From the NCBI GenBank assembly GCA_029564765.1, contig JAKQPK010000023.1:163640-227639 (forward strand): 64,000 bases of DNA, given 5' to 3'. Both the position numbers and the translations under genes were made by a program. Positions within the stretch are counted from its first letter, which is position 1, and the number at the start of each line of letters is the position of its first letter. Under the pieces are notes generated by a model, which was not told the origin of the DNA, searched no databases, and was given only the letters and a program-made list of their open reading frames with translations. This document shows, in pieces, positions 1 through 64,000 of this stretch. The DNA comes from Candidatus Omnitrophota bacterium (lineage in GTDB: Bacteria > Omnitrophota > Gorgyraeia > Zapsychrales > Aceulaceae).

Positions 1-1002
1 AAATGGATACGAAGGTGCGTTAGTCGGGCTGGAAGAAAGATTTCCAGATAACTGTCCTGTGACCAGTGTAAAACATCTTTGGGCGGTTGATCCAACAGGA
101 AAACCAACAGTAAAAGTTCTCCCTCCTGCCGCATAGCTCTGTTGCATGCTGGGAGTTACGAGCGTTGCTCCTGATCCATTCTGCAAAAGCCTCAACATAA
201 GGCCGGAAAAAACCTGATCAGCTTCTCCAGCGACAGATGATTGAAGGATAAATTTGAGATTTGCTGTCGGATTTGGCTCAAGACAGAAATCATGGGTTGT
301 ATCCTGGCTGGACTGGACGTTGACGATAACAGATGGTGGTGAAGCTGGCGGATAGTTGCCATGATTAGCCTTTGACCCTTGGATCGCATAGTCTCCTGTC
401 GGCAAAACTCGCACTGTATTGACCAGAAAAGTATAGAATCCGTTGCCATCTGTATAAACCTGACGTGAAGTCCCATCATTCTGGCTAGTGATCGTAACCA
501 TAGCCGAGCTGATAACAGCTGAGGTGCTACAATTTCTGACCGTACCCTGAATATTTCCTGGCAAGGTATCCGCGGGCCGAGACACAGTAAAGACATGATC
601 GACTTGCTTTAGCTGGCCATTTTCAGGGGTCCATCGCACAGCGATAGAGAATCTTTTTGTTTCTTCAGTTCCAGACAAAAAAACAACCCTGCTTTCAAAA
701 AAATTATTCGGATATCCCGGCTGAGTATAGGGCTGCCATGCCCCCTGAGCAGGAAAATTAGCAGCATTCATGTTATAAAAGGCGTTTGGATTATTATCCA
801 TGCCTTGTTTGATCTGTTCATAGCGAGAGGTGAGAATATTCTTTGCTGTTATTCGATCCCGCGTGAACATCTCTTCAAAAGAAATCGATGACAGCGCCAT
901 GTAAACAGCGGTAGATGTCAGCCCAAGGACTAAAAGACTGATCATCACTTCAATCAAGGTAAATGCCTGAAGGCGGGACCTGCGAAGCGGGCGCAAAAAC
1001 AT
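1..1002 (-). CDS. Large type IV pilin-like protein / pseudopilin (minor pilin). The N-terminus is present; the 3' end runs off the window start.
   Basis: The reverse complement from 1002 reads MFLRPLRRSRLQAFTLIEVMISLLVLGLTSTAVYMALSS... This is the prepilin N-terminal cleavage/methylation motif (QAFTLIEVMI) followed by a hydrophobic helix. I translated it by hand with no stop down to position 1. It is not in the ORF track, presumably because it is open at the window edge. The ggagg-like sequence caggagg lies just upstream of the ATG. Confidence 0.6.
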   Translation of the reverse strand, partial: MFLRPLRRSRLQAFTLIEVMISLLVLGLTSTAVYMALSSISFEEMFTRDRITAKNILTSRYEQIKQGMDNNPNAFYNMNAANFPAQGAWQPYTQPGYPNNFFESRVVFLSGTEETKRFSIAVRWTPENGQLKQVDHVFTVSRPADTLPGNIQGTVRNCSTSAVISSAMVTITSQNDGTSRQVYTDGNGFYTFLVNTVRVLPTGDYAIQGSKANHGNYPPASPPSVIVNVQSSQDTTHDFCLEPNPTANLKFILQSSVAGEADQVFSGLMLRLLQNGSGATLVTPSMQQSYAAGGRTFTVGFPVGSTAQRCFTLVTGQLSGNLSSSPTNAPSYPF

Positions 1003-1106
1003 ACGAACCTCCTGAATAATGACCCTCACGGACAACGCGCATCCTATAAAATAAGTATACTACATTTACAGTATGCGCGATGGACAAATCTTAAAGTCAA
1101 AACACG

Positions 1107-2639
1107 CTAATCCTTAATGATCTGTGGAATAACGGTAATGATAACTTCCTTGCTGTCGGTTGTGATTTTTTCATAGCGGAATGCCCATTTGATAAATGGG
1201 ATATCGCCCAAGAAAGGCACTTTATAAATATTTTTCTTCTCTTCTTCGCTTAAAAGGCCAGCTAAGATAAAGGGTTGGTTATTCTTGACCTTGACACTAG
1301 CAAATGCTTCACGCGTCCTGACCCATGGATATTGGTCCCCTTCGCCGCGCCAAGAATAAATAAAGCTGACCTCTGGCTTAACGTTGACGACAACATAATC
1401 ATCCGCAATAATAGATGGGGTGATGTTCAAACGAATGCCTGCCTCAGTAAAGCGGACCTCTGTATTGGCAACGCCTCCGGTCACCGTTGTGATCTCATAT
1501 GGAATGCGATCGCCGATAAAAATGCTTGCTTCCTCTCCGTTAACGGTCGCGATCTTTGGATTAGAAAGGATCTTGGCTTTGTTGGTTTGGATCAACATGT
1601 TGATCGCCGCGTCAAGCTGCATTGGCGTACGCGTAAAACGATAGATGTTAAGCGCATTCACGGGATCCGTGATCCTTGTCCCCATCGCCAATGGATCAAA
1701 ATTAGATTCTTGAAAGGACACGCTAAGCTTGTCCGACCAATCCACCCCGATCTGGGATAAAGCATCCTTGTCCACCTCGATCAACTGAGTGATTAAAAGG
1801 ACCTGCGCGCGAGGCTTGTCCACTTCCGCGATGATCTTCTCTACATCCTTGATCTGCGAGATCGTTCCCACAACAAGCAAAGCGTTGATCGCGCGATCTG
1901 AAGCCACTGATTCCGCGAGATCCTTGACCAAATTTTTCGCGTCCTCCGCGTTAATGTTCTTTAGGCGGATGATCTTGTGGACCGCGGCCATACCGGCAAT
2001 ACGGTTCTTGGGTGCGACAAAAACAGAATTTCCCTTGATCGCATATGATAGTTCGTACGCCTGTAGGATAAGCTCGATCGCCTCTGAAACGGCAACATCT
2101 TTTAAGTGGAGGGTCACTTCTCTATCCCTAGTCGAAGGATCAACGATGATATTAATGCCTGCTTGCTCGGCAACCACACGCAAGGCCTCATCCAGTTTGA
2201 GCTTATCAAAATCCAGAGTGATCTTTTTGTCTTGCTGATCCGCGAGCAAGCGGTTGATATCGCTAATGCCCTCCTCCGCGTCCTGAACCTTCACAGGCTC
2301 TAAAGGAACGGGGTCAGATTTCTTTTCGTTAAGGGCTAGCGCTTGATTGTCAGCCACAGGAGCTAAAAGCACATCCTTCTGGAATTCGGTGATCTTATCG
2401 GCTTGCTTTAAGGTCATTTCCTTAGCTTGATCTTCACTACGTTTTAGAAATGATTCTTCTAAAACGCTTTTTTGGATCTCCGCAACAGTCATTTTGTCTT
2501 GAATAATGCTTTGCTCAAGATCATTGATCGAAGAAAGAAAGCTATCCCGGCCCTGATCAGCTTCCTGAGCCTGTACGACGCAAATACATAATAGGCTTAT
2601 CAGCCCCGCCCATAACAAGAATGTCATCCTTCTTTTCAT
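1107..2639 (-). CDS. pilQ: Type IV pilus / type II secretion-family secretin (PilQ-like outer membrane channel)
   Basis: 510 aa with a signal peptide. The C-terminal secretin domain contains ILSNPKIATVNGEEASIFIGDRIPY...GIRLNITPSII, which I recognise as the secretin pattern. It is the last gene of the operon and overlaps the upstream gene by 4 nt. Confidence 0.8.
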   Translation of the reverse strand: MKRRMTFLLWAGLISLLCICVVQAQEADQGRDSFLSSINDLEQSIIQDKMTVAEIQKSVLEESFLKRSEDQAKEMTLKQADKITEFQKDVLLAPVADNQALALNEKKSDPVPLEPVKVQDAEEGISDINRLLADQQDKKITLDFDKLKLDEALRVVAEQAGINIIVDPSTRDREVTLHLKDVAVSEAIELILQAYELSYAIKGNSVFVAPKNRIAGMAAVHKIIRLKNINAEDAKNLVKDLAESVASDRAINALLVVGTISQIKDVEKIIAEVDKPRAQVLLITQLIEVDKDALSQIGVDWSDKLSVSFQESNFDPLAMGTRITDPVNALNIYRFTRTPMQLDAAINMLIQTNKAKILSNPKIATVNGEEASIFIGDRIPYEITTVTGGVANTEVRFTEAGIRLNITPSIIADDYVVVNVKPEVSFIYSWRGEGDQYPWVRTREAFASVKVKNNQPFILAGLLSEEEKKNIYKVPFLGDIPFIKWAFRYEKITTDSKEVIITVIPQIIKD

Positions 2640-3100
2640 TTTTTTGCCTCCGGGATTTTTAAGTAGAAATCTTGTCCGTCTTTATTGAGCCGCACTCCTT
2701 TTTGATTGATCTCAAGGACCTTGAATGCGTTTATATATTCTTGTTCACGCACAACGTAATTCTTTTTCTCGACTTTATTACGAATGAAAGCGATCGGATG
2801 TTCCGAAACCAATGTCCCTGACAGCTCAAGCATAGAAATATCACTAACAACAGCTGGCTGTTCACCTTGAGTAAGAGTAGAACGTGAAACAACCAAAGGC
2901 CTAAAAACATCTCGCTTAAAGACAACCTTGGGCGGCTTAGACCACATAACGCTTTGCGCCAACTGCACCTGCTCTTCACTGACAACCATAAGTGCGGGTT
3001 GAGGTAATGGTTTTTGAAACTTTTTTGAAAGGTTCGGCGGAAAATCACAAGCCCCAAGGATTGCCAAGACCGCGATGAATAGGAGAATATTCTTTTTCAT
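2636..3100 (-). CDS. PilP-like pilus assembly lipoprotein
   Basis: 154 aa with a lipoprotein signal (LAILGAC lipobox). It sits between the PilO-like and secretin genes with 4-nt ATGA-type overlaps on both sides. Size and position fit PilP, but sequence similarity was not tested. Confidence 0.45.
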   Translation of the reverse strand: MKKNILLFIAVLAILGACDFPPNLSKKFQKPLPQPALMVVSEEQVQLAQSVMWSKPPKVVFKRDVFRPLVVSRSTLTQGEQPAVVSDISMLELSGTLVSEHPIAFIRNKVEKKNYVVREQEYINAFKVLEINQKGVRLNKDGQDFYLKIPEAKK

Positions 3101-3717
3101 TTTGCCGCTTGTCCTCTATCAAGCCCGCCTAAGCTGTACAAGTCTAAACGAAACTCCACCTGAATCTCAGGATACATCCGTCCTGAAACCAGAAAATCGC
3201 TAAGGGTCAGTAATTGCCTGTTCTTTTCAAGGCTCGTCATAAAATCGAACACATTCTCCGTTTCACCGGAAACACGCAGTTTGTATGGTGTGGCCATTAG
3301 ATACAAGCCTTCATCCGCTTGCGCATCCCGGGAACTTGTAGGGCGGACGTCTTTAGGAGCTAACGGGTCTTTGACCTTAACGATCTCAGCCTGCAAAGCT
3401 GTCATTTCCTTGGGTTTAACATTGTACTGTTTTGAGGATACGGAGATCCCTTCCAAGAAAGCCGCGATATCTTTTTCAGTGAATAGCAGAGATTCAAAAC
3501 GTTTAATATCTTTTTGATGCTCCGCCATAAGGCTGTCAAATTGTTGCATCTGATCTTCCAAACGCTTTTTATTGGCCTGCAAAAGATCTATGCTCTTGCG
3601 CGTCCATGCGCAGGAGGCTTCTAGATACTGCACAATGAAAAAAAGACTGCCTGCGAAAAGAAAACACAAAAGAAAGCATAGTGGTGTTGTAAAGAATTTG
3701 CGTTCTCGAGGCTTCAT
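3097..3717 (-). CDS. PilO-like inner membrane pilus alignment protein
   Basis: 206 aa with one N-terminal TM helix followed by a predicted coiled coil. It lies immediately downstream of the PilM-PilN gene and overlaps it by 4 nt. Assigned by architecture and synteny. Confidence 0.45.
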   Translation of the reverse strand: MKPRERKFFTTPLCFLLCFLFAGSLFFIVQYLEASCAWTRKSIDLLQANKKRLEDQMQQFDSLMAEHQKDIKRFESLLFTEKDIAAFLEGISVSSKQYNVKPKEMTALQAEIVKVKDPLAPKDVRPTSSRDAQADEGLYLMATPYKLRVSGETENVFDFMTSLEKNRQLLTLSDFLVSGRMYPEIQVEFRLDLYSLGGLDRGQAAK

Positions 3718-5207
3718 TTTACGTCCTTTTTTTCATCCGCAGCATCAGCAGCGACAATAACACCGGTATTGATCTCAAAATCTTGAACGATCTCTTTTTC
3801 GATCGTGGCTTCTCGGACGGACCTTAAGGTCGATTCTCGAAAATTAGAAACAGATCGTAATTTGCGTATATAAAGCGCAACCGCATCCAGGGTTAAGGCT
3901 TTTCCGGTCAATTTAATATCACCCAGCCTGGAAAGGCTCACAGATTCGATCCATGAATCTTCAGGAGTGGCGCTGGCAACCTTCATAAAAGTATCAGCCC
4001 AAGAGATCTTTTTAAGATCTGAAACAGCGGAGGCCTGCAGTAAAAGCTTGCGTTTAACATCAATGTTCTTTTGGCGTTCGAGGTCCAAAGTAGCTGTTTG
4101 CGCCTCCAGCGCGCGAACCTCGTCACCAGCCTGACGATATTGTTTCAATAGATCCTGGTACTGCGTGTATCCTTTTAAGATGCTCGCGAGCCCAAAAAAA
4201 GCGGTCACAAGCGCAACGATGCTTGCGCCAACAAGAACTTTTCGACGATAGTCAAGCGTACTTCTAAAATCCCAGATCTGAGAAAAATCAAAATGTGTTT
4301 TAGCGGATCGATAGCTCTCCGCGGCTGCCAAGCATGGCAAATACGCGAGGTTCAGGCTTGGCAAGGTTTTCGGTCGCAGCGTCACTGTCTTAGGCAAAGT
4401 CACGGCAACCGCATAACGATTCACAAAAAGGGCAAGGCGTTTTTCAAGGCCTGAGTACTTTTCATTGTCAAACATAATAAGAATGTCACAGATCAAGTTG
4501 TCACGCTGCGTTTCATAAGATTTGATGATGCGTTTTAACTCTTCAGATAAATTCTTAAATGCCTCCTCGTCCAAGGATCCAGTTTGGCCAAGATCGTCCA
4601 AGCCCCAATCTATGCTATAAACCCCCTGACAGCCATGCCCGCTAACAAAAAGGACATAGCTTACCTGCCGCTCTAAAAGAACGTAGGCAATATCCTTAGG
4701 AGGCAATTTTTCAAAAGGAATGTCGATCAAATTAAGAGGGGCCAGGCTAAAAGATAAGGGTTTCAACCCGGAATCCTTCAGAAGACGGATACAAAAATCG
4801 ATCAGATATTTCTCAACAACGCTGTAGATGATGCGAAGCCTTTTCGCTTCGATCGCCTGGTAGCCGCGATAAGTATAATAATAATTACGGGCACTAAAAC
4901 GGCTACCCCGCTCGATATCATTAACGATAATGGTCTCTGCTTCCTTGTGGGACATCGGCGGCAAAAGCATTTCCTTAAAAACAACGCCAGAATGCGTGAG
5001 CGTAAAACAAGCCTTATTCTCAGAGATCCGGTTGGTCTTCAAGAAAGTCCTGAACTCTTTTGCTAAAGACTTGATATCTTTGGACTGAAAGATGTCCTGA
5101 GAAAAAGACAAAAGGGCGGCCTTATGAATAACGATCGACCGCCCTTTTTTTGCAAAGGCGAGAACTCTAATGGATTTATTGCTGATCTCAACTGATAGCA
5201 TGTTCAC
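3714..5207 (-). CDS. PilM-PilN fusion protein (actin-like ATPase-fold PilM fused to a TM plus coiled-coil PilN region)
   Basis: A single uninterrupted 497-aa ORF. Residues ~1-300 look like PilM (MNMLSVEISNKSIRVLAFAKKG...), comparable in length to a standalone PilM. A TM helix follows (LVGASIVALVTAFFGLASIL), then ~170 aa of coiled-coil/periplasmic sequence typical of PilN. Confidence 0.6.
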   Translation of the reverse strand: MNMLSVEISNKSIRVLAFAKKGRSIVIHKAALLSFSQDIFQSKDIKSLAKEFRTFLKTNRISENKACFTLTHSGVVFKEMLLPPMSHKEAETIIVNDIERGSRFSARNYYYTYRGYQAIEAKRLRIIYSVVEKYLIDFCIRLLKDSGLKPLSFSLAPLNLIDIPFEKLPPKDIAYVLLERQVSYVLFVSGHGCQGVYSIDWGLDDLGQTGSLDEEAFKNLSEELKRIIKSYETQRDNLICDILIMFDNEKYSGLEKRLALFVNRYAVAVTLPKTVTLRPKTLPSLNLAYLPCLAAAESYRSAKTHFDFSQIWDFRSTLDYRRKVLVGASIVALVTAFFGLASILKGYTQYQDLLKQYRQAGDEVRALEAQTATLDLERQKNIDVKRKLLLQASAVSDLKKISWADTFMKVASATPEDSWIESVSLSRLGDIKLTGKALTLDAVALYIRKLRSVSNFRESTLRSVREATIEKEIVQDFEINTGVIVAADAADEKKDVK

Positions 5208-5251
5208 CTAATAAGACCAGGAAAAACATTTTCCGGCCATCCTTCTCGATA

Positions 5252-5620
5252 TTACATATGAGTACCGTTAGCGTTAAAGTGCGCGGCGCGGCTTGTTGTT
5301 GTGGTCGGCATCGCGGCTGCTGTTGCTCCGGCAGTAACTGTATATGCTACACCGGGAGTCACAGGACAAACAGGCCAAGCACCGTTGGGTAAATATGTCA
5401 AAAGATTAGCTTGAGCTCCGCATCCGTTCGCTGTCCCATCTCTTCGCTCAGCCATGCACATCGCGATCGCTGAATCGATCGCTCGGAAATTTGCATCGCA
5501 TGCTTTGACATTCGCTGTGCGCATGCTTTGCAAAGCGCTAGGGACCAAGAATGCCATGATCATGCCGATCACAACAATGACAACAAGGATCTCAACTAAC
5601 GTAAACGCTTTCCTTCTCAT
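5252..5620 (-). CDS. Type IV pilin (candidate major pilin, PilA-like)
   Basis: 122 aa. The N-terminus reads MRRKAFTLVEILVVIVVIGMIMAFL, which carries the prepilin motif with G at -1, F at +1 and E at +5. A Cys pair lies in the C-terminal half, and the C-terminus is Thr-rich (PTTTTS). The ribosome-binding site aggagg lies upstream. Confidence 0.75.
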   Translation of the reverse strand: MRRKAFTLVEILVVIVVIGMIMAFLVPSALQSMRTANVKACDANFRAIDSAIAMCMAERRDGTANGCGAQANLLTYLPNGAWPVCPVTPGVAYTVTAGATAAAMPTTTTSRAAHFNANGTHM

Positions 5621-5711
5621 GCCTTCCTCCTTTTTAAGTGGTTGCGTTCTTTTACTTCTATTATTTTTATATCAATAAATCCAAGCCTTGTATATAAGGA
5701 AATCATCTTTT

Positions 5712-6911
5712 TTACTTACCAAACGTGCTCCAAAGCGTGAAGATCGGAAAATAAATGGACGCAAGAACAAAAAGGACAACCCCGCCCACGATCACGACCA
5801 CCGTCGGGCCTAAAGCGGTTGTCAGCTTATGGATCTCATAATCGATCTCTTCGTCTAAAAAATCCCCCAGGATCTTGAGCATCTCGATCAACATGCCGCT
5901 ATTCTCGCCAATAGAGATCATCTGAATAACGAACAAAGGAAAAAGACTGGTCTCTTTGAGCGAATCGCTGATGCGTCCACCCTTAGCGATCAAGGGGTTC
6001 GCGACCTTCATCTTTCTTTCAAGATAAAGATTGCCAAAACTACGCTCCGCGCCGATCAAGGCATCGTTGATATTGATCCCGCTGGCAACAAGCGCGCGCA
6101 AAGAATGAATAAAACGCGCTAAGGCCGAAACACGGATCACGCCGCCGGCTAGGGGCAGGCGGGTTTTAAGAAAATCGATCTTCATCCGTCCCTCATGCGT
6201 GGAGCGGTATCGACCGATCAGAAGAAATCCTACCACAGCCAAAATAAGACCGACCCACCAATAGCGCAAAAATCCAGCCGAAAGGTCTAAGAGCATTTGC
6301 GTAATAGGCGGCAGATCAATATTAAGTTTTTCAAAAACATTCCTGAAAACCGGAACAACCAAGGTGAGCATCACAACAATAACAAGAACGGTAACAACCA
6401 GAACAATGGCCGGATAGACCAAGGCGCGCTTGACCTTTTGCACAACATCACGCTCTTGAGCGAGATGATCGATCACGCGTTGCAATACCCCGACAAGATC
6501 TCCTCCTCGCTCACCCACCTCAATAAGGTTGATATAGGTCGGCGGAAAAACAGATGGATATTTCTTAAGCGACATAGAAAAGAGCATCCCGCGCCCTAAG
6601 TCCGTGATCACTTCGCTTAAGATCATCTGCAGCTGCTTATCCTCTGTCTGCTCCCAAAGAATTTTCAAACTGGAAAGGATCGCCACACCAGCTTTCAGCA
6701 TCGCGTGGAGTTTTTGCGTAAAACGGATCACCGAATCCACGGGAACATGGTAGATCAAAACGGTCTTGCGCTTGTTCACGGGGGTCATTTCAAGGATAAA
6801 ATATCCTTCTGCGGCAATGGAATTAACCGCTTCTCTCTTGCTGGCCGCCTCTACAAATCCTGTCAGTGAATTTCCGTTTTTATCTTTGACCTTATATAAA
6901 AACTGACCCAT
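5712..6911 (-). CDS. pilC: Type IV pilus platform protein PilC (GspF family)
   Basis: A polytopic membrane protein with the GspF-family duplicated architecture. I place the start at the internal ATG at 6911 (MGQFLYKVKDKNG...), which is preceded by aggag and avoids overlap with pilB. The longest ORF would start at 6986. Confidence 0.8.
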   Translation of the reverse strand: MGQFLYKVKDKNGNSLTGFVEAASKREAVNSIAAEGYFILEMTPVNKRKTVLIYHVPVDSVIRFTQKLHAMLKAGVAILSSLKILWEQTEDKQLQMILSEVITDLGRGMLFSMSLKKYPSVFPPTYINLIEVGERGGDLVGVLQRVIDHLAQERDVVQKVKRALVYPAIVLVVTVLVIVVMLTLVVPVFRNVFEKLNIDLPPITQMLLDLSAGFLRYWWVGLILAVVGFLLIGRYRSTHEGRMKIDFLKTRLPLAGGVIRVSALARFIHSLRALVASGININDALIGAERSFGNLYLERKMKVANPLIAKGGRISDSLKETSLFPLFVIQMISIGENSGMLIEMLKILGDFLDEEIDYEIHKLTTALGPTVVVIVGGVVLFVLASIYFPIFTLWSTFGK

Positions 6912-6925
6912 AGCGCTCTCCTGTA

Positions 6926-8629
6926 TTATTCCTTCCCTAGCAAGGTCACACGCATCGCTTCTTCTAAGGACGTTACGCCTTGGCATACTTTACGCAAAGC
7001 ACTCATCTGCAAGGTGCTCATCCCCTGAGAGATGGCCATCGCGTGGATATCTGCCTCTGAAGCTCTTTTGAGAACAAGATCTTTGATCTCTGGCGTCATA
7101 CGCATCATCTCAAAAATAACAGCCCGTCCTTTATATCCTAAATAATCACAATTAGGACATCCTTGGGCTTTCTTGAATTGATAGCTACCGATCTTCGCCA
7201 AGTAAGGCTGGATATATTTTTCAAGCTCACGCGAAACATCTTCTTTTTTCGCGCAGTCCGGGCAAAGCTTTCGCACCAGGCGCTGAGCGATGATCGCGAT
7301 CACAGAAGCGCCGATCAAGAAAGGCTCTACGTGCATATCCACAAGGCGCACGATCGCCCCAGGCGCGTTGTTCGTATGTAAAGTCGAAAATACGAGATGA
7401 CCCGTTAAAGCGGCTTGCACAGCGATCTCTGCTGTTTCAAGGTCGCGGATCTCTCCGATCATGATCACATTGGGGTCTTGACGCAAGATATGCCGCATAC
7501 CTGTGGCGAACGTATAGCCAGCGCGCACATTTACCTCGGTCTGATTGATGCCGTTCAATTCATATTCGATCGGATCTTCGACCGTGACGATATTGCGCGT
7601 CTCATCGTTAAGCTTGTTCAAGACCGAATACAGAGTGGTCGTCTTTCCGCTTCCCGTCGGACCCGTAACAAGCATAATACCGTACGGCGTTTCTATGACT
7701 TTCTTGAAAAAATCCTGCTCGGCATCATCCAGCCCGAGCTGACTCAAGTCCACAAGCACGCTTTGCTTGTCTAAGATCCTCATAACGATCTTTTCCCCAA
7801 AAGAATCCGGCAAGGAAGAGACACGAATATCATATTCTCTTTTGCCTAAGCTTATTTTCATCTTGCCGTCCTGGGGCTTGCGCATCTCAGAGATGTCTAG
7901 GCCGCTAATGATCTTAATGCGCGATGTTACGGAAAGCTGTAGGTCCTTAGGGACCTCAAATTTTTTATGCAAAACGCCATCCACGCGAAAACGTACACGC
8001 ACGCCTTCTTTCTGCGGCTCCAGATGGATATCCGAAGCTCTTTGATGGATCGCCTCGCGGATCATGGAGTTAACAAGCTGAACGACAGGCGCATCCTCGA
8101 CCGCTTCTTCAAGTTTGCGGATATTGCTAACGGCTTCTTCTTTCTTCTCGCTTTTCTCGATCTCGATATCATCGATGGCCGCCTGCAGGCGGTCCGAAGA
8201 GCCAAACCATTTATCCAGACAGCTGATGATCCCGGAAGAAGTCGCAATAACGAGCTTGATCTTGTAAGCCGTCAAATGCTTGATGTCCTGGATCGCGCGC
8301 ATATCCAAAGGATTCGCCACAGCGACGATCAATGTATTTTCTTTGAATTGAAAGGGAACGGCTTTCCACTCACGAAGTTTCTTGGGAGGAAAAATATCCT
8401 TAAGCTTTTCATCTAAGATCAACTCATCATCGGTGACAATAGGAAGGTTTAGTTGCTCGGATAGGATCTTGACGATGTCTTTCTCTAAGACAAAGCCTTT
8501 TTCGACCAAGATCTCCCCTAAAAATTTCTTTTGGACTTTTTGCAACTCCAGGGCTTCCAAAAGCTGCCCCTCGGAAATAATGCCTTGGGCCATCAAATGC
8601 TCGCCAAGTTTGTTCTTTTTATCAGCCAT
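6926..8629 (-). CDS. pilB: Type IV pilus assembly ATPase PilB (GspE family)
   Basis: 567 aa. It has a GspE-type N-terminal domain, the Walker A motif GPTGSGKTTTLYS, Asp/His boxes and a C-terminal tetracysteine motif (CPDC...CPNC). Confidence 0.9.
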   Translation of the reverse strand: MADKKNKLGEHLMAQGIISEGQLLEALELQKVQKKFLGEILVEKGFVLEKDIVKILSEQLNLPIVTDDELILDEKLKDIFPPKKLREWKAVPFQFKENTLIVAVANPLDMRAIQDIKHLTAYKIKLVIATSSGIISCLDKWFGSSDRLQAAIDDIEIEKSEKKEEAVSNIRKLEEAVEDAPVVQLVNSMIREAIHQRASDIHLEPQKEGVRVRFRVDGVLHKKFEVPKDLQLSVTSRIKIISGLDISEMRKPQDGKMKISLGKREYDIRVSSLPDSFGEKIVMRILDKQSVLVDLSQLGLDDAEQDFFKKVIETPYGIMLVTGPTGSGKTTTLYSVLNKLNDETRNIVTVEDPIEYELNGINQTEVNVRAGYTFATGMRHILRQDPNVIMIGEIRDLETAEIAVQAALTGHLVFSTLHTNNAPGAIVRLVDMHVEPFLIGASVIAIIAQRLVRKLCPDCAKKEDVSRELEKYIQPYLAKIGSYQFKKAQGCPNCDYLGYKGRAVIFEMMRMTPEIKDLVLKRASEADIHAMAISQGMSTLQMSALRKVCQGVTSLEEAMRVTLLGKE

Positions 8630-8630
8630 A

Positions 8631-8993
8631 CTAAGCGCAACCTTTTTGCTTTTTACTTTCTTCGCTTAACCACGTTTTGTAAGCTTTCTCTAAAAGCTCA
8701 CTTTTTTGCGCGGGATCGATCTGAGTGATCTCGATCCCAGCCTTCCCTAATTTTTCCTTAAGACAAACCCATGCGACCTTGCCAGTGAACATGATCGCCT
8801 CCTGGCTAGGTTCAAGCTGCAGACGAACACGGACTACAGCTCCCTGCTGAAAAGCCTGATGGCTCGAATGAAAACCAACCCCTCCACGGGAAATATTGTC
8901 CAGGCATACTTCCGCTGCGGACCCGTCTTCAAAAGTAAAAAAGATCGTTTTTAAAGAGAATGGGAATCTGAAAAACCTTCTTTTTTCGATCAC
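8631..8993 (-). CDS. PilZ-domain protein (c-di-GMP-binding type)
   Basis: 120 aa. An RxxxR motif (RRFFR) lies near the N-terminus and a (D/N)xSxxG motif (NISRGG) follows. It sits immediately upstream of pilB in the same orientation. Confidence 0.7.
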   Translation of the reverse strand: MIEKRRFFRFPFSLKTIFFTFEDGSAAEVCLDNISRGGVGFHSSHQAFQQGAVVRVRLQLEPSQEAIMFTGKVAWVCLKEKLGKAGIEITQIDPAQKSELLEKAYKTWLSEESKKQKGCA

Positions 8994-9005
8994 AACTTAT
9001 CCTTT

Positions 9006-12000
9006 CTAAACAGCGGCAGGCACAGGGACTTCCTTCTCCACTTCTTTTTCTTCATCGGACAAGCGCACGGAAACGATCTTGGACACGCCGCGCTCCTGCA
9101 TCGTGACACCATACATCACATTAGCGCAATTGATCGTTTTCTTGTTATGCGTGATCACGATGAATTGCGCGATCTTAGAGAACTCCTGCAACAGATAGCT
9201 GTAGCGGCCCACATTGGATTCATCTAGGGCCGCGTCGATCTCATCTAAAACGCAGAAAGGACTGGGCTTGACCTTGAAGACCGCGAAAATAAGCGCGATC
9301 GCGGTCATCGTTTTTTCGCCGCCAGAGAGAAGACCGATGTTCTGCAGCTTCTTTCCTGGAGGGCGGGCGACAATATCAATACCGGATTCCAGGACATTCT
9401 CCTGGTCGACTAAGATCAAATCGGCCTCGCCGCCGCCAAAAAGCATACGGAAATAAATACGGAACTCTTCGCTGACCTTCGTAAAGGTATCCACGAACAG
9501 CTGTCGGGTCGTTTTGTTGATCTTGTTGATCGTCTGCATCAAAGAATCTTTTGCCTGCAGAAGGTCGCTTTGTTGCTTTGTTAAGAATTCAAAACGCTGG
9601 CGAAGCTCTTCGTATTCTTCGATCGCCACGAGATTCACGGTCCCAAAGGATTCGCAATGTTTGCGCAAGGACTGGATATCTTGATCGATCTGATCAAAGC
9701 TGATCTCCGCGCGCGCGGCCGTGATCTTGGCATGGAACGCTTTCACGTCCTCCTGATGTTTCTGCTGGGCCAGCAGTTCATCGCTGGTCAAAGCACTGGC
9801 GACGGCCTCTGGCACGATCATCTCATCCAAGACAGGGTCTGGCTCCCGATAATTAACAAGTTCATCAAAATCAACCTTGTATGCCTGGAAAAGCTTATCT
9901 TTTAAGCTTTGTTCATTAAAAGTGATCTCTTGCTTTTTCAATTCTTGAGCGTGGGCATTGCCTTGGATCTGCTCTAGAGCGCTTTGAACACTCTTGACTT
10001 TCACGCGCACATCAGCGATGCGCGCGAAGATCTCTTCTTTCTGCTGCACGTATGTCGTCAGAACGCTTGCAAGCTCCTGTTGCTTGATCTGCACATCAGC
10101 GATCTTCTGGCGCAAATGCGCAATAGAGGCTTGATATTCCCCTCTTTTGGCCTGATCGTTCTGGTCGTCATCCTCTACCCTTTTCAACTCTTGCGCGCTC
10201 TCGATCAAGGCATCCTCAAACATCTTTAAGTCGCCCTGAAAGGATTGTTCCTGCCCGCGATAAGAATCGATCTGCGTTTCTAGCTGGGTGATCTCAAGCA
10301 GAACGTGTTCGCGTTCTTGGCCCTTAATAGCGATCTCGTCTTGGCGGCCCTTGATCGTCGCCTGAAATGCTTCGATCTCTTGCGTGGCCGTGTTCAACTC
10401 CTGCGTTAAGGCATCCTCTCGGCTCTTTAAATGCGTCAAAGAATCTTTGGTTTCCTGGAGCTCCTGGGTGATAATGTTCAACTCATCAAAAAGCTTGCTT
10501 GACTCTTCCAAGATATTGTTCTTGCGCGCTTCATGGCGTGACAGTTCGCGCTCTTGCTCATGGATCGCCACACCCACGCGGCTGACCTGATTTTCCACCT
10601 CTGTCATTTGAGCAACCATGGCGGCTTTTTGCTCTAAATGACGATCTACTTCCGCGGTCAACTCGTTGATCTGATTAGTGATCTGCTCCGGATCAAGCTC
10701 AATGAATTTTGTTTCACATTTTATTTCATAAACAGATTGGCCATTAGCCAAGGAAACGAAACGCTCACCCAGGCCTCTGACCTGATCTTCTGTTAGCCCT
10801 TCAACGGACCTGATCTTTCCGATGATCCCTTTTTTATCATCTGTCGGCGGCTGGGCTGTGAGCAATGACCCCTGACAAGCCACATCAGACCCTGTCTCAT
10901 ACTGAGCGCGCAGATCCTCGATAAATTCTCGCTTGGATCGAAGGGCTAACTTTAAATTCTCCAGATCGCTGATGGTCTTCTCTAAAACAGCCATCGCCTC
11001 TTTCAGCTGCTGCCAACTTCTTTCATATGTCTCTTTTTCAGCGCGCAGGTCCGCGATCTTTTCCGAGCAACGATCGATGTCTTCAGAGACACTGCGCAAC
11101 TTGTTATCGACATCTTCTTTTTCGCAACCCACTTTATCATTTTCAAAATCCAAACGGCGTTTGCGGGCTAGCGAGCTCTGAAAGCTTTTCATGATCTCGG
11201 TCAGATCGTTCTTAATATGGGTCTGCTTCGTCGACCGCTCAAAGATCGCCTCTTCCTCTTGTTTAATGGCAGATTTATGCTGATGGATCTGTTCTTGCAA
11301 AGAATTCAAAAGTTCCTTTTTCAGATCAAGCTCTTGGGTATTCTTCTGGATACTGTCGACAAGGTTCTGATAGGACGCCTTCAAGCCCAAGACCTTTTCC
11401 TCCTGGCCGCGGCAGCGTTCTTTTAGCTGGACCTTTTGCTCTTCATGGCGCAGATGATCGGTATCAATATTGGCGATACGCTCTTCATTAAAATGGATCT
11501 GGCGGCTTTCGATCTCGATCTGGTTTTCAAGTTTGATATTCTCACGTTGCAGTTCATTAGCTTTCTCGTCCAACTCGCTGACCAAACGGTTCTCTTCCGC
11601 GAGCTGATGGTTCAGCTTCTCTAATTCATCACCAAGCAAAGACTCTTCTTTCTGATAGCTCTGCAAAGAATTTTCCAGGTCCTGTCGTTCTTGATTAAAA
11701 TTCGTGATATGTTTTTGCGCGGCAAAAAACTCCAAGACCTTCAAGCGCTCATGTTCTTCCTTATACTTCTGCGCTTTCTTTGCTTGTCGCTCAATGGAAG
11801 CGATCTGACGTTTTACCTCTGTGATAATGTCATTACTGCGTAACAAATTATTCTCAACATCTTCAAGCTTGTTCAATGCCTCACGTTTCTTTGCCTTGTA
11901 TTTGGTGATCCCTGCCGCTTCATCGAAGATCAGTCGGCGGTCATCCGGGCGAGCGCTCACGACAAGATCCACCTTCCCTTGCTGAACCAAAGAATACGCC

Positions 12001-12407
12001 TCCGCACCGACCCCTGTTCCCATGAGCAACTCTAAAATATCCTTTAAGCGCACCGGTGTTTTGTTCAATAAATATTCACTCTCCCCAGAACGGAATAGCC
12101 TGCGCGAAACCGTGACCTCATCATATTCAATAGGAAAGATCTTGTTCTCATTGGAGAAAGTAAGGCTGACTTCAGCAAAGTTCAATGGTTGGCGCTGGTT
12201 GGTCCCGCTGAAGATAACATCTTCCTTGTTAGAGCCGCGCAATTCTTTCATGCTCTGCTCGCCTAAAACCCATCGGATCGCGTCAAAAACATTGCTTTTG
12301 CCGCAACCATTAGGGCCCACAACGGCTGTGATGCCGGGCTCAAAATTCAAGACAGTTTTATCAGCGAATGATTTAAATCCAAAGATCTCAACGCGCTTAA
12401 GGTACAT
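9006..12407 (-). CDS. smc: Chromosome segregation protein SMC
   Basis: 1133 aa. The N-terminal Walker A reads FKSFADKTVLNFEPGITAVVGPNGCGKSN. Long coiled-coil arms and a hinge follow, and the C-terminal signature/Walker B reads LSGGEKTMTAIALIFAVF...FCVLDEIDAALD. Confidence 0.9.
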   Translation of the reverse strand: MYLKRVEIFGFKSFADKTVLNFEPGITAVVGPNGCGKSNVFDAIRWVLGEQSMKELRGSNKEDVIFSGTNQRQPLNFAEVSLTFSNENKIFPIEYDEVTVSRRLFRSGESEYLLNKTPVRLKDILELLMGTGVGAEAYSLVQQGKVDLVVSARPDDRRLIFDEAAGITKYKAKKREALNKLEDVENNLLRSNDIITEVKRQIASIERQAKKAQKYKEEHERLKVLEFFAAQKHITNFNQERQDLENSLQSYQKEESLLGDELEKLNHQLAEENRLVSELDEKANELQRENIKLENQIEIESRQIHFNEERIANIDTDHLRHEEQKVQLKERCRGQEEKVLGLKASYQNLVDSIQKNTQELDLKKELLNSLQEQIHQHKSAIKQEEEAIFERSTKQTHIKNDLTEIMKSFQSSLARKRRLDFENDKVGCEKEDVDNKLRSVSEDIDRCSEKIADLRAEKETYERSWQQLKEAMAVLEKTISDLENLKLALRSKREFIEDLRAQYETGSDVACQGSLLTAQPPTDDKKGIIGKIRSVEGLTEDQVRGLGERFVSLANGQSVYEIKCETKFIELDPEQITNQINELTAEVDRHLEQKAAMVAQMTEVENQVSRVGVAIHEQERELSRHEARKNNILEESSKLFDELNIITQELQETKDSLTHLKSREDALTQELNTATQEIEAFQATIKGRQDEIAIKGQEREHVLLEITQLETQIDSYRGQEQSFQGDLKMFEDALIESAQELKRVEDDDQNDQAKRGEYQASIAHLRQKIADVQIKQQELASVLTTYVQQKEEIFARIADVRVKVKSVQSALEQIQGNAHAQELKKQEITFNEQSLKDKLFQAYKVDFDELVNYREPDPVLDEMIVPEAVASALTSDELLAQQKHQEDVKAFHAKITAARAEISFDQIDQDIQSLRKHCESFGTVNLVAIEEYEELRQRFEFLTKQQSDLLQAKDSLMQTINKINKTTRQLFVDTFTKVSEEFRIYFRMLFGGGEADLILVDQENVLESGIDIVARPPGKKLQNIGLLSGGEKTMTAIALIFAVFKVKPSPFCVLDEIDAALDESNVGRYSYLLQEFSKIAQFIVITHNKKTINCANVMYGVTMQERGVSKIVSVRLSDEEKEVEKEVPVPAAV

Positions 12408-12434
12408 ACTAAAACCTTTCTATTAAAAATGGTT

Positions 12435-12704
12435 TTACGCTTTGACGGTTTTGCTGTTTATGATATCGTGAACGATCTGTACGGTCTGATCCAACGATGT
12501 GAACTTCGGCAATGTATCCTCAGGGACAACGATCCGATATTTTTTCTCGATCCCCGCGAGGATCTCCAAAGCCATCATTGAATCCATACCGAGATCTTTA
12601 ACAAAATTGGCCTCACCGTTGATCGACTGCGGATCTGCCTCGATGATCTCTGCCACCATCGCCCGAAGGTCTTTCTCGATCGTTTCTTTTGTTAGATTTG
12701 CCAT
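12435..12704 (-). CDS. acpP: Acyl carrier protein
   Basis: 89 aa, acidic, with the phosphopantetheine attachment motif LGMDSMMALE. Confidence 0.85.
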   Translation of the reverse strand: MANLTKETIEKDLRAMVAEIIEADPQSINGEANFVKDLGMDSMMALEILAGIEKKYRIVVPEDTLPKFTSLDQTVQIVHDIINSKTVKA

Positions 12705-12886
12705 ACCCCTCCTCCTTGATTCTGAGCTTCAAGCCATTGATCAATGCGATCTCTCTTAAAGCGCCACTGTCCAACTGTCTTGATCGCAGGGATCTTACCC
12801 TTCTTGACCCAGTCATAAACAGTCCGCTTCTTAACTTTAAGATAAGACGCGACTTCTTCGATTGTCATTAAAGCTTCGAAAGGCAT
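12692..12886 (-). CDS. Small excisionase-family helix-turn-helix DNA-binding protein (HTH_17-like)
   Basis: 64 aa. The sequence MTIEEVASYLKVKKRTVYDWVKKGKIPAIKTVGQWRFKRDRIDQWL matches the excisionase/MerR-like HTH pattern (LtvkEaaeyLgvsrrTvyrwvkrGelpavkiGrrwrfrredle). Its 3' end overlaps the acpP start by 13 nt. Confidence 0.7.
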   Translation of the reverse strand: MPFEALMTIEEVASYLKVKKRTVYDWVKKGKIPAIKTVGQWRFKRDRIDQWLEAQNQGGGVWQI

Positions 12887-13060
12887 TACATTATTTCTCT
12901 TATCGATACATTTAGTTTGTTATTATGATGTCTATGTCTATTGGATGTATTCTTGTTCTACTTTATTACATTAAGCTCATTTTGTCAAGTAATAATTCAT
13001 TTAATGTTATTAAAATACATAAAGAATCTATAAAATGCTCTATTGCTCGCTTAAAGCCCT

Positions 13061-13101
13061 ATAACTTACATATAATTACATTCATTTACATATATTACAT
13101 T
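13061..13101. repeat. Four tandem ~10-bp units, each containing TTACAT (helically phased), inside a 550-bp AT-rich divergent intergenic region
   Basis: The sequence is acTTACATat aaTTACATtc atTTACATat aTTACATtat. TTACAT starts at 13066, 13076, 13086 and 13095. A further copy lies at 12966. Confidence 0.5.
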
Positions 13102-13272
13102 ATCTCATAATAATAATAAATAGGAAGTATTAAAACATTATTTCATCTTAAATAAATGAATGAATATATCAATGAGATCTTTTAAATGATCTTCTTTCAT
13201 GAACTATTTTTCTTAAGCTCTGAAAGGGCTATATATAGGAAGAGAAAGCTTCAAAGAAAAGAAAAAAAATTA

Positions 13273-13302
13273 TTGCTTTTTTTGCTGACATTATGGTAGT
13301 AT
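13273..13302 (+). promoter_or_regulatory. Possible sigma70-type promoter for the acyl-CoA dehydrogenase/etf operon
   Basis: TTGCTT at 13273-13278, then an 18-nt spacer, then TAGTAT at 13297-13302. This lies ~135 nt upstream of the ATG at 13438, and GGAGG sits just before the ATG. The call is by eye only. Confidence 0.2.
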
Positions 13303-13437
13303 TGAAAAAGTTTCGTAAAGATTTTTATCATATTCAATAAAGCCCAGTCCTGAAGATCAACGCGAAAGCCAGAAAGAGACTGGCACGTCCTTGACTTTCA
13401 ATGGATCGCTCAGAAAGCACATAAAACGGAGGAATCA

Positions 13438-14589
13438 ATGGATTATTTATTGACCGAAGAACAAGTCATGCTCAGAGATCTTTGTCGTCAGATCACGGAT
13501 GAGAAGATCATGCCCGTGGCGGCTCATTATGATGAAACAGAAGAATTTCCTTGGGATATCGTGAAGGTCATGGCGGAATCAGATATTTTCGGTGTTTATA
13601 TCGATGAAAAATACGGTGGAATGGGTGGCGGCCTGCTTGAACTTTGTATCGCCACCGAAGAATTTTCTCGTGGCTGCGCGGGCATTGCCCTGGCGTTTTC
13701 CGCGACAGCGCTCGGGACCGATCCTATCCTTCTTTTTGGCAGCGAAGAACAAAAAGAAAAATACCTTCCCAGTATCGCCTCTGGAAAAAAATTAGCAGCC
13801 TTTGCCATCACAGAACCGGCAGCCGGCTCAGACGCGAGTGCGATGCAGACAACGGCTAAAAAAGATGGCGATCATTACATCTTGAATGGGACAAAACATT
13901 TTATCACCAATGGCGGTGAAGCTGAGATCTATACCGTTGTTGCGATGACCAGCAAAGATCGCGGAGCGCGCGGAGCGAGCGTTTTTATCGTCGAGAAAGG
14001 GACGCCTGGATTTACATTCGGCAAAAAAGAAGATAAGCTTGGTATCCGCGGGTCAGCGACAAGAGAGCTCATCTTCACGGATTGTCGTATCCCGAAAGAA
14101 AATATGATCGGCAAGGAAGGTCAAGGATTCTTGATCGCGATGAGAACGTTTGATATGTCCCGCCCAGGTATCGGCGCGCAGGCTCTTGGGATCGCCCAGG
14201 GCGCTTTTGAAGCCGCTGTCAAATATTCCAAAGAACGAAAACAATTCGGCAAACCGATCTCAAGCTTTCAAGGTATACAGTTCATGCTTGCGGATATGGC
14301 GACACAGATCGAGGCAGCCCGCGCGTTAGTTTACGCGTCCGCGCGACAGATCGATGCTGGGGCTAAGAGCCTTACCAAGGACTCAGCCATGGCAAAGATG
14401 TTCGCTTCCGATGTGGCCATGAAGGTCACGACCGACGCGGTACAGATCTTTGGCGGCTACGGCTACATGAAAGAGTATCCAGTTGAAAAGTATATGCGCG
14501 ATGCGAAGATCACACAGATCTATGAAGGGACCAATCAGATCCAACGCAACATTATCGCGCTCAACCTCATTAAGGAAATGTCTAAATAA
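13438..14589 (+). CDS. Acyl-CoA dehydrogenase (short-chain / butyryl-CoA dehydrogenase type)
   Basis: 383 aa with a typical ACAD N-terminus (LTEEQ...). It carries FAD/substrate motifs including ITEPAAGSDA and a C-terminal catalytic Glu region (YEGTNQIQR). Confidence 0.9.
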   Translation: MDYLLTEEQVMLRDLCRQITDEKIMPVAAHYDETEEFPWDIVKVMAESDIFGVYIDEKYGGMGGGLLELCIATEEFSRGCAGIALAFSATALGTDPILLFGSEEQKEKYLPSIASGKKLAAFAITEPAAGSDASAMQTTAKKDGDHYILNGTKHFITNGGEAEIYTVVAMTSKDRGARGASVFIVEKGTPGFTFGKKEDKLGIRGSATRELIFTDCRIPKENMIGKEGQGFLIAMRTFDMSRPGIGAQALGIAQGAFEAAVKYSKERKQFGKPISSFQGIQFMLADMATQIEAARALVYASARQIDAGAKSLTKDSAMAKMFASDVAMKVTTDAVQIFGGYGYMKEYPVEKYMRDAKITQIYEGTNQIQRNIIALNLIKEMSK

Positions 14590-15374
14590 TGAACATCGTT
14601 GTCTGCATTAAACAAGTTCCTGATACGACCCAAGTCCGCATTGATCCCGTCACCAATACGCTCATCCGCGAAGGCGTGCAGTCGATCATTAATCCTTTCG
14701 ACATGTACGCGATCGAAGAAGCTGTTCGCCTGAAAGAAAAATTCAATGGTAAAGCAACAGTGGTCACAATGGGCCCTCCGCAAGCGGATGCCGCGCTGCG
14801 GGAAGCTATTTCGATGGGCTGTGATGAGGGCGTCTTAGTGAGTGACCGCGCGTTCGCCGGATCAGACACTTTAGCAACGGGTTATACATTGGCGATGGCC
14901 ATCAAGAAGGTCGGCGCTGTTGATATTATCCTCTGTGGTAAACAGGCTTCTGATGGCGATACCGCACAGGTCGGCCCAGGGATCGCCACGCAACTAGATA
15001 TCCCTCAAGTGACCTATGTCAAAAAGATCGAGGATATAAAAGATAATCACGCGACAGTTGAGCGCATGACCGAGGAAGGTTTTGAGATCGTTAAGACATC
15101 CCTCCCTTGCCTTTTAACGGTCGTCAAAGAGATCAACGAACCACGCATCCCATCTTTAAAAGGGCGCATGAAAGCGAAAAAGGCGGAGATCATCTCCTGG
15201 AAAGCCGTTGATCTCGATTTAGAAGAAGAAAAATTGGGCCTCAAAGGGTCTCCGACGTGGGTCTCAAAGATCTTTACACCGCCGCCGCGGCCCAAAGGAC
15301 AGGTCTTCGAAGGAGACTGTGAAGACACAACAACGAAACTCGTGGAAGCGATCAAAGATAGGTTAGTCGCATGA
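14589..15374 (+). CDS. etfB: Electron transfer flavoprotein beta subunit
   Basis: 261 aa starting MNIVVCIKQVPDTTQVRIDP..., which is the classic EtfB start. Its ATG overlaps the TAA of the dehydrogenase gene. Confidence 0.9.
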   Translation: MNIVVCIKQVPDTTQVRIDPVTNTLIREGVQSIINPFDMYAIEEAVRLKEKFNGKATVVTMGPPQADAALREAISMGCDEGVLVSDRAFAGSDTLATGYTLAMAIKKVGAVDIILCGKQASDGDTAQVGPGIATQLDIPQVTYVKKIEDIKDNHATVERMTEEGFEIVKTSLPCLLTVVKEINEPRIPSLKGRMKAKKAEIISWKAVDLDLEEEKLGLKGSPTWVSKIFTPPPRPKGQVFEGDCEDTTTKLVEAIKDRLVA

Positions 15375-16567
15375 GCATTCAGATCATCAAAGATAAATGT
15401 ACCGGATGCACCTTGTGCGTTAAGGTCTGCCCTTTCGGGGCGATCACTATTGTCAGTAAAAAAGCTGTTATCAACTATGATAAATGCACCCTCTGCGGGG
15501 CTTGCGTTGAATCCTGCAAGTTCGATGCGATCGATCTCAAACGCGATGCCAGCAAGACACCTAATCTAGAAGAATACAAAGGTATCTGGGTTTTTGCTGA
15601 ACAAAAAAAAGGTGTTATCCAATCGGTCGTTTTTGAGCTCTTAGGTAAAGCGCGTGAACTCTCCGATAAGCTCGGCGCCGAAGTTTCATGCGTGCTCTTA
15701 GGGCATAATATCAAGGATAAGGCCCAAGAACTGATCTGCCGCGGCGCTGACAATGTGTATGTGGTGGACACGCCTGAGCTTGAGCACTATCTTGACGAGC
15801 CGTATACCCGCGCGCTGGTCAATATTATCCGTAAATACCGTCCAGAGATATTTTTATGCGGAGCAACCTTTATTGGACGCTCTCTGATCTCCCGTGTCGC
15901 GGTCAAGCTGCACACAGGATTAACAGCGGATTGCACAGGGCTGGACATCGATCCAAAAGAAAAATTCTTGATGCAAACCCGCCCTGCCTTTGGCGGCAAC
16001 ATCATGGCGACGATCTTAAGCAAGAATCACCGCCCTCAAATGGCAACGGTCCGCCATAAAGTATTCAAGGAATCCGAACGCGACACCGCGCGTAAGGGCA
16101 AGATCATCGAGGAAACGGTGTCTAAAACACTTTTAACATCCCGCACTAAATTACTCGACATCGTGGAAGAAGTGACATCAACGATCAATATCGCGGAAGC
16201 GGATATCATCGTTTCTGGCGGACGCGGCATGAAAGGGCCTGAAAACTTCGCGATCCTAGAAGAGCTTGCCAAGGTCTTAGGCGGCGCGGTCGGTTCATCG
16301 CGCGCGGCGGTCGACGCGGGTTGGATGCCTTATTCACATCAGGTCGGACAAACAGGAAAAACGGTCTGCCCCAAGCTCTATATCGCCTGCGGTATCTCAG
16401 GACAGATCCAGCACCTAGTCGGCATGCAATCATCCAATATTATTATCGCGATCAATCAAGACCCACATGCTCCGATCTTTACGGTCGCCAATTATGGGAT
16501 CGTTGGGGACGTGTTCCAGGTCGTTCCTCTGTTAACGAAAAAATTTAAAGCCGCGCTCAACCGCTAA
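15371..16567 (+). CDS. etfA: Electron transfer flavoprotein alpha subunit with an N-terminal 2x[4Fe-4S] ferredoxin domain
   Basis: The first ~60 aa carry two ferredoxin cysteine motifs, CTGCTLCVKVCP and CTLCGACVESC. The rest is an EtfA FAD-binding domain (SGGRGMKGPENF...AVGSSRAAVDAGW). It overlaps etfB by 4 nt. Confidence 0.9.
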   Translation: MSIQIIKDKCTGCTLCVKVCPFGAITIVSKKAVINYDKCTLCGACVESCKFDAIDLKRDASKTPNLEEYKGIWVFAEQKKGVIQSVVFELLGKARELSDKLGAEVSCVLLGHNIKDKAQELICRGADNVYVVDTPELEHYLDEPYTRALVNIIRKYRPEIFLCGATFIGRSLISRVAVKLHTGLTADCTGLDIDPKEKFLMQTRPAFGGNIMATILSKNHRPQMATVRHKVFKESERDTARKGKIIEETVSKTLLTSRTKLLDIVEEVTSTINIAEADIIVSGGRGMKGPENFAILEELAKVLGGAVGSSRAAVDAGWMPYSHQVGQTGKTVCPKLYIACGISGQIQHLVGMQSSNIIIAINQDPHAPIFTVANYGIVGDVFQVVPLLTKKFKAALNR

Positions 16568-16591
16568 GCTTTACAGCGATCACAATCAAAA

Positions 16592-16621
16592 GACCCCGCA
16601 GAAATTCTGCGGGGTCTTTTT
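16592..16621. terminator. Rho-independent terminator, bidirectional, between the convergent etfA and glgC genes
   Basis: A 10-bp GC-rich stem (gaccccgcag paired with ctgcggggtc), a 5-nt loop (aaatt) and a T5 run. An A-tract (caaaa) lies on the other side, so it can serve both strands. Confidence 0.7.
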
Positions 16622-16648
16622 CGCTTCTAATGATCTAAACCCTAAATT

Positions 16649-17872
16649 TTACTTCTCGAACGCCGCCTTTTTCGGCACGATCACAATGCCAGAGGTGGTG
16701 ACCGCGAAACGCTTACGGTCCAGATCCAAATGATATCCGATCTCCGCGCTGGCAGGGATCACGACTTCTTTGTCGATGATCGCGTTCTTGATCTTTGCAC
16801 CCTTGCCGATCACAACATCTGACATAATGATCGAATCACTGATCTGCACATTATTCTCAACGATCACATTGGGTGAAAGAATCGAACGGCGAATATGCGC
16901 GCCCTTGATCACGCAGCCACCCGACACGAAGGAATTCAAGATAACGCCTGGCTTGGCGCTGTCTTTAGACCCGGATGACAGGATCTTGATCGGTGGATAC
17001 TGTTCATGATAAGTGCGAATAGGCCATGTCTTGCGGAACAGGTCGAACTTTGGTGGTTGTCTTAGCAGGTCCATGTTCGCTTGATAGTACGAATCGCGCG
17101 TTCCGATATCACGCCAATAGCGTGGCTTGTCGTTCTTGTCCGCGAAATTATAAGCTAAGACACGTTTTTTCTGCGCGATCATCTGCGGGATAACATTTTT
17201 TCCAAAATCATGGTCTGAATCTTTCTTGCTCGCATCCTTTGTCAACTCTTCTACCAAGACTTCCCTGTTGAACAGATAGATCCCCATCGACGCGAAAATA
17301 CTGTTCGGGTCCCCTGGGATGGTCTTAGGCTGCTGGGGTTTTTCTTGAAACCCACAGATAAACCCATCTCGATCCACCTCCACGACGCCAAAATGCGCCG
17401 CGGAAGCCTTAGGCATCTTGACACAGCAGACGGTCACATCCGCATTCTTAACATTATGATATTCGAACACCCGGCTGTAATCCATGCGATAAACATGGTC
17501 GCCGGAAAGGATCAAGACTTTCTTAGGGTTGTAATCTTTGATCGCGTAAATGTTCTGATAGATCGCGTCCGCTGTCCCCCGATACCAATCCGAACCCACA
17601 CGCTGCTGAGGAGGGATCACGTCAATGAACTCCCCCAGTTGGCTGGAAACAACATCCCAACCGGCTAAAAGATGTTTTTGCAAAGAAAAAGACTTATACT
17701 GGATCAAAACAAAAATGCGCCTTAATCCTGAATTGATGCAATTACTTAATGTAAAATCCACGATCCGATAGATGCCTCCAAAAGGCACGGCCGGCTTCGC
17801 CCGGTCGCGGGTCAAAGGGTCTAACCGCTCACCTTTTCCTCCAGCTAGGATAAATGTTAAAATATCACGCAT
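16649..17872 (-). CDS. glgC: Glucose-1-phosphate adenylyltransferase
   Basis: 407 aa. The N-terminus ILAGGKGERLDPLTRDRAKPAVPFGG is the GlgC signature, and a left-handed beta-helix forms the C-terminus. Confidence 0.9.
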   Translation of the reverse strand: MRDILTFILAGGKGERLDPLTRDRAKPAVPFGGIYRIVDFTLSNCINSGLRRIFVLIQYKSFSLQKHLLAGWDVVSSQLGEFIDVIPPQQRVGSDWYRGTADAIYQNIYAIKDYNPKKVLILSGDHVYRMDYSRVFEYHNVKNADVTVCCVKMPKASAAHFGVVEVDRDGFICGFQEKPQQPKTIPGDPNSIFASMGIYLFNREVLVEELTKDASKKDSDHDFGKNVIPQMIAQKKRVLAYNFADKNDKPRYWRDIGTRDSYYQANMDLLRQPPKFDLFRKTWPIRTYHEQYPPIKILSSGSKDSAKPGVILNSFVSGGCVIKGAHIRRSILSPNVIVENNVQISDSIIMSDVVIGKGAKIKNAIIDKEVVIPASAEIGYHLDLDRKRFAVTTSGIVIVPKKAAFEK

Positions 17873-17942
17873 AAAAACCTTTCTTTTGTATGATTATAGG
17901 ATCAAAATATTTATTCAACTGCCATCAAACCTGAATAATCTT

Positions 17943-20261
17943 CTAAAGGGATCTTTTGATCTCCTCTGCTTCCCGACGTAAAAAGCGATCAACGGGATCG
18001 ATCTTCAATCCCCTTAAAAAAGCTTCCTGAGCTTTTTTATATTGCCCTAAAGATTTATAGCAAAGCCCTATCTTTCTATAAACACTTGATTCGCGCGGAT
18101 AAGCTAAAGAGATCAAGCCATAAAATTCTATCGCAAGCATATAACGCTTTTGATGCATTAGAGTATCCGCGGCCTCCAGCGCAAGATCCAGGTCTTCAGG
18201 ATAAAAAGACAAACCCTTACGCATCGCCTGGATGGCATTTTTATCCTCTTTTAAAGCTGCTAACGATCCTGCAAGGCCAAAGAAGACCTTTGGTTTACGA
18301 ACGCGATGTTTCTGAAGAATTTTAAACTGACGCACGGCCTCCTTATGATCCCCTAATGCCGCGTACATCAAGGCCAGCTGATAACGCATGTTCGCATCCC
18401 GGCCTGCAAGCATTGTCGCCAAACGGAAATCTTCAAAAGCCTTGTGAAGCTCTTTGTTTTTCTTCCAGATCTTTCCACGGATATAGTACGCTTCCGGAGC
18501 GTCTGGTGCTGCCAAGAGAGCGCGCGATATCTGATCGCGCGCCAAGTCATCTAAGCCTAAAGATTCCAGCGCATAAGCGCGCTTGATCTCACGATAAGGA
18601 AAAACGTCTCGCGGGCCTAAACGCTGAAGATCAATATCAGAAAATGTGAGGCTTTTCTTGTCTTTCTGAAATCTCTGGATCAGCGCTTGATGGCAAGGGA
18701 TCTTCTTTAAGAAAATGACCGCGTCATGATCAAGATAGACCAAAGCCCACTGCTCATTTTTATACAAATGCTGCAAGATCTTTTCACCGATATGATTGAT
18801 CGATGAGCTTAAGAAAACCCCGATAAGCTGGTATTTCTCCGCGGCCCTCAAGAACGCGGCCTCATCTCCGTCGTCCCAGATCTTAACATAATCCTGAAAG
18901 AATTGAGGTCCGTAGAATTCTGTGCGTCCGTCAATAAAAACGCGGACCTGCGGCGAGCAACGGCCTATCAAAAAAGCTCCAGAATTGAAATCATTAAAGA
19001 AATTACCTTTAATACCATTATCATTGATAAAGCGAGAAGCAGCCCATGGATAGGCCCTTAAGTTGATCCCGCCATAATAACTTTTCATCTCATATTGATC
19101 AAAATTAAAATATATTTTCTGGGATTCCTTGAGGCCATAGCGCACGATCCAGAAGATCATAATGATATTCAGCATCGCGATCGTGATATATCGAAACGTT
19201 CGGTCCTTGAAGCGAAAAGGCAGGATATCTTCTAAAGCATATTCTGAAAAATTCAGGATAGTGACAATGCACGCAACAACCCCGAAGAACAAGATGTTGC
19301 GCACAGCCTGAAGAGAAAAAGCAAGGAGCAGAACCCATAAAAAAAGAGCGGAAAGATCAATGCGTCGGCGGTTAACAATAAAGCTACATCCTGAAATAAA
19401 TATCAAAGCCTTATAGGCTATATGTTTTAATGTCCAAAGATCGCTAAAAAGGATCGGTCTTTGCAGTTCTTGTATATGACTAAAGAATATTCGTGAATCT
19501 CCAGAAACCTGCCAAAGAACAGAGAACGGATATAAAGCGCCGTGAATATGTTGGGGATTCACTAAGCACGCCAAGCTGGTAAAAACAAAAAGAACTTTCA
19601 TCTTTGTAAGTTCATCATTCGTCAACCGCCCGATATCGTTCCACTGCCACGGAAGCTTTACATGCCGCTTGATCAATTCACACAGGATGCCCAGAAGGAC
19701 AAGAAGAGGGCCAAAAATAAAGAACCCATGGACATTGACCCACAGGATCTGAACCCCCACTAAAACCCAAAGGCTCAAGCGCTTATCCAGATGAAGCGAG
19801 AGAATGTAGACATAGACGACAAAGAACAAAAGGCTTAAAAGATCTGGCCTCATGGTCATGCGGCTTTGATAGATCATGGCCAGCAAGAACAAAAGGAATA
19901 CGGTAAAACAATGCCGTCGACGAATATCGCTAAGAAGGAATAAGAACAAAAACGTAAAGGCGACGACAACCACTTGCGCCATAAAAAGACCGTCAAGGCC
20001 TCCAATAGACAGCGCCAAATAGAAGATCACCTGAAACAACCATGAGTGATTATTCCATGGCTGGCCAGCCATGGTGCAGGAAAAAATATCCTTGATCGGG
20101 ATAAAGCCTTGCTCAACGATCACTTCTCCGGTCTTTAAATGAAGCCAGAGATCAAAATCCGTAACCTCAAAATTAGACAAGAAGACAACCAGGCCTATCA
20201 GGACACCAAAACACAGCATCCCAGTGATGTAACAGCTCTTTTTGCAGATCTTTTCTAGCAT
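17943..20261 (-). CDS. Large membrane protein. The N-terminal half is polytopic (GT-C / DUF2723 / PMT-like), and the C-terminal ~300 aa are TPR repeats.
   Basis: 772 aa with more than 10 predicted TM helices over residues ~1-450. An acidic motif (TDFDLW) lies in the first loop, as in GT-C glycosyltransferases. The C-terminal region carries TPR-like repeats (YYIRGKIWKKNKELHKAFEDF, ALMYAALGDHKEA, LCYKSLGQYKKAQEAF). Confidence 0.5.
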   Translation of the reverse strand: MLEKICKKSCYITGMLCFGVLIGLVVFLSNFEVTDFDLWLHLKTGEVIVEQGFIPIKDIFSCTMAGQPWNNHSWLFQVIFYLALSIGGLDGLFMAQVVVVAFTFLFLFLLSDIRRRHCFTVFLLFLLAMIYQSRMTMRPDLLSLLFFVVYVYILSLHLDKRLSLWVLVGVQILWVNVHGFFIFGPLLVLLGILCELIKRHVKLPWQWNDIGRLTNDELTKMKVLFVFTSLACLVNPQHIHGALYPFSVLWQVSGDSRIFFSHIQELQRPILFSDLWTLKHIAYKALIFISGCSFIVNRRRIDLSALFLWVLLLAFSLQAVRNILFFGVVACIVTILNFSEYALEDILPFRFKDRTFRYITIAMLNIIMIFWIVRYGLKESQKIYFNFDQYEMKSYYGGINLRAYPWAASRFINDNGIKGNFFNDFNSGAFLIGRCSPQVRVFIDGRTEFYGPQFFQDYVKIWDDGDEAAFLRAAEKYQLIGVFLSSSINHIGEKILQHLYKNEQWALVYLDHDAVIFLKKIPCHQALIQRFQKDKKSLTFSDIDLQRLGPRDVFPYREIKRAYALESLGLDDLARDQISRALLAAPDAPEAYYIRGKIWKKNKELHKAFEDFRLATMLAGRDANMRYQLALMYAALGDHKEAVRQFKILQKHRVRKPKVFFGLAGSLAALKEDKNAIQAMRKGLSFYPEDLDLALEAADTLMHQKRYMLAIEFYGLISLAYPRESSVYRKIGLCYKSLGQYKKAQEAFLRGLKIDPVDRFLRREAEEIKRSL

Positions 20262-20274
20262 AGAAACCTTTTTG

Positions 20275-21138
20275 TTATTCTAACACAAAATGTCCCTTTG
20301 TCTTCTGTGTCCAGCGCATTTTTGACGATGCCCAATCAAAAACAAAATCCCGATCACAGCGGTAACTCATGGCCGCGGATAAAAGGTTTTTGGTATACGG
20401 ATGCTGTGGCTGATTGAGCAAGGATTCCCGGTACGCCTGCTCAACGATCCTTCCTTGATACATCACGGCGATCTGAGGACAAAGTTTTTTGATGACATTA
20501 AGATTATGTGAGATAAAAAAGTATGTTACCCCAAATCTTTGCTGCAGATCTAAAAGCATGTTCAAAACCTGCTCCTGTACGAGAACATCTAAGGAGGATA
20601 CCGCCTCATCCAGGATCACAAGTTGCGGATCAGCGGCCAAAGCACGCGCGATCGCGATACGTTGACGCTCCCCACCGCTGAACTCATAAGGGAACCTGTG
20701 CAGGATATCCGGCGAGAGCCCGACCGCCAAGAGAAGCTCACGGAACCTACCTTCTTTTTCTGCAGTAGACAACGATGAAAGAAGCATGGCCTCATTTAAG
20801 ATACGGCGTATCGTAAAGCGAGGATCAAGGCTGTTAAACGGGTCTTGAAAAACCATCTGTATCTTGCGGCGTAAAGGCCTCATCTGTGTTTGCGACAGCA
20901 AAGAAATATTCTTACCTCCAAGGATGATCTCTCCTGTATCAGGCGCGATCAGCTTCATAGCAATACGCGCCAGTGTTGTCTTGCCGCATCCGGATTCTCC
21001 TACCAGGCCCAAGCTTTCCTTATGCGCGATCTGCAAGCTGACATCATCCACGGCGCGCACAACATGCTGCGGCCTTCCTCGCCAGTCTGTTGCGGTCACA
21101 AAATGTTTCTTGATATTCTTAAGGGCTAATACCGTCAT
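20275..21138 (-). CDS. oppF: Oligopeptide/dipeptide ABC transporter ATP-binding protein (OppF-like)
   Basis: Walker A GESGCGKTT, the signature LSGGERQRIAIARAL and Walker B LVILDEAVSSLD. Confidence 0.85.
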   Translation of the reverse strand: MTVLALKNIKKHFVTATDWRGRPQHVVRAVDDVSLQIAHKESLGLVGESGCGKTTLARIAMKLIAPDTGEIILGGKNISLLSQTQMRPLRRKIQMVFQDPFNSLDPRFTIRRILNEAMLLSSLSTAEKEGRFRELLLAVGLSPDILHRFPYEFSGGERQRIAIARALAADPQLVILDEAVSSLDVLVQEQVLNMLLDLQQRFGVTYFFISHNLNVIKKLCPQIAVMYQGRIVEQAYRESLLNQPQHPYTKNLLSAAMSYRCDRDFVFDWASSKMRWTQKTKGHFVLE

Positions 21139-21920
21139 AAGCTTATTGTTGTGATCAATCGTTTTGTGAAATCATGATGTGCGTGGCTCAAAACATCCTG
21201 CGTGTTGCCCTGTTCAACGATCCTTCCCTCATACAAAATAAATACGCGATCCGACATGGCCTTGACCAAACCAAGATCATGGGTGATCAGCAGCAACGAC
21301 AATGAAAGTTGTTTCTTTAGTTTTGCAAAAAGCTCAATGATGCGCGCTTGTACCGTGACATCCAGATTGCTTGTCGGTTCATCCGCGATGATCACCTTTG
21401 GCGAAGCCGCGATCGCTTGTGCGATCATCGCCCTTTGACGAAGGCCGGCGCTCAACTGATGTGGATGCGCGGACGCTACCCGCCGAGGTTCAGGGATCTC
21501 GACCATGTCCAGCAGGGTGCAAACCCTATCCATGATCTTTGCGCGCGGATGATCTGTATGCTCTTGCACAACTTCCGCGATCTGATCCCCGATACGGAAT
21601 ACCGGGTTAAACGCACTTAACGGTTCCTGAAAGATCATGCTGATCTCTTTGCCGCGAAGACGGCGCAATGAGGATCGCTGCAAACTTAAAAGATCCTGGC
21701 CTAAAAACAATATCTTGCCGTTATGAACCTTCATGGCAGAAGGCAAAAGACCTAAAATTGCAAGGCCTAAGCTTGTCTTGCCGCCACCCGAACCTCCAAG
21801 CAAAGAAACAGTTTCCTGCGGCAAGATATTTAATGAAACATCACGCAATAGATCTCTGACCCCGTCCTCTTGCTGAAGACCGATCGACAGACCGCGGATA
21901 TCTAACAACACTTCTGACAT
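21135..21920 (-). CDS. oppD: Oligopeptide/dipeptide ABC transporter ATP-binding protein (OppD-like)
   Basis: Walker A GGSGGGKTS, the signature LSAGLRQRAMIAQAI and Walker B IIADEPTSNLD. It overlaps oppF by 4 nt. Confidence 0.85.
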   Translation of the reverse strand: MSEVLLDIRGLSIGLQQEDGVRDLLRDVSLNILPQETVSLLGGSGGGKTSLGLAILGLLPSAMKVHNGKILFLGQDLLSLQRSSLRRLRGKEISMIFQEPLSAFNPVFRIGDQIAEVVQEHTDHPRAKIMDRVCTLLDMVEIPEPRRVASAHPHQLSAGLRQRAMIAQAIAASPKVIIADEPTSNLDVTVQARIIELFAKLKKQLSLSLLLITHDLGLVKAMSDRVFILYEGRIVEQGNTQDVLSHAHHDFTKRLITTISL

Positions 21921-21925
21921 GGCCC

Positions 21926-23020
21926 TTACCCTTCTACCTTAAGCGTTGGGTCCAGCGCGTCGCGCAAAGCGTCGCCAACGACATTAAAACAAATGACCGT
22001 TAAGAAAATAAAGAAACCCGGCAGCAAGATCCATGGGGCCAGCTGGATCGATACGATCCCCATGGCCTCTGACAATAGATTGCCCCAGCTAGCGTAAGGG
22101 TCTTGGATACCGAGCCCCAGCAAGCTGAGCGCGGACTCGCCCATGATATACCCAGGGATCGATAGCATGATCGCGATGATCGAATACGACATCGTATGAG
22201 GCAGAATATGGGTAGCGATGATCCTAATATCTGATAACCCCATTGCCTTGGCGGCCAACACATATTCTCTTTCTTTCAATGACATGCTCATTCCGCGGAT
22301 CACGCGCGCCAACGAAGCCCATCCGATAAATGAAAAAATAACGATGATCAAAAGATATACCTGAAATGAATTAAGGTGCGGCGGGAACGCGGCCCGCAAA
22401 GCCAGCATCAAATAAAAACCAGGGACCATCATGAACATTTCACAAATGCGCATCAGCACGTTGTCAACCCGCCCTCCATAGTAGCCGGCCATACCGCCAA
22501 CCAAGAGCCCTAAAACAAAAGAGATCGCGACGCCAATGATCCCGATGGATAGCGAAATGCGCGCGCCCCAAAAGATCCGCGAAAAAAGATCACGTCCGCG
22601 TGAATCCGCGCCCCAAAGATGAAGCCGCCCAGGGCTATCAACGCCAAACAAATGGCGATCCCAAGGGATCACCCCTAAAAGACGATACGAATCGCCCTTG
22701 GGCAAAAGACGGATAAAAAACTTCTGGGCCTTATCCTCGAGATAGATACGCCGATGAACTTCATTGAACGAAAAAGAAGTCGCGTACACATACGGACGGC
22801 TTAAAGCTCCTTGCTCATTTTTCCAATGGACCTTCATGGGAGGACAAAAGGAATAACTGCGGTCTTCATTATCATAACGGTAAGGCGAAAGAAAATCCGC
22901 GAATATCGCCGTTGTGTACAACAGCCCTAAAACGATCAAACAAAAGACCGCCCAGCGATTGCGCACAAAGACCGCGTAGCCGGCTTGAAACTGATTGAGG
23001 GGTTTTTTATCTTTGTTCAT
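21926..23020 (-). CDS. oppC: ABC transporter permease (OppC-like)
   Basis: Six TM helices and the EAA-type permease motif region (AKAMGLSDIRIIATHILPH). Confidence 0.8.
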   Translation of the reverse strand: MNKDKKPLNQFQAGYAVFVRNRWAVFCLIVLGLLYTTAIFADFLSPYRYDNEDRSYSFCPPMKVHWKNEQGALSRPYVYATSFSFNEVHRRIYLEDKAQKFFIRLLPKGDSYRLLGVIPWDRHLFGVDSPGRLHLWGADSRGRDLFSRIFWGARISLSIGIIGVAISFVLGLLVGGMAGYYGGRVDNVLMRICEMFMMVPGFYLMLALRAAFPPHLNSFQVYLLIIVIFSFIGWASLARVIRGMSMSLKEREYVLAAKAMGLSDIRIIATHILPHTMSYSIIAIMLSIPGYIMGESALSLLGLGIQDPYASWGNLLSEAMGIVSIQLAPWILLPGFFIFLTVICFNVVGDALRDALDPTLKVEG

Positions 23021-23978
23021 AACGAATGCGCGGGTCTGCCCACGCTAATAAAATATCCGCTAATAAATTACCGAGCAAAAGCAGAACGCCTCCCATCATC
23101 ATATTAGCCATCACCAAATAAACATCCTTGGCCCGAACGGCCGTGAGCATCAAGGCCCCGATACCAGGCCAACTGCATATGATCTCGACCAAGGCGGCTC
23201 CGCTTAAAAGCCCTGAAAAATGATATCCCAAAAGCGTGATCATCGGATTGATAGCGTTACGCAAAGCATGTTTGAAGATGACCTTATTTTCCGGCAAGCC
23301 CTTAGCCCGTGCGGCTAAAATATATTGCTGGCCTAAGGCATCTAGTAAATTGCCACGCATTACCCTTTGCAGCGCCGCGATCGACCCCAGCGAAATGACG
23401 ACCGTTGGGATCAACAAATGCCTCAATAGGTCCACAAAACGCTGGCCCCAAGAAAGATCCTGAGCGTGGACACTGTGCATCCCGCCTAATGGCAAGCCTC
23501 CGACGACAGAAACCGCGTAAAGAAAAAGGATGGCAAAAAAGAAGCTGGGAACCGACAGGCATAAAAACGACCCTAGCGACAGGATCTTATCGATCCAGCG
23601 ATTGCGGTATACGGCCATGATGATCCCCAAGGGGATCGCCAAAGCCCACGTTAAGATCAAACTGCTTATGGACAGAAGAAAGGTATTCCACAGCCTAACC
23701 TTCATGATGTCCACGACCGGAGTGTTGTAATAAAATGAATACCCCAGATCAAATTTAAGGATATTTTTCAGCCAGACCAGGTATTGCTCTAAGAGGGGCT
23801 TGTCCAAGTGGTAAAGTTTTTCATAATGGGCGATCGTGTCCGGAGAAACGCGGGGGTCCATCTTAAGCGTGTCAAAGAAATTGCCAGGCGTGACCGTGAT
23901 CAGCAAAAAGGTCATAAATGAGATCCCCAGCAAGAGCGGCAACGAAACAATTATGCGGCGAATAATGAATTTGATCAT
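23007..23978 (-). CDS. oppB: ABC transporter permease (OppB-like)
   Basis: A polytopic permease with the EAA loop (AARAKGLPENKVIFKHALRNA). Confidence 0.8.
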   Translation of the reverse strand: MIKFIIRRIIVSLPLLLGISFMTFLLITVTPGNFFDTLKMDPRVSPDTIAHYEKLYHLDKPLLEQYLVWLKNILKFDLGYSFYYNTPVVDIMKVRLWNTFLLSISSLILTWALAIPLGIIMAVYRNRWIDKILSLGSFLCLSVPSFFFAILFLYAVSVVGGLPLGGMHSVHAQDLSWGQRFVDLLRHLLIPTVVISLGSIAALQRVMRGNLLDALGQQYILAARAKGLPENKVIFKHALRNAINPMITLLGYHFSGLLSGAALVEIICSWPGIGALMLTAVRAKDVYLVMANMMMGGVLLLLGNLLADILLAWADPRIRYEQR

Positions 23979-25810
23979 CGGTTGCGATAAGATGGTTTAA
24001 GGTATAGTTCCTCGAGATTATGAAAGATCCCGCCAAATTTCGACGGCGTTAAATTCTCAAATTTGTTGCGCACAGCCACAAGGCTCGCGTTAAAGACCGT
24101 GTAAATGAGCGGCAGCTGTTGGGAGACGATCAACTGCCATTCATCATACAAGGGTTTACGCTTGGCATCATCTAAGATCTGCACGCCTTCCGTAAAGATC
24201 TCATCAACTCTTTTCTCCCAGGCAGTCGCGGGGACAGGCTGGCCTGGGTTCCAAAAATGCAGCTGGCCGTTGGACACCCAAACATTTTTTCCAAAATGAG
24301 GCTCCAGCCCTCCGGTCAATCCTAGAACGATCGCGTCCCACTCATAATTCGCCATCAATTTAGAAACGATACTGTTAAATTCCAAGCCTAAAAAGTTGAC
24401 CTTTATCCCCAAGAGCTGCAGGTCCCGACGGATGATCGCGGCGATCTGCAAGCGTTCGTTGGAATCCGAATTGGTGTACAAATTGAACTCCACCCTATGG
24501 CCCTGAGCATCCTCTAAGATGCCGTCCTTGTCGCGGTCCACAAAACCCTCTTGCGCGAGGATCTGTTTTGCTTTCGATAGATCATATTCATAACGGACAA
24601 CATCCGGATTATAAAAAGCAATATTGTTGGGGTTTTCCGCCGCGTCTTGCGGATAGCCCAGGCCGTTCATGACGATCTCGATGATCCTTTGCTTATCGAT
24701 CGCGTGCGCCACGGCCCTTCGAAAATGAACATTGGAAAACCACGACAGCTTGACCGGGTCAACGAACGGTTTTTGTGTCTTAGGGTTAAGGCGCGAATTC
24801 TGATTAAAGACTAAGAAATTACTGGAAAACGCTGAGCCCAGGTCGTACACCGTGAAATCTTTTTTCTTCTCCAAAGGTTTTAAAATAGAATAATCCATGC
24901 CCCGCACAGAAGTAGAATCTACTTCCCCGTCTAAGAATTTCAGCAAAGCCACGTCCTGGTTGGGCACGATCAAGAAAATGATCCGTTGAATGTACGGCAG
25001 GCGCTGGCCGCTCGGTTCCTTTCGCCAATAATGCGGGTTGGCCTCAAGCACGATCTGCCGGCCCGGCGCGTATTGCGCCAGGACGTACGGGCCTGTGCCC
25101 ACGATCTCCCGCACGGGTGTGTCAATACCCCAGGTAAAATTAAAACGGCCCGCGGAAACAGCAGACGCGAGCTTATGCTCAGGCAAAATGGAAGTTCCCA
25201 ACGAGCGCAAGAAAGGCGCGAATTTCATTGGCAAGGTAAAGCGGACCGTGTGCGTGTCGAGCTTTTCAACGAGGATCTGTTTTCCGTCAATCGTGAAAAT
25301 ATCACGGTCCGAGGACGGAATGTCAGGGTTGTAAATAAGTTCGTTAAAGGTAAAAAGGACGTCCGCGGCGCTAAAGGGTTTTCCGTCGGACCAAAGGACG
25401 TCCTGGCGCAAGGCAAAGGTCCACACCAGCCCGTCAGGGCTGATCGTCCATTTTTCGGCCAAGCACGGTTCCACGGCCAGAGTGACAGCGTTGGTGCGGG
25501 TCAGACCTTCAAAGACGTGGCTGATCACGACCGTTGAGGAAGTTTCTTGGGCCGTGATCGGATTAAAGGATTTTGGGTCAGAGCTGGTGGCGAACACTAC
25601 TTGCCCACCGTGACGGCGCGGCGGTTGCTCTTGCGCGCAAACAACGCACGCAGCCAAAGACAACAAAAAAACTACTAAGCCTGTTAGTAGTTTTTTGTTC
25701 AGCGAAAGAAAAGGGAATTTCTTATTGAGCCACGGGCTGTTCACGGACGTCGTCGGCTGGAACTGCCGCGTTAATTTCAATAGTTTGGGCATTCTTTGAA
25801 GCCTCGTCAA
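23975..25810 (-). CDS. oppA: ABC transporter substrate-binding protein, family 5 (OppA-like). The start codon is uncertain.
   Basis: The 611-aa ORF has a lipoprotein-like signal (LLSLAACVVCA) and the family-5 SBP fold. The longest ORF would overlap secG by 89 nt, and no in-frame ATG or GTG lies just downstream of the secG stop. The only nearby alternative is a TTG at about 25666. Confidence 0.7.
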   Translation of the reverse strand: MTRLQRMPKLLKLTRQFQPTTSVNSPWLNKKFPFLSLNKKLLTGLVVFLLSLAACVVCAQEQPPRRHGGQVVFATSSDPKSFNPITAQETSSTVVISHVFEGLTRTNAVTLAVEPCLAEKWTISPDGLVWTFALRQDVLWSDGKPFSAADVLFTFNELIYNPDIPSSDRDIFTIDGKQILVEKLDTHTVRFTLPMKFAPFLRSLGTSILPEHKLASAVSAGRFNFTWGIDTPVREIVGTGPYVLAQYAPGRQIVLEANPHYWRKEPSGQRLPYIQRIIFLIVPNQDVALLKFLDGEVDSTSVRGMDYSILKPLEKKKDFTVYDLGSAFSSNFLVFNQNSRLNPKTQKPFVDPVKLSWFSNVHFRRAVAHAIDKQRIIEIVMNGLGYPQDAAENPNNIAFYNPDVVRYEYDLSKAKQILAQEGFVDRDKDGILEDAQGHRVEFNLYTNSDSNERLQIAAIIRRDLQLLGIKVNFLGLEFNSIVSKLMANYEWDAIVLGLTGGLEPHFGKNVWVSNGQLHFWNPGQPVPATAWEKRVDEIFTEGVQILDDAKRKPLYDEWQLIVSQQLPLIYTVFNASLVAVRNKFENLTPSKFGGIFHNLEELYLKPSYRNR

Positions 25811-26093
25811 AAAGCTTGTCAGGGTCGATCGTTTGTTCGACCTCTCTGTCCGCTAACAAAAGGGATTTGTCGCGCTGAGCCGATAAATACGCCAAGCTTA
25901 AGGACGTGACCAGGAACACGATCCCAATGATCGTGGTCGCGCGGACCAGCAGCACGTTGGTCTTGGGCCCAAAAACAGACTCCGCCGCAGCGAACGCTTC
26001 TGTCAAACCGCCGCCTCTACCCGACTGCATCAAAACAACGGCCATTAACAGAAGGCAAGCAAGAACGTGAACGATCAAAACAAATGTGTACAT
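25722..26093 (-). CDS. secG: Preprotein translocase subunit SecG
   Basis: The N-terminal TM helix is followed by LMQSGRGGGLTEAF, which is the SecG Gly-rich loop, and then a second TM helix. The C-terminal tail is extended. Confidence 0.75.
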   Translation of the reverse strand: MYTFVLIVHVLACLLLMAVVLMQSGRGGGLTEAFAAAESVFGPKTNVLLVRATTIIGIVFLVTSLSLAYLSAQRDKSLLLADREVEQTIDPDKLFDEASKNAQTIEINAAVPADDVREQPVAQ

Positions 26094-26105
26094 ATTTTCT
26101 CCTCT

Positions 26106-26867
26106 TTATTGGGCCAGTGCCCCTTGAACGATCCCGGCGAACGAGTCGCCTTTCAAGCTCGCGCCGCCGACCAGCGCCCCGTCAATGTCGGGCTGGGAAA
26201 GTAACTCGCGGGTGTTTTCCGCCTTAACACTGCCACCGTACTGAATTCGCACAGCGTTCGCGACCGCCTGGCCGTGCATTTTTTCTAACAACTTTCGAAT
26301 AAAACTGTGGACTTCCTGGGCCTGCGCAGGGGTCGCGGTCTTGCCCGTGCCGATCGCCCAGACCGGCTCGTAAGCAACGATCATTTTTTCTGTTTCCTGC
26401 GCGCTAAACCCTTTCAAAGAATTCTCGACGTGGTCCTGCACAACGGCAAAAGTCTTGCCGGACTCGCGCTCCGCTAAATTCTCACCCACACAAACGATCG
26501 GAATTAAACCGTGCGCCAAGGCCGCCTTGATCTTGTTGTTCACCGTTTCGTTAGTTTCGCCAAAAAATTGTCGTCTCTCCGAATGTCCGATGATCACGTA
26601 CTGACAGCCGGCATCCTTTAGCAGCGGTGCTGACACCTCACCGGTAAACGCTCCCGCGTCCTGCCAATAAAGGTCCTGGCCTCCCAAGCCGATATTCGTT
26701 CCCTTCAAAGCTTCCGCGACCTTGGAAAGCGCGGTAAAGACCGGACACACAACAATGTCCACGTCTGTCACGCCAGCGCAGCGCGCCTTCAGATCGTTGA
26801 CCAACTCCACAGCTTCCTTAATATTCTTATTTAATTTCCAATTTCCTGCGATTATAATTTTTCTCAC
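26106..26867 (-). CDS. tpiA: Triosephosphate isomerase
   Basis: IIAGNWKLN is the canonical TIM N-terminus. Catalytic motifs IIGHSERR and AYEPVWAIGTG are present. I place the start at the GTG at 26867 (VRKIIIAGNWK), preceded by aagg. The longest ORF would start at 26936. Confidence 0.85.
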   Translation of the reverse strand: MRKIIIAGNWKLNKNIKEAVELVNDLKARCAGVTDVDIVVCPVFTALSKVAEALKGTNIGLGGQDLYWQDAGAFTGEVSAPLLKDAGCQYVIIGHSERRQFFGETNETVNNKIKAALAHGLIPIVCVGENLAERESGKTFAVVQDHVENSLKGFSAQETEKMIVAYEPVWAIGTGKTATPAQAQEVHSFIRKLLEKMHGQAVANAVRIQYGGSVKAENTRELLSQPDIDGALVGGASLKGDSFAGIVQGALAQ

Positions 26868-26964
26868 AATGACAACCTTTCTTATTAAATGAGCGTCTGA
26901 CTTATGTAGCCGCAAGGCGATCATCAAGTCAGCCACGCGAATTTATCCCGTGAGGCTGAGCCGA

Positions 26965-27044
26965 TTCACCTTGATTTTCCTTAGAAGAAATTGGCACGTC
27001 CCAATTTCACCTTAATTCACGCTAAAGAAAATTGGATCAGCGAC
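26965..27044. repeat. Two tandem imperfect ~40-bp direct repeats in the tpiA-pgk intergenic region
   Basis: Unit 1 is ttcaccttgattttccttagaagaaattgg and unit 2 is ttcaccttaattcacgctaaagaaaattgg. The shared core is TTCACCTTRATT...ARAARAAATTGG. Confidence 0.35.
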
Positions 27045-27067
27045 CCAGTAGCCGAACAGGGACTTCC

Positions 27068-28252
27068 TTAAATTTTCTCCTTTAACGCCACGATGCCGGG
27101 AAGTTTTTTGCCTTCTAAATACTCCAACGACGCCCCTCCGCCGGTAGAAATATGCGTCATGGATTCCTCCACGCCAAACTTGCTCACGGCCGCCGCCGAA
27201 TCCCCACCGCCGACGATGGTCACCGCGCCCTTCAACCCCGCCAAATGCTGCGCAACGGCCTTTGTACCCTGGGCATACGCGTCCGTTTCAAAAACCCCCA
27301 CCGGCCCGTTCCAGACAATGGTCTTGGCCGCTGATAAGATCTTGTTAAAATTCTCCTGTGTCTTTGGCCCGATATCGACCGCCATCCACCCGTCAGGGAT
27401 CTGAGCCACGATCTTTTTAGTCTCGGGCTTGTCAAACTTTTCCACGACCAAATGATCGACCGGAAGCTCGATCACGACATTCATCTTGGCCGCTTTTTCT
27501 AGCAATGCCTTGGCCACGTCGACCTTATCCGCCTCAAGCTTAGAACTGCCGATCCCCTCACCCTTCGCCTTTAAAAATGTGTACGCCATACCGCCGCCGA
27601 TCAAAAGCGCGTTGGCTTTAGCGAGCAGATTCTCGACGAGCATGATCTTATCCGACACCTTGGCCCCACCTAAAATGACCGCAAAAGGCCGCGTTGGATT
27701 TTCGACCGCCTGACCCAGATACTGGATCTCTTTCTCGATCAAAAACCCCGCCACGCCGGGTAAATATTTGGCGATGCCTTCTGTGGAGGCATGCGCGCGA
27801 TGCGCGGTCCCGAACGCGTCATTGACATAAATATCCGCGAGCTCTGAGAGTTTCTTCGCGAATTCAGGATTATTTTTCTCTTCTTCTTTGTGGAAGCGAA
27901 GGTTCTCTAACAGGACGATCTTCTCGCTCGCAGCGCTGATCGCTGCTTTGACATTATCGCCAACACACTCATTGAGGATGAGGACTTTTTGCTTTAAAAG
28001 CTCTTCAATGCGCTTTCCCACCGGTGCCAAGCGCATACTCTCGACCACCGCCCCATCAGGACGCCCCAAATGGCTCATCAAGATAACCTTGTCAGCGCCT
28101 TTTTCCAGGATGTATTTGATCGTGGGCAGGGATTCTTGGATGCGTCGATCGTCGGTGATCTTTAAGCCCTTATCCAGAGGGACGTTAAAATCCGCACGGA
28201 TAATGACCTTTTTGCCTTTGACATCAATATCTTTGACCGTCATTTTATTCAT
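27068..28252 (-). CDS. pgk: Phosphoglycerate kinase
   Basis: 394 aa. The N-terminus VIIRADFNVP and the core GGGASLE..GK are Pgk signatures. Confidence 0.9.
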   Translation of the reverse strand: MNKMTVKDIDVKGKKVIIRADFNVPLDKGLKITDDRRIQESLPTIKYILEKGADKVILMSHLGRPDGAVVESMRLAPVGKRIEELLKQKVLILNECVGDNVKAAISAASEKIVLLENLRFHKEEEKNNPEFAKKLSELADIYVNDAFGTAHRAHASTEGIAKYLPGVAGFLIEKEIQYLGQAVENPTRPFAVILGGAKVSDKIMLVENLLAKANALLIGGGMAYTFLKAKGEGIGSSKLEADKVDVAKALLEKAAKMNVVIELPVDHLVVEKFDKPETKKIVAQIPDGWMAVDIGPKTQENFNKILSAAKTIVWNGPVGVFETDAYAQGTKAVAQHLAGLKGAVTIVGGGDSAAAVSKFGVEESMTHISTGGGASLEYLEGKKLPGIVALKEKI

Positions 28253-28390
28253 AAAAACCTTCCCTTTTTGGATAAAATTTCGATAAAAAAGGTTAACAAC
28301 GAGGCCAACAAAATTAGGATTATTATATATATTTCTATTATTTTGTCAATGAAGCAACTGCCGCGATCTTAAGGCCGCAGGCTCGAAAGA

Positions 28391-29140
28391 TCAGCCCTTC
28401 AAAGAGGTGAACATCGGATCAAAACGCAGTCCTGCCTTGGCCAAAACATAGCGAAGGGTCGTGCGCAAGACCGCCAACCCATAGATAACGCTTCGTTGAA
28501 AACTGATCGAGGAACAATCCTGATTATACGAGCATGGCGCGCTGATCTCCCCGATACGGTAGCCAAAATAAAACACCTGCGTTAAGATCTCATTATCAAA
28601 AACAAAATCATCCGAATTCCTCGCAAGATCAACCCGCTCCAAAACTTCCCTGGAATACGCGCGAAAGCCGGTGTGATACTCCGAAAGCTTCTGGCCTGTG
28701 CAGACATTCTCAAGCGCCGTCAATAAACGATTAGCAACGTACTTATAAAAAGGCATGCCACCCTTAAGGGCGTAGCCTCCAAGAATACGTGAGCCCAAAA
28801 CCACATCGAACATCCCCGTAGCGATCAAAGACGCCATGGGTCCGACGAGCTTAGGCGGATATTGATAATCCGGATGCAGCATCACAACGATATCCGCGCC
28901 ACGCGCTAAGGCTTCTTTGTAGCAGGTCTTCTGGTTGCCGCCATAACCAAGGTTTTTAGGATGAACAACGACGGTCAATCCAAGTGTCCTAGCCAGCTCC
29001 ACGGTCTTGTCGCTTGAGCGGTCGTCAACGAGGATCACTTCATCAACGACATCCCGCGAGATCTCCGCGCAGGTGCGCTCTAAGGTCTTTTCCGCGTTAT
29101 ACGCCGGCAGGACAACAATGATCTTTTTGTTGGATATCAT
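28391..29140 (-). CDS. GT2 glycosyltransferase, polyprenyl-phosphate sugar synthase-like (DPM1/ArnC/GtrB type)
   Basis: 249 aa. The N-terminus [14 protein letters not shown] is followed by a DxD motif (VDDRSSD). The size and motif arrangement match the DPM1-like subfamily. Confidence 0.75.
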
Positions 29141-29321
29141 GGACGTTACTTTCTAACGATCTTTCCGGGCCGCGTAAAAGATAGACGCTGCCAGCCGCCA
29201 GAAGCTAATTGTTTGTGCTGGATCATCGCTAAATTTTCATCGAGCACAATATTTTCCCTAACGATCTTCATAGCATGGATTATAACGTATCAGGTCTGAT
29301 AAACCTATGACTTATTTTACT

Positions 29322-30593
29322 CTATTCTTGCAATTGTTTATGCAAAAGGATACGCTCCAGCGCCACGGCCACCCCCAGCATCACCCAAAACAGAACGCTC
29401 AGCTGCAAAGAATAAAGTTGCGTATCAAAGAAGCTGGCCACTAAAAACCCAAAAAGCCCCGCTGTCAGCCCGCCTAAAAGAATGCCCAGGTCATCATCCT
29501 TGCTCCTGAGGCTGATCCGTATCCCGCGATAAAGGACAAACCCTGCCAGCAACAAGAAAGTCAGCAAGGTGAACATCCCCGTCTCCGCCCACATCTGCAA
29601 ATAACAATTATGCGCGTAATGACTTCCGACGTCGCTTGCGATATCTTTCTTCGAGTGGTCCATATAGGTTCCCAAGCCTTTACCTAAGAATGGATTTTCC
29701 TGGATCATCGTGATGCTTTCACGCCAAATAATGAATCTTTCCGAATCCCATCCAGCGCGAAAAGAATACACAAGCCTCTGCGTAAAAGGAAAGAACAAAA
29801 GCAAGCTGAGAACAAAGACCGCAAAAAGAGACAGCAATAATTTCTTTTTATCAAACAAAAACATCATCACTACTGATCCAGCTACAAACCCCAACCATCC
29901 AGCTCTAGAAAAAGTAAAAAGAAGCCCGACCAACAAGATCAGTCCAACGCCCAACAAAGAAAAATTCAAAGCTTTTCTTGGCCATTTCCAAGATGCCAAG
30001 GCGATCACAACACACAAGCAAATGACCAAATAAGGCGAAAAGCTGTTCGGATTCTCAAAAGGGCCGGTCACAATACCTCCAGCGATAGGCCTTTGCCTGA
30101 AAAACTCAAACCCAAAGAATTTCTGGCTCAAAGCCGATAGCCCAACAAGCGCGGCGCCAAAAACAAAGACATAAATGAATCGTTTGATCGACCTTGCTCT
30201 TTTAAAATGATCGATAGCGATCGCAAAAAGAAGAAAATATTCTAACCACTTACAAAACAATGTCTTTATCCCCTTGCCCAACAATGGCCCGCTATTGGCC
30301 AGCGACATCGCGTTGAACACAAAAAAGATCAAAAGAAGCCAAAAGATCCCCGCGTCCGACTTAAAGCTCGAGAGATCTTTGCTGATGCTTTTGCGGATCA
30401 GAAACCCTAACAAAATAAAACCCGCGCATGTCTCTATCAAAGCTTTGGAGATCGGAAGAAAGAATATCAACCCATAAAAACCATACTCAACAAGTTTTCC
30501 GGCAATATTGGCAGCTCGAAAGCGATCCATTCTCAAGAATTCCCGAATGCGCGTCATTGCTGACCGTTGATATCCTAAATCGTTATTATTCAC
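29322..30593 (-). CDS. Wzy_C-family membrane protein (O-antigen ligase / O-oligosaccharyltransferase family)
   Basis: 423 aa with about 10 TM helices. The Wzy_C signature region FTFSRAGWLGFVAGSVV precedes a periplasmic loop. Confidence 0.65.
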   Translation of the reverse strand: MNNNDLGYQRSAMTRIREFLRMDRFRAANIAGKLVEYGFYGLIFFLPISKALIETCAGFILLGFLIRKSISKDLSSFKSDAGIFWLLLIFFVFNAMSLANSGPLLGKGIKTLFCKWLEYFLLFAIAIDHFKRARSIKRFIYVFVFGAALVGLSALSQKFFGFEFFRQRPIAGGIVTGPFENPNSFSPYLVICLCVVIALASWKWPRKALNFSLLGVGLILLVGLLFTFSRAGWLGFVAGSVVMMFLFDKKKLLLSLFAVFVLSLLLFFPFTQRLVYSFRAGWDSERFIIWRESITMIQENPFLGKGLGTYMDHSKKDIASDVGSHYAHNCYLQMWAETGMFTLLTFLLLAGFVLYRGIRISLRSKDDDLGILLGGLTAGLFGFLVASFFDTQLYSLQLSVLFWVMLGVAVALERILLHKQLQE

Positions 30594-31923
30594 GACCTAA
30601 AACCTTTTCATTGATACCCATGGCCATAAAAAGCCAGAACATAGCCGCATCCTGAAACCCCACAAGGATGCTCGAGATACCTAAGTTACAAAGCAGAACA
30701 ATAAAAATAGCAGATCCTAACCCTGCAAAAATAGAATATTCAAGGCTTCCCTTTCTTAGCCAAGACAGAAAATCATTGAAAAACTTTTTTAAGAACATCG
30801 TAATGATCATAAAAAAGGCCAGAAGACCAGCCAAGCCCATCTCAGAGAGGATCTCAAGATAAATGACATGCGTGTGAATGTGAGGATCACATCCAGGGCC
30901 AGGTTTGTGCAGTTTCTCGAACATTCCCGGTCCGGCACCAAGGAGAGGTTGTTTTTTGAACATCGCAAACGCGGAATTTGCCAGATCTATACGCTGATGC
31001 AGAGATTCGATGCGTGGGTGAACGGCGGGCTGGTCGGCAGTGCCTTGCGATTCATAGGAAGCGAGCGCCGGAAAAACGTCCAAAACGGTTTTTGCCCTCT
31101 CTTTTTGAAGACTCGACATAAACGCTGGTGTCGCGATAACCACGGCTAAGAAAAAAAAGAAAGATCTTCTGTCCTTAAGAAAGCAGATCAACAAAGCAAC
31201 AGGGATGATGACGATCCACACTGTCCTTGACGCGTGAAAGACCAAAACAGGATAAAGCAAAACGATATTGACCAATCCCCATAATTTAAAAAATTTTTTT
31301 TCCTGATTAAGAAAAACAACCAAACTAAAAGGAAAAAGAAAGCACAGATAAACCGCCAGATTGATCTGCTGTCCAAAGACACTAAAGAGTCTCTCTGGGG
31401 CAAGTCTAAAATGATCGAACAACCCTCCCGCTCCAACGATCGTTGCCAAAGCAAGGATCGAAAATGTGAGATACAAAAAATTCTGCCGCGATCGTGAAGT
31501 AACGCCATACGTGATCCAAAAGAAAATGACATAAAAAAGATACCTTTGAAAAAAGATCTTCTGGCTATGATACGGATCAACGCTGAACAAAACGGATGCC
31601 AAGGCAACGGCAAGGAACACAGCCAAACTTTTATTAAGGGTTGTGCTTGGAATAAGATACCGATAAAATTTACTTCGATACTGGACGATGTTTAAGCTGA
31701 TCCAAAAAAGCGAACTCCAAAAAAAAGAGATCTTAGAAAAGACAGCGCTAAATGGACTAAAAAGGACGAACGAGCAAATATTCAAGACAAGCGCTTTTTC
31801 AAGGAATCCAGCCAAAACAATTCTTTTTTCTAAAAAAAAATCGCAAGCCGACCTAAAAAATCCTGTCATGCAACCCCCTTTAACAATATCTTCCTCAACT
31901 TCCAGGCTTAGCAATAACGACAA
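30586..31923 (-). CDS. Second Wzy_C-family membrane protein (a tandem paralog of the previous gene)
   Basis: 445 aa, polytopic, with a Wzy_C-like core (HASRTVWIVIIPVALLI). It overlaps the downstream paralog by 8 nt. Confidence 0.55.
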   Translation of the reverse strand: MSLLLSLEVEEDIVKGGCMTGFFRSACDFFLEKRIVLAGFLEKALVLNICSFVLFSPFSAVFSKISFFWSSLFWISLNIVQYRSKFYRYLIPSTTLNKSLAVFLAVALASVLFSVDPYHSQKIFFQRYLFYVIFFWITYGVTSRSRQNFLYLTFSILALATIVGAGGLFDHFRLAPERLFSVFGQQINLAVYLCFLFPFSLVVFLNQEKKFFKLWGLVNIVLLYPVLVFHASRTVWIVIIPVALLICFLKDRRSFFFFLAVVIATPAFMSSLQKERAKTVLDVFPALASYESQGTADQPAVHPRIESLHQRIDLANSAFAMFKKQPLLGAGPGMFEKLHKPGPGCDPHIHTHVIYLEILSEMGLAGLLAFFMIITMFLKKFFNDFLSWLRKGSLEYSIFAGLGSAIFIVLLCNLGISSILVGFQDAAMFWLFMAMGINEKVLGRE

Positions 31924-31977
31924 GGATCGTCCTTGCCAAGATCTTAATGTTCAACAATAAAGTTCGACTCCGAATAT

Positions 31978-32025
31978 AGAGATAATCATAGCGCAGTTTG
32001 TGCCGCGGCGCTGTATGATAATCTC
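31978..32025. repeat. Imperfect inverted repeat (hairpin) in the intergenic region downstream of the CapD-like gene
   Basis: The arms agagataatcatagcgc and gcgctgtatgataatctc are near-reverse-complements with one bulge and one mismatch, separated by a GC-rich spacer. They may form a terminator or operator. Confidence 0.3.
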
Positions 32026-32075
32026 CCTCTATCTGTGCCAGGCCGGTCAGCCCCGGCACGTGCTAAGGCAGGACT

Positions 32076-33911
32076 CTAATCTATAGCGTCCGATACGATC
32101 TGCTGTAGAAGCTCCCGAACCTTTTTGTGATCATATGCTTGCGCGCAAGCCAAAAGGCCGCGGATCTTCTTCCGTAAAGCTTTTATATCAAAAGTATCCG
32201 CGGGGGCGACAAAGATCTTGTCGTATTTTGTTGCCGCGTCCAGCTCTCTGTTCAAGAACAGCTCCTCTTTAAGCTTTTCCCCTGGGCGAAGCCCAACAAA
32301 TGAGATCTGGATGTCCTTCTCCGGAACAAGGCCGGAAAGAATGATCAACTCTTTTGCCAGGTCAACTATTTTGATCTGCTCGCCCATGTCCAAGACAAAG
32401 ATCTCTCCGCCCTGACCGATCACGCTCGCCTGCAAAACAAGCAGAACCGCCTCATGAACGCTCATAAAGTACCTTTGGGCCTGCAGATGCGTGACCGTGA
32501 CCGGGCCGCCCTCTTCAATTTGCTTTAAAAATAACGGGACAATGCTCCCCGCGGAACCAAGGACATTGCCAAAACGAACAGCCATAAATTTCGTCCGGCT
32601 CTTCTTCGCCTTAGCCTGCAAAAGCATCTCGGCAACACGCTTGGTAGCCCCCATCACGCTGGAGGGATGGACAGCCTTATCCGTCGAGATCAGAATAAAG
32701 CGTTCGACCCTATAGTGATGCGAGGCATAGATCAGGTTGCCTGTACCTAAAACATTATTCTTAACGGCCGCGGCAGGATTTTCCTCTAATAGCGGAACAT
32801 GCTTATGCGCGGCGGCATGAAAAACAACCTGAGGCTTATAACGAGAAAAGGCATGCTTGAGCACGCCAACGTCCTTGATATCCCCAATAACAGTTGTAAA
32901 ACGAATATGAGGATGTTTGGTAAGAAAATCGATCGTTAAGAAATATACGTCATTCTCATTGTGATCAAACAAGATGATCTCTTGGGGTTCAAAACGCGCG
33001 ATCTGCTTGCATAAAGCCGATCCGATCGATCCTCCCGCGCCCGTGACCAAAACGACCTTGCCCTTAAGATACGTGCTGATCGTCTGCTCATCCACGTGAA
33101 CGGTTTCTCTGCCGAGGAGATCTTCAGGCGTGATGGCCCGAGGCTTTACCTCTTGCTCACCGCTTAATATTTTTTGCAAGCCTGGGACAATGCGGATCTT
33201 AATGGACGGGATCTGACAGCATGAGATAATGCTGCGGATCTCTTCACCCTTGGCTGAAGGAATAGCCAAGACGATCTCTTCGACCTCATAACGCTCAACA
33301 AGAGCCGGGATATCATGGCGCCCACCCAGGATCCTAACACCTTGAATACAAAGATTCTTTTTATGCGGATCATCATCAACAAAGCCTATGACATCAATAT
33401 TTGCCTGAGGGTTGTTGCGCGCCTCGCGTAACACCAAAACGCCTGCCTCGCCAGCGCCAACGACCAAGACCTTTTTTCTCTTCCTGGTGAACATGGGACG
33501 AAATCGTTCACGAAAAAAACGAACCGCGAAACGGACCCCGGCCATTAAAAAAAAGCTGATGATGCAGTCTAAGACGATGACCGAACGAGGAAGGCCGGTT
33601 CTTGGAAAAAACAATTTTAACCCTGCAACAAAAATGATGGTCGATAAAAAATTGGCCTTGGCAATTCTCCAGATATCATCGATGCCGGCATATTTCCAAA
33701 GCCCTGAAAAAAGACTGTGGTACGCAAGAAGCAGGAATTTAATGATCAAAAGAAACGGAAGGGTTCGCCAGATCACCGGCCAATACCCGTGATCAAGCTT
33801 GAAATCAAACCGTAGATAAAACGCTAAAAGATAGGCAGCAAGAACCAATATCAAATGAAGAAAAATGGCCAAAGGCCGCCTGAATTTTAGGATCAACGCC
33901 TTGATATGCAT
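32076..33911 (-). CDS. Membrane-anchored NDP-sugar 4,6-dehydratase (CapD / WbpM / PglF family)
   Basis: 611 aa. Four N-terminal TM helices are followed by two Rossmann domains (VLVVGAGEAG... and VLVTGAGGSIGSALCKQI). The family core HAAAHKHVPLLEENP is present. Confidence 0.85.
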   Translation of the reverse strand: MHIKALILKFRRPLAIFLHLILVLAAYLLAFYLRFDFKLDHGYWPVIWRTLPFLLIIKFLLLAYHSLFSGLWKYAGIDDIWRIAKANFLSTIIFVAGLKLFFPRTGLPRSVIVLDCIISFFLMAGVRFAVRFFRERFRPMFTRKRKKVLVVGAGEAGVLVLREARNNPQANIDVIGFVDDDPHKKNLCIQGVRILGGRHDIPALVERYEVEEIVLAIPSAKGEEIRSIISCCQIPSIKIRIVPGLQKILSGEQEVKPRAITPEDLLGRETVHVDEQTISTYLKGKVVLVTGAGGSIGSALCKQIARFEPQEIILFDHNENDVYFLTIDFLTKHPHIRFTTVIGDIKDVGVLKHAFSRYKPQVVFHAAAHKHVPLLEENPAAAVKNNVLGTGNLIYASHHYRVERFILISTDKAVHPSSVMGATKRVAEMLLQAKAKKSRTKFMAVRFGNVLGSAGSIVPLFLKQIEEGGPVTVTHLQAQRYFMSVHEAVLLVLQASVIGQGGEIFVLDMGEQIKIVDLAKELIILSGLVPEKDIQISFVGLRPGEKLKEELFLNRELDAATKYDKIFVAPADTFDIKALRKKIRGLLACAQAYDHKKVRELLQQIVSDAID

Positions 33912-34051
33912 AAGGTTATATTATATCCTTTTAGAAAATTATCAACTATCTTGAATGTAAAAATATGCACATCTATGCTTCACCTACACCCCAAGGATCA
34001 AATACTAAACACTAAATCCTGAATACTAAATACCAGATACTATATACCAGA

Positions 34052-34086
34052 CACAAAACTCTAAATTCTAAACTCTAAATACTGCA
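34052..34086. repeat. Left copy of a ~35-bp imperfect direct repeat, embedded in CTAAAT/ACTAAAT-rich AT-rich DNA (33990-34110)
   Basis: The left copy acacaaaactctaaattctaaactctaaatact matches the right copy at 35208-35240 (acacaaaacactaacttctaagctctaaacact). By my hand alignment about 29 of 33 positions are identical. The surrounding DNA is full of ACTAAAT/CTAAAT iterations. Confidence 0.45.
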
Positions 34087-34118
34087 TACTAAATGCTATA
34101 TACTCTCTACTCCATCCT

Positions 34119-35201
34119 CTATTCCTCTTCATAAAGCTTTGCATACCCCCGCTCAAGAAGCTCCTGATTAAGATAGGTTCCCTGTTGGGCCACGATCTCG
34201 GGATCTTTTTCCGTTAACGAGTAAAAGATGTCCGCCAAATACCTGCCGTATTTATCTTCCCTGTATGTCTTGCAAACAACACAATCAACCTTGTTAAAGA
34301 TCTCTTGCACATATTCTTTGGCCGCCATGCCTAAAACGGTTGACACCTCCGGCGCGTCAATACCGCGCAGGCGCAATTTTTGTTCGATCCACGAATCAAA
34401 TCCCAGATCAACATACAAAACCAAGGTATCCGCGTCCACGATCTTAACAATAGTGGCTTTATATGTGTATAGATACTCTGGATGTTTTGTGGCCCGTCGG
34501 ATAGAATAACCCTCTTTGTCCTTATAAGACGTCACGGGCACAGGACTTCGGTTTGTCTGCCAGTCAGGAATATCCACTTTGCGCAAGATCCCAAAACCCA
34601 TATCCACAAGGGCCTGACGCGGTTGACATGAGATATCTTTACGGAACAAGCACCGATAACGATAAAGCTTGCCGCGCACACAAGCCAGCTCTCCGGGCTT
34701 GGCTAAGGCCGTAAGCTGGCCCGCCTCTTTTTTCTTTTCCTGGGTGATCTTATCCATAAAGATCAGCTGATATAATTTTTGGGATGACAACCCCTCTCTG
34801 ATCGCCTGCTGTTCGAATCGCTGACGCTGACGCGCGTCATCAACGCGGATCAGATCGGAATAATGGCTCCAGGTCAAAGGTGTTGTCGGCAGAGAGGGAT
34901 AAAAACGGTAAAATTTGGATAGATCGTAGAAAAAACTTGTTGGGCGCTCCAGGTCTTTAGACAGCCGCTCGATCATGCGCGCGCGCTCGCTGCTGTTCTC
35001 AAAATCGCCCGCGAAGGGCTCTTCCAGGATCTTTCCGATATTCCAATGGGTTTGCAAGACTTGCAGGCGGTAGGATTCCTCGATATTGCGCTTGCCCTCT
35101 AAGATCTGCTGCTGGATCTTTGTGAGGATCTCTCGATAAAAATGATTAGAAAGGATCTTGGTCATGAAAAAAGATCTGTACTGCTCTCCTTTACATAACA
35201 C
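34119..35201 (-). CDS. Chimeric predicted nuclease: a YhcG-type DUF1016 N-terminal domain fused to a C-terminal staphylococcal-nuclease (SNase/thermonuclease) domain
   Basis: 360 aa. The N-terminal region matches the DUF1016_N pattern: LQVLQTHWNIGKIL (compare lYWeIGkrI), LSKDLERP, LTWSHYSDLIRVDDARQRQRFEQQAIREGLSSQKL. The C-terminal ~120 aa read VKIVDADTLVLYVDLG...KLRLRGIDAPE followed by the conserved R/Y (DKYGRYLADIF), which is the SNase catalytic core. Canonical YhcG proteins carry a PD-(D/E)xK domain at this position instead. Confidence 0.6.
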   Translation of the reverse strand: MLCKGEQYRSFFMTKILSNHFYREILTKIQQQILEGKRNIEESYRLQVLQTHWNIGKILEEPFAGDFENSSERARMIERLSKDLERPTSFFYDLSKFYRFYPSLPTTPLTWSHYSDLIRVDDARQRQRFEQQAIREGLSSQKLYQLIFMDKITQEKKKEAGQLTALAKPGELACVRGKLYRYRCLFRKDISCQPRQALVDMGFGILRKVDIPDWQTNRSPVPVTSYKDKEGYSIRRATKHPEYLYTYKATIVKIVDADTLVLYVDLGFDSWIEQKLRLRGIDAPEVSTVLGMAAKEYVQEIFNKVDCVVCKTYREDKYGRYLADIFYSLTEKDPEIVAQQGTYLNQELLERGYAKLYEEE

Positions 35202-35207
35202 AAAACA

Positions 35208-35240
35208 CTAACTTCTAAGCTCTAAACACTAAATACCATG
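35208..35240. repeat. Right copy of the ~35-bp direct repeat flanking the nuclease gene
   Basis: See the left copy at 34052-34086. It is followed by aaataccatgtac, which is similar to aaataccagatac near the left copy. Confidence 0.45.
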
Positions 35241-35287
35241 TACTTTTCATGCTTTGCTGTTCACATTTCACTCTTTGCAAGCTTCTC

Positions 35288-35848
35288 TTAATGCCGCACG
35301 CCCTCCTTTTTCACAACCTTCCAAGCGGTGAGAAAAAGAATACGCAGATCAAGCCAAAAACATCGATGCTTAAGATAATATTCATCAAAAGAAACTTTAA
35401 CGGGAATAGGTAGGTCATCTCTGCCATTAACTTGAGCCCAGCCTGTTATACCTGGAACAAGAACATGTACACCCTTCTTCGTGCGCAAGGCCACCAGATC
35501 ATCTTGGTTGAAAAGTGCTGGCCTGGGCCCCACAAAACTCATATCGCCTTTTAAAACATTGAATAATTGCGGCAATTCATCGAGGCTGTATTTGCGCAAA
35601 GCTTCTCCTCCGGGGATCAGATACTGCTGCGGATTCTCCATCAAATGCGTTGCCACTTGAGGTGTATCGATACGCATCGTTCTAAATTTAGCCATTTTAA
35701 AGATCACATTATTACGGCCAATGCGGTCTGTCCAGAAAATGGCAGGACCTTTGGACCTCCCCTTGATCCATAACGCAATGACGATCATAGGGACAGCAAG
35801 TAATATGATTAAAATTACAGATAAAATTAAATCAAAGAAACGTTTCAT
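35288..35848 (-). CDS. Initiating phosphoglycosyltransferase (small bacterial sugar transferase, PglC/WbaP-C-terminal type)
   Basis: 186 aa with a single re-entrant N-terminal helix. It carries the family motifs KRFFDLILS, DELPQLFNVLKGDMSFVGPRP and the C-terminal GITGWAQV. Confidence 0.85.
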   Translation of the reverse strand: MKRFFDLILSVILIILLAVPMIVIALWIKGRSKGPAIFWTDRIGRNNVIFKMAKFRTMRIDTPQVATHLMENPQQYLIPGGEALRKYSLDELPQLFNVLKGDMSFVGPRPALFNQDDLVALRTKKGVHVLVPGITGWAQVNGRDDLPIPVKVSFDEYYLKHRCFWLDLRILFLTAWKVVKKEGVRH

Positions 35849-35862
35849 GTTTATTGAAAGTG

Positions 35863-36972
35863 TTATAAGCTTGCCCGGCTACAATACGCATCTATAACTA
35901 ATTTCTCATTATATTCCTTAATTATTTTAGATCGGCCTCTTTTTCCCATTTCGATGCGTTGAGTGGGCGACATTCTGACCATTTCCTCCATTGCTTTAGA
36001 TAAATCATCCACATCCCTTGCTTGAACTAAAAATCCAGTCGACTCTTCTTCAACAACATCTCGACAACCAGGTACATCGGTGGCAATAACGGGTAATTCC
36101 ATCGCAGCTGCTTCCAACAAGGACCTTGGAGTTCCCTCTCGATAAGAAGGAAGAACAACGCAGTCACAATTTTCTAGATACGGCCTAACATCATCGGTAT
36201 TTCCTAAATATTCAACAATCCCTTCCTTCTGCCATTCTTGAACCTGGATCCTACTGATACCAGCTGGGTTTCCTTCATCGATCATACCGAGAAAACCAAC
36301 CTTAACAAAAGGATACTTTTCTCGCAAAGCTCGAATAGCTGCAATGAGCTCGCCTATTCCCTTGTCCCATAGGATTCTCCCCAGATAAAGAAAAGCAAAG
36401 CTTTCTTTAGCAAGTGCAGGGTCTTGCCTATTATTACGTCTGAAAAAATCCACATCAACTCCAGAACCGGCAACTAACTGACATTTCTTGGAGTTAATCA
36501 ATCTTTGACTCACAAAAAGATTTAGGTCGTCCTTGTTCTGAAAAAATGTCTTCTTGGCGCAAAATCCTGCTACCTTGTAAAACATTTTCACAATTTCAGA
36601 TAAAAATGTTTTTCTAATAAATAAATATCCCAAGCCTGAGATAGTATTAATGCAACGACAGCGAGAAAAAAAAGCAGCCATAGATCCATAAATATTTGGC
36701 TTAATAGAGTTGTGGTAGATCCAATCAGGCCTCTCTTTTATATATATCCTAATCAAAGAAAAGAATAAAAGCAGATCTTTAAAAACATTTATACCTTTCC
36801 GATCTAAAGAAATCGGGATGTACCTAAAACCCATTTGTTCAAGTCTTGAAGTATAGTCATCATGCACCGCGCAGAAAACGACTTCATGTCCACGCTTTTT
36901 GACTTCCATCATCAATCCACGACGGAAATTATAAAGACTCCATGAAAGATTAGAAACAAAGAAAATTTTCAT
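35863..36972 (-). CDS. GT4 (GT-B fold) glycosyltransferase
   Basis: 369 aa. The C-terminal half carries the GT4 EX7E-type region (PSYREGTPRSLLEAAAMELPVIATDVPGCRDVV). Confidence 0.75.
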   Translation of the reverse strand: MKIFFVSNLSWSLYNFRRGLMMEVKKRGHEVVFCAVHDDYTSRLEQMGFRYIPISLDRKGINVFKDLLLFFSLIRIYIKERPDWIYHNSIKPNIYGSMAAFFSRCRCINTISGLGYLFIRKTFLSEIVKMFYKVAGFCAKKTFFQNKDDLNLFVSQRLINSKKCQLVAGSGVDVDFFRRNNRQDPALAKESFAFLYLGRILWDKGIGELIAAIRALREKYPFVKVGFLGMIDEGNPAGISRIQVQEWQKEGIVEYLGNTDDVRPYLENCDCVVLPSYREGTPRSLLEAAAMELPVIATDVPGCRDVVEEESTGFLVQARDVDDLSKAMEEMVRMSPTQRIEMGKRGRSKIIKEYNEKLVIDAYCSRASL

Positions 36973-38927
36973 GAATTGATATGATTAAACTCTAACCAAG
37001 CATTAAACATCAGGATATCCCATAATTCGAATTGCCAGTTCCTGGAACCTTTCTTATGTTCTTGCCATTTCTGCGATATTATCTTATGATCAAAAAAACC
37101 TTTCCTTCTCAGATAATCACTTGAAAGAAGGTCATCTGCCCAATCTTTTAACGGCCCTCTCAGCCAATCATCAAGAGGAACAGCAAATCCCATTTTTGGC
37201 CTTTCCCAATAAGTTGCTGGAAGATATTTGCTCAAAATATTTCTCAGGATTAACTTTGACCCATTTTTATTAATAAGCACATCCGTCGGCAGCTTCCACG
37301 CATATTCGACCAGCCGGTGATCCAAGAAAACTGCTCGAGATTCCAAGCTCGCAGACATGCTTGCCCTATCAACTTTAGTTAAAATATCATTGGGAAGATA
37401 ATTGGTCATATCACAATACATCATTTGTCTTTTTAAATCTCCCAAGGAATCCATGGATGAAAGGCCTGCAAATCTTTCTAATCTATTAAAATCTCCTAAA
37501 ACAACTTCCTCAGAATTCTTCCAGTGGGATGTTAAATTCAAATACGCCTCATCTTCATTTAAAGCTGCCAAGCAATCCAAAAACTTTTGAAACTTTATTC
37601 CAGGACTTCGCACTCTGAGCTGCTCAGGAAGAATCTGTTTTAAGCTCTCAAAGCCAGCCTCAAATTTATCTGGTGAGCAAATAGAAAGAAAACTTGATAA
37701 TGACCGTCGGACTCCATGAGGCACTAGCTCTATTTTCTTCCAAATCTTATCCAACCAAACATGTCTGTTATAACCTCCGAATATCTCATCTCCTCCGTCT
37801 CCAGAAACACACACCGTAACATGTTGTTTAGCCAGTCTTGAAACTAAAATGGTTGGAATCTGTGAAGAATCTGCAAATGGTTCATCATAAATTTTAGGCA
37901 ACTCAGGAATCACTTTCAAAGCGTCTTTAGCTGTCGCATGAAAACATGTATGATCTGTACCTAAATATTCAGCGACTTGTTTAGCGTCTTGCGCTTCATT
38001 GTATCGCTGATCATCAAATCCAATTGTAAATGTCTTAATTGGAACAGTGCTTTGCTCCTGCATTAGCGCAGTGATCAAAGAAGAATCAATGCCTCCAGAA
38101 AGAAAAACTCCAAGGGGAACATCCGACTCCATTCTTATCTTAACAGCATCTTTAAGAAGAAACTTTCCTTCTCGCAACATGTCCTCAAAAGTTCTCAATT
38201 TATTCGTTGCATCAAAAGCCATCGCGGCATTCGAAGCGGACCAATAAAAATGAGTTTTAATGTCCTGAGATACGCTATCAAATTCTAACAATTCTCCAGG
38301 AAAAAGTTTTCTTATATTCTTAAATATTGAATGTGGCGCAGGAATACAATTATATCTAAGATAAGAAGCAACAGCTTGTCGATTTATCTCTTTATCAAAT
38401 CCAGGAAACTCTGCAAATGCTTTAAGCTCTGAGGCAAAAACAAAACTATTGTTGATAAACCCATAATAAAGAGGCTTTTCACCGAGGCGGTCTCGACACA
38501 AATAAAGGATTTTATCGCTCCGATCCCATAAAGCAAATGCGAACATCCCGTTGAATTTTGCCATAGCCTTTTCCAGCCCATAATGGCTAATCGCTGAAAG
38601 TACAACCTCGGTGTCGCTATGGCCAAGAAATTGAACGCCATGCAATTCCAAATCTTTACGCAATGCTTTAAAATTATAAACCTCTCCGTTAAAGACGATG
38701 ATGTACCTTCCGTCGCGAGACACCATAGGCTGGTGCCCTTCCTGAGAAAGGTCTATGATGGATAAACGTCGATGACCAAACGCAACGCCATTGTTTTCGT
38801 CGATCCATATACCTTGGTCATCAGGTCCCCTATGACGCAAGGTATCAGCCATCAAAGTTACAAAATAATCAAGTTGTTGCGACTTTTTACGCCACGATGG
38901 GTCTATAAATCCAACAATGCCACACAT
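36969..38927 (-). CDS. asnB: Asparagine synthetase (glutamine-hydrolysing) family amidotransferase (AsnB/WbpS-like)
   Basis: 652 aa. MCGIVG gives the N-terminal nucleophile Cys. The PP-loop SGGIDSS lies in the synthetase domain. It overlaps the GT4 gene by 4 nt. Confidence 0.85.
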   Translation of the reverse strand: MCGIVGFIDPSWRKKSQQLDYFVTLMADTLRHRGPDDQGIWIDENNGVAFGHRRLSIIDLSQEGHQPMVSRDGRYIIVFNGEVYNFKALRKDLELHGVQFLGHSDTEVVLSAISHYGLEKAMAKFNGMFAFALWDRSDKILYLCRDRLGEKPLYYGFINNSFVFASELKAFAEFPGFDKEINRQAVASYLRYNCIPAPHSIFKNIRKLFPGELLEFDSVSQDIKTHFYWSASNAAMAFDATNKLRTFEDMLREGKFLLKDAVKIRMESDVPLGVFLSGGIDSSLITALMQEQSTVPIKTFTIGFDDQRYNEAQDAKQVAEYLGTDHTCFHATAKDALKVIPELPKIYDEPFADSSQIPTILVSRLAKQHVTVCVSGDGGDEIFGGYNRHVWLDKIWKKIELVPHGVRRSLSSFLSICSPDKFEAGFESLKQILPEQLRVRSPGIKFQKFLDCLAALNEDEAYLNLTSHWKNSEEVVLGDFNRLERFAGLSSMDSLGDLKRQMMYCDMTNYLPNDILTKVDRASMSASLESRAVFLDHRLVEYAWKLPTDVLINKNGSKLILRNILSKYLPATYWERPKMGFAVPLDDWLRGPLKDWADDLLSSDYLRRKGFFDHKIISQKWQEHKKGSRNWQFELWDILMFNAWLEFNHINS

Positions 38928-38930
38928 GAT

Positions 38931-40301
38931 CTACTTACTCCTCTTGGCCTTAAGCTTTTCAAAAAAAACAATAAATCCCGCAATCCCTAAAGCCACTAAA
39001 ATCGAAATATATCCGTATCGCATTCGATACAAGGAACCTATGTTGCAAAAAACTAGCCCATAAACAAGCATCATGTATATACAAGATAATAAAATAATCC
39101 AGAAATCAATGCGTTTACGCCAATGCCAAATAGCATACGGTAAGAATATTAAAGCAAAATATACCACCATCATCTCAAATGCGGATATTTTCCGCATAAA
39201 AGAACCTCCGGGAGAGCTGCTTTGAGCAAACCATTGATTAGGAAACGGCGCTAACAAGGCTATCTGGGTTGCTCGAGGTAGATAGACCACTATATCTTTA
39301 ACGCTTCTAAATCCGATGTTTTGATCAATACTGCTTTTAGCTTCAGAGGGGGAAAACTGAAAACCTTTTCTGACCTGAGACAAAGAAGAAGCTTTTCTTT
39401 CAATAAAATCTGGAAGTCTAAATGAACCCTGCCAATAATTTTCTGAGCCACCATGCTTCATCAAAGTCTCATTCTCAGCTTTTATTTCTTCCGATCCTAC
39501 AAAGTCCCCCTTAAAATCAATTGAACTTAGACTTTTTTCTTGTAATAAAATAAAAAGCATAAGAAAGAAAGATAGAAAAAAGAAGAATATTTTTAGCCAT
39601 GATGTTTCGTTTCTAAGCTTTTTAATTAAAAAAACAAACGATAGAAAACAAAAGAGCATAATTATAAAAGGCCCAACAATCGTTAATAAATAAGGACGTA
39701 CAATCCACATCAGCATAATCCCACAGATACTAGAAAGTAATCCACGAAAAAAATGGTAAAATTGCTGCTTAGCCCCCATGCCTTCTGCTCTTGACAGCAA
39801 TACAATGCCCTTCAAAAACAATAAGAATCCTAAAATGCTAAAACCGTCCTTATGAAGCTGAGAAGTCCATTGCAAGCTAGAAGGAAAAAGAAGAAAAGGC
39901 AATGCGCACAAAAGCGCCCTAGCTTGATTCTTAATAAATCGATTTAAAATCTGAAATAATACCAAAAACGCACTCGCGTGCAAAACAGCATTTAGCGGAA
40001 TCAAAATCCACAGCTTGCTCCAAGTTAATGCAAATATAAAGGCTGCTATGCCTGCCGGCGCCTGACCTTGGGGACGAAATTCCCATGCTGCCCATCCAAA
40101 CGTTCTTATCTTTTCAGCCAACTCAGCTGCAAGTCGATAAAATCCTAGGCAATCGGGGAGCCCAATAAACAATCCACCACCTGCATGCAGATCTGTTAAA
40201 AAAACGGGAAGTAAAATAAATTGTATAAATGCACTAACAATGCAAGTATACAGAAAAGCTGCGACCCAAATTCTCCATAAATCCTTAAATTCGTTATTCA
40301 T
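38931..40301 (-). CDS. Polytopic integral membrane protein of unknown function (candidate polysaccharide polymerase or membrane glycosyltransferase)
   Basis: 456 aa with more than 10 TM helices and a ~130-aa hydrophilic loop in the middle. I recognise no motif. It is assigned only by its context in the glycan locus. Confidence 0.35.
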   Translation of the reverse strand: MNNEFKDLWRIWVAAFLYTCIVSAFIQFILLPVFLTDLHAGGGLFIGLPDCLGFYRLAAELAEKIRTFGWAAWEFRPQGQAPAGIAAFIFALTWSKLWILIPLNAVLHASAFLVLFQILNRFIKNQARALLCALPFLLFPSSLQWTSQLHKDGFSILGFLLFLKGIVLLSRAEGMGAKQQFYHFFRGLLSSICGIMLMWIVRPYLLTIVGPFIIMLFCFLSFVFLIKKLRNETSWLKIFFFFLSFFLMLFILLQEKSLSSIDFKGDFVGSEEIKAENETLMKHGGSENYWQGSFRLPDFIERKASSLSQVRKGFQFSPSEAKSSIDQNIGFRSVKDIVVYLPRATQIALLAPFPNQWFAQSSSPGGSFMRKISAFEMMVVYFALIFLPYAIWHWRKRIDFWIILLSCIYMMLVYGLVFCNIGSLYRMRYGYISILVALGIAGFIVFFEKLKAKRSK

Positions 40302-40364
40302 AATAATTACCCGAACTTAGGCATACTGATTCTAGTCAAGAAATGGCCTCCAAAAACTTTCACT

Positions 40365-41420
40365 CTATACAAGCGATAAGAAAACTTTATCCCAGCGATC
40401 TAAAATAATTTCTTCACTATAATACTTCTCGGCAAAGATAAGACCACGTGCTCCTGCTTCACGACGAGCATTCTCATCATCTATATACTTTACCAAGGTT
40501 TCTATCCATTCGCTTTTTGTCCGGCAAGTCATTGATAAGCCGCACTGCTGCATGGCTCTCTCATATGCTGGAGTCGAAGACACGACAACCGGCATGCCCA
40601 TGCGCCAAAATAACAACAATTTATTTTCAGGCTTACCAACAGCAAATGAATCATTTAAAGATATTGGAATAAGTGCTAAATCACATTTTCTGATAAGATC
40701 TGAACAAGTTTTCTCGTTCCATTCATGCAAATGAACATCGCAAGATAATTTTTTTGTTAATGCAGATGTTTGTTGATGCCCATATCTACCTGCATATTTA
40801 TAATACTCAAGATCAGTCACAATATGCAGTGCCACTTTCTTTTTTTCACTTAATTTCATTAGAACATCATTGATTTCATAAAATGATCTGATGTTGCATG
40901 GCAACCCTTCCCAAACAAAATTAAAAATATCCCTACAGGAATAATCCTGTTTGACTTCTTGAACAACACTACTATGAAAATCGAGGACAATATGTACATT
41001 TTTACAAAACTTTGAGATATCTTGCTTTTGTTCTTCTGTGCTACATATAACAGCATCCGATCTCTGACACATTTGCTCGATAGCTTTCCAATAATTTAAT
41101 TTCAGATATCGATTCTCTCCAGCAACAACTTTAGCTAATCCCCTAAGAATTCCTTTTAAATCATAGCGAGGAATAGCAAGATATGAATCGATAAAATCGT
41201 AAACAATTTTTGCCTTTCCTTTACGATAATTGCTCCAAACACCAAGATCACCTTTCTGCGTAACAACAACAATATCATAATCCTTAAAAGGATCAGCTAT
41301 TTCAAACTTTATATTTCTTTTGTTTGCATAATAACAAAATCTCCTCCTATCTCCTGGTCGGCTCAAATAAACGGAATACGGCACATATCCAATTCTCAAT
41401 CTGGCAAAATCATTATTCAT
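40365..41420 (-). CDS. Putative GT-B fold glycosyltransferase
   Basis: 351 aa. The C-terminal ENKLLLFWRMGMPVVVSSTPAYERAM resembles the GT-B E...G-P-V-V donor-binding helix. Otherwise the protein is divergent. Confidence 0.4.
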   Translation of the reverse strand: MNNDFARLRIGYVPYSVYLSRPGDRRRFCYYANKRNIKFEIADPFKDYDIVVVTQKGDLGVWSNYRKGKAKIVYDFIDSYLAIPRYDLKGILRGLAKVVAGENRYLKLNYWKAIEQMCQRSDAVICSTEEQKQDISKFCKNVHIVLDFHSSVVQEVKQDYSCRDIFNFVWEGLPCNIRSFYEINDVLMKLSEKKKVALHIVTDLEYYKYAGRYGHQQTSALTKKLSCDVHLHEWNEKTCSDLIRKCDLALIPISLNDSFAVGKPENKLLLFWRMGMPVVVSSTPAYERAMQQCGLSMTCRTKSEWIETLVKYIDDENARREAGARGLIFAEKYYSEEIILDRWDKVFLSLV

Positions 41421-42564
41421 TATTCTTGTCTTTCCTAATTATCCATGCCCTAAATTCTCTAATATTTAAGACTCCGCCCATAGGAGAAAGGCCACGCCAA
41501 ATTCTCCGGGGATCATTCTTCTTACAAATATTCAACATGCGAAACATATGTTTCCAGCTCTCGCTATCTACGATAGAAAGAAACAGCCAAGTCCAATCTA
41601 AAAAAGATAGCTTTGCAATTCTTGCCACAAAATTATTAAATGTAATTATGCCAGAGCCATATTGCCTACACCAATAATATACCTGCCGCCTCACATAATT
41701 TGCCCGACTTATATTTATGCCCTTCAGCTTGTCGTCATAATCAATTTTCAGAAAATTAAGCCATGTGTGCATATGGTTTATTAACTCATTGCCTGGTAAA
41801 CAACCCTTAAAATCAGCTCCTACGCCAAGATAGATCAACCCTTTATCCTGTTTATTGCTGTACACAAAATGGCCAAATGATTTTGGAGACACGCCAACAA
41901 CAAGCAAGTTTTCTGGTAAATAAACCCATCGCGCATCGCTTAAGAGCAATGCGTTTAATGCGTAATGGTCTGGAAAGGGTGGGTGAAAAACATCCCCCTT
42001 AATATACTTTTCAGCCGCACGATGAGAAACAAGCGTTGTCTGCATGTTCAACGGAATTCGCACCCTAAAACGATACATATCTCGAACAATCGAAAATCGC
42101 TGCTCAAAAGAAACTAGTCCCTCTTTTTTAAAATCAGGACCAAACTTGAAATGCCGTTTATTATAATAACTTTCTCTGTTGTTAATAGCCCCTGGAGCAA
42201 TATAAGTATACGCATTATAAATTACGCAATCTGGATCATCATATTTTCTTAACGTATCTTCCATGCGCTTAAAATATCCCGGCAGAAGACAGTCATCGTC
42301 ACCCATCATTAAAAAATAATCTCCCGAGCTCGCCTTAAGAGCATTATTCCAATTTTCAGTAACACCAACTGGAGCGTCTAGCCTTAGAACCTTTAGACGT
42401 GAATCATTGGCAAAGGATTTAAGAATATCTTGCGTTTCATCAGTATTTGCATTATCTGACACAACAAGCTCCATATCTTCATACGGCTCATCAAGAATAG
42501 AGCTAATACAATCTTTTAAAAACTGCCCACCATTACGTGTAGGAAGAAGAACAGAAAACTTCAT
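41413..42564 (-). CDS. GT2 glycosyltransferase
   Basis: FSVLLPTRNGGQFLKDCISSIL gives the GT2 N-terminus, and the DxD motifs VSDNANTD and MMGDDD follow. Confidence 0.75.
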   Translation of the reverse strand: MKFSVLLPTRNGGQFLKDCISSILDEPYEDMELVVSDNANTDETQDILKSFANDSRLKVLRLDAPVGVTENWNNALKASSGDYFLMMGDDDCLLPGYFKRMEDTLRKYDDPDCVIYNAYTYIAPGAINNRESYYNKRHFKFGPDFKKEGLVSFEQRFSIVRDMYRFRVRIPLNMQTTLVSHRAAEKYIKGDVFHPPFPDHYALNALLLSDARWVYLPENLLVVGVSPKSFGHFVYSNKQDKGLIYLGVGADFKGCLPGNELINHMHTWLNFLKIDYDDKLKGINISRANYVRRQVYYWCRQYGSGIITFNNFVARIAKLSFLDWTWLFLSIVDSESWKHMFRMLNICKKNDPRRIWRGLSPMGGVLNIREFRAWIIRKDKNNE

Positions 42565-43448
42565 TCAGCCACCTTTTTTTGGAAAATAGCTGTATAGGCA
42601 CACCCTTCAAACTTTTTTCGATCCCACAAAGCCATTGGAAAGCTCACAAGATAACCAATCACAAAACATATTCTCTGCGTTAATTTTCCAGAACAGCAAT
42701 TCATCAAAAGACGTTGCCAGCCAAACCTATTCCAGCTTCTGCCACCATGATCGTCTGTCGTTATCATAACCAGTTTCAATCCATGTCTCTCTAGATAATC
42801 TTCAAGAACTTTTCTTGGAAAAAGATTTAAATGGCGAGGCGCGTCAGCATGCGGCCAATAAGCACCCATAAGTCTAAACTGAAATGACTGGGGATTCGGA
42901 GTCGCGATAACCAGCATCCCCCCAGGCGACAGATTATTTGCCAATGCGCTTAAAGCTTCCCAAGGATTAGCGAGATGCTCTAGAACATGCCACATAGCAA
43001 TAACATCATGCTTTCCCATAGATTCTACTGCTTTATGAGGCATGTCACTTTTTATAACATTAACGCCAACTTCTTCCTCTAAATACTTGCAGCACCTTTC
43101 ATTCATTTCTATGGTATCGACTTTAAAACCAGCTTCTTTTGCCTGATATGCAAATACACCAAAAGCTGGCCCAATCTCAAGAAGAGCTCCAGACGTTACA
43201 AATTTTTTTATCATTTCAATCTTAAATTTCTCAGCTTTAGCTATATTCTTTAACTTATCCAAAGAAGGTATCTGATAATATTCTTGGGCATAATAGCTCC
43301 CCAAATTATCAGGAATTTCGGAGATAGATATCAAATCGCAAGACGGACAACGCGAATAAATAAATTTCTTTTTCGAGATCTTACGATTAAGATCTTTTGC
43401 TTGAAATAAAACTTCAGGTTTTTCTCCGCAAAATGAACAAGCTATCAA
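42561..43448 (-). CDS. Class I SAM-dependent methyltransferase with an N-terminal Cys4 zinc ribbon
   Basis: CSFCGEK...CPSCD forms the zinc ribbon. The SAM motif I LEIGPAFGVFA lies in a Methyltransf_11/12-like fold. Confidence 0.65.
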   Translation of the reverse strand: MIACSFCGEKPEVLFQAKDLNRKISKKKFIYSRCPSCDLISISEIPDNLGSYYAQEYYQIPSLDKLKNIAKAEKFKIEMIKKFVTSGALLEIGPAFGVFAYQAKEAGFKVDTIEMNERCCKYLEEEVGVNVIKSDMPHKAVESMGKHDVIAMWHVLEHLANPWEALSALANNLSPGGMLVIATPNPQSFQFRLMGAYWPHADAPRHLNLFPRKVLEDYLERHGLKLVMITTDDHGGRSWNRFGWQRLLMNCCSGKLTQRICFVIGYLVSFPMALWDRKKFEGCAYTAIFQKKVAE

Positions 43449-44365
43449 TGGACCACCTTTTTTTCTAGATTATTTCTCCACCATTCAATTGTCTGATCTA
43501 ACCCTGTATCAATATCATATCCTGGAGCCCATCTAACTTCATTTGTTAACCTTTGAATATTGGCTACGAGCATAGGAGGTTCATCTTTTGACGATGGGAT
43601 AGCTCCTAAGCGAATCAACTCTGATCTACCGATCTTCTCTCCTATCTTTGTGATAACTTCTTTTAAGGCAATCGCCTCTCCAGAGGCAATATTTACTGCG
43701 CCTTGAACATCGCTATTTAGCAAGCTAACAAAAGCAGAAGCGACATCTTTAACATAGAGGAAATCGCGTAGCTGATTACCATGCGAACAAAAAGCTGGAT
43801 TACCTTTTAAAATAGAAGTTACAACATGCGGGACCAGCCTCGCAGGATGTTCATTCGGGCCATAAAGAAAAAATATTCTTCCCCAAGCACTGCTCAAGCC
43901 GGTCTTTTTAGAAAAAGTAGTCATGCTCTCCTGAAGAAAATGCTTGCATTTCCCATATACTGTTGCTGGCAAAAGCGGCGTTCCGCTTTCATCGCAGCAT
44001 CCATGCTGCCAATCGTATTCGGCACAAGTTCCAGCCATGACCGCTCTCTGTCCACCGCTATCATAAAAATATTTTAAAAGTGCTTTGCTTGCTTCAAGCC
44101 ACTTAAAATTCTCCTCAGCACTCCAATATTTCTTAGGCTCAGCATACCAAGCAAAATGCAACAAATGTGTCGCACCAACATCTTTAGCCGTCTTCTCTGC
44201 TTGTTTTTCGTCTAATAAATCGGCTTCAATCCATTTAACACTCTCCGGCGCACCTTCAATCTGATCTAAAGCTACAGCATAAACGTCATAGTCCTCCTCG
44301 ACTAAAGGAGACAAGCAATTCCTTGCTATAAATCCTGAAGCCCCTGTAACAAGCACTTTTTTCAT
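43445..44365 (-). CDS. NAD-dependent epimerase/dehydratase or reductase (extended SDR)
   Basis: VLVTGASGFIA is the Rossmann motif, and YGKCK gives the YxxxK catalytic pair. Its neighbour is RmlC-like, so it is possibly an RmlD/4-reductase-type enzyme. Confidence 0.7.
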   Translation of the reverse strand: MKKVLVTGASGFIARNCLSPLVEEDYDVYAVALDQIEGAPESVKWIEADLLDEKQAEKTAKDVGATHLLHFAWYAEPKKYWSAEENFKWLEASKALLKYFYDSGGQRAVMAGTCAEYDWQHGCCDESGTPLLPATVYGKCKHFLQESMTTFSKKTGLSSAWGRIFFLYGPNEHPARLVPHVVTSILKGNPAFCSHGNQLRDFLYVKDVASAFVSLLNSDVQGAVNIASGEAIALKEVITKIGEKIGRSELIRLGAIPSSKDEPPMLVANIQRLTNEVRWAPGYDIDTGLDQTIEWWRNNLEKKVVH

Positions 44366-44892
44366 AATTTAAAATCTAAATATTGAGAATCTCGCGCATT
44401 AATTAAAACATCCTTGTTTGGCCACTGTATTTTAAACGCCGGATCATTCCATCTTACACCCATCGAGCACTCTGGATGATAGGCTTCAGAAATCTGATAA
44501 AAAACTTCTGAGCTATCCTCCAGTGTCAGAAATCCATGAGCACATCCCTCTGGGATATATAATGCTTTTCTGTTTTCAGCGCTCAACTCTATTGCAAACC
44601 ATTTCTTAAAAGTCGACGATCCTTCTCTCAAGTCAAGAACGACGTCATAGATCGCACCCATAGTGCATCGCACAACCTTAGCTTCTTCGTGTGGCCTAAC
44701 CTGATAATGCATTCCGCGTAAAATTCCTCTTTTCTTATTAAAAGAAATGCTACATTGCGAAAGATCTTGATTTAGCCCTGCTTTTCTAAATTCTTCTTTA
44801 CACCAGCTTCTAGCAAAAAACCCCCTTTTGTCTTCGAAACGCTCTAACTCTAAAATGAAAACTCCCTTTAAAAATGTTTCTACATATTTCAT
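44362..44892 (-). CDS. NDP-4-dehydro-6-deoxyhexose 3,5-epimerase (RmlC/cupin family)
   Basis: 176 aa. The RmlC core reads LELERFEDKRGFFARSW...RGMHYQ...KVVRCTMGAIYDVVLDLR...YIPEGCAHGF. Confidence 0.8.
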   Translation of the reverse strand: MKYVETFLKGVFILELERFEDKRGFFARSWCKEEFRKAGLNQDLSQCSISFNKKRGILRGMHYQVRPHEEAKVVRCTMGAIYDVVLDLREGSSTFKKWFAIELSAENRKALYIPEGCAHGFLTLEDSSEVFYQISEAYHPECSMGVRWNDPAFKIQWPNKDVLINARDSQYLDFKL

Positions 44893-44903
44893 CTTCTGGC
44901 ACC

Positions 44904-46148
44904 CTATAACAAATATTGATATTTCTGAAGAAATTTAGCCCCTACTCTCGAAACTGCTCCATAAGAATAATGTGTCTCATTCATTAACGACTTAAATCGC
45001 TCTTGGAGGCAGTGATCTTCTTCTGAATAATTAACCAAACCGTTTACTTTTTCCAAGGCTTCTATGGCTAAACCCTTGACATCTTCTGAAGAATTCTCAA
45101 CAGCTATGATGCTATGCTCTTTGTATAGGCTATCTGTTCGAAAATTTCCAATAGAAGTAGAAAAGATTTCTTTAAAACTTAGATATCGGTTTTCTTTTAT
45201 TGACCAAATAAGCTTAGGGATTGCAATATCGTCAGGACCATAAGGTAAAATTGCAGAAATTGGCCCACTGATATTTGCAGCCGCAGTTAAGACTCCAAAA
45301 ACGCTAGCCAGATTTGATAAACCCGAGTTGCTCCCTAAAAAAAACTTACAACTTGCGCATAAAAAAACATCCATCCAATCACTTTTAACACTCAAATGTG
45401 CGTAGTCAATAACATTTCTCATTTTTGGAATTGACTTCATCGTTGGATCACCAACCCGGATAACCCACCCACCCCTATCAACAATTTCCTGCATTGCTGA
45501 TAAATAATTATTTATATCAACATTTCGAAGAGTTTCCTTGTTTTTATGCATACCAAAGCCATTTTCTCGACAATGAACACATGCAAACCAGGCGTCGCTA
45601 GGGAGACCTAAATTACGCAACACCTTCCATCCTCGATTACGATCAAAATTAGTCAAAGAGAGGATTGGTGGACGACCATAATATTTTCTCTGGATTTCTG
45701 GAAAAGATGCGTTTTCAAAATGACCGCAAAAATATTTTTCGACCCTATATCTAGTCAGCATACTCCTGCAAAATGGACTTAACAGAATACAAAGAATCGG
45801 ATTTTGTATAATTAATATCCGCTTTCTCCAGTAACCAAGAAAATATTGGTTAACAACATCTTTTTTAAGTGCTAAAAGAACAGCTCTATATTGAGGTCGC
45901 AAGTCAAGAATACCTTCTTTTATATAACAATCTAATTCGCCGGCTAAATGCCCTATCGCCATTGTTGATATTGGAATAAACTTAACTCTCATTAACCAAA
46001 GAAAAGGATAAAAAATAAGTCCTATAACTTGACCGACAACAAAATAAAATAATTTAATTGAGAAATAAAATATCCCCTCAGCCCTCAGAACTCTTATGGC
46101 GTATTCCGAGATTTTTATTATCGTTGACAGGACTTTATTGTATACCAT
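44904..46148 (-). CDS. Hypothetical protein with an N-terminal TM anchor (possibly an uncharacterised glycosyltransferase)
   Basis: 414 aa. One N-terminal TM segment is followed by a large soluble domain. I recognise no catalytic motif confidently. It is assigned only by its context in the glycan locus. Confidence 0.3.
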   Translation of the reverse strand: MVYNKVLSTIIKISEYAIRVLRAEGIFYFSIKLFYFVVGQVIGLIFYPFLWLMRVKFIPISTMAIGHLAGELDCYIKEGILDLRPQYRAVLLALKKDVVNQYFLGYWRKRILIIQNPILCILLSPFCRSMLTRYRVEKYFCGHFENASFPEIQRKYYGRPPILSLTNFDRNRGWKVLRNLGLPSDAWFACVHCRENGFGMHKNKETLRNVDINNYLSAMQEIVDRGGWVIRVGDPTMKSIPKMRNVIDYAHLSVKSDWMDVFLCASCKFFLGSNSGLSNLASVFGVLTAAANISGPISAILPYGPDDIAIPKLIWSIKENRYLSFKEIFSTSIGNFRTDSLYKEHSIIAVENSSEDVKGLAIEALEKVNGLVNYSEEDHCLQERFKSLMNETHYSYGAVSRVGAKFLQKYQYLL

Positions 46149-47499
46149 TTAAATGCCACTCAAGACGACATTGATTCCAAATAAACAAAATTATTGGAAA
46201 TATTATTAAGTTAATCGCCAAATAACCAAGGGCGATGTTAATAATAGAAGAATATTTTCCTAGTAAAAAGGCAGCTCCTCCCACAGCCAACCCGCCAGCA
46301 ATAGACACAAGGAAAATAGGCTCTTTTTTATGAGCTCTCATATACACAGAAAAAGGAAGAGACAACATCGTCGTCACTTGCGCTATTAAAAATATTGTCG
46401 TTGGCAATAGCGGCAATATCCGAGAAGAAAATGGATGGTTAATTTTATTAAGAAAATACACTCCAAGCCATACCGCTAGTGCGCCAGACACTGTTATGGT
46501 AATAAATATTTTTATTATCTTCCAAAACAAAATATCAAGCTCCACATATCTTTTTTCAGCAATCAACATCCCAAACTTTGGAGCTTTTGGAAAAATCCAC
46601 GAGCCAGAAACTGTAGCAACCATGCTTGCTATGCTCCAGGTCATGCCAAACTGACCAGCAACTATTGATCCATGATAACGAAAAATTATTGGTGTAAAGA
46701 TTGAAAAAATAAAATAGCCGCTAATCCAACTAAGCGCTATCCTCCATTGCATTGGAAAAATTTCTTTTCTCCAGTTTATTTGATCGCCAGGAATATTATT
46801 AAAAAAAAGGCTTTTTATAAAATTAAGATATTTAAATCCTAGAAAAAATATTGACCAAAACAACACCATCATAGTCGAAATAGATGCTGTCCAGAGTTTT
46901 GCTCCTAACAAAATTGCTATCCAAATAGATAAACTAGAAATAATTCCTTGAAAAAAACGAAAGAAATATACATCAGCTACTTGATTACATCCTTCAAGCA
47001 AAGACCAGGCAGGAACAAAGAATAGAATGCCCGCAGTAAAAAAACACAAGGAAAACCATGGGCCCACCCAATTTATATCAATGCTACTACTAGAATTCTG
47101 AAAAAAAATGTAACCACCTAGGCCTAGTCCCAAAGCAACAATCAGTGCTCCAACCGCATACCATTTAGAAGTAATATTAGCCAGACTTCTGAGTCGCGAA
47201 AGGGCATTCTTGTCTCCAATGATGCTTCCATCCTCGCTGATCTTTAATTTAGACCACTCATGACTTGCAAACTGTATAACAACAATACCCAGCCCTAATT
47301 CCACAAAAACCTGTAAAGCTAAAAGGCTGGCAAAAGTGTAATAATACCCTTGCAGTTCCGGAGAAAATTTAGAAGCAATAAGTAAAATGGTTACCGGCGC
47401 AAAAATAACGCTCCAAAGCCTTGCCAGTAATCCAAAAAAGACTGCTCTGTCGACTTCAAGTTTGTGCAATATCTTCGTCAAAAGAGCAACAAATGCCAT
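46135..47499 (-). CDS. Polysaccharide flippase-like membrane protein (Wzx / MOP superfamily)
   Basis: 454 aa with about 12-14 TM helices. The N- and C-terminal halves are duplicated-looking, as is typical of Wzx flippases. Confidence 0.5.
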   Translation of the reverse strand: MAFVALLTKILHKLEVDRAVFFGLLARLWSVIFAPVTILLIASKFSPELQGYYYTFASLLALQVFVELGLGIVVIQFASHEWSKLKISEDGSIIGDKNALSRLRSLANITSKWYAVGALIVALGLGLGGYIFFQNSSSSIDINWVGPWFSLCFFTAGILFFVPAWSLLEGCNQVADVYFFRFFQGIISSLSIWIAILLGAKLWTASISTMMVLFWSIFFLGFKYLNFIKSLFFNNIPGDQINWRKEIFPMQWRIALSWISGYFIFSIFTPIIFRYHGSIVAGQFGMTWSIASMVATVSGSWIFPKAPKFGMLIAEKRYVELDILFWKIIKIFITITVSGALAVWLGVYFLNKINHPFSSRILPLLPTTIFLIAQVTTMLSLPFSVYMRAHKKEPIFLVSIAGGLAVGGAAFLLGKYSSIINIALGYLAINLIIFPIILFIWNQCRLEWHLNGIQ

Positions 47500-47501
47500 C
47501 G

Positions 47502-48554
47502 CTATAGATCTCCTGCAATGTTAAGAATAACACGTCCAATGGCTAGATTCTCAAGTCTAGCCAATCCTTTGTCAATATCTGCAAGAGGAAAACTTTGGTC
47601 AATAAGTTTTGTTAGACCAAGCTTTTCTGAAAGAAATAAATCAGCATATAACGGAATGTCTGCGTCCGGTCTTGCCTCTCCTCCCCAGGTGCCGATGATT
47701 CGCTTGCCCCTAATCAGGTCAAATGGATCAATATGTATCGTTTCACCTTTTGGTAAATTTCCGGCAATGACACACAAGCCGCCGTTGTCGCAAACTGACC
47801 TGAACGCCATCTCCATGGATTCCTTTTTACCAGCAGACTCAATTGAATAGTCTACCCCGCGCCCACCCGTAATTTTCATAATGATGTCAAGGACGTCTTC
47901 CTTTTTGATATTCACAGTATGTGTCGCTGCGAGTGATCGCGCGAATGCGAGCTTATCATCAGATACATCGACAGCAATAATTTGGCCAGCTTCTTTCATT
48001 TTGGCAGCCAATAAAGCACTTGAGCCTATGCCGCCAATACCGAAGATCGCGATACTCTTGCCTTGCGCGAGTTTCATCGTATTTATGACGATCCCGGCTC
48101 CCGTTGGAGCGGCACAACCCAAAAGCGCTGCTTCTTTTAAAGGCATTCGCCTATCGATCGCGACAAGCCGGTTTTCAGAAACAACAGCATATTCCATAAA
48201 AGTAGAAATAGCGCCGGAATTGACAATGCTCCCATCTCTTGTTCGGTACTGGGTTGACGGAACATCTATCCCGCTTCCCTTGATCCAAGTCAGCACCACA
48301 TGATCGTCTACTTTAACCTTTTGCACATCCGGCCCCACATCAACAACGACACCGGATCCCTCATGGCCTAAGGTATGCGGCAAGAATTTGTCCTCGCCTT
48401 TTAAACCCTTTATTTCATTAAGTTGAGTATGACAGATCCCACTGTAAGCGATCTTGATCAAAGCCTGGCCTCTTTTTAGTTCAGGAATAAGGAGTTCCGT
48501 GATCTGAAGTGGTTGACCGATCTGCCTTAAAACAGCTGCTTTTGTGGTTTTCAT
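47502..48554 (-). CDS. Zinc-dependent alcohol dehydrogenase (MDR family)
   Basis: GICHTQ provides the catalytic Zn ligands, with GHEGSGVV and the Rossmann motif GIGGIGSS. I place the start at the internal MKTTKAAV (48554), immediately after the NUDIX stop. The longest ORF would start at 48596. Confidence 0.8.
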   Translation of the reverse strand: MKTTKAAVLRQIGQPLQITELLIPELKRGQALIKIAYSGICHTQLNEIKGLKGEDKFLPHTLGHEGSGVVVDVGPDVQKVKVDDHVVLTWIKGSGIDVPSTQYRTRDGSIVNSGAISTFMEYAVVSENRLVAIDRRMPLKEAALLGCAAPTGAGIVINTMKLAQGKSIAIFGIGGIGSSALLAAKMKEAGQIIAVDVSDDKLAFARSLAATHTVNIKKEDVLDIIMKITGGRGVDYSIESAGKKESMEMAFRSVCDNGGLCVIAGNLPKGETIHIDPFDLIRGKRIIGTWGGEARPDADIPLYADLFLSEKLGLTKLIDQSFPLADIDKGLARLENLAIGRVILNIAGDL

Positions 48555-48555
48555 A

Positions 48556-49005
48556 TCAAGACACAACCTCTCTTTGATATCTATCAAGCGTGACATGCAT
48601 TACAGGCGGCATCTTTAATTTCTTAGTTTCAAGATAAGAAAACATCCCTGCGCCCTGGCCTTCCATTACTTTATGGGCATGCCAAACGCTCGTAACATCA
48701 ACGGTAAAAAACCAGCTTCTTATTTTCTGGCCTTCATTTTCATCAATATAGTCAATGAGCCACAAATATTCAAAACGCTCTGGCTGGATCAACAATTCTT
48801 CAGAAAGCTCTCTTTTCATGCTTGCCAGAGGGGTTTCGTGTTCGCCAAGCATCCCGCCAAACAGGGTCCATTGACCCGGAGCAGAAATGCCGGGCTTATT
48901 ATCTCTTAGTTGTAAGACATATTTCTTATTGAACAAAAGAATGGCATGGGATGACTGTAGAAACAACAAGCTTCTCTTTTCTGCGAATTTTCCCTTAATC
49001 AGCAT
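48556..49005 (-). CDS. NUDIX hydrolase
   Basis: The Nudix box reads GGMLGEHETPLASMKRELSEELLI (GX5EX7REUXEEXGU). Confidence 0.7.
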   Translation of the reverse strand: MLIKGKFAEKRSLLFLQSSHAILLFNKKYVLQLRDNKPGISAPGQWTLFGGMLGEHETPLASMKRELSEELLIQPERFEYLWLIDYIDENEGQKIRSWFFTVDVTSVWHAHKVMEGQGAGMFSYLETKKLKMPPVMHVTLDRYQREVVS

Positions 49006-49020
49006 AGCTTTACTTAATTT

Positions 49021-50808
49021 TTACGGCATTTTGATTGATTCTAAGCATGGCTTTATGATCATATTTCTCAGAAACTCTTTTCTATTCAATAAAGGCTCCA
49101 AATCTTCATTCGGCCTGCCATATTTTACCTGAGGAATAACTCTGTGCTCAGAGCTAATATGAACATTGCAAAAAACAGGACCTTTTTTCTTAAAAACCCT
49201 TTGAACGCATTCTTCTAGATCAGAGTTTCTTGACACGTCTAATGTATGGAAACCATAAGATCGAGCTATTTTAGAAAAATTGATTTCTGGCAATCCACCC
49301 TTCACTGAAGAAGCAACATAGCAGGAACCCAGCCACTGATCTTGGGTTTGCCTGATCATGCTGTATCCATCATTGTTTACAAGAAAGATCTTTATCGGTA
49401 GCTGGTGTCTTATGATCGTAGCTAGCTCTTGCAAGTTCATATGCAAACTTCCATCTCCTGTTACGCATATAATCGAAGCTCTATCCTTTGCAAAAGACGC
49501 GCCTATGCTTGCAGGTAGTGCCCAGCCCATCGCAGTGTTATTCCAATCATGGAAAAGACGTTGATCCTTTTTAAATTCAAAACCTTGCATCATCCAAGCT
49601 AAGCAACAGCCAGTATCAACAACAAGGTGATCCCCATTTTTGCACTTACGTGAAAGTGTTTTAACAAAAACATACGGATTTATTTTTTTCTCACCACAAT
49701 ATCTGGATGGACAAATGGGATATGCGGACTTCCATGTTGATATCTGCCTGAACCAGGCTGAAATATTTTTCTTCTTCACCCTTTGAATCTTGGCATTCAA
49801 TTTCTGAAGAAATACTTTTGCATCACAATGTATGAGCACGTCTACATCTAAGTTGAATCTTTTGAACTTACCTAACTCATTTTTATCAATATCAACGATT
49901 ATTTTCTTTGCCCCACGCGCAAATGTGCTGATCGGGCTTCCCGTTGCTTTTGTGTCTAATCTAGACCCTATAGATAAAATAAGATCGGCATTCTGAACAG
50001 CAAAATTCGCATAACGAGTGCCGTGAGTGCCAAAGGTGCCAATAGAACATGCATGGCGTGAAGGCAAAATATCAGCTACGGCCCATGTAGGAGCAAAAGG
50101 TAATTTTTGCTTATTAATAAATCTTTTTGCTTCTCTAATAGCCCCGGCCAAACGCACGCCTCCGCCCAAGATCACAACTGGCCGATCGGCGCAACTAAGC
50201 ATCTTTATACAAGAATCAATTTGCTTATCAATCAAAGCAGGAATATTCTTTTTACAAGGAGCAACAAAACCCTTGAGTTTCTTTGGGTCAACAGCAGCTC
50301 TCTGTAAATTATCAGGAATATCAACAAGCACTGGACCGGGCCTACCGTCTTTTGCCAAATAACACGCTTTTTCTAATTCATAGCGGATATCTTTTTCATT
50401 ACGGATCTGAACAGAATAATTTGTCACATGCCTAAACATCGCAATGACATCTGTCTCTTGAAAACCGATCTGCCGAACCCCCGTATCTTTTTTTTGCCTA
50501 AAGGTGGCGACTTGACCAGTAATATACAAGACTGGGATCGAATCATAGTACGCCGAACAAATGCCTGTCAGAAGATTTGTGGCACCTGGCCCACTCGTGG
50601 CGATGGCTGCTCCTAAATTGCCTGTTACTCGCGCATAGGCGTCAGCAGCCATAGCCCCTGCCTGCTCATGTTGCGGGCAAACATACTCTATCCCTTGAGT
50701 CTTTGCGATGGAATCTATAAGGTGTGCTGCAGCTCCCCCTGTTACAGCAAAAACATGCCGTATCCCTTGTTCTGCTAAAAATTTCGCTACATAATCTGAA
50801 AGCTTCAT
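49021..50808 (-). CDS. Thiamine-diphosphate-dependent enzyme of the acetolactate-synthase / YerE-like family
   Basis: The N-terminal Pyr domain reads VFAVTGGAAAHLIDSI...GPGATNLLTGI. A central domain follows, and the C-terminal PP domain carries GDGSLHMNLQELATI. I place the start at MKLSDY (50808), which abuts the upstream methyltransferase stop. Confidence 0.85.
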   Translation of the reverse strand: MKLSDYVAKFLAEQGIRHVFAVTGGAAAHLIDSIAKTQGIEYVCPQHEQAGAMAADAYARVTGNLGAAIATSGPGATNLLTGICSAYYDSIPVLYITGQVATFRQKKDTGVRQIGFQETDVIAMFRHVTNYSVQIRNEKDIRYELEKACYLAKDGRPGPVLVDIPDNLQRAAVDPKKLKGFVAPCKKNIPALIDKQIDSCIKMLSCADRPVVILGGGVRLAGAIREAKRFINKQKLPFAPTWAVADILPSRHACSIGTFGTHGTRYANFAVQNADLILSIGSRLDTKATGSPISTFARGAKKIIVDIDKNELGKFKRFNLDVDVLIHCDAKVFLQKLNAKIQRVKKKNISAWFRQISTWKSAYPICPSRYCGEKKINPYVFVKTLSRKCKNGDHLVVDTGCCLAWMMQGFEFKKDQRLFHDWNNTAMGWALPASIGASFAKDRASIICVTGDGSLHMNLQELATIIRHQLPIKIFLVNNDGYSMIRQTQDQWLGSCYVASSVKGGLPEINFSKIARSYGFHTLDVSRNSDLEECVQRVFKKKGPVFCNVHISSEHRVIPQVKYGRPNEDLEPLLNRKEFLRNMIIKPCLESIKMP

Positions 50809-51506
50809 ATCTTCTTCCTTAAGGAAGGAAGCAGTCCTGAGCCTATTGCCCAAATATAATGACACATTGGCGCGTATCCAGTGTGGAGGACTTCGTCGTT
50901 CATCCCAAACATAAATACATTTTCAAAATATTTTTCCATCAGATCACGCAAACTTTTACTACTTTTAAGATTAATGTGCTGTACTCTGCTTCTTGAGGTG
51001 GCATGCGCAGAAGCAGTAATGTTGGGAGTCCCAATTATCAAAACTCCTCCAGGTTTAAGGCATTTAATAATATTGTCCAAAAATATTTTCTCTTTTTTCG
51101 GCTCTAAATGCTCAATAACATCAATGAGGAATATTCCGTCCACTACCACTCCAGGAGAGTCCTTATTTAAATCCACATACAAATATTCAACGTTCTTAAG
51201 ATGCGCAAGTCTTTTGGCATTGCCTTGAAGAAGTCTCTCATCCCAATCGCAAGCATACACTTTCTTTGCAGCCTGGGCCATGATGGGGAGGCCGAACCCG
51301 TCACCGGATCCAACTTCCATAACGCTCCTCTTCCCTTCAAGCATTTTCGCGCAGAATTTATATCTAGCTAAAACGAAACACATATGCTTAGGGTCATTGA
51401 CCAAACTGTACGATGTCCATGGCCCCATTTTCAATTCTGGAGTATTAAATTGATATTCTGTACCTTCACGATAGGCTTTTCTTGCACATTTATTAGAAGT
51501 ACGCAA
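50805..51506 (-). CDS. Class I SAM-dependent methyltransferase
   Basis: SAM motif I is VMEVGSGDGFGLPIM, motif II is KVYACDWDE, and the post-I region is VLIIGTPN. Confidence 0.7.
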   Translation of the reverse strand: MRTSNKCARKAYREGTEYQFNTPELKMGPWTSYSLVNDPKHMCFVLARYKFCAKMLEGKRSVMEVGSGDGFGLPIMAQAAKKVYACDWDERLLQGNAKRLAHLKNVEYLYVDLNKDSPGVVVDGIFLIDVIEHLEPKKEKIFLDNIIKCLKPGGVLIIGTPNITASAHATSRSRVQHINLKSSKSLRDLMEKYFENVFMFGMNDEVLHTGYAPMCHYIWAIGSGLLPSLRKKI

Positions 51507-51525
51507 TTTTATCTCCTTTAAATTA

Positions 51526-52353
51526 TTAAATATTCTTATAACGTCTTAGCTTAAATTTATTTTTATCTTTGTATAGCTGTTCCTTGAACTTCATGCCTTT
51601 TTCGCGCCAAGGATCATGGACAACGGAAAAATTCCTCCCACCGACCACATCACGCCCCTGAGCCATGCACCAATTAATACAATCATAAATATCTTCATAA
51701 CTCGTGCCCGATTTCTTCGATCTTAAAAATTCAATGGTCTTGTTATAGCTTCGCCCTGAAGCAGCCCTATGTTCTAGCGTCTGATCGTGAATTTTAGTCC
51801 TAACCCATCCAGGGCCTAAGATAAAAACATTGAGATCAGGATTCTCGTCGTCAAGAAGTTCACACGCCTTTATCAACATAATTTTAGAGGCACAGTAAGC
51901 GGAATAATTAGTAAATGGGTTGTTTGTTCCACCTCCTGCAAAGAAAACAACATGGCAGGGCTTCCTTTGGCGCCTGTAGGGATAAATTTCATGTAAAAAA
52001 CGAAGCTGTGCGACAGAGTTTACGTTTACAGATCTTTCCCACTGATCAAAATTACAACCAAAAAATCTACCTATAGGCTCCATGGATCCCACGCAAGAAA
52101 TAAAAATATCCCACGGTTGGCTTAACTCTTTATATCTATTCACACATTTTCTTATATCGGCTTTATTTCCAACATCACATTTTAAAAGATGAACACCTCG
52201 AGCATCTAAAAGAGATCTCACGCTAGCCGTGTTTCTGTATGCACCCACAACATTATATCCCTGCTTGCAATAACGTTCGGCCAACGCTTTTCCAATATCA
52301 CTACCTATACCAAGGACAAAAACATTCTTTTCTCTTGATCTTTTACTAGGCAT
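51526..52353 (-). CDS. Short-chain dehydrogenase/reductase (SDR)
   Basis: VFVLGIGSDIGKALAERY is the TGxxxGxG-type Rossmann motif, and YCASK is the YxxxK pair. Confidence 0.7.
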   Translation of the reverse strand: MPSKRSREKNVFVLGIGSDIGKALAERYCKQGYNVVGAYRNTASVRSLLDARGVHLLKCDVGNKADIRKCVNRYKELSQPWDIFISCVGSMEPIGRFFGCNFDQWERSVNVNSVAQLRFLHEIYPYRRQRKPCHVVFFAGGGTNNPFTNYSAYCASKIMLIKACELLDDENPDLNVFILGPGWVRTKIHDQTLEHRAASGRSYNKTIEFLRSKKSGTSYEDIYDCINWCMAQGRDVVGGRNFSVVHDPWREKGMKFKEQLYKDKNKFKLRRYKNI

Positions 52354-52356
52354 ATT

Positions 52357-53841
52357 TTATGCTTCCTGAGACTGCATTATGTTTTTGACCCTGCTATTAA
52401 CACCTAAATTTCTTCTAGTATTTATGCGCCAATCTTCTAATTCTTTCAAAGTTATACCATTCATTTTCGCAATCTTTTCTTTTCTTTCATCCGAAGAAAA
52501 ATTTATCCTATCCCACTCAAAAGATCTCAGAACTTCTAACTCAAAAGGAGTAAACTCGTTAGTTGAAATAAGTCCTTTTCCATAACCAGAATATTTGGAA
52601 ATATTTTTTATATAATCATCAGGTAAAAATTTATTGCTCAAACAAATATCCATTAATTCTGTTTTTGGAAGAGGCGTCGCTATATGAAAATTTACTATAT
52701 CAACACTGAGCTTCTCTGCGTACCTAAACGTATCTCTTATCTGATCCCATGTTTCTCCAGGAAAACCAATAATAAAGTTCGCAATTATTTCAAAGCCAAT
52801 GGATTTAGCAAGATCGAGTTTTGCAGGAATCTTGTCTAATCTAATCGGCTTTTTCACTATTTTCGTAAGAACGTCCTGGTTTCCGGATTCAATGGAAACG
52901 GTTATATGCGTACATCCACTTTTATACATAAGTCTTAATATTTCTTCATCGAGCAACCATGCAGTAACATTAACGCATTTCCATGTGAGACCTTTATGGC
53001 CTTTTAAGATTCCTTTCATTATTTCCATGGCTCTTTTTTTGTCTGCCAAAAAATGATCGTCGAGGAATATGACTTCTCGAATGCCTTGATTATACAAAAT
53101 ATCAATTTCTTTAAGCACGTTTTCTGCGCTTCTAAACCTTACTTGTTTTCCGCTTACCGTCCTGCCTGCACAAAAAATACACCTATAAGGACAGCCTCTT
53201 GAAGTAATAGTAACTGCCGAAGGATAATTTCTTGCTAACAAGCCAGGAGCGTATTTGAATTTAATATTTCCATAGTCTTGCAAAGTAGCTCCAACGACAG
53301 AGGAGTAATCAGGAAAAGGTATTTCGTCAAGATCATCTATGAATTCTATTTTATTTACGACTGGTGTCTCGCCTTGCCAGTAAGCCAATCCGCTAATACC
53401 AAGGAGGTCCTTAGTCCCTTTGCTTAGCCTATTAACAAGAAGAGGGAAAGAGCGCTCTGCTTCCCCCGCAACCCAGTAATCAACGTTCCTATCTTTCATT
53501 GCTTCTTCAAGCATAACTGTAGGAATAACACCTCCTAAGACAATTACTGCACTGGGCAGATATTTTCGAACAAGAGCTATCGCGTGCTGGGTAACATTAA
53601 AATATTCTGTCGAGATAGAGCTAATCCCCACTAAATCAGGATTTATTTCTTTGAGAAGAGCCGACATTTTCCTCTCGGAAAGATTTCGAAAATTAGGATC
53701 GAGAACAACAGTTTCTGCCTGCTCTTTAATTATTGCGCTCAAAAGACATAGAGTGTATGGTGGAAATTGCCATGTTCTTTTTGAAAGCCAGGCATAATTA
53801 GGCTGAGTTAAAAGTATCTTCTTTATTTTTCTCAACTGCAT
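52357..53841 (-). CDS. Cobalamin-binding radical SAM enzyme (class B radical SAM; likely a C-methyltransferase)
   Basis: An N-terminal B12-binding domain is followed by the radical SAM cluster motif CPYRCIFC (CxxxCxxC). I place the start at the internal M (MQLRKIKK, 53841), which abuts the E1beta stop. Confidence 0.85.
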   Translation of the reverse strand: MQLRKIKKILLTQPNYAWLSKRTWQFPPYTLCLLSAIIKEQAETVVLDPNFRNLSERKMSALLKEINPDLVGISSISTEYFNVTQHAIALVRKYLPSAVIVLGGVIPTVMLEEAMKDRNVDYWVAGEAERSFPLLVNRLSKGTKDLLGISGLAYWQGETPVVNKIEFIDDLDEIPFPDYSSVVGATLQDYGNIKFKYAPGLLARNYPSAVTITSRGCPYRCIFCAGRTVSGKQVRFRSAENVLKEIDILYNQGIREVIFLDDHFLADKKRAMEIMKGILKGHKGLTWKCVNVTAWLLDEEILRLMYKSGCTHITVSIESGNQDVLTKIVKKPIRLDKIPAKLDLAKSIGFEIIANFIIGFPGETWDQIRDTFRYAEKLSVDIVNFHIATPLPKTELMDICLSNKFLPDDYIKNISKYSGYGKGLISTNEFTPFELEVLRSFEWDRINFSSDERKEKIAKMNGITLKELEDWRINTRRNLGVNSRVKNIMQSQEA

Positions 53842-53842
53842 T

Positions 53843-54904
53843 TTAAAACGGCCCCTTAAACCAATCTCCCGGAACATCGTGAGGGCAGGCAGATTTGTTA
53901 TTCAAATCCTCAAATGGAATATCTTTGCGAAGCATCTGCCCGATAGCCTTCACGATATCTTCTGCTCCTTTATAAAAAACCTTTGTTAAGGTCGGGCTTG
54001 TGGGAGTCGGGACATCGGCAAGCGCTATGCGTCGCGGAGCACCCTTAAGAGAGCTAAACAACTCCATGCTGACCCGCGCTACGATCTCACTTGCAACAGA
54101 ACATGTTTCGTTGCCTGTATCAAGAACGAGTAGGCGTCCGGTCTTTTTGACCGATGAAAAGATCGTTTTCCAGTCTAAAGGGCACAGTGTTCGCAGATCA
54201 ACGACATCGCACTCCACGCCATTCTTGCTTAACACCTTAACGGCTTGCAGAGCTTCTATGGTCATATATGATGAGGCCACGATCGTAGCCGCGTCCCCAT
54301 GCCTTAAGACCTTGGCCTGGCCTAAGGCCACACGAAAATCACCTGCCGGGACATGGCCCTCAACATTGTGCAGCCAACGCTGTTCTAAAAAAATAACAGG
54401 ATTTGGATCAAAAATGCTGGACAGCAAAAGACCTTTGGCATCTGAAGCCGTCGCCGGAGCGACAACTTTAAGCCCAGGAATATGCGCAAACCAAGCCTGG
54501 AGATTTTGTGAATGTGTCGGCCCCTGCCCCCAGCCGCGCCCTAAGATCAATCGGATCGTAATTGGAACAGAATGTTTTCCTCCAAACATATAGTGCCACT
54601 TTGCCGCGTTGTTCACAAGCTGATCCATTGCCAAGAGAAAAAAATCCAGCCGTTGGTGTGTCATAACAGGACGAATGCCGTTTAAAGCAGCCCCGATCGC
54701 GATACCGGTCATAGAATTCTCAGAGGTTGGCATATCAAAGACGCGTTCAGGCCCAAAATTTTCCCTCAAACCCAGCGTTGTCCCAAAAACACCCTTAGGA
54801 TCATCTGTTCCAAGGCCATAACAGATCACATTCTTATCTTTTTGCATAGCAACATGCAATGCCTCGTTGACCGCGCGAAAGAATTTTAGATTACGCTTCT
54901 GCAT
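53843..54904 (-). CDS. TPP-dependent dehydrogenase E1 component, beta subunit (transketolase-like Pyr and C-terminal domains)
   Basis: 353 aa. The sequence ICYGLGTDDP...FDMPTSENSMTGIAIGAALNGIRPV is typical of the PDH/acetoin-DH E1beta family. Confidence 0.85.
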   Translation of the reverse strand: MQKRNLKFFRAVNEALHVAMQKDKNVICYGLGTDDPKGVFGTTLGLRENFGPERVFDMPTSENSMTGIAIGAALNGIRPVMTHQRLDFFLLAMDQLVNNAAKWHYMFGGKHSVPITIRLILGRGWGQGPTHSQNLQAWFAHIPGLKVVAPATASDAKGLLLSSIFDPNPVIFLEQRWLHNVEGHVPAGDFRVALGQAKVLRHGDAATIVASSYMTIEALQAVKVLSKNGVECDVVDLRTLCPLDWKTIFSSVKKTGRLLVLDTGNETCSVASEIVARVSMELFSSLKGAPRRIALADVPTPTSPTLTKVFYKGAEDIVKAIGQMLRKDIPFEDLNNKSACPHDVPGDWFKGPF

Positions 54905-54916
54905 ACTGCCTCTTAA

Positions 54917-55888
54917 TTAAGCAAAAACATCCTTTGTTAATTCGCTTGCATCTGGAAAAGGTGACTTTTCAGCAAAATCAAAAGCCTTCGCGACCTGCCG
55001 GCTAATATCCCGCTCCACCCGCTCGATGTCTGCTTTTGATAGATCCTTTCGGCGTAAAAGTTTCTGCTCAAGCCGCAAAACAGGATCACGCTTCTTCCAC
55101 TCTAGATATTCCTGGTTCGTACGATACCCCAGATCGTTATCAAAAAGCGGGCCGCAGTGCTCTCTCCAGCGATAGGTCGAGAACTCGAAGAAGTATGGCC
55201 CTTTTCCTTGGCGGATACGGCGCAACGCGCGAGAAACCTTTTGGTAGATGCTTTCCGCGTCATTGCCGTCACCTTGTTCAGCAGGGCAACCGATCGCTTT
55301 CGCTAATGTATAGATCGCCCTTTTAGAAGGTTGGCGAACCTTGAGTGGAGAATAGACAGAGTATAAATTATTTTCACAAATAAAAAGAACCGGTAGTTTC
55401 TTGAGAACAGCAAAATTGACCGATTCATAGAACATACCTTCTTCGCTGGCGCCATCGCCAAAGAAAGCGCATGATACTTGATCCGTGCCGTGCAGGCGAA
55501 TGGACAGCCCTAATCCCACACCAACAGGGATCGTGCCGCCAACGATCGCGGTGCTTCCCATGAACCCAACACTCTTATCGACAAGGTGCATCGATCCACC
55601 CTTACCCAAAGAACAGCCCGTCGCCTTGCCATAAATTTCTGCCATCATCGCGTTCAAATTTCCGCCCTTGCCAAGATAGTGGCCATGCGAACGATGTGTG
55701 CTTACGACAAAGTCGTCCTGTCGCAAGGCTAAGCCGACCGCGGCGGAGATCGCCTCTTGTCCGGTGCACAAATGTGTTGGACAGCGCATTTTGCTCTCAG
55801 AATACCGCACGGCAATGGTTTCTTCAACCATGCGGATGAACTTCATGCGCTTCCATACATTTAACAAGATCTTATTCTTTTTATTCAT
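54917..55888 (-). CDS. TPP-dependent dehydrogenase E1 component, alpha subunit
   Basis: The TPP-binding region reads GDGASEEGMFYESVNFA, and the E1alpha core HRSHGHYLGKGG is present. I place the start at the internal MNKKNK (55888). The longest ORF would start at 55954 and overlap the methyltransferase gene. Confidence 0.8.
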   Translation of the reverse strand: MNKKNKILLNVWKRMKFIRMVEETIAVRYSESKMRCPTHLCTGQEAISAAVGLALRQDDFVVSTHRSHGHYLGKGGNLNAMMAEIYGKATGCSLGKGGSMHLVDKSVGFMGSTAIVGGTIPVGVGLGLSIRLHGTDQVSCAFFGDGASEEGMFYESVNFAVLKKLPVLFICENNLYSVYSPLKVRQPSKRAIYTLAKAIGCPAEQGDGNDAESIYQKVSRALRRIRQGKGPYFFEFSTYRWREHCGPLFDNDLGYRTNQEYLEWKKRDPVLRLEQKLLRRKDLSKADIERVERDISRQVAKAFDFAEKSPFPDASELTKDVFA

Positions 55889-55893
55889 CGCTT

Positions 55894-56556
55894 TTAAGGA
55901 ATGAACCAGTAATGATCGCCGGTGTATCCAACCTCGACAAAAAACTTTTTCCAATCATCCACATGCATCATGGTCTTGGCCGTCAAATTCCATGCTTCCA
56001 TGGCCACGCGTTCTTCATCATTGCGATAAGCGTCAACAGTGATAAAGCTTCTACCGCGGCTAACGCGCTCGATCTCTTGCAAGGCTTGGGCACACTCATC
56101 GCGCTCAAGATTGTGGATCGTATTGATCGAGATCACAACATCATAGGACTTGTCTTTGAAAGGTAGGCTTTTCGCGTCGGCCACCATGACAAATGGCTTC
56201 ATATCCTCAATGGCATGGACGATCGCGTACTCTGAGATATCAATGCCTTTTACGGTGATACCGGGAATAGCTTCGTTAAGGTCGTGTAACATAAAACCCT
56301 TGCCACAGCCCACATCTAAAACAGAACTGTTTTGTGTTAATCCAAAATGCTCTTTAAATGTCGGGATCACCGGCTGCCAAAAACGAGGATTGTAGTTGAA
56401 GCCTCCGTAACCATGGCGACGGTCCCCATCAAAGAATTCTTTACCGAATTGGCGGGCAATGGCGCGATCCTCGGCGGTTTTTGAGGCGCCCCGATCCTTC
56501 ACGTCACGCTTTGTCTTTGGATAATTTACCAGAAGGTCAATTTCTTGCCCCATCAC
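55894..56556 (-). CDS. Class I SAM-dependent methyltransferase
   Basis: SAM motif I reads VLDVGCGKGFMLHDL. Confidence 0.7.
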   Translation of the reverse strand: MMGQEIDLLVNYPKTKRDVKDRGASKTAEDRAIARQFGKEFFDGDRRHGYGGFNYNPRFWQPVIPTFKEHFGLTQNSSVLDVGCGKGFMLHDLNEAIPGITVKGIDISEYAIVHAIEDMKPFVMVADAKSLPFKDKSYDVVISINTIHNLERDECAQALQEIERVSRGRSFITVDAYRNDEERVAMEAWNLTAKTMMHVDDWKKFFVEVGYTGDHYWFIP

Positions 56557-57515
56557 AAACCTTTCGTGTCGGTTTTGCCGCCGTAGATCTTTTTCATCGT
56601 GCGGATGTTATAACAGTTGTCTTCATCTTTAAAATGACCACCGCGATAGGCCGCGACAAGCTCTTTGATCGCGTCTTCTACACCATATTGCGGCTTGAAA
56701 CCCGTCGCCAGTAGCTTATCGGAATTCAAACGATACGAACGCGGGTCATTGGACTCTGTGACGACAATTTCCGCAGGGACGTGGCGCGCGACCATATTCG
56801 CGATATCAAGGATAGAAATATTCTCAAAGCCCGCGTTGAAGATCCCCTGCGCCTTGCTGCCCAGCTTAAGAAAGTGCAAATAAACCCCGATCATGTCTTT
56901 CATATGAATATTGGGACGTGTCTGATCGCCGCCGAACACCGTCATTCTCTTCTTCGTCAAGGCTTGAGATGTCATCATATTCACAGACACATCCAGGCGC
57001 ATGCGAGGCGAATACCCACAGACAGTTGCCGGACGAACACACTGCAGGATAATAGCACGCTGATAGCTCAAGAAAACTCGCTCGCTAATCATCTTGGTCT
57101 TGTTGTAGTCCGAAATAGGAACAAGCTCTAAGTCTTCGGTAACCTGCGGCTCTTCTTTAACACCATAAACGCTTCCAGAGCTCGCGTAGATAAATTGTCT
57201 TATCTTGTGCTTGATGGCACTTTCGATCAACAGCATCGATGCCAAGGCATTGACTTCCCACGCTAGTTTAGAGTCCAGTTCACCGCAAGGATCGTTGGCC
57301 ACATTGGCTAAATGAAAAATAACATCCACATCCTGCATCGGGACCTTGGCAATGTCTCGAATATCACCCTGAACAACTTTCAAATTCTTGTGTTCAGCCA
57401 ATACATTGCCAAACCACATGATGTCGTAAACAGTGACCCTGTGCCCTTCCTGTAAAAGGGCTTGTGTTAAAACACTGCCGATATATCCACATCCGCCTAA
57501 AACAAGTATATTCAT
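56553..57515 (-). CDS. NAD-dependent epimerase/dehydratase (extended SDR)
   Basis: ILVLGGCGYIGS is the Rossmann motif. The YNKTK segment gives the YxxxK pair. A C-terminal region typical of NDP-sugar epimerases follows. Confidence 0.8.
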   Translation of the reverse strand: MNILVLGGCGYIGSVLTQALLQEGHRVTVYDIMWFGNVLAEHKNLKVVQGDIRDIAKVPMQDVDVIFHLANVANDPCGELDSKLAWEVNALASMLLIESAIKHKIRQFIYASSGSVYGVKEEPQVTEDLELVPISDYNKTKMISERVFLSYQRAIILQCVRPATVCGYSPRMRLDVSVNMMTSQALTKKRMTVFGGDQTRPNIHMKDMIGVYLHFLKLGSKAQGIFNAGFENISILDIANMVARHVPAEIVVTESNDPRSYRLNSDKLLATGFKPQYGVEDAIKELVAAYRGGHFKDEDNCYNIRTMKKIYGGKTDTKGL

Positions 57516-57532
57516 AATTTATTCCTTGCGAA

Positions 57533-59074
57533 TTAAAAGCCAAGCAGCGTCATGCCGCCCTTTAAAAACTTATCTTTCTTAATTGAATCAGCGTTTCCGA
57601 TAATACGAACAGCCTGGGCTCCAGCCAACTGTCCCATAAATGTCGAAATATCGATCGGTAAACCCTTAATCGCAGCCAAAGAAGCCACAGAGCAAAAGGC
57701 ATCGCCTGCGCCAACAGTATCAACCACAGATTGCTCAAAAGGCATGCAAAGGCATTCGCCTTCGGAAGTCTTTAGACCGATAGTATCTGTTGCGCCCCGA
57801 GTAAGCCAGGCGTAGCGCGCGGACAACTTGCTCTTTAACTTCTTTAACTCTTCAGAAAGATTAATATTCTTGCGACCACACGCCAAAGTAAGCTCTGACT
57901 CGTCTAGTGAGAATGAATCAGCCCGATGATATTGTCTATCGATGATATTAAACCCGTGATTATAGCTGTTTGTCTGGCAATTCAATGCTAGAAAGCGCGC
58001 CTTGGATTGAACAAGTTCGCGAATCTTATGTTGCATTAACCCGTGGCCGAAATCCATAACAACAACTAGATCGTAATCTTTAATGCATTTCTCGATCAAG
58101 TCATAAACCAGATCATGGGTCCTTTGGCTTAACATTTGCTCTTCGATCACATTGATAGAAAATAACTTCGTAAGTTCTTTGCCGTCAGAGAGCGGCTCGA
58201 CAAAACGCTGCTTGATGATCGTGGTAAAATCAGGACTGCGGATAATCCCGTCTTCATCGGGGCTAATATATTTTGCAAGCTCTTCATCTACCCAAGGTTC
58301 GTCGCCCACCAAGCTAATGAGCTTGATATTTGATGTAAACTGCTGAATGTGCCGAAAAACCGCTAAAGCCCCTCCAGCCTGCGTTTGTTCAGACAAAAAC
58401 CTTGTGGAAATAATGCGGTTCTTTGAGGTGAGCCCCTGAACCTTCACCGACGAATATCGATCAAAAATGATGTCTCCAACAACAAGGACTTTAAGGTCTT
58501 TAAAACCATCAACGATCTCTCGAAATTGATCTGGCGTATATTTTTCGGCAAGCTTCTTGCAGAACTCCTTCATCTGCGGCGGATGAACATCAAAATGGTT
58601 GTTGAGCAATTTTGTTGAGCTAAAAACAACAGACCCCACGTAACGCACTTGGCCGCCTAACTTTTCTACAGTACGAATATCATCATAAATATTGCCCGTA
58701 ACATCCACGTTAGGATTTTCATACTCCTTGCCTTTGCAATAAATGTCCGGCCCAACACATTCAATGGCCTCGCACGCGGCGGGAAAAGGAACCACAACGA
58801 CATAATCAACATACTCAAGCGAGCACAAATACTTGACCCTTAATTCATCATTAAAATATGGCCGGCCGGGGCCTTTGTTAACATATTTTTCTGCTGTGAT
58901 CGTCAACACCAGAATATCTCCTAAGGCCTTGGCTTCTTCAAAATGGATAATGTGGCCGGGATGCAAAAGATCAAAGGTACCATGGCACTGAACAATCCTT
59001 TTTCCCTTGCTTCTTAGCTTTGCAAAAAAATCTTTTGCGCCTTCGAAAGAAACATGTTTTTTAGAAACAAACAT
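57533..59074 (-). CDS. Bifunctional sugar-1-phosphate nucleotidyltransferase / sugar kinase of the HldE type, with the domain order reversed (transferase N-terminal, kinase C-terminal)
   Basis: Residues ~20-150 read GKRIVQCHGTFDLLHPGHIIHFEEAK, which is the cytidylyltransferase-like HxGH motif as in HldE domain II. Residues ~190-513 form a ribokinase/PfkB-family kinase (KVLVVGDIIFDRY...DTVGAGDAF), as in HldE domain I. Confidence 0.7.
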   Translation of the reverse strand: MFVSKKHVSFEGAKDFFAKLRSKGKRIVQCHGTFDLLHPGHIIHFEEAKALGDILVLTITAEKYVNKGPGRPYFNDELRVKYLCSLEYVDYVVVVPFPAACEAIECVGPDIYCKGKEYENPNVDVTGNIYDDIRTVEKLGGQVRYVGSVVFSSTKLLNNHFDVHPPQMKEFCKKLAEKYTPDQFREIVDGFKDLKVLVVGDIIFDRYSSVKVQGLTSKNRIISTRFLSEQTQAGGALAVFRHIQQFTSNIKLISLVGDEPWVDEELAKYISPDEDGIIRSPDFTTIIKQRFVEPLSDGKELTKLFSINVIEEQMLSQRTHDLVYDLIEKCIKDYDLVVVMDFGHGLMQHKIRELVQSKARFLALNCQTNSYNHGFNIIDRQYHRADSFSLDESELTLACGRKNINLSEELKKLKSKLSARYAWLTRGATDTIGLKTSEGECLCMPFEQSVVDTVGAGDAFCSVASLAAIKGLPIDISTFMGQLAGAQAVRIIGNADSIKKDKFLKGGMTLLGF

Positions 59075-59113
59075 TTTTACTCCTTTTAAAAATTTCTGCC
59101 CGTAAACATTTCG

Positions 59114-60109
59114 CTATGGCTTGTGGATATAGTCCATTGGCTGTTTCTTAAGCTCATCGATGTTGTCCTGAGCCCACTGAACGGTCTCGCGAATACCTTC
59201 CTCCAGCTTAATGTGATCCTTCCAGCCCAGCTCCCCACGCAACTTACTACTATCTAATAGATAAGCGGCGTCTTTGCCAGGGCGGTCGTCAACGACCTCA
59301 ACGGCCTCAGAAAGATCTTTGTTCATCATGTCGCAGATCAGCCTTACTGCATCCTTGATCGCGATGTGTCTATCTGTGGCGATATGATATGTCTGGCCAT
59401 TCTGCCCTTGGCGCATGATCTTCAATGTTGCTTCTGAGACATCACGAATATGAATAAATGAACGAACCGAATGGCCTCCCCCATGCAACTGCAGCTTTCT
59501 GCCAAGCATCAAAAAAAGGATCGTCCTTGGAATAATGCGGTATAGCTGTTGTCCAGGGCCATACACATTAGCCGCGCGTGTAAAGACAACCGGGAACTGA
59601 TATTGCCTGAATAAGACCCTCAAATGAAAATCACCCGCGGCCCTTGAAACCGCATAAGGTGTGCTTGGATTAAAAAAGTGATCCTCGGTCACGTCTCCTG
59701 CGCAGCTGCCATACACTTCCGGTGTTGAAACATGAACGTATCTTTTTAGAAAACGAAAATGCCTTATTCTCTCACAAAACATTGCGATCCCCAAAATGTT
59801 GGTTCGGTACCAATGCTCCGGATGCTCCCAGCTTTGAGCGACCATCGACTGTGAAGCAAAATTGACAAGATAGTCCGGCTGGAACTTCTCGATCGTATCC
59901 GCCATCCGATCAAGGTCATGATTGATATCACCACGATCAAATCGAAAAGTGCTGGACTTTCTCATATTCCACTTGTATGGCAGAAAAACATCAGCCGGCT
60001 CGTCGGATCGACTTATACCAAGAACATCTAATCCCTCGTCAAGGCACTGAGCAGCAAAGCTTGCTCCAGAAAAAGAATTACTTCCTAAAATAACTATCTT
60101 TTCAGCCAT
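59114..60109 (-). CDS. NDP-sugar 4,6-dehydratase-like extended SDR, with an atypical cofactor motif and catalytic site
   Basis: 331 aa. The Rossmann motif reads ILGSNSFSGASF (GxxSxxG rather than GxxGxxG). The catalytic segment STPYAVSRAAGD aligns with RmlB PYSASKASSD, so the usual Lys is Arg. That codon reads AGG at 59642-59644. Confidence 0.6.
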   Translation of the reverse strand: MAEKIVILGSNSFSGASFAAQCLDEGLDVLGISRSDEPADVFLPYKWNMRKSSTFRFDRGDINHDLDRMADTIEKFQPDYLVNFASQSMVAQSWEHPEHWYRTNILGIAMFCERIRHFRFLKRYVHVSTPEVYGSCAGDVTEDHFFNPSTPYAVSRAAGDFHLRVLFRQYQFPVVFTRAANVYGPGQQLYRIIPRTILFLMLGRKLQLHGGGHSVRSFIHIRDVSEATLKIMRQGQNGQTYHIATDRHIAIKDAVRLICDMMNKDLSEAVEVVDDRPGKDAAYLLDSSKLRGELGWKDHIKLEEGIRETVQWAQDNIDELKKQPMDYIHKP

Positions 60110-60116
60110 TTTTCAC

Positions 60117-60695
60117 TCAATGGGTTAGCGTAGTGACAACTGTATCCAAAAGGCAATGACATATCGAATGGTGCAAAACTTCAACAATACCAAAAGACGA
60201 AAAAGGTACATAAAAATTTACATCGCCCAAGGAGCAAAGAGGATTGCTCTTTTTAAATCCGGACAACGTGATCACGCGGCATCCTTTCATGATGCCCATC
60301 TGAACAGCTTTTAAAATATTTTTTGACTGTCCAGAGCTGCTGATCGCCACAATAATATCTCCGCGATTCGCGAACATCTCAATAGGTTTTTCAAATACAT
60401 GCTCATAACCAAAATCATTGGAAATGCATGTCAAAAGCGCGGCGTCGTTTAAAGCCATCGCCCTTACTTTGCCGTTCTTCCAGAAATCCGTTGCCATGTG
60501 GCTCGCGATTGAAGCGCTCGCGCCATTTCCTATAAAGATCATTTTTCTGCCATTCTTTCTGCAGACACAGATCAGGCGGACAGATCGTTCAAGGCCTTGC
60601 TGTAAGCTTAAATATCTTCCCTGAGAGTCTTTGGCTGACATCTTTTCTGTCAAGGCCCTTAAGGTCTCGTAATAGGAATTAATTTTATTTTCCAT
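60117..60695 (-). CDS. gmhA: Sedoheptulose-7-phosphate isomerase (SIS domain, GmhA)
   Basis: 192 aa with the SIS fold. The conserved segments are FIGNGASASIASHMATDF and VAISSSGQSKNIL. Confidence 0.8.
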   Translation of the reverse strand: MENKINSYYETLRALTEKMSAKDSQGRYLSLQQGLERSVRLICVCRKNGRKMIFIGNGASASIASHMATDFWKNGKVRAMALNDAALLTCISNDFGYEHVFEKPIEMFANRGDIIVAISSSGQSKNILKAVQMGIMKGCRVITLSGFKKSNPLCSLGDVNFYVPFSSFGIVEVLHHSICHCLLDTVVTTLTH

Positions 60696-60733
60696 GTCTT
60701 CTCGCTACTTTTGTTTAAGGCTAGTCTAGGCTT

Positions 60734-61960
60734 TTATTTCTTGATAACTACACCGGGAATCAAAGTAACAAACTTTCCTCCCCATTTACGGATAAAAGAC
60801 ATCTGCTCCATAACTTCTTCTTTGATGTTCCAAGGCAAAATTATAACATAATCTGGTTTAGTTTTGCGGATTCGCTCAGGCTTATCAATAAAAATATGCG
60901 TTCCTGGCAAATAATGGCCTTGCTTATGCGGGCTTCGGTCTACCGTATAATCAATGAAATCATTTCGAACTCCACAATAATTAAGCAAGGTATTACCTTT
61001 TGCCGGAGCACCATAGCCGACGACAACCTTTTTTTCTCTCTTAGCTTTAATAAGAAAATCAAGAATGTCTCGTTTCGCCGCTTTTACCTTCTGTTTAAAA
61101 TCAAGATAAAGATCTAAACAAGCATATCCTGCATCGACTTCTTCTTTCTTTAATTCTGAAACACGGGATGATATCTTTTTTTTCTTATTGTCGCGATGCT
61201 TAGCGTAAATTCGCAATGAGCCGCCGTGCGTGGGTAGCTCTTCTACATCAAAAATACTCAGCCCATGAGCCTCGAAGATTTTTGTAACAGTAATAAAAGA
61301 AAAATAAGAAAAATGTTCATGGTATATCGTGTCAAATTGATTTCCCTCGACTAATCGGACCAAATGAGGAAACTCCATCGTGATAATGCCGTCTGGCTTC
61401 AAAAGAATCTTCAGTCCTTCCACGAAATCATTAAGATCAGGAACATGCGCTAATACATTATTTCCGAGTAAAAGGTCTGCAGACTTACCTTCTGCCAATA
61501 AGCGCTTTGCCGTTTCTACCCCAAAAAATGTACTTTCGGTGGGAATTCCTTTTTGCCGTGCAACTTTTGCCACATTACGTGCAGGCTCAACGCCTAGGAC
61601 AGGAACTCCTTTTTTTACGAAATACTGAAGAAGATATCCGTCATTGCTTGCAATTTCGATAACTTGGGATGATTTGTTAATGCCAAAAAGCTTAGCCATC
61701 TTATCAACATATTCTTCAGAGTGCTTTAGCCAAGTGTCAGAATAGGAAGAAAAATAAGCATAATCGCTAAAGATGTTGTCAGGACTTTCAAATTGCTGCA
61801 GCTGAACCAGGAAGCATCTTTCACAAACAAATACATCCAAAGGATAGAAATTTTCCTTATTGCACAATTGCTCTTTGCGCAAATATACATTAGAAAAAGG
61901 CGATGAGCCCAAAGAAACAAAAAGATGACTAAGCTCTGTATTGCAAAATCTACATTTCAC
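60734..61960 (-). CDS. NDP-hexose C-methyltransferase (TylCIII / EryBIII-like three-domain family)
   Basis: An N-terminal Cys4 zinc ribbon (CRFCNTEL...CERC) is followed by the SAM motif I VIEIASNDGYLL. The C-terminal domain is as in sugar 3-C-methyltransferases. It overlaps rfbG by 4 nt. Confidence 0.7.
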   Translation of the reverse strand: MKCRFCNTELSHLFVSLGSSPFSNVYLRKEQLCNKENFYPLDVFVCERCFLVQLQQFESPDNIFSDYAYFSSYSDTWLKHSEEYVDKMAKLFGINKSSQVIEIASNDGYLLQYFVKKGVPVLGVEPARNVAKVARQKGIPTESTFFGVETAKRLLAEGKSADLLLGNNVLAHVPDLNDFVEGLKILLKPDGIITMEFPHLVRLVEGNQFDTIYHEHFSYFSFITVTKIFEAHGLSIFDVEELPTHGGSLRIYAKHRDNKKKKISSRVSELKKEEVDAGYACLDLYLDFKQKVKAAKRDILDFLIKAKREKKVVVGYGAPAKGNTLLNYCGVRNDFIDYTVDRSPHKQGHYLPGTHIFIDKPERIRKTKPDYVIILPWNIKEEVMEQMSFIRKWGGKFVTLIPGVVIKK

Positions 61961-62976
61961 TTTTGTCCGTCCCGCTCCCGTATATTACATCTCATCCACA
62001 TAACTGTTTGACGCAATCCCTTTTCAATCCTATATTGTACCCGCCAACCCAAAACCTTTCTTGCCTTATGTGATGCCAGATACTGATGCTTTATTTCATA
62101 TTTTGCCTGATCTAAAATCTTGTAGTCAATCTGTTTTTCTAAAATCCTGCTTACACTGTTAACGAGATCCAAAACGGTGATAGGATTTTCATCGCTGAAA
62201 TTAAATGCTTCTCCACCTAAATCTAATTTCTTTAACTTCTCAGCTAACAGAATATAACCATTGGCAATATCATCAACATACACATAATCTCGGGTGAACT
62301 TTCCATCGCTGCGGATCAAAAGTGTTTTACCAGTAAGCGCACACTTAATCGCATCTGGAATTATACGAGATAAGTTGAAATCACCAGGTCCGAAAATATT
62401 GCCGCAACGAGTAATCGCAACAGGTAAATCATATGTATGAGCATAAGTATAAGCAATGAGATCAGCACAGCTTTTAGAAACATCGTAAGGATGGTTTGCC
62501 ATAAGGGGCATATCTTCTTGATAAGGAAGCTTTTTATGACACCCATAAGCTTTATCGCTTGAAGCAACTACGAGTGCCTCTATTTTTCCATATTGTCGCG
62601 CCGCTTCTAAAACTGTCCATGTCCCCTTGATATTTGATTCAAATGCCCTAAGAGGTTTTTGCTGGCTTGCGCCAACAATGGCTTCAGCGGCTAAATGAAA
62701 AATAACATCGATTGAATGTTTTTGTAGGATTTTCCTAACAAGAGCATAGTTTGCGACATTTCCTTTATAAACTTTCATTCTTTTGTAATCCGAAGACAAA
62801 AGGATCGTTGTCTTGCGATAAGTTTTGATATCAAGACCGACAACTTCTGCCTTTGTTGTCAAAAGCATTTTAGTCAAATGGGAGCCTAAAAAACCTTCAA
62901 AGCCTGTAATTAATACTTTCTTATTTTTCCAAAAATTCTTATTCATAAAATTATTTATATTTACCAAACTTTCCAA
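61957..62976 (-). CDS. rfbG: CDP-glucose 4,6-dehydratase
   Basis: FWKNKKVLITGFEGFLGSHL is the RfbG N-terminal signature, and YDVSK gives the YxxxK pair. The true start may be the internal MNKNFW at 62946. Confidence 0.85.
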   Translation of the reverse strand: MESLVNINNFMNKNFWKNKKVLITGFEGFLGSHLTKMLLTTKAEVVGLDIKTYRKTTILLSSDYKRMKVYKGNVANYALVRKILQKHSIDVIFHLAAEAIVGASQQKPLRAFESNIKGTWTVLEAARQYGKIEALVVASSDKAYGCHKKLPYQEDMPLMANHPYDVSKSCADLIAYTYAHTYDLPVAITRCGNIFGPGDFNLSRIIPDAIKCALTGKTLLIRSDGKFTRDYVYVDDIANGYILLAEKLKKLDLGGEAFNFSDENPITVLDLVNSVSRILEKQIDYKILDQAKYEIKHQYLASHKARKVLGWRVQYRIEKGLRQTVMWMRCNIRERDGQK

Positions 62977-63731
62977 GGTGCGTTATTTGCATCCCACATT
63001 TGCTCCAGCTCAATCTTATCCCTTAGTGTATCCATGCACCTCCAGAAACCTTTATGCTTATAAGCATTTAGCTGCTTTTCTTTTGCAAGGTTTTCCAAGG
63101 GTTCTTTTTCCCAAACGGTCGAATCATCTTTCAAGTATTCAAATATTTCTGGTTTGAGAGTAAAGAAGCCACCGCTGATCCAAAGCTTGTCACCTTTAGG
63201 TTTTTCAAGAAACGACCCAACTTCATCGAATTCTGTGACATCAAGAGCGCCAAATCGGCCAGCCTGCTGCACTGCAGTCGTTGTTGCAAGCTTACCACTC
63301 TTCTCATGGAACTCTAAAGATTCCTTGATATTGATATCACCTATGCCATCTCCATAGGTAAGCATGAAAAGCTCATCGCCAATATATTTTCTGATCCGCC
63401 TGATGCGACCGCCTGTTTCCGTATTTAATCCGGTATCGATAAGGGTAACCTTCCAGGGCTCGGCTTTTGAGCCCAACACTTCCATTTTATTTTTTTCTAA
63501 ATCAAGGGTAATGTCTGCAGAATGAAGAAAATAATTCGCAAAATACTCTTTAATCACATAACCCTTGTATCCTAAACAGATTATAAAATCATTGAAGCCA
63601 TAGTAAGAATAGATCTTCATGATATGCCAAATGATAGGTTTCCCGCCAATTTCTACCATTGGTTTTGGGATACTCGTCGTTTCTTCGGTAATTCGTGTTC
63701 CTCTGCCGCCAGCTAAAATGACTACTTTCAT
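62961..63731 (-). CDS. rfbF: Glucose-1-phosphate cytidylyltransferase
   Basis: The N-terminus MKVVILAGGRGTRITEETTSIPKPMVEIGGKPIIWHIM is the RfbF signature. Confidence 0.9.
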   Translation of the reverse strand: MKVVILAGGRGTRITEETTSIPKPMVEIGGKPIIWHIMKIYSYYGFNDFIICLGYKGYVIKEYFANYFLHSADITLDLEKNKMEVLGSKAEPWKVTLIDTGLNTETGGRIRRIRKYIGDELFMLTYGDGIGDINIKESLEFHEKSGKLATTTAVQQAGRFGALDVTEFDEVGSFLEKPKGDKLWISGGFFTLKPEIFEYLKDDSTVWEKEPLENLAKEKQLNAYKHKGFWRCMDTLRDKIELEQMWDANNAPWKVW

Positions 63732-63762
63732 GAGCCCCTCCCGCCGTCCTTAACTCAAATAT

Positions 63763-64000
63763 TCATCTTAATTTTATGTTCTTTAACCAGCTTTTATTAT
63801 TAACATACCAAGCAACCGTACGATTGATCCCCTCATCCAGACTGACTTTTGGTGTCCAGCCAAGGGTTTTCCGAGCAACGCCGATATCCGCCCAAGTGGC
63901 TTTGATATCAGCGATATGAAACGGCTTATAAATAAATTTCGCTTTCTTCCCAAGGTTCTTTTCAATAAGACGGATCATGTAGTTTAATTGATACGGGTCA
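63763..64000 (-). CDS. C-terminal part of an NAD-dependent sugar epimerase (GalE/WbpP-like); the 5' end lies beyond the window
   Basis: The sequence ...DPYQLNYMIRLIEKNLGKKAKFIYKPFHIADIKATWADIGVARKTLGWTPKVSLDEGINRTVAWY matches the epimerase C-terminal pattern (GDv..T.ADi.KA...LGw.P...l.eGl..tv.Wy). The frame stays open upstream of the track's ATG at 63978. Confidence 0.55.
   Translation of the reverse strand, partial: DPYQLNYMIRLIEKNLGKKAKFIYKPFHIADIKATWADIGVARKTLGWTPKVSLDEGINRTVAWYVNNKSWLKNIKLR

What the first reader, a model, noticed from the sequence alone, without database searches (positions are those of the whole stretch)
33912..35287. Chimeric DUF1016(YhcG)-N / SNase nuclease inserted between the PglF/CapD-like and PglC-like genes, bracketed by direct repeats
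The 360-aa protein joins a YhcG-type N-terminal domain to a staphylococcal-nuclease catalytic domain. The motif matches are given on the 34119-35201 feature. YhcG proteins normally carry a PD-(D/E)xK nuclease there, so this is a nuclease-domain swap on an uncharacterised scaffold. The gene interrupts a CapD/PglF - PglC pair that is usually adjacent. It is flanked on both sides by an imperfect ~35-bp direct repeat (34052-34086 and 35208-35240), each sitting in CTAAAT-rich AT-rich DNA. This looks like an acquired or inserted cassette, possibly a solitary defence or DNA-processing nuclease or a remnant of a mobile insertion. An alternative reading is that the repeats are duplicated promoter modules, with one copy preceding this gene and one preceding the CapD-like gene.
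Basis: partly seen in the sequence, partly recalled or inferred. Interest (0 to 1): 0.7.

Follow-up and report, generated by a model that had tools for sequence, protein, structure and literature searches.

The report
Resident fusion nuclease in glycan locus
A gene in a cell-surface sugar locus of an uncultured Omnitrophota bacterium encodes an uncharacterised nuclease made of a DNA-binding-like domain fused to a staphylococcal-type cutting domain; it has long sat in a spot that collects toxin and defence genes, and the flanking 'repeats' are 7-base tandem arrays, not insertion scars.

Summary
ORF 34119-35201(-) most likely starts at ATG 35165 (348 aa). It has DUF1016_N and SNase domains, both above Pfam gathering scores, a full SNase catalytic set and no YhcG PD-(D/E)xK domain. 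It lies between a PglC-like and a CapD/PglF-like gene. The two flanking spacers share a 35-nt stretch at 80% identity.

- The protein is not a one-off chimera. The family has about 1,140 50%-identity clusters and 301 loci in GTDB species genomes, mostly Omnitrophota. No paper was found on it.
- The gene is not a recent insertion. Orthologues at 63-88% identity sit in the same glycan locus in at least seven relatives and diverge roughly in step with PglC and CapD. They lie in a spot that gathers HipBA, AbiE, Fic, RhuM and AAA_14 genes. Only the order differs: NUC-PglC-CapD in relatives, PglC-NUC-CapD here.
- The "direct repeats" are heptanucleotide tandem arrays (AGTATNT on the gene strand). 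Arrays of this kind fill spacers in several Omnitrophota. The upstream one travels with the nuclease gene.

The best reading is a cytoplasmic nuclease serving defence or addiction. This function is inferred and untested.

The parts
34119..35165 (-). Gene for the 348-aa DUF1016_N / beta-domain / SNase nuclease. The mechanical ORF runs on to a GTG at 35201.
   Evidence: ORF. 100% identical 348-aa database protein P0001, and homologues that start at the same Met. AF2 model with mean pLDDT 88.8.
34761..35117 (-). DUF1016_N helical domain, residues 17-135 of the 348-aa protein. It resembles ParB/KorB-type DNA-binding domains.
34494..34661 (-). Small all-beta middle domain, residues ~169-224. It is specific to this family.
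   Evidence: Strands E169-224 in the AF2 model. Conserved G165, Y170, D188, G190, F191. It is the most divergent part of the family, at 24-27% mean pairwise identity.
34131..34466 (-). SNase (thermonuclease-fold) catalytic domain, residues ~234-345, with a complete catalytic set.
35196..35275 (-). Upstream composite heptad-phased element, read on the gene strand: AGAGTGA AATGTGA ... then GGTATTT AGTGTTT AGAGCTT AGAAGTT AGTGTTT. It ends 30 nt before the ATG.
   Evidence: Sequence. TRF period 7. It aligns with the elements upstream of the orthologues in L005 and L215, although the preceding genes differ.
34000..34104 (-). Downstream array of 15 heptamers (AGTATNT on the gene strand). It starts 15 nt after the nuclease stop and lies upstream of the CapD promoter.
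   Evidence: TRF: period 7, 15 copies, 71% matches, score 77. Sequence. 24% C on the + strand and 4% G there, so it is C-poor on the gene strand. No RNA structure, z 0.25.
33918..33945 (-). Sigma70-like promoter of the CapD/PglF-like gene (TTGATA-16-TAATAT). The equivalent promoter is kept in L005, L007 and L215.
   Evidence: Consensus scan. Comparable TTGCCA/TTGCTA ... TATAAT sequences lie upstream of CapD in L005, L007 and L215. It is a consensus match only; function is not shown.
32076..33911 (-). CapD/PglF-like 4,6-dehydratase gene, the conserved flank.
   Evidence: Pfam families for the identical gene in L001. 74-75% identical to the orthologues in L005, L007, L213 and L215.
35288..35848 (-). 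PglC-like initiating sugar-phosphate transferase gene (Bac_transf), the conserved flank.
   Evidence: PF02397 for the identical gene in L001. 77-82% identical to orthologues that lie directly upstream of CapD in relatives.

Best explanation
The gene encodes a cytoplasmic, three-part nuclease. Part one is an N-terminal helical DUF1016_N domain of the YhcG family whose fold resembles ParB/KorB DNA-binding domains. Part two is a small beta domain. Part three is a catalytically complete staphylococcal-nuclease domain that replaces the PD-(D/E)xK domain of YhcG proteins.

It belongs to a large, unnamed, single-gene family. In this Omnitrophota clade the gene is a long-standing resident of an accessory-gene hotspot. 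The hotspot lies at the junction between the variable and the conserved parts of a surface-polysaccharide locus. It is not a recent insertion. In the window's lineage only the local order changed, to PglC-NUC-CapD.

Inferred mechanism: the fast-evolving N-terminal and middle domains recognise a nucleic-acid target or signal and hold the conserved, non-specific SNase effector in check. The effector then degrades DNA or RNA of an invading element, or of the cell. That makes it a conflict (defence or addiction) nuclease.

The flanking 'direct repeats' are heptanucleotide tandem arrays of the STRR/TAACTGA kind. They form the spacers in front of independently transcribed cassettes. The upstream array belongs to the nuclease gene's own 5' region. 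The arrays are not target-site duplications or att sites.
For: Shown:
- Domains and fold.
- Catalytic residues conserved.
- Homology to YhcG-type proteins ends at about residue 150-165.
- Family size: 134 hits, 301 GTDB loci with several copies per genome, and 1,140 50%-cluster representatives at E<=1e-30, the top 150 all full length.
- No conserved partner. The 137 immediate neighbours fall into 179 Pfam families. HipA, AAA_14, HTH, AbiEi, Fic and ORF6N are among the commonest, each in only 2-3 of the 137, as are some sugar-synthesis families.
- Orthologues in the same glycan locus: L003/L004, L005, L007, L213, L215/L216. L009 repeats the NUC/AbiEi-like pairing of L007 on a short contig. Relatives at 42-45% identity are also next to sugar-nucleotide or glycosyltransferase genes plus AAA_14, Fic or AbiEii.
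- Rough co-divergence with PglC and CapD.
- GC like the core genes.
- SNase domain 50-52% mean pairwise identity, against 27-29% for the N domain and 24-27% for the middle domain.
- Arrays: period 7; in every spacer of the L005 hotspot; 30 of 45 arrays lie in the 13.8% of DNA that is intergenic; the upstream element is orthologous in three lineages.

From the literature:
- DUF1016 genes are enriched beside invertible RM/BREX loci (PMC9881135).
- Intergenic heptamer repeats are known in Beggiatoaceae, cyanobacteria and Bacteroidetes (PMC4679880).
Against: - No experiment supports a defence role. The one PDC-S02 representative tested against T4, T5 and T7 gave no protection (bioRxiv 10.1101/2024.09.26.614923).
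- Only a minority of immediate neighbours are defence models: AbiEi x3, PDC-S01 x2, PDC-S05 x2, PDC-M03A x3 of 137. Many neighbours are housekeeping genes.
- Long vertical retention at one locus is unusual for defence genes.
- The polarity of the rearrangement is not proven. The window is the outgroup to the four best-sampled relatives, and the L003/L004 contigs end just after the gene.
- The function of the arrays is unknown.
Confidence: 0.55

Rival explanations
1. The gene is a recently acquired mobile cassette that inserted between PglC and CapD, and the flanking direct repeats are the insertion signature (duplicated target or att-like sites).
For: PglC and CapD are adjacent, with 54-123 nt spacers and no arrays, in L005, L007, L213 and L215. 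In the window the unit array-gene-array sits exactly between the PglC stop and the CapD promoter. The family is multi-copy and scattered in other genomes. Distant homologues sit on Leptospira plasmids next to integrase and Rpn transposase genes.
Against: Orthologues sit in the same locus in all close relatives, with roughly co-divergent identities. GC equals the core. No transposase or integrase is among the Pfam-annotated genes of the 21 kb around the gene. No terminal inverted repeats were found. The repeats are multi-copy 7-nt arrays that also flank unrelated cassettes and are missing around the L007, L009 and L213 orthologues. The upstream array is inherited with the gene.
Confidence: 0.1
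2. It is a locus-linked housekeeping or regulatory protein. The DUF1016_N domain binds DNA at the glycan locus, possibly the heptamer arrays. The SNase domain processes nucleic acid for a cellular purpose such as nucleotide salvage in these ultra-small, host-dependent bacteria, or control of glycan-gene expression.
For: There is long-term vertical retention beside PglC/CapD. The link to sugar loci holds even at 42-45% identity. The N domain has a ParB/KorB-like fold. An orthologous array lies upstream of the gene.
Against: Most family members are not in glycan loci. Genomes carry several divergent paralogues. L007, L009 and L213 orthologues lack arrays, and in the fetched loci arrays lie next to the nuclease gene only in the window's closest relatives, so the arrays cannot be an obligatory target. 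The N and middle domains evolve fast, which is unusual for a housekeeping DNA-binding protein.
Confidence: 0.2
3. The heptamer arrays are recombination substrates, and the hotspot is a cassette array. Cassettes including the nuclease are shuffled, duplicated or lost by recombination between arrays. That would explain the changed position of the nuclease in the window.
For: Every cassette in L005 is separated by arrays of one family. AAA_14 and HipBA cassettes occur twice there, and a 189-bp unit is duplicated at 4340-4738. L007 has a 5' fragment of a second nuclease copy at the left edge of the hotspot. In the window, arrays lie at both borders of the relocated gene. The L003 and L004 contigs end 18 and 164 nt after the nuclease stop, in or next to arrays.
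Against: The L007 and L213 hotspots carry different cargo without arrays. No recombinase is associated with the hotspot. The arrays show no stable fold. Arrays of other units occur in ordinary spacers of other Omnitrophota, and AGTAT-type arrays follow tRNA genes in unassigned metagenome contigs. That points to a general spacer element.
Confidence: 0.15

Closest known systems
YhcG / DUF1016 family (Pfam PF17761 + PF06250; PADLOC candidate PDC-S02)
   Same: Homologous N-terminal domain: Pfam E 3.8e-11, PDC-S02 profiles E down to 1e-14. Similar length, single-gene organisation, and an accessory or mobile context. YhcG-type genes sit beside RM/BREX loci and on ICEs (PMC9881135, PMC4316617).
   Different: The C-terminal PD-(D/E)xK nuclease domain is absent. 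It is replaced by a beta domain plus an SNase domain, an unrelated fold with Ca2+-dependent chemistry in the type enzyme. Neither family has a demonstrated function.
Staphylococcal nuclease / thermonuclease (Nuc, NucI, EcnA; PF00565)
   Different: There is no secretion signal; the N-terminus is hydrophilic (sequence). A 230-residue N-terminal extension is present. Scores are far below the NCBIfam equivalog cut-offs: EcnA 41 against 180, NucI 20 against 250. Phage and viral SNase proteins match the C domain only.
Single-protein defence nucleases with a variable sensor domain and a conserved nuclease effector (for example Shedu SduA). This comparison rests on my own knowledge and was not tested here.
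   Same: The design logic matches: a conserved nuclease effector (50-52% identity) joined to fast-diverging N-terminal modules (24-29%). The gene is solitary, has a patchy multi-copy distribution, and has TA/Abi neighbours.
   Different: The domains are different. The PADLOC models matched only through the DUF1016_N part (PDC-S02 only). No phage assay exists.
Intergenic heptanucleotide direct-repeat arrays: cyanobacterial STRR, TAACTGA repeats of Beggiatoaceae/cyanobacteria/Bacteroidetes (PMC4679880), and TTTTGAT heptads of the V. cholerae ctxAB promoter
   Same: Tandem 7-nt units in arrays of about 5-15 copies. They are strongly intergenic, strand-biased, lineage-specific in sequence and lack predicted structure.
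   Different: The units differ: AGTATNT, RRNGTGA and ATAGCGT, combined into composite elements. Here they lie between a stop codon and the next promoter rather than just before start codons. In the L005 lineage they are concentrated in an accessory-gene hotspot. In other Omnitrophota they form inverted pairs around a ~100-bp core.

Membership tests
YhcG/DUF1016 family | DUF1016_N domain (PF17761) | tested here: met
   43.7 bits against gathering score 32.8, covering profile positions 2-130 of 137.
YhcG/DUF1016 family | C-terminal YhcG PD-(D/E)xK nuclease domain (PF06250) | tested here: not met
   No PF06250 hit at E<=1. Full-length PDC-S02 profiles align only over their first ~145-176 positions. 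The C-terminal part is SNase by sequence and fold.
Staphylococcal nuclease (SNase) superfamily | SNase domain by profile and OB-type fold | tested here: met
Staphylococcal nuclease (SNase) superfamily | Catalytic and Ca2+ ligands (D21, D40, T41 region, R35, E43, R87) | tested here: met
   D246, D270, R265 and R308 are invariant, and E273 is present in >=90% of 33 homologues.
Named thermonucleases (NCBIfam EcnA, NucI equivalogs) | Score above the equivalog cut-off | tested here: not met
   EcnA 41.4 bits against cut-off 180. NucI 19.7 bits against 250.
PADLOC PDC-S02 candidate defence gene | Full-length match to a PDC-S02 model | tested here: not met
   There are 20 PDC-S02 models with hits, all confined to residues ~9-164 of the protein.
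PADLOC PDC-S02 candidate defence gene | Protection against phage | not testable with these tools
   The only report found is one PDC-S02 representative that gave no protection against T4, T5 and T7 (bioRxiv 10.1101/2024.09.26.614923).
Transposon / IS insertion | Terminal inverted repeats, a short target-site duplication, and a transposase | tested here: not met
   No flanking terminal inverted repeats. The direct similarity is a multi-copy 7-nt array, not a single duplication. No transposase or integrase family is among the Pfam-annotated genes of the 21 kb around the gene, though two products there have no Pfam hit.
Integron gene cassette | attC-type imperfect palindrome at the cassette 3' end | tested here: not met
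   The spacers fold no better than shuffles, z 0.25 and 1.11. The inverted-repeat search found no such palindrome. Presence of an integron integrase elsewhere in the genome was not tested.
STRR-like intergenic heptanucleotide arrays | Tandem 7-nt unit, several copies, intergenic | tested here: met
   TRF period 7, 15 and ~5 copies. Both arrays lie in spacers. Across 1.24 Mb of related loci, 30 of 45 arrays lie in the 13.8% that is intergenic.
STRR-like intergenic heptanucleotide arrays | Many dispersed copies of the same unit across the genome | tested here: inconclusive
   Only 64 kb of this genome is available, and it holds two arrays. L005 has six in 6.5 kb. The metagenome scan pattern was too loose to assign hits to this lineage.
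ParB/KorB-type HTH DNA-binding domain | Fold similarity of the N domain to solved ParB/KorB DNA-binding domains | tested here: inconclusive

The most novel reading that the evidence does not exclude
In some Omnitrophota the junction between the variable and the conserved parts of the surface-glycan locus is a recombinase-independent cassette array. Composite heptamer-array elements act as cassette borders and regulatory insulators. The conserved DUF1016_N-SNase nuclease is both the anchor of this array and a new kind of single-gene immunity or addiction effector. Its ParB/KorB-like domain would sense foreign or damaged DNA and release a non-specific SNase.
Probability: 0.08. Interest if true: 0.75.

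Novelty: new variant of a known kind. Interest (0 to 1): 0.4.

Why it matters
YhcG/DUF1016 proteins are among the commonest uncharacterised genes in restriction-modification and BREX neighbourhoods. This family shows that their N-terminal domain is a portable module that can drive a completely different nuclease. That argues the N domain is the recognition or regulatory part, and it offers a second, biochemically well-understood effector (SNase) for working out what the module senses.

The locus also shows that in Omnitrophota, a phylum without cultured members (PMC10066038, abstract seen), the edge of the glycan-variable region collects toxin-antitoxin and defence genes. There, unusual heptanucleotide arrays make up the spacers. 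If these arrays prove to be regulatory or recombinogenic, they would explain how such hotspots are organised.

The practical value is moderate. No function has been shown, and the family already exists in databases under generic names.

Tried and rejected
- N-domain-only homology search. It returned a single 93-aa fragment, so it says nothing about which other effectors are fused to DUF1016_N.
- Metagenome scan with GTATNTRGTATNTRGTATNT. The pattern was too permissive. They serve only as anecdotes: arrays after tRNA genes, and inverted array hairpins.
- Rfam on the spacers and on the whole window, and tRNA search. Nothing was found.
- RNA folding of both spacers. They fold no better than shuffles, so a hairpin terminator or attC-like structure was rejected.
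- The afdb50 library was unavailable. The viral library gave only SNase-domain matches.
- Search for a conserved partner gene by clustering 526 neighbours. None was found beyond the glycan genes of close relatives.
- Idea that the nuclease targets the arrays. Rejected as a general rule, because in the loci examined arrays lie next to the gene only in the window's closest relatives.
- Leptospira plasmid homologues as a model. They share the architecture, but the D40-equivalent residue is replaced and the SNase score falls below threshold, so they may be inactive.
Full report
**What is there.** The window has an ORF at 34119-35201 on the minus strand. A 348-aa protein in public databases, P0001, is 100% identical to it. 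NCBI names it 'DUF1016 N-terminal domain-containing protein [Candidatus Omnitrophota bacterium]'. It starts at the ATG at 35165, and all homologues start at the equivalent MTK/MSK. I therefore take 34119-35165 as the gene.

Pfam gives DUF1016_N (43.7 bits, gathering score 32.8) and SNase (40.5 bits, gathering score 21), with no YhcG_C hit. Twenty PADLOC PDC-S02 (YhcG-type) profiles match. Each matches only through its first ~145-176 positions and only residues ~9-164 of the protein. So homology to YhcG proteins stops where their PD-(D/E)xK domain would begin. The 'nuclease-domain swap' is real.

**Structure and active site.** An AlphaFold2 model built on 33 homologues has mean pLDDT 88.8. It shows three parts:
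- six helices, residues 7-154
- a small beta domain, residues 169-224
- an SNase fold, residues 234-345

**How common it is.** The architecture recurs widely:
- 134 hits, nearly all carrying both domains at 320-390 aa
- 301 loci in GTDB species representatives. Most are Omnitrophota. Others are Leptospiraceae, Latescibacterota and MAGs labelled Planctomycetales. Several genomes have three to five copies.
- 1,140 50%-identity cluster representatives at E<=1e-30, the top 150 all full length

Sources name these proteins only generically. No paper in the searchable library mentions DUF1016 together with SNase. Phage and viral collections contain only the SNase part. Twenty-four Leptospira plasmids carry distant full-length homologues as solitary genes near integrase, Rpn transposase and RHS toxin genes. 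In these the D40-equivalent residue is replaced and the SNase score is below threshold.

Across the family the SNase domain is much better conserved (50-52% mean pairwise identity) than the N domain (27-29%) or the middle domain (24-27%).

**Neighbourhoods.** There is no conserved partner gene. The 137 immediate neighbours of 80 loci fall into 179 Pfam families. HipA, AAA_14, HTH, AbiEi, Fic and ORF6N are among the commonest, but each occurs in only 2-3 of the 137, level with glycosyltransferase and hexapeptide-transferase families. Housekeeping genes such as tRNA synthetases and LpxI are also present. Only a few neighbours match PADLOC models. The link to classical defence islands is therefore weak.

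**Is it an insertion?** Close relatives answer this.

| Locus | Nuclease identity to window | Gene order |
|---|---|---|
| L215/L216 | 67% | epimerase - NUC - PglC - CapD - Wzy |
| L005 | 66% | epimerase - AAA_14 - HipBA - NUC - HipBA - AAA_14 - PglC - CapD |
| L007 | 64% | epimerase - nuc fragment - RhuM - AAA_14 - NUC - AbiEi/AbiEii - PglC - CapD |
| L213 | 63% | Fic - HipBA - NUC - AbiE - PglC - CapD |
| L003/L004 | 82-88% | glycosyltransferases - NUC, then contig end |

Even relatives at 42-45% identity lie beside sugar-nucleotide or glycosyltransferase genes with AAA_14, Fic or AbiEii. Pairwise identities between the window and these relatives are 63-67% for the nuclease, 77-82% for PglC and 74-75% for CapD. 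The groupings are broadly the same for all three genes. The gene's GC (47-51%) matches CapD, whereas the variable glycan genes upstream are at 33-40%.

The gene is therefore an old resident of an accessory-gene hotspot at the edge of the variable part of the glycan locus. What is special in the window is only the order PglC-NUC-CapD. This does interrupt a pair that is adjacent in four other lineages. Which order is ancestral is not proven. The window is the outgroup to those four, and the nearest relatives' contigs end just after the gene. Their upstream neighbour is a GT2 gene, not PglC, which makes the window's order the more likely derived one (inference).

**The repeats.** The two spacers share a 35-nt stretch with 28 identities. 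None of 1000 first-order Markov-resampled sequence pairs reached that score. The stretch is part of 7-nt tandem arrays with 15 copies at 34000-34104 and about 5 copies at 35197-35233. Read on the gene strand the units are AGTATNT. Upstream of the nuclease they are preceded by RRNGTGA heptads. The gene strand is C-poor. Neither spacer folds better than shuffles, and Rfam finds nothing.

The same composite elements, with ATAGCGT, RRNGTGA and AGTATNT units, occupy every spacer of the L005 hotspot. They also occupy the spacer upstream of the nuclease in L215. The elements upstream of the nuclease in window, L005 and L215 align with each other although the preceding gene is PglC, HipA and epimerase respectively. 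That array therefore belongs to the nuclease gene's 5' region and moved with it. A sigma70-like promoter lies between the downstream array and CapD.

The orthologues in L007, L009 and L213 have no arrays. Other Omnitrophota have arrays of other heptamers, sometimes as inverted pairs around a ~100-bp core in consecutive spacers (L054). Across 1.24 Mb of related loci, 30 of 45 arrays lie in the 13.8% that is intergenic.

These are therefore lineage-specific intergenic heptanucleotide arrays. They are of the kind described as STRR in cyanobacteria and as TAACTGA repeats in Beggiatoaceae (PMC4679880). They are not insertion scars. Their function is unknown. Their position between a stop codon and the next promoter suggests an insulator or a regulator-binding role (inference). 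A role as homology patches for cassette shuffling is not excluded. L005 has duplicated cassettes and a 189-bp duplication, and L007 has a nuclease 5' fragment.

**Mechanism.** The following are shown: the domain composition, a complete SNase catalytic set, the missing secretion signal, single-gene organisation, and a conserved effector with fast-evolving N-terminal modules. The following is inferred. The N-terminal and middle domains recognise a nucleic-acid target or signal and restrain the non-specific nuclease, which then degrades DNA or RNA of an invading element or of the cell. This is the logic of single-protein defence or addiction nucleases.

Three points count against a defence role. 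Enrichment of known defence genes next to family members is weak. The gene has been held vertically for a long time. The one PDC-S02 representative tested by others gave no protection against T4, T5 or T7. I put about 0.4 on defence or addiction and about 0.2 on a locus-linked housekeeping or regulatory role.

**Verdict.** The protein is a new variant of the YhcG/DUF1016 kind. It is abundant in metagenomes but uncharacterised and not discussed in the literature I could search. Interest is moderate at 0.4. The heptamer-array spacers are the least explained feature and deserve their own follow-up.

Noticed in passing
L005:4300-10725 (GCA_028693815.1, JAQUUP010000015.1): Every spacer of a TA/ATPase hotspot (AAA_14, HipBA, nuclease, HipBA, AAA_14) carries composite heptamer arrays with ATAGCGT, RRNGTGA and AGTATNT units. 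A 189-bp unit is duplicated at 4340-4738. It holds a hairpin-like core (GCGCTTTAGTTTAC...GTAAACTATGCGC) between arrays.
   Followed up: partly
L054:4400-7200 (Omnitrophota JBFWOS010000001.1): A different genome has a different heptamer (GATAAGN). Forward arrays are followed by a conserved ~100-bp core and then an inverted array (CTTATCN). This repeats in at least five consecutive spacers between small genes. It looks like a MITE/REP-like element family built from heptamer arrays. The core shares a GTGAAGC motif with the L005, L004 and window spacers.
   Followed up: partly
L007:4724-4927: A truncated 5' fragment (residues 1-66, then a stop) of a second nuclease copy lies right after the epimerase gene, at the left edge of the hotspot. 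RhuM and AAA_14 lie between it and the intact gene. This suggests past recombination or insertion within the nuclease gene.
   Followed up: partly
window:35850-48600: Over 35.8-42 kb the glycan genes upstream of PglC have much lower GC (33-40%) than CapD, the nuclease and the downstream genes (45-52%). This is consistent with a horizontally exchanged variable block that ends near the nuclease. From 42 kb to the 48.6 kb spacer the extent is inferred from the gene map, not measured.
   Followed up: partly
L181:~79-150, L185:~770-1000, L205:~1768-1810 (metagenome contigs): AGTATNT-type heptamer arrays begin 5-10 nt after sequences that look like tRNA 3' ends (T-arm and acceptor motifs seen by eye; no tRNA scan was run on these contigs). 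In other contigs (L104, L122, L167, L187, L203, L208) forward and inverted arrays abut to form long hairpins. The organisms are unidentified.
   Followed up: no
L209:6010-7002 and L210:5911-6909 (Leptospira interrogans pLiSL14, L. weilii pD13): Plasmid-borne homologues in cultured pathogenic Leptospira keep the DUF1016_N / beta / SNase-like layout. They read RLHNVWSAEL in place of RLRGIDAPEV, so the D40-equivalent is lost. They fall below the Pfam SNase threshold and may be inactive or repurposed.
   Followed up: partly
L014:10865-10899 (homologue P0023): A 7-nt periodic DNA tract lies inside the coding region of a nuclease homologue. P0023 also has a ~45-residue insertion (GVKGQGARVKGQ...) in the SNase domain, and the tract may encode it (position not checked). 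If so, an array has been absorbed into a gene.
   Followed up: no
L003 (contig end at 9056) and L004 (contig end at 9202): Both contigs of the closest relatives stop 18 and 164 nt after the nuclease stop codon. L004 ends just past a heptamer array. The arrays may break short-read assemblies and so hide the downstream gene order.
   Followed up: no
L005:4845-6188 and 10765-11901; L007:6747-7877; L211:8226-9539: AAA_14 + DUF4143 ATPase genes recur next to the nuclease in several lineages, twice in L005. They are another uncharacterised solitary gene type of this hotspot. RhuM, also present in L007, is PADLOC PDC-S05, and one representative of it was reported to protect against T4, T5 and T7.
   Followed up: no
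window:16568-16648: The short spacer between convergent genes contains CTAAACCCTAAAT. It gives the highest alignment score to the nuclease's upstream spacer among all other spacers (31 against 12-24), but it has no 7-nt periodicity. It may be a degenerate array remnant.
   Followed up: no

Follow-up and report, generated by a model that had tools for sequence, protein, structure and literature searches.

On balance, we favor the view that positions 47,502-60,695 of the 64-kb stretch of Omnitrophota DNA analyzed here (the window) direct the synthesis of one extensively modified, nucleotide-activated sugar that supplies the Wzx/Wzy polysaccharide locus around them. Judged from the encoded proteins, the product would most likely be one previously undescribed heptose-type NDP-sugar, carbon-branched by two different ThDP-dependent enzymes. 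An earlier note had singled out the region 47,502-57,515, and Pfam and NCBIfam scans confirmed its minus-strand genes and the enzyme classes it had named (Table 1). Two details were not borne out: two rather than three class I methyltransferases are present (233 and 219 aa), and the conserved unit does not end at 57,515 but reaches 60,695, which brings in an isomerase of the GmhA type, an RmlB-like SDR with atypical motifs and a reversed HldE-like kinase/nucleotidyltransferase. The noted region thus forms the core of a larger cassette of 13 genes. Between 63731 and 35288, neighboring genes are spaced by -16 to +63 nt, consistent with one operon; an apparent 181-nt gap is an artefact of a shorter, 179-aa methyltransferase call, and the 233-aa start reduces it to 19 nt.

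Table 1. Cassette genes and neighboring genes in the window.
Feature	Coordinates	Strand	Assignment basis or remark
Zn-dependent medium-chain alcohol dehydrogenase (Zn-ADH), 350 aa	47502..48554	-	Pfam ADH_N + ADH_zinc_N
NUDIX hydrolase, 149 aa	48556..49005	-	Pfam NUDIX
YerE/JanthE-like ThDP-dependent carboligase, 595 aa	49021..50808	-	three TPP_enzyme domains (N, M, C)
Class I methyltransferase, 233 aa, TTG start	50805..51506	-	Pfam Methyltransf_23/12/11
Classical SDR (SDR275)	51526..52353	-	Pfam adh_short
Class B (B12-binding) radical SAM enzyme, 494 aa	52357..53841	-	Pfam B12-binding + Radical_SAM
ThDP-dependent E1β, 353 aa	53843..54904	-	Pfam Transket_pyr + Transketolase_C
ThDP-dependent E1α, 323 aa	54917..55888	-	Pfam E1_dh, 213 bits
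Class I SAM methyltransferase (MT219), 219 aa	55894..56553	-	Pfam Methyltransf_11/25
Extended SDR ("epimerase"), 320 aa	56553..57515	-	closest PDB 6VO6/6VO8
HldE-like nucleotidyltransferase/PfkB kinase, 513 aa	57533..59074	-	CTP_transf_like + PfkB
RmlB-like extended SDR, atypical motifs, 331 aa	59114..60109	-	PDB dTDP-glucose 4,6-dehydratases
GmhA-like SIS-domain ketose-phosphate isomerase, 192 aa	60117..60695	-	Pfam SIS_2
Wzx-like flippase	46135-47499	-	NCBIfam WZX_like; 11 TM-like segments
TIGR04372-family glycosyltransferase	44904-46148	-	NCBIfam 209 bits > cutoff 45
TylC3-type C-methyltransferase	60734-61960		outside 47,502-57,515
Further methyltransferase	42561-43448		outside 47,502-57,515
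Glucose-1-phosphate cytidylyltransferase + CDP-glucose 4,6-dehydratase-like gene	61957-63731		NCBIfam

Many bacterial phyla and some archaeal ones share the cassette: we find it at about 15 independent loci of different phyla, mostly in the same local order and with 40-65% protein identity, a clustering far beyond chance. Its carriers include Gemmata, Chlamydiae, Nomurabacteria, Deltaproteobacteria and Omnitrophota; in Pacearchaeota, locus L006 holds a partial, more distant gene set. SDR275 and MT219 are each present in 14 of the 15 loci, E1α, E1β and the kinase/nucleotidyltransferase in 13 and the Cj1427-like 320-aa SDR in 12. The B12-radical SAM enzyme, the NUDIX protein and the 233-aa methyltransferase are accessory members.

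The 595-aa ThDP enzyme (identical to P0001) finds its top PDB match in JanthE (8RPH; 361 bits, 36% identity), a YerE-like, ketone-accepting lyase; all AHAS matches score lower, at about 300 bits. Its family carries RLDTKATG and QQTQDQWL in place of the ilvB motifs RFDDRxTG and RQWQxLF, in keeping with the YerE-like assignment of the earlier note. In NCBIfam, it scores 435 bits for TIGR00118 (cutoff 538), while E1α reaches 310 bits for TIGR03182 (cutoff 394) and E1β 298 bits for NF006667 (cutoff 321). E1α is 50% identical to its counterpart in an Azospirillum locus (L133), and the C-terminal tail of E1β (DVPxxxFxGPF) is kept in every orthologue from clade I as well as in L133. YerE-like and E1-type ThDP enzymes both attach acyl branches to NDP-keto-sugars (PMC12247030, PMC9306805). 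The same genes could be read as a housekeeping acetolactate synthase for branched-chain amino acids and a pyruvate or acetoin dehydrogenase, embedded by chance in a glycan locus, given that acetolactate synthase, pyruvate dehydrogenase E1α and pyruvate dehydrogenase E1β are the top NCBIfam names and that the ThDP enzyme is labeled "acetolactate synthase" in public annotations. However, no protein encoded in 47,502-57,515 reaches an NCBIfam equivalog cutoff, neither E2/E3 nor an acetolactate synthase small subunit (ilvN/H) was found anywhere in the window or is listed in the partner loci inspected, the ilvB motifs are replaced, and the genes always accompany sugar-nucleotide genes. Taken together, these observations effectively refute the housekeeping reading, to which we give almost no credence, and uphold the earlier proposal of sugar tailoring.

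Several proteins support a heptose-type activation of the predicted sugar. The 192-aa SIS protein has gmhA as its top NCBIfam match (97 bits, cutoff 209) and orthologues in L002, L088, L092, L101, L114 and L133 (27-48% identity). In the 513-aa protein, a CTP_transf_like domain (residues 31-121) precedes a PfkB domain (residues 385-497), so that the order of HldE is reversed, with the nucleotidyltransferase N-terminal and the kinase C-terminal; its scores for rfaE_dom_II (88 bits) and rfaE_dom_I (100 bits) are both under the NCBIfam cutoff. The Asp458 of its GAGD motif and the Pro72 of its GPGRP motif lie close to the positions of D455 and P74 in Coxiella CBU_0678, likewise a reversed HldE (PMC5843353). 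In Nomurabacteria, the two domains are encoded by separate genes. The RmlB-like SDR is most similar to dTDP-glucose 4,6-dehydratases among PDB entries (155 bits); its orthologues keep GSNSFSG, not GGxGFIG, and S(T/S)PEVYG, not STDEVYG (TDE to TPE), and YxxxR is confined to the proteins of the window, L101 and L002. Its activity is uncertain, because the canonical Asp is lost, the glycine motif is altered and the window protein bears YxxxR. The 320-aa SDR retains YxxxK and scores 133 bits against 6VO6, which we take to be C. jejuni Cj1427, compared to at most 82 bits against every other PDB chain. With the function of Cj1427 (PMC10680097) as a model, it is probably an NDP-heptose C4-dehydrogenase. 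GmhB-like phosphatases, with GmhB as the top equivalog match, reside inside the Gemmata (L086) and L113 cassettes (150 and 118 bits, respectively), and a KdsC-like phosphatase inside the L088 cassette; none of the GmhB-like type is encoded in the window. As all proteins of the activation module stay below equivalog cutoffs, the sugar may not be D-glycero-D-manno-heptose itself.

Alternatively, the ThDP enzymes, SDR and ADH might convert pyruvate into a small unit that is not a sugar (an acyloin, a diol or a branched hydroxy-acid). This unit would be attached as a substituent or, once phosphorylated and CDP-activated by the kinase/cytidylyltransferase, joined through a teichoic-acid-like phosphodiester linkage. 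The ALS-like, AcoAB-like E1, BudC-like SDR and Zn-ADH proteins do represent acetoin/butanediol enzyme types, the top PDB matches of the nucleotidyltransferase domain are ethanolamine-phosphate and glycerol-3-phosphate cytidylyltransferases, and a TagF-like Glyphos_transf gene lies near the Nomurabacteria cassette. We nevertheless consider such a unit improbable, as it would give no function to the GmhA-like isomerase, the GmhB-like phosphatases or two extended SDRs of the NDP-sugar type; furthermore, both HldE domains are the top family matches, and the Cj1427-like SDR is encoded directly upstream of E1α/β in several loci (L101, L114 and L133).

The earlier note had placed the YerE-like enzyme, the NUDIX protein and the Zn-ADH on a CDP-4-keto-6-deoxyhexose. 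In such a scheme, a YerE orthologue would put a two-carbon branch on the neighboring CDP-sugar, as in yersiniose, and the E1 pair would branch a second sugar independently. The glucose-1-phosphate cytidylyltransferase is indeed a true family member (415 bits, NCBIfam cutoff 300), is accompanied by a CDP-glucose 4,6-dehydratase-like gene and adjoins the cassette in the window, in L101 and in L002 to L004, and in L011 and L012, CDP-glucose genes neighbor more remote relatives of the ThDP enzyme. In most cassette loci (L086, L087, L088, L092, L105-L127), however, no glucose-1-phosphate cytidylyltransferase was found within 10 kb, and ddhC/ddhD, the E1/E3-type 3-deoxygenation pair, is absent from the window and from the cassette loci inspected. 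Moreover, a separate and predicted complete 3-C-methyl-6-deoxyhexose pathway is already made up by the flanking CDP-glucose genes with the TylC3-like C-methyltransferase, an RmlC, a reductase and a methyltransferase. Given that the cassette owns an activation module and that most loci lack the cytidylyltransferase, the acceptor is probably the NDP-heptose-type sugar of the cassette, and we regard the scheme built on the CDP-hexose as unlikely. Where the cytidylyltransferase is adjacent (the window, L101 and L002), a CDP-hexose may still be the acceptor for one of the ThDP enzymes.

SDR275 adjoins the 595-aa-type ThDP enzyme in 14 of the 15 loci, always upstream and with at most one methyltransferase in between, and in P0058 and P0094 the ThDP enzyme carries MT219 fused to its C terminus; on these grounds, we define a module B comprising SDR275, the ThDP enzyme, MT219 and the Zn-ADH. 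MT219 (47-60% identity) is the conserved methyltransferase of the cassette. The Zn-ADH matches class III ADHs best in the PDB (168 bits) and has orthologues in clade I loci (45-67% identity); in Gemmata (L086), its gene is flanked by two paralogues of GT414, the TIGR04372-family glycosyltransferase. The 233-aa methyltransferase, with a 54-aa N-terminal extension conserved in L090, L101 and L127, is replaced elsewhere by FkbM-type enzymes, encoded beside the ThDP enzyme (on its upstream side in L086 and L087, on its downstream side in L113). The B12-radical SAM enzyme is specific to the lineage, with orthologues only in L101 (81%), L006 (37%) and L114 (30%), and is counted in 2 of 15 loci at an identity threshold of 30%; its top NCBIfam matches, HpnJ (166 bits) and a P-methyltransferase (164 bits), are far under cutoff, and its top PDB match is AprD4 (87 bits). 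The NUDIX protein, its NUDIX box largely intact as read by eye, is a variable member, with homologues in L006, L106, L113, L117, L119, L120 and L133 and, by Pfam, in L002.

Based on these assignments, we suggest a pathway in which the carbonyls attacked, the keto-acid donors and the step order are all inferred. In module A, the GmhA-like protein would isomerize a ketose phosphate, most likely sedoheptulose-7-phosphate, and the reversed HldE-like enzyme would phosphorylate C1 and, after removal of a phosphate from the bisphosphate, link the nucleotide. The phosphatase would be the GmhB-like protein in other cassette versions and, in the window, either an enzyme encoded outside it or the NUDIX protein. 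Oxidation of the NDP-sugar would then fall to the Cj1427-like SDR, the atypical RmlB-like SDR or both and yield a keto-sugar, on whose carbonyl an E2-independent E1α/β would place a pyruvate-derived acyl anion, resembling the α-KADH2-type enzymes of aldgamycin-, kibdelomycin- and avilamycin-type sugars. In module B, the YerE/JanthE-like enzyme would form a second ThDP-dependent C-C bond at another carbonyl, followed by ketoreduction and O-methylation; in the Omnitrophota lineage, the second methyltransferase and the B12-radical SAM enzyme would modify the sugar further. The finished sugar would probably pass to the TIGR04372-family glycosyltransferase and the Wzx-like flippase encoded just downstream, the candidate transfer and export genes.

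Parts of the cassette also occur on their own. An Azospirillum oryzae plasmid (L133) differs from the window in lacking the ALS-like ThDP enzyme; it carries module A alone, with aminotransferases where module B would be. Published annotations suggest that the Coxiella burnetii O-antigen region CBU_0673-0693, which is needed for virulence and which part of the cassette resembles, is another version without the ALS-like enzyme. In the explanation that, taken as a whole, we hold to be rather more probable than otherwise, the cassette would be a self-contained and horizontally spread unit.

We conclude with high confidence that the general function of the cassette is the tailoring of branched sugars by two ThDP-dependent systems, a YerE/JanthE-like carboligase and a separate E1alpha/E1beta pair; in this respect the earlier note was correct in kind. 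Every domain type that it had named between 47,502 and 57,515 was found there in its place by Pfam. However, this interval contains two methyltransferases rather than the three claimed, and its boundaries were drawn too narrowly. As judged by recurrence over 15 loci, the conserved unit in the window is 47,502-60,695 and additionally comprises a SIS isomerase (GmhA-like), an RmlB-like SDR and a reversed HldE-like protein (kinase/NT).

Genes of the cassette and of the flanking CDP-sugar set. The last column gives the number of loci with a tblastn match to the window protein, out of a non-redundant set of 15 loci, each 13 kb or longer and with a ThDP enzyme of 50% identity or more; weak matches in these counts are backed by Pfam lists, and absences are partly due to contig ends.
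Feature	Position	Strand	Basis or score	Loci
Methyltransferase	42561-43448	minus		
Reductase-type SDR	43445-44365	minus		
RmlC-type 3,5-epimerase	44362-44892	minus	over cutoff	
Zn-ADH	47502-48554	minus	Pfam	8/15
NUDIX hydrolase	48556-49005	minus	Pfam	~5/15
Three-domain ThDP enzyme, 595 aa	49021-50808	minus	Pfam	
Class I methyltransferase, 233 aa, TTG start	50805-51506	minus	Pfam	
Classical SDR (SDR275)	51526-52353	minus	Pfam	14/15
B12-binding radical SAM enzyme (B12-rSAM), 494 aa	52357-53841	minus	Pfam	2/15 (at least 30% identity)
E1beta	53843-54904	minus	Pfam	13/15
E1alpha	54917-55888	minus	Pfam	13/15
Class I methyltransferase (MT219)	55894-56553	minus	Pfam	14/15
Extended SDR (6VO6-like)	56553-57515	minus	Pfam	12/15
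Kinase/NT, 513 aa: N-terminal cytidylyl/adenylyltransferase domain, C-terminal PfkB kinase domain	57533-59074	minus		13/15
RmlB-like SDR	59114-60109	minus		8/15
SIS isomerase	60117-60695	minus		5/15
TylC3-type C-methyltransferase	60734-61960	minus		
CDP-glucose 4,6-dehydratase-like SDR	61957-62976	minus		
Glucose-1-phosphate cytidylyltransferase	62961-63731	minus	415 bits, over cutoff	

The cassette is embedded in a polysaccharide locus that is read from the minus strand throughout (~63.7 kb to 35.3 kb), with intergenic gaps of -16 to +63 nt. Besides nucleotide-sugar and glycosyltransferase genes, it encodes a Wzx-like flippase, an AsnB-like amidotransferase and a PglC/WbaP-type initiating transferase, with a Polysacc_synt_2 dehydratase and two Wzy_C genes farther down; elsewhere the window holds housekeeping genes (PGK, TIM, SecG, an Opp-type ABC transporter, SMC, ETF and acyl-CoA dehydrogenase, type IV pilus/T2SS). 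The GC content of the operon is 0.485-0.49 across the E1beta, E1alpha, MT219 and 6VO6-like SDR genes (54000-57000) and 0.34-0.40 across radical SAM, Wzx and glycosyltransferase genes (0.34-0.37 at 45000-47000 and 52000-53000), a mosaic which suggests that the operon was put together from parts of differing histories. The methyltransferase upstream of the ThDP gene is called as 179 aa in the public record; we assign it 233 aa, because the 54 additional residues at its N-terminus are shared with loci L090, L101 and L127. A protein identical to the 595-aa ThDP enzyme is on record as a thiamine pyrophosphate-binding protein of a Candidatus Omnitrophota bacterium, and the contig is JGI 3300009675 Ga0116149_1000013.

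Several further genes of the window accompany the glycan genes. The Wzy_C genes (O-antigen ligase/polymerase-like) form a tandem overlapping pair (29322-31923) beside a GT2 gene, just before PGK-TIM-SecG. The AsnB-type glutamine amidotransferase (36969-38927), which suggests that a uronic acid or similar group is amidated, adjoins a 456-aa protein (38931-40301) with 11 TM-like segments and no Pfam match, probably a polymerase or O-antigen-ligase-like protein. A DUF1016_N + SNase nuclease-like gene (34119-35201) breaks up the glycan locus, with the initiating transferase on one side and Polysacc_synt_2 on the other, and the Chlamydiae version of the cassette holds two DUF1016_N/YhcG_C genes (1960-2994 and 12089-13144 of locus L087); such DUF1016_N genes may be mobile or defence-related passengers of glycan loci.

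Loci of ThDP enzyme homologues repeatedly show the same neighbourhood, in a deltaproteobacterial MAG (L002-L005), Gemmata (LR593886, L086), the Chlamydiae MAG (L087), Candidatus Nomurabacteria (L088/L089) and numerous contigs from metagenomes; in a Pacearchaeota genome (L006), the cassette is incomplete and more divergent. Well over 200 cluster representatives of the ThDP enzyme were found at 60% identity or more to two queries. By gene order and gene fusions, the cassette splits into two modules. Module B has the order SDR275 - (variable methyltransferase) - ThDP enzyme - MT219 - (NUDIX) - Zn-ADH. Wherever SDR275 is present (14/15 loci), it adjoins the ThDP gene, in the position of a YerF-like reductase, and two homologues of the ThDP enzyme (P0058 and P0094) carry a C-terminal MT219-like fusion. 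Module A comprises the SIS isomerase, the extended SDRs, kinase/NT and E1alpha/beta. It occurs alone, without an ALS-like enzyme, on plasmid NZ_CP054615.1 of the cultured Azospirillum oryzae KACC 14407 (13902-26257 of locus L133), in the order SDR - SDR - kinase/NT (34%) - SIS (48%) - 6VO6-like SDR (43%) - E1alpha (50%) - E1beta (46%). Two DegT aminotransferases come next, then a radical SAM enzyme, a NUDIX protein (32%) and glycosyltransferases; no E2/E3 partners are listed in this locus. On pDCAR1 of Solidesulfovibrio carbinolicus (L132), likewise without an ALS-like enzyme, split transketolases and four genes for radical SAM enzymes accompany kinase/NT and SIS, and the cluster adjoins pseudaminic acid genes.

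The ThDP enzyme of module B is YerE-like, as the earlier note had proposed, rather than a genuine acetolactate synthase. It scored 435 bits against TIGR00118 (biosynthetic ALS; cutoff 538), with the remaining ALS models far under their cutoffs, and no ilvN/ilvH small subunit or ilv genes were found in the 64-kb window or are listed in the partner loci inspected. Its best solved relative is JanthE (8RPH), with 361 bits and 36% identity, whereas AHAS from plants and E. coli reached 302 bits or less. As a caveat, the YerE-like PpYerE (5AHK) scored no more than 290 bits. In a neighbour-joining tree, the cassette clade sits with JanthE, apart from ilvB-type ALS; the ilvB-type outgroup came from an alignment-based scan of genome contigs that had selected generic ALS peptides, and the matches listed were almost all ordinary ilvB. 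Moreover, the cassette family carries the motifs RLDTKATG, QQTQDQWL and CPQHEQ, whereas the ilvB type has RFDDRxTG (11/11 in the comparison set), RQWQxLF (QW pair 10/11) and RHEQ. The Trp of the AHAS QW pair, an acceptor-site specificity residue, is replaced by Thr in both the cassette family and JanthE. A plasmid search with the ThDP enzyme returned only ilvB-type matches, at 34% identity or less.

JanthE is a YerE-like enzyme that joins 2-oxo acids to ketones, and its physiological substrate is unknown (PMC12188165, PMC12247030). The cassette enzyme has in common with the YerE-like carboligases (YpYerE, PpYerE, ErwE, MMAR_2332 and JanthE) the three-domain decarboxylase-superfamily fold, the setting in a glycan locus and the lack of a regulatory subunit (PMC12247030, PMC9306805); in the window, its locus includes Wzx, Wzy and glycosyltransferase genes. 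It nevertheless forms a separate clade, with 50-65% identity internally and 36% to JanthE, and has a GDG motif where JanthE has CDG. The gene context differs as well. The cassette contains no aldolase gene for a long-chain donor, and while the yersiniose, erwiniose and caryophyllose clusters carry genes for CDP-4-keto-3,6-dideoxyhexose (ddhA-D), it is without ddhC/D; no E1/E3-type 3-dehydrase genes were found at the cassette. Unlike in the YerE clusters, its carboligase comes together with E1alpha/beta and with genes for heptose-type activation.

The E1alpha/beta pair is likewise distinct from housekeeping enzymes. Its subunits scored below the NCBIfam equivalog cutoffs (E1alpha 310/394 bits, E1beta 298/321 bits), and lipoyl, 2-oxoacid_dh and Pyr_redox domains, as expected of E2/E3 partners, are absent from the 64-kb window and not listed in the partner loci inspected. 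These results speak against an acetoin or pyruvate dehydrogenase with an E2/E3 partner, the finding by which the earlier note would have seen its reading refuted. Instead, E1alpha/beta stands alone within a nucleotide-sugar tailoring gene set, linked to kinase/NT and the Cj1427-like (6VO6-like) SDR, which lies directly upstream of E1alpha/beta in L101, L114 and the Azospirillum plasmid. E1beta bears a C-terminal extension of ~25-30 aa (53843-53930 in the window) ending in (H/L)DVPxxxF(K/T)GPF, and this tail is kept in cassette E1beta orthologues from several phyla as well as in the Azospirillum version.

In gene context, the pair resembles the alpha-KADH2 enzymes of aldgamycin, kibdelomycin (KbDH), avilamycin (AviB1/B2) and paulomycin biosynthesis, in which an E1 heterodimer without E2/E3 is also encoded among deoxysugar genes. 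Alpha-KADH2 E1alpha/beta enzymes transfer a pyruvate-derived acetyl group to C3/C4 keto-sugars, and the branch is then reduced, methylated or transaminated (PMC12247030). The two DegT aminotransferases beside E1 in Azospirillum match the transaminated-branch pattern of these systems. However, the cassette E1beta has the DVPxxxFxGPF tail, and its E1 is coupled to a second ThDP enzyme, unlike that of the antibiotic systems. In addition, alpha-KADH2 belongs to actinomycete antibiotics, whereas the cassette E1 belongs to the cell-surface polysaccharide of Gram-negative, CPR and DPANN lineages.

The remainder of module A resembles heptose activation. By NCBIfam, the best family matches were GmhA for the SIS isomerase and HldE kinase and HldE adenylyltransferase for the two kinase/NT domains, all with scores under the equivalog cutoffs (97/209, 100/345 and 88/181 bits, respectively). 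The domain order of kinase/NT is reversed relative to the canonical kinase-then-transferase order of HldE; Nomurabacteria encode each domain by a gene of its own, matching rfaE domain I (116 bits) and domain II (120 bits). Among the candidates scored, the reversed-HldE family numbers 5383 proteins at E <= 1e-40, including those of cultured Azospirillum and Paramagnetospirillum. The Gemmata cassette and that of soil locus L113 include a small HAD phosphatase with GmhB as best equivalog (150 and 118 bits, respectively; cutoff 178). Pfam/NCBIfam scans found no GmhB-type phosphatase gene in the 64-kb window, and the hydrolase at the phosphatase point differs by locus (NUDIX, GmhB-like or KdsC-like). 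The 6VO6-like SDR matched PDB 6VO6/6VO8 with 133 bits and other solved SDRs with 82 bits or less; from its deposited molecule name, we take 6VO6 to be C. jejuni Cj1427, a GDP-D-glycero-D-manno-heptose C4-dehydrogenase. The function of Cj1427 is documented (PMC10680097). Together, the GmhA-, HldE- and GmhB-like matches and the 6VO6-like SDR indicate, at the level of sequence, a putative isomerase-kinase-phosphatase-nucleotidyltransferase route to an NDP-heptose-type sugar, which would then be oxidised to a keto-sugar. The second extended SDR is RmlB-like, but its orthologues keep GSNSFSG for the GGxGFIG glycine motif and S(T/S)PEVYG for STDEVYG. A change from YxxxK to YxxxR is confined to the window, L101 and L002. 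The protein may have an activity other than conventional 4,6-dehydration.

The same logic is found in the capsular heptose pathways of C. jejuni (GmhA2/HddA/HddC, Cj1427, DdahA), in which a nucleotide-heptose undergoes C4 oxidation (Cj1427) or 4,6-dehydration and is then tailored (PMC10680097). In those pathways, however, a separate GHMP-type kinase and NTP_transferase produce GDP-linked sugars, in place of the reversed HldE-like fusion of the cassette, and tailoring is confined to epimerisation, reduction or deoxygenation.

The cassette occupies the middle of a CDP-sugar gene set, which is thereby split into two flanks. Based on the known logic of TylC3, RmlC and reductase enzymes, the flanking genes are predicted to suffice for making a vinelose/virenose-type sugar, CDP-6-deoxy-3-C-methyl(-O-methyl)hexose. 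It is possible that the YerE-like enzyme acts on the CDP-hexose from these genes, given that three loci (the window, L101 and L002) hold the CDP set and the cassette side by side. However, glucose-1-phosphate cytidylyltransferase is adjacent in these three loci only and missing from most cassette loci. For this reason, we think that the YerE-like enzyme does not use CDP-hexose, and CDP-4-keto-6-deoxyhexose, the acceptor suggested in the earlier note, appears unlikely. As a separate candidate for the cassette product, we considered a caryophyllose-type C12 sugar (as in Rhodopseudomonas palustris and M. marinum) built from heptose. We set this aside as the main model because the published route, which is partly tested, starts from a CDP-deoxyhexose with a YerE-like enzyme and an aldolase (PMC9306805) and involves neither E1 nor heptose genes.

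The earlier note had also recognised a class B (cobalamin) radical SAM enzyme, and Pfam confirmed both of its domains, an N-terminal B12-binding domain (PF02310, E = 7e-15) and a radical SAM core (PF04055, E = 1e-27). The best NCBIfam matches are HpnJ (166/578 bits) and the Sden_1168 P-methyltransferase (164/575 bits), and BchE is also among the best hits, all far under their cutoffs; the best PDB match is the dehydratase AprD4 (87 bits), with TsrM and TokK at ~33-35 bits. With NCBIfam and PDB, the enzyme did not reach membership in a characterised methylase subfamily (GenK, Fom3 or TsrM type), and methylation is therefore only one among several possible chemistries.

Based on these comparisons, we propose a pathway in which an NDP-heptose-type sugar would be made and oxidised to a keto-sugar, whereupon E1alpha/beta would transfer a pyruvate-derived acyl anion, as in the alpha-KADH2 enzymes of antibiotic sugars (PMC12247030). 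The YerE/JanthE-like enzyme would then form a second C-C bond, SDR275 and Zn-ADH would carry out reductions, MT219 and the 233-aa methyltransferase would O-methylate, the B12-rSAM would add a lineage-specific radical reaction, and a TIGR04372-family glycosyltransferase would transfer the sugar. In Gemmata, paralogues of this glycosyltransferase flank the Zn-ADH gene. Our confidence in this specific chemistry is modest, including the choice of carbonyl positions, acyl donors and sequence of reactions.

A possible counterpart to the cassette is the 'virenose' region of the O-antigen locus of Coxiella burnetii, CBU_0673-0693, whose annotated genes correspond to those of the cassette by likeness of architecture and annotation only. 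They are annotated as a histidinol-phosphatase-like HAD (0673), phosphoheptose isomerase (0674), NAD-dependent epimerase/dehydratases (0676 and 0677), NADH-dependent dehydrogenase (0679), UDP-glucose 6-dehydrogenase (0680), SDR (0681), methyltransferase (0682), FkbM methyltransferase (0683), a hypothetical protein of >940 aa (0685), E1 subunits (0686, 0692 and 0693) and a TylC3-like C-methyltransferase (0691) (PMC5843353, PMC5423948, PMC3539893, PMC8170629, PMC5554327). CBU_0678 is an HldE homologue with an 'unconventional, reversed domain arrangement' that is essential for phase I LPS (Beare et al., PMC5843353); 'the function of CBU0678 is unknown' (PMC5843353), and later reviews still call its role unclear. 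The catalytic GAGD Asp 458 and GPGRP Pro 72 of the window kinase/NT have their counterparts in D455 and P74 of CBU_0678 (PMC5843353). Soil locus L113 contains a run resembling the Coxiella region, namely kinase/NT - GFO-type dehydrogenase - NDP-sugar dehydrogenase - GmhB-like phosphatase and, farther along, FkbM methyltransferase - 926-aa protein lacking a Pfam match - NUDIX - E1beta. The 926-aa protein (12733-15513) follows the FkbM methyltransferase, and CBU_0685 stands in the equivalent place before E1beta CBU_0686. When the reversed HldE of Azospirillum was used to search for homologues, no Coxiella protein appeared among the best 120 matches. No YerE-like ThDP enzyme has been reported in the Coxiella region, which would therefore match module A only, and its host is a gammaproteobacterial pathogen rather than a member of the Omnitrophota.

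Literature searches for the gene combination found no description of the cassette in searchable papers, nor any paper in the searchable literature with two ThDP classes in one pathway or on a heptose-type scaffold. A more far-reaching reading, which we offer tentatively and regard as rather unlikely, is that the cassette product is a sugar not yet described, either higher-carbon or doubly C-branched (~C9-C12), built on NDP-heptose by E1alpha/beta and the YerE-like enzyme acting in succession, with a C-methylation or ring-forming step by the B12-rSAM in this lineage; that this sugar is a widespread surface-glycan component in uncultivated Omnitrophota, CPR, DPANN and PVC; and that module A chemistry explains why Coxiella requires CBU_0678 and the E1 genes for its phase I O-antigen.

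The cassette is a widespread variant of known ThDP sugar-branching systems and bears on an open question of Coxiella LPS. Its enzymes are candidates for biocatalytic tertiary-alcohol synthesis. It offers a hypothesis for a Q-fever puzzle, namely why the O-antigen locus of Coxiella needs CBU_0678, an additional HldE with swapped domains, and the same hypothesis covers the 'pyruvate dehydrogenase' genes that sit in this locus. So far, ThDP-dependent sugar branching is known only for a handful of O-antigens (YerE type) and antibiotics (E1 type). Since the cassette is abundant in metagenomes and spans different phyla and domains, the sugar that it makes may be a common, chemically unseen component of environmental cell surfaces.
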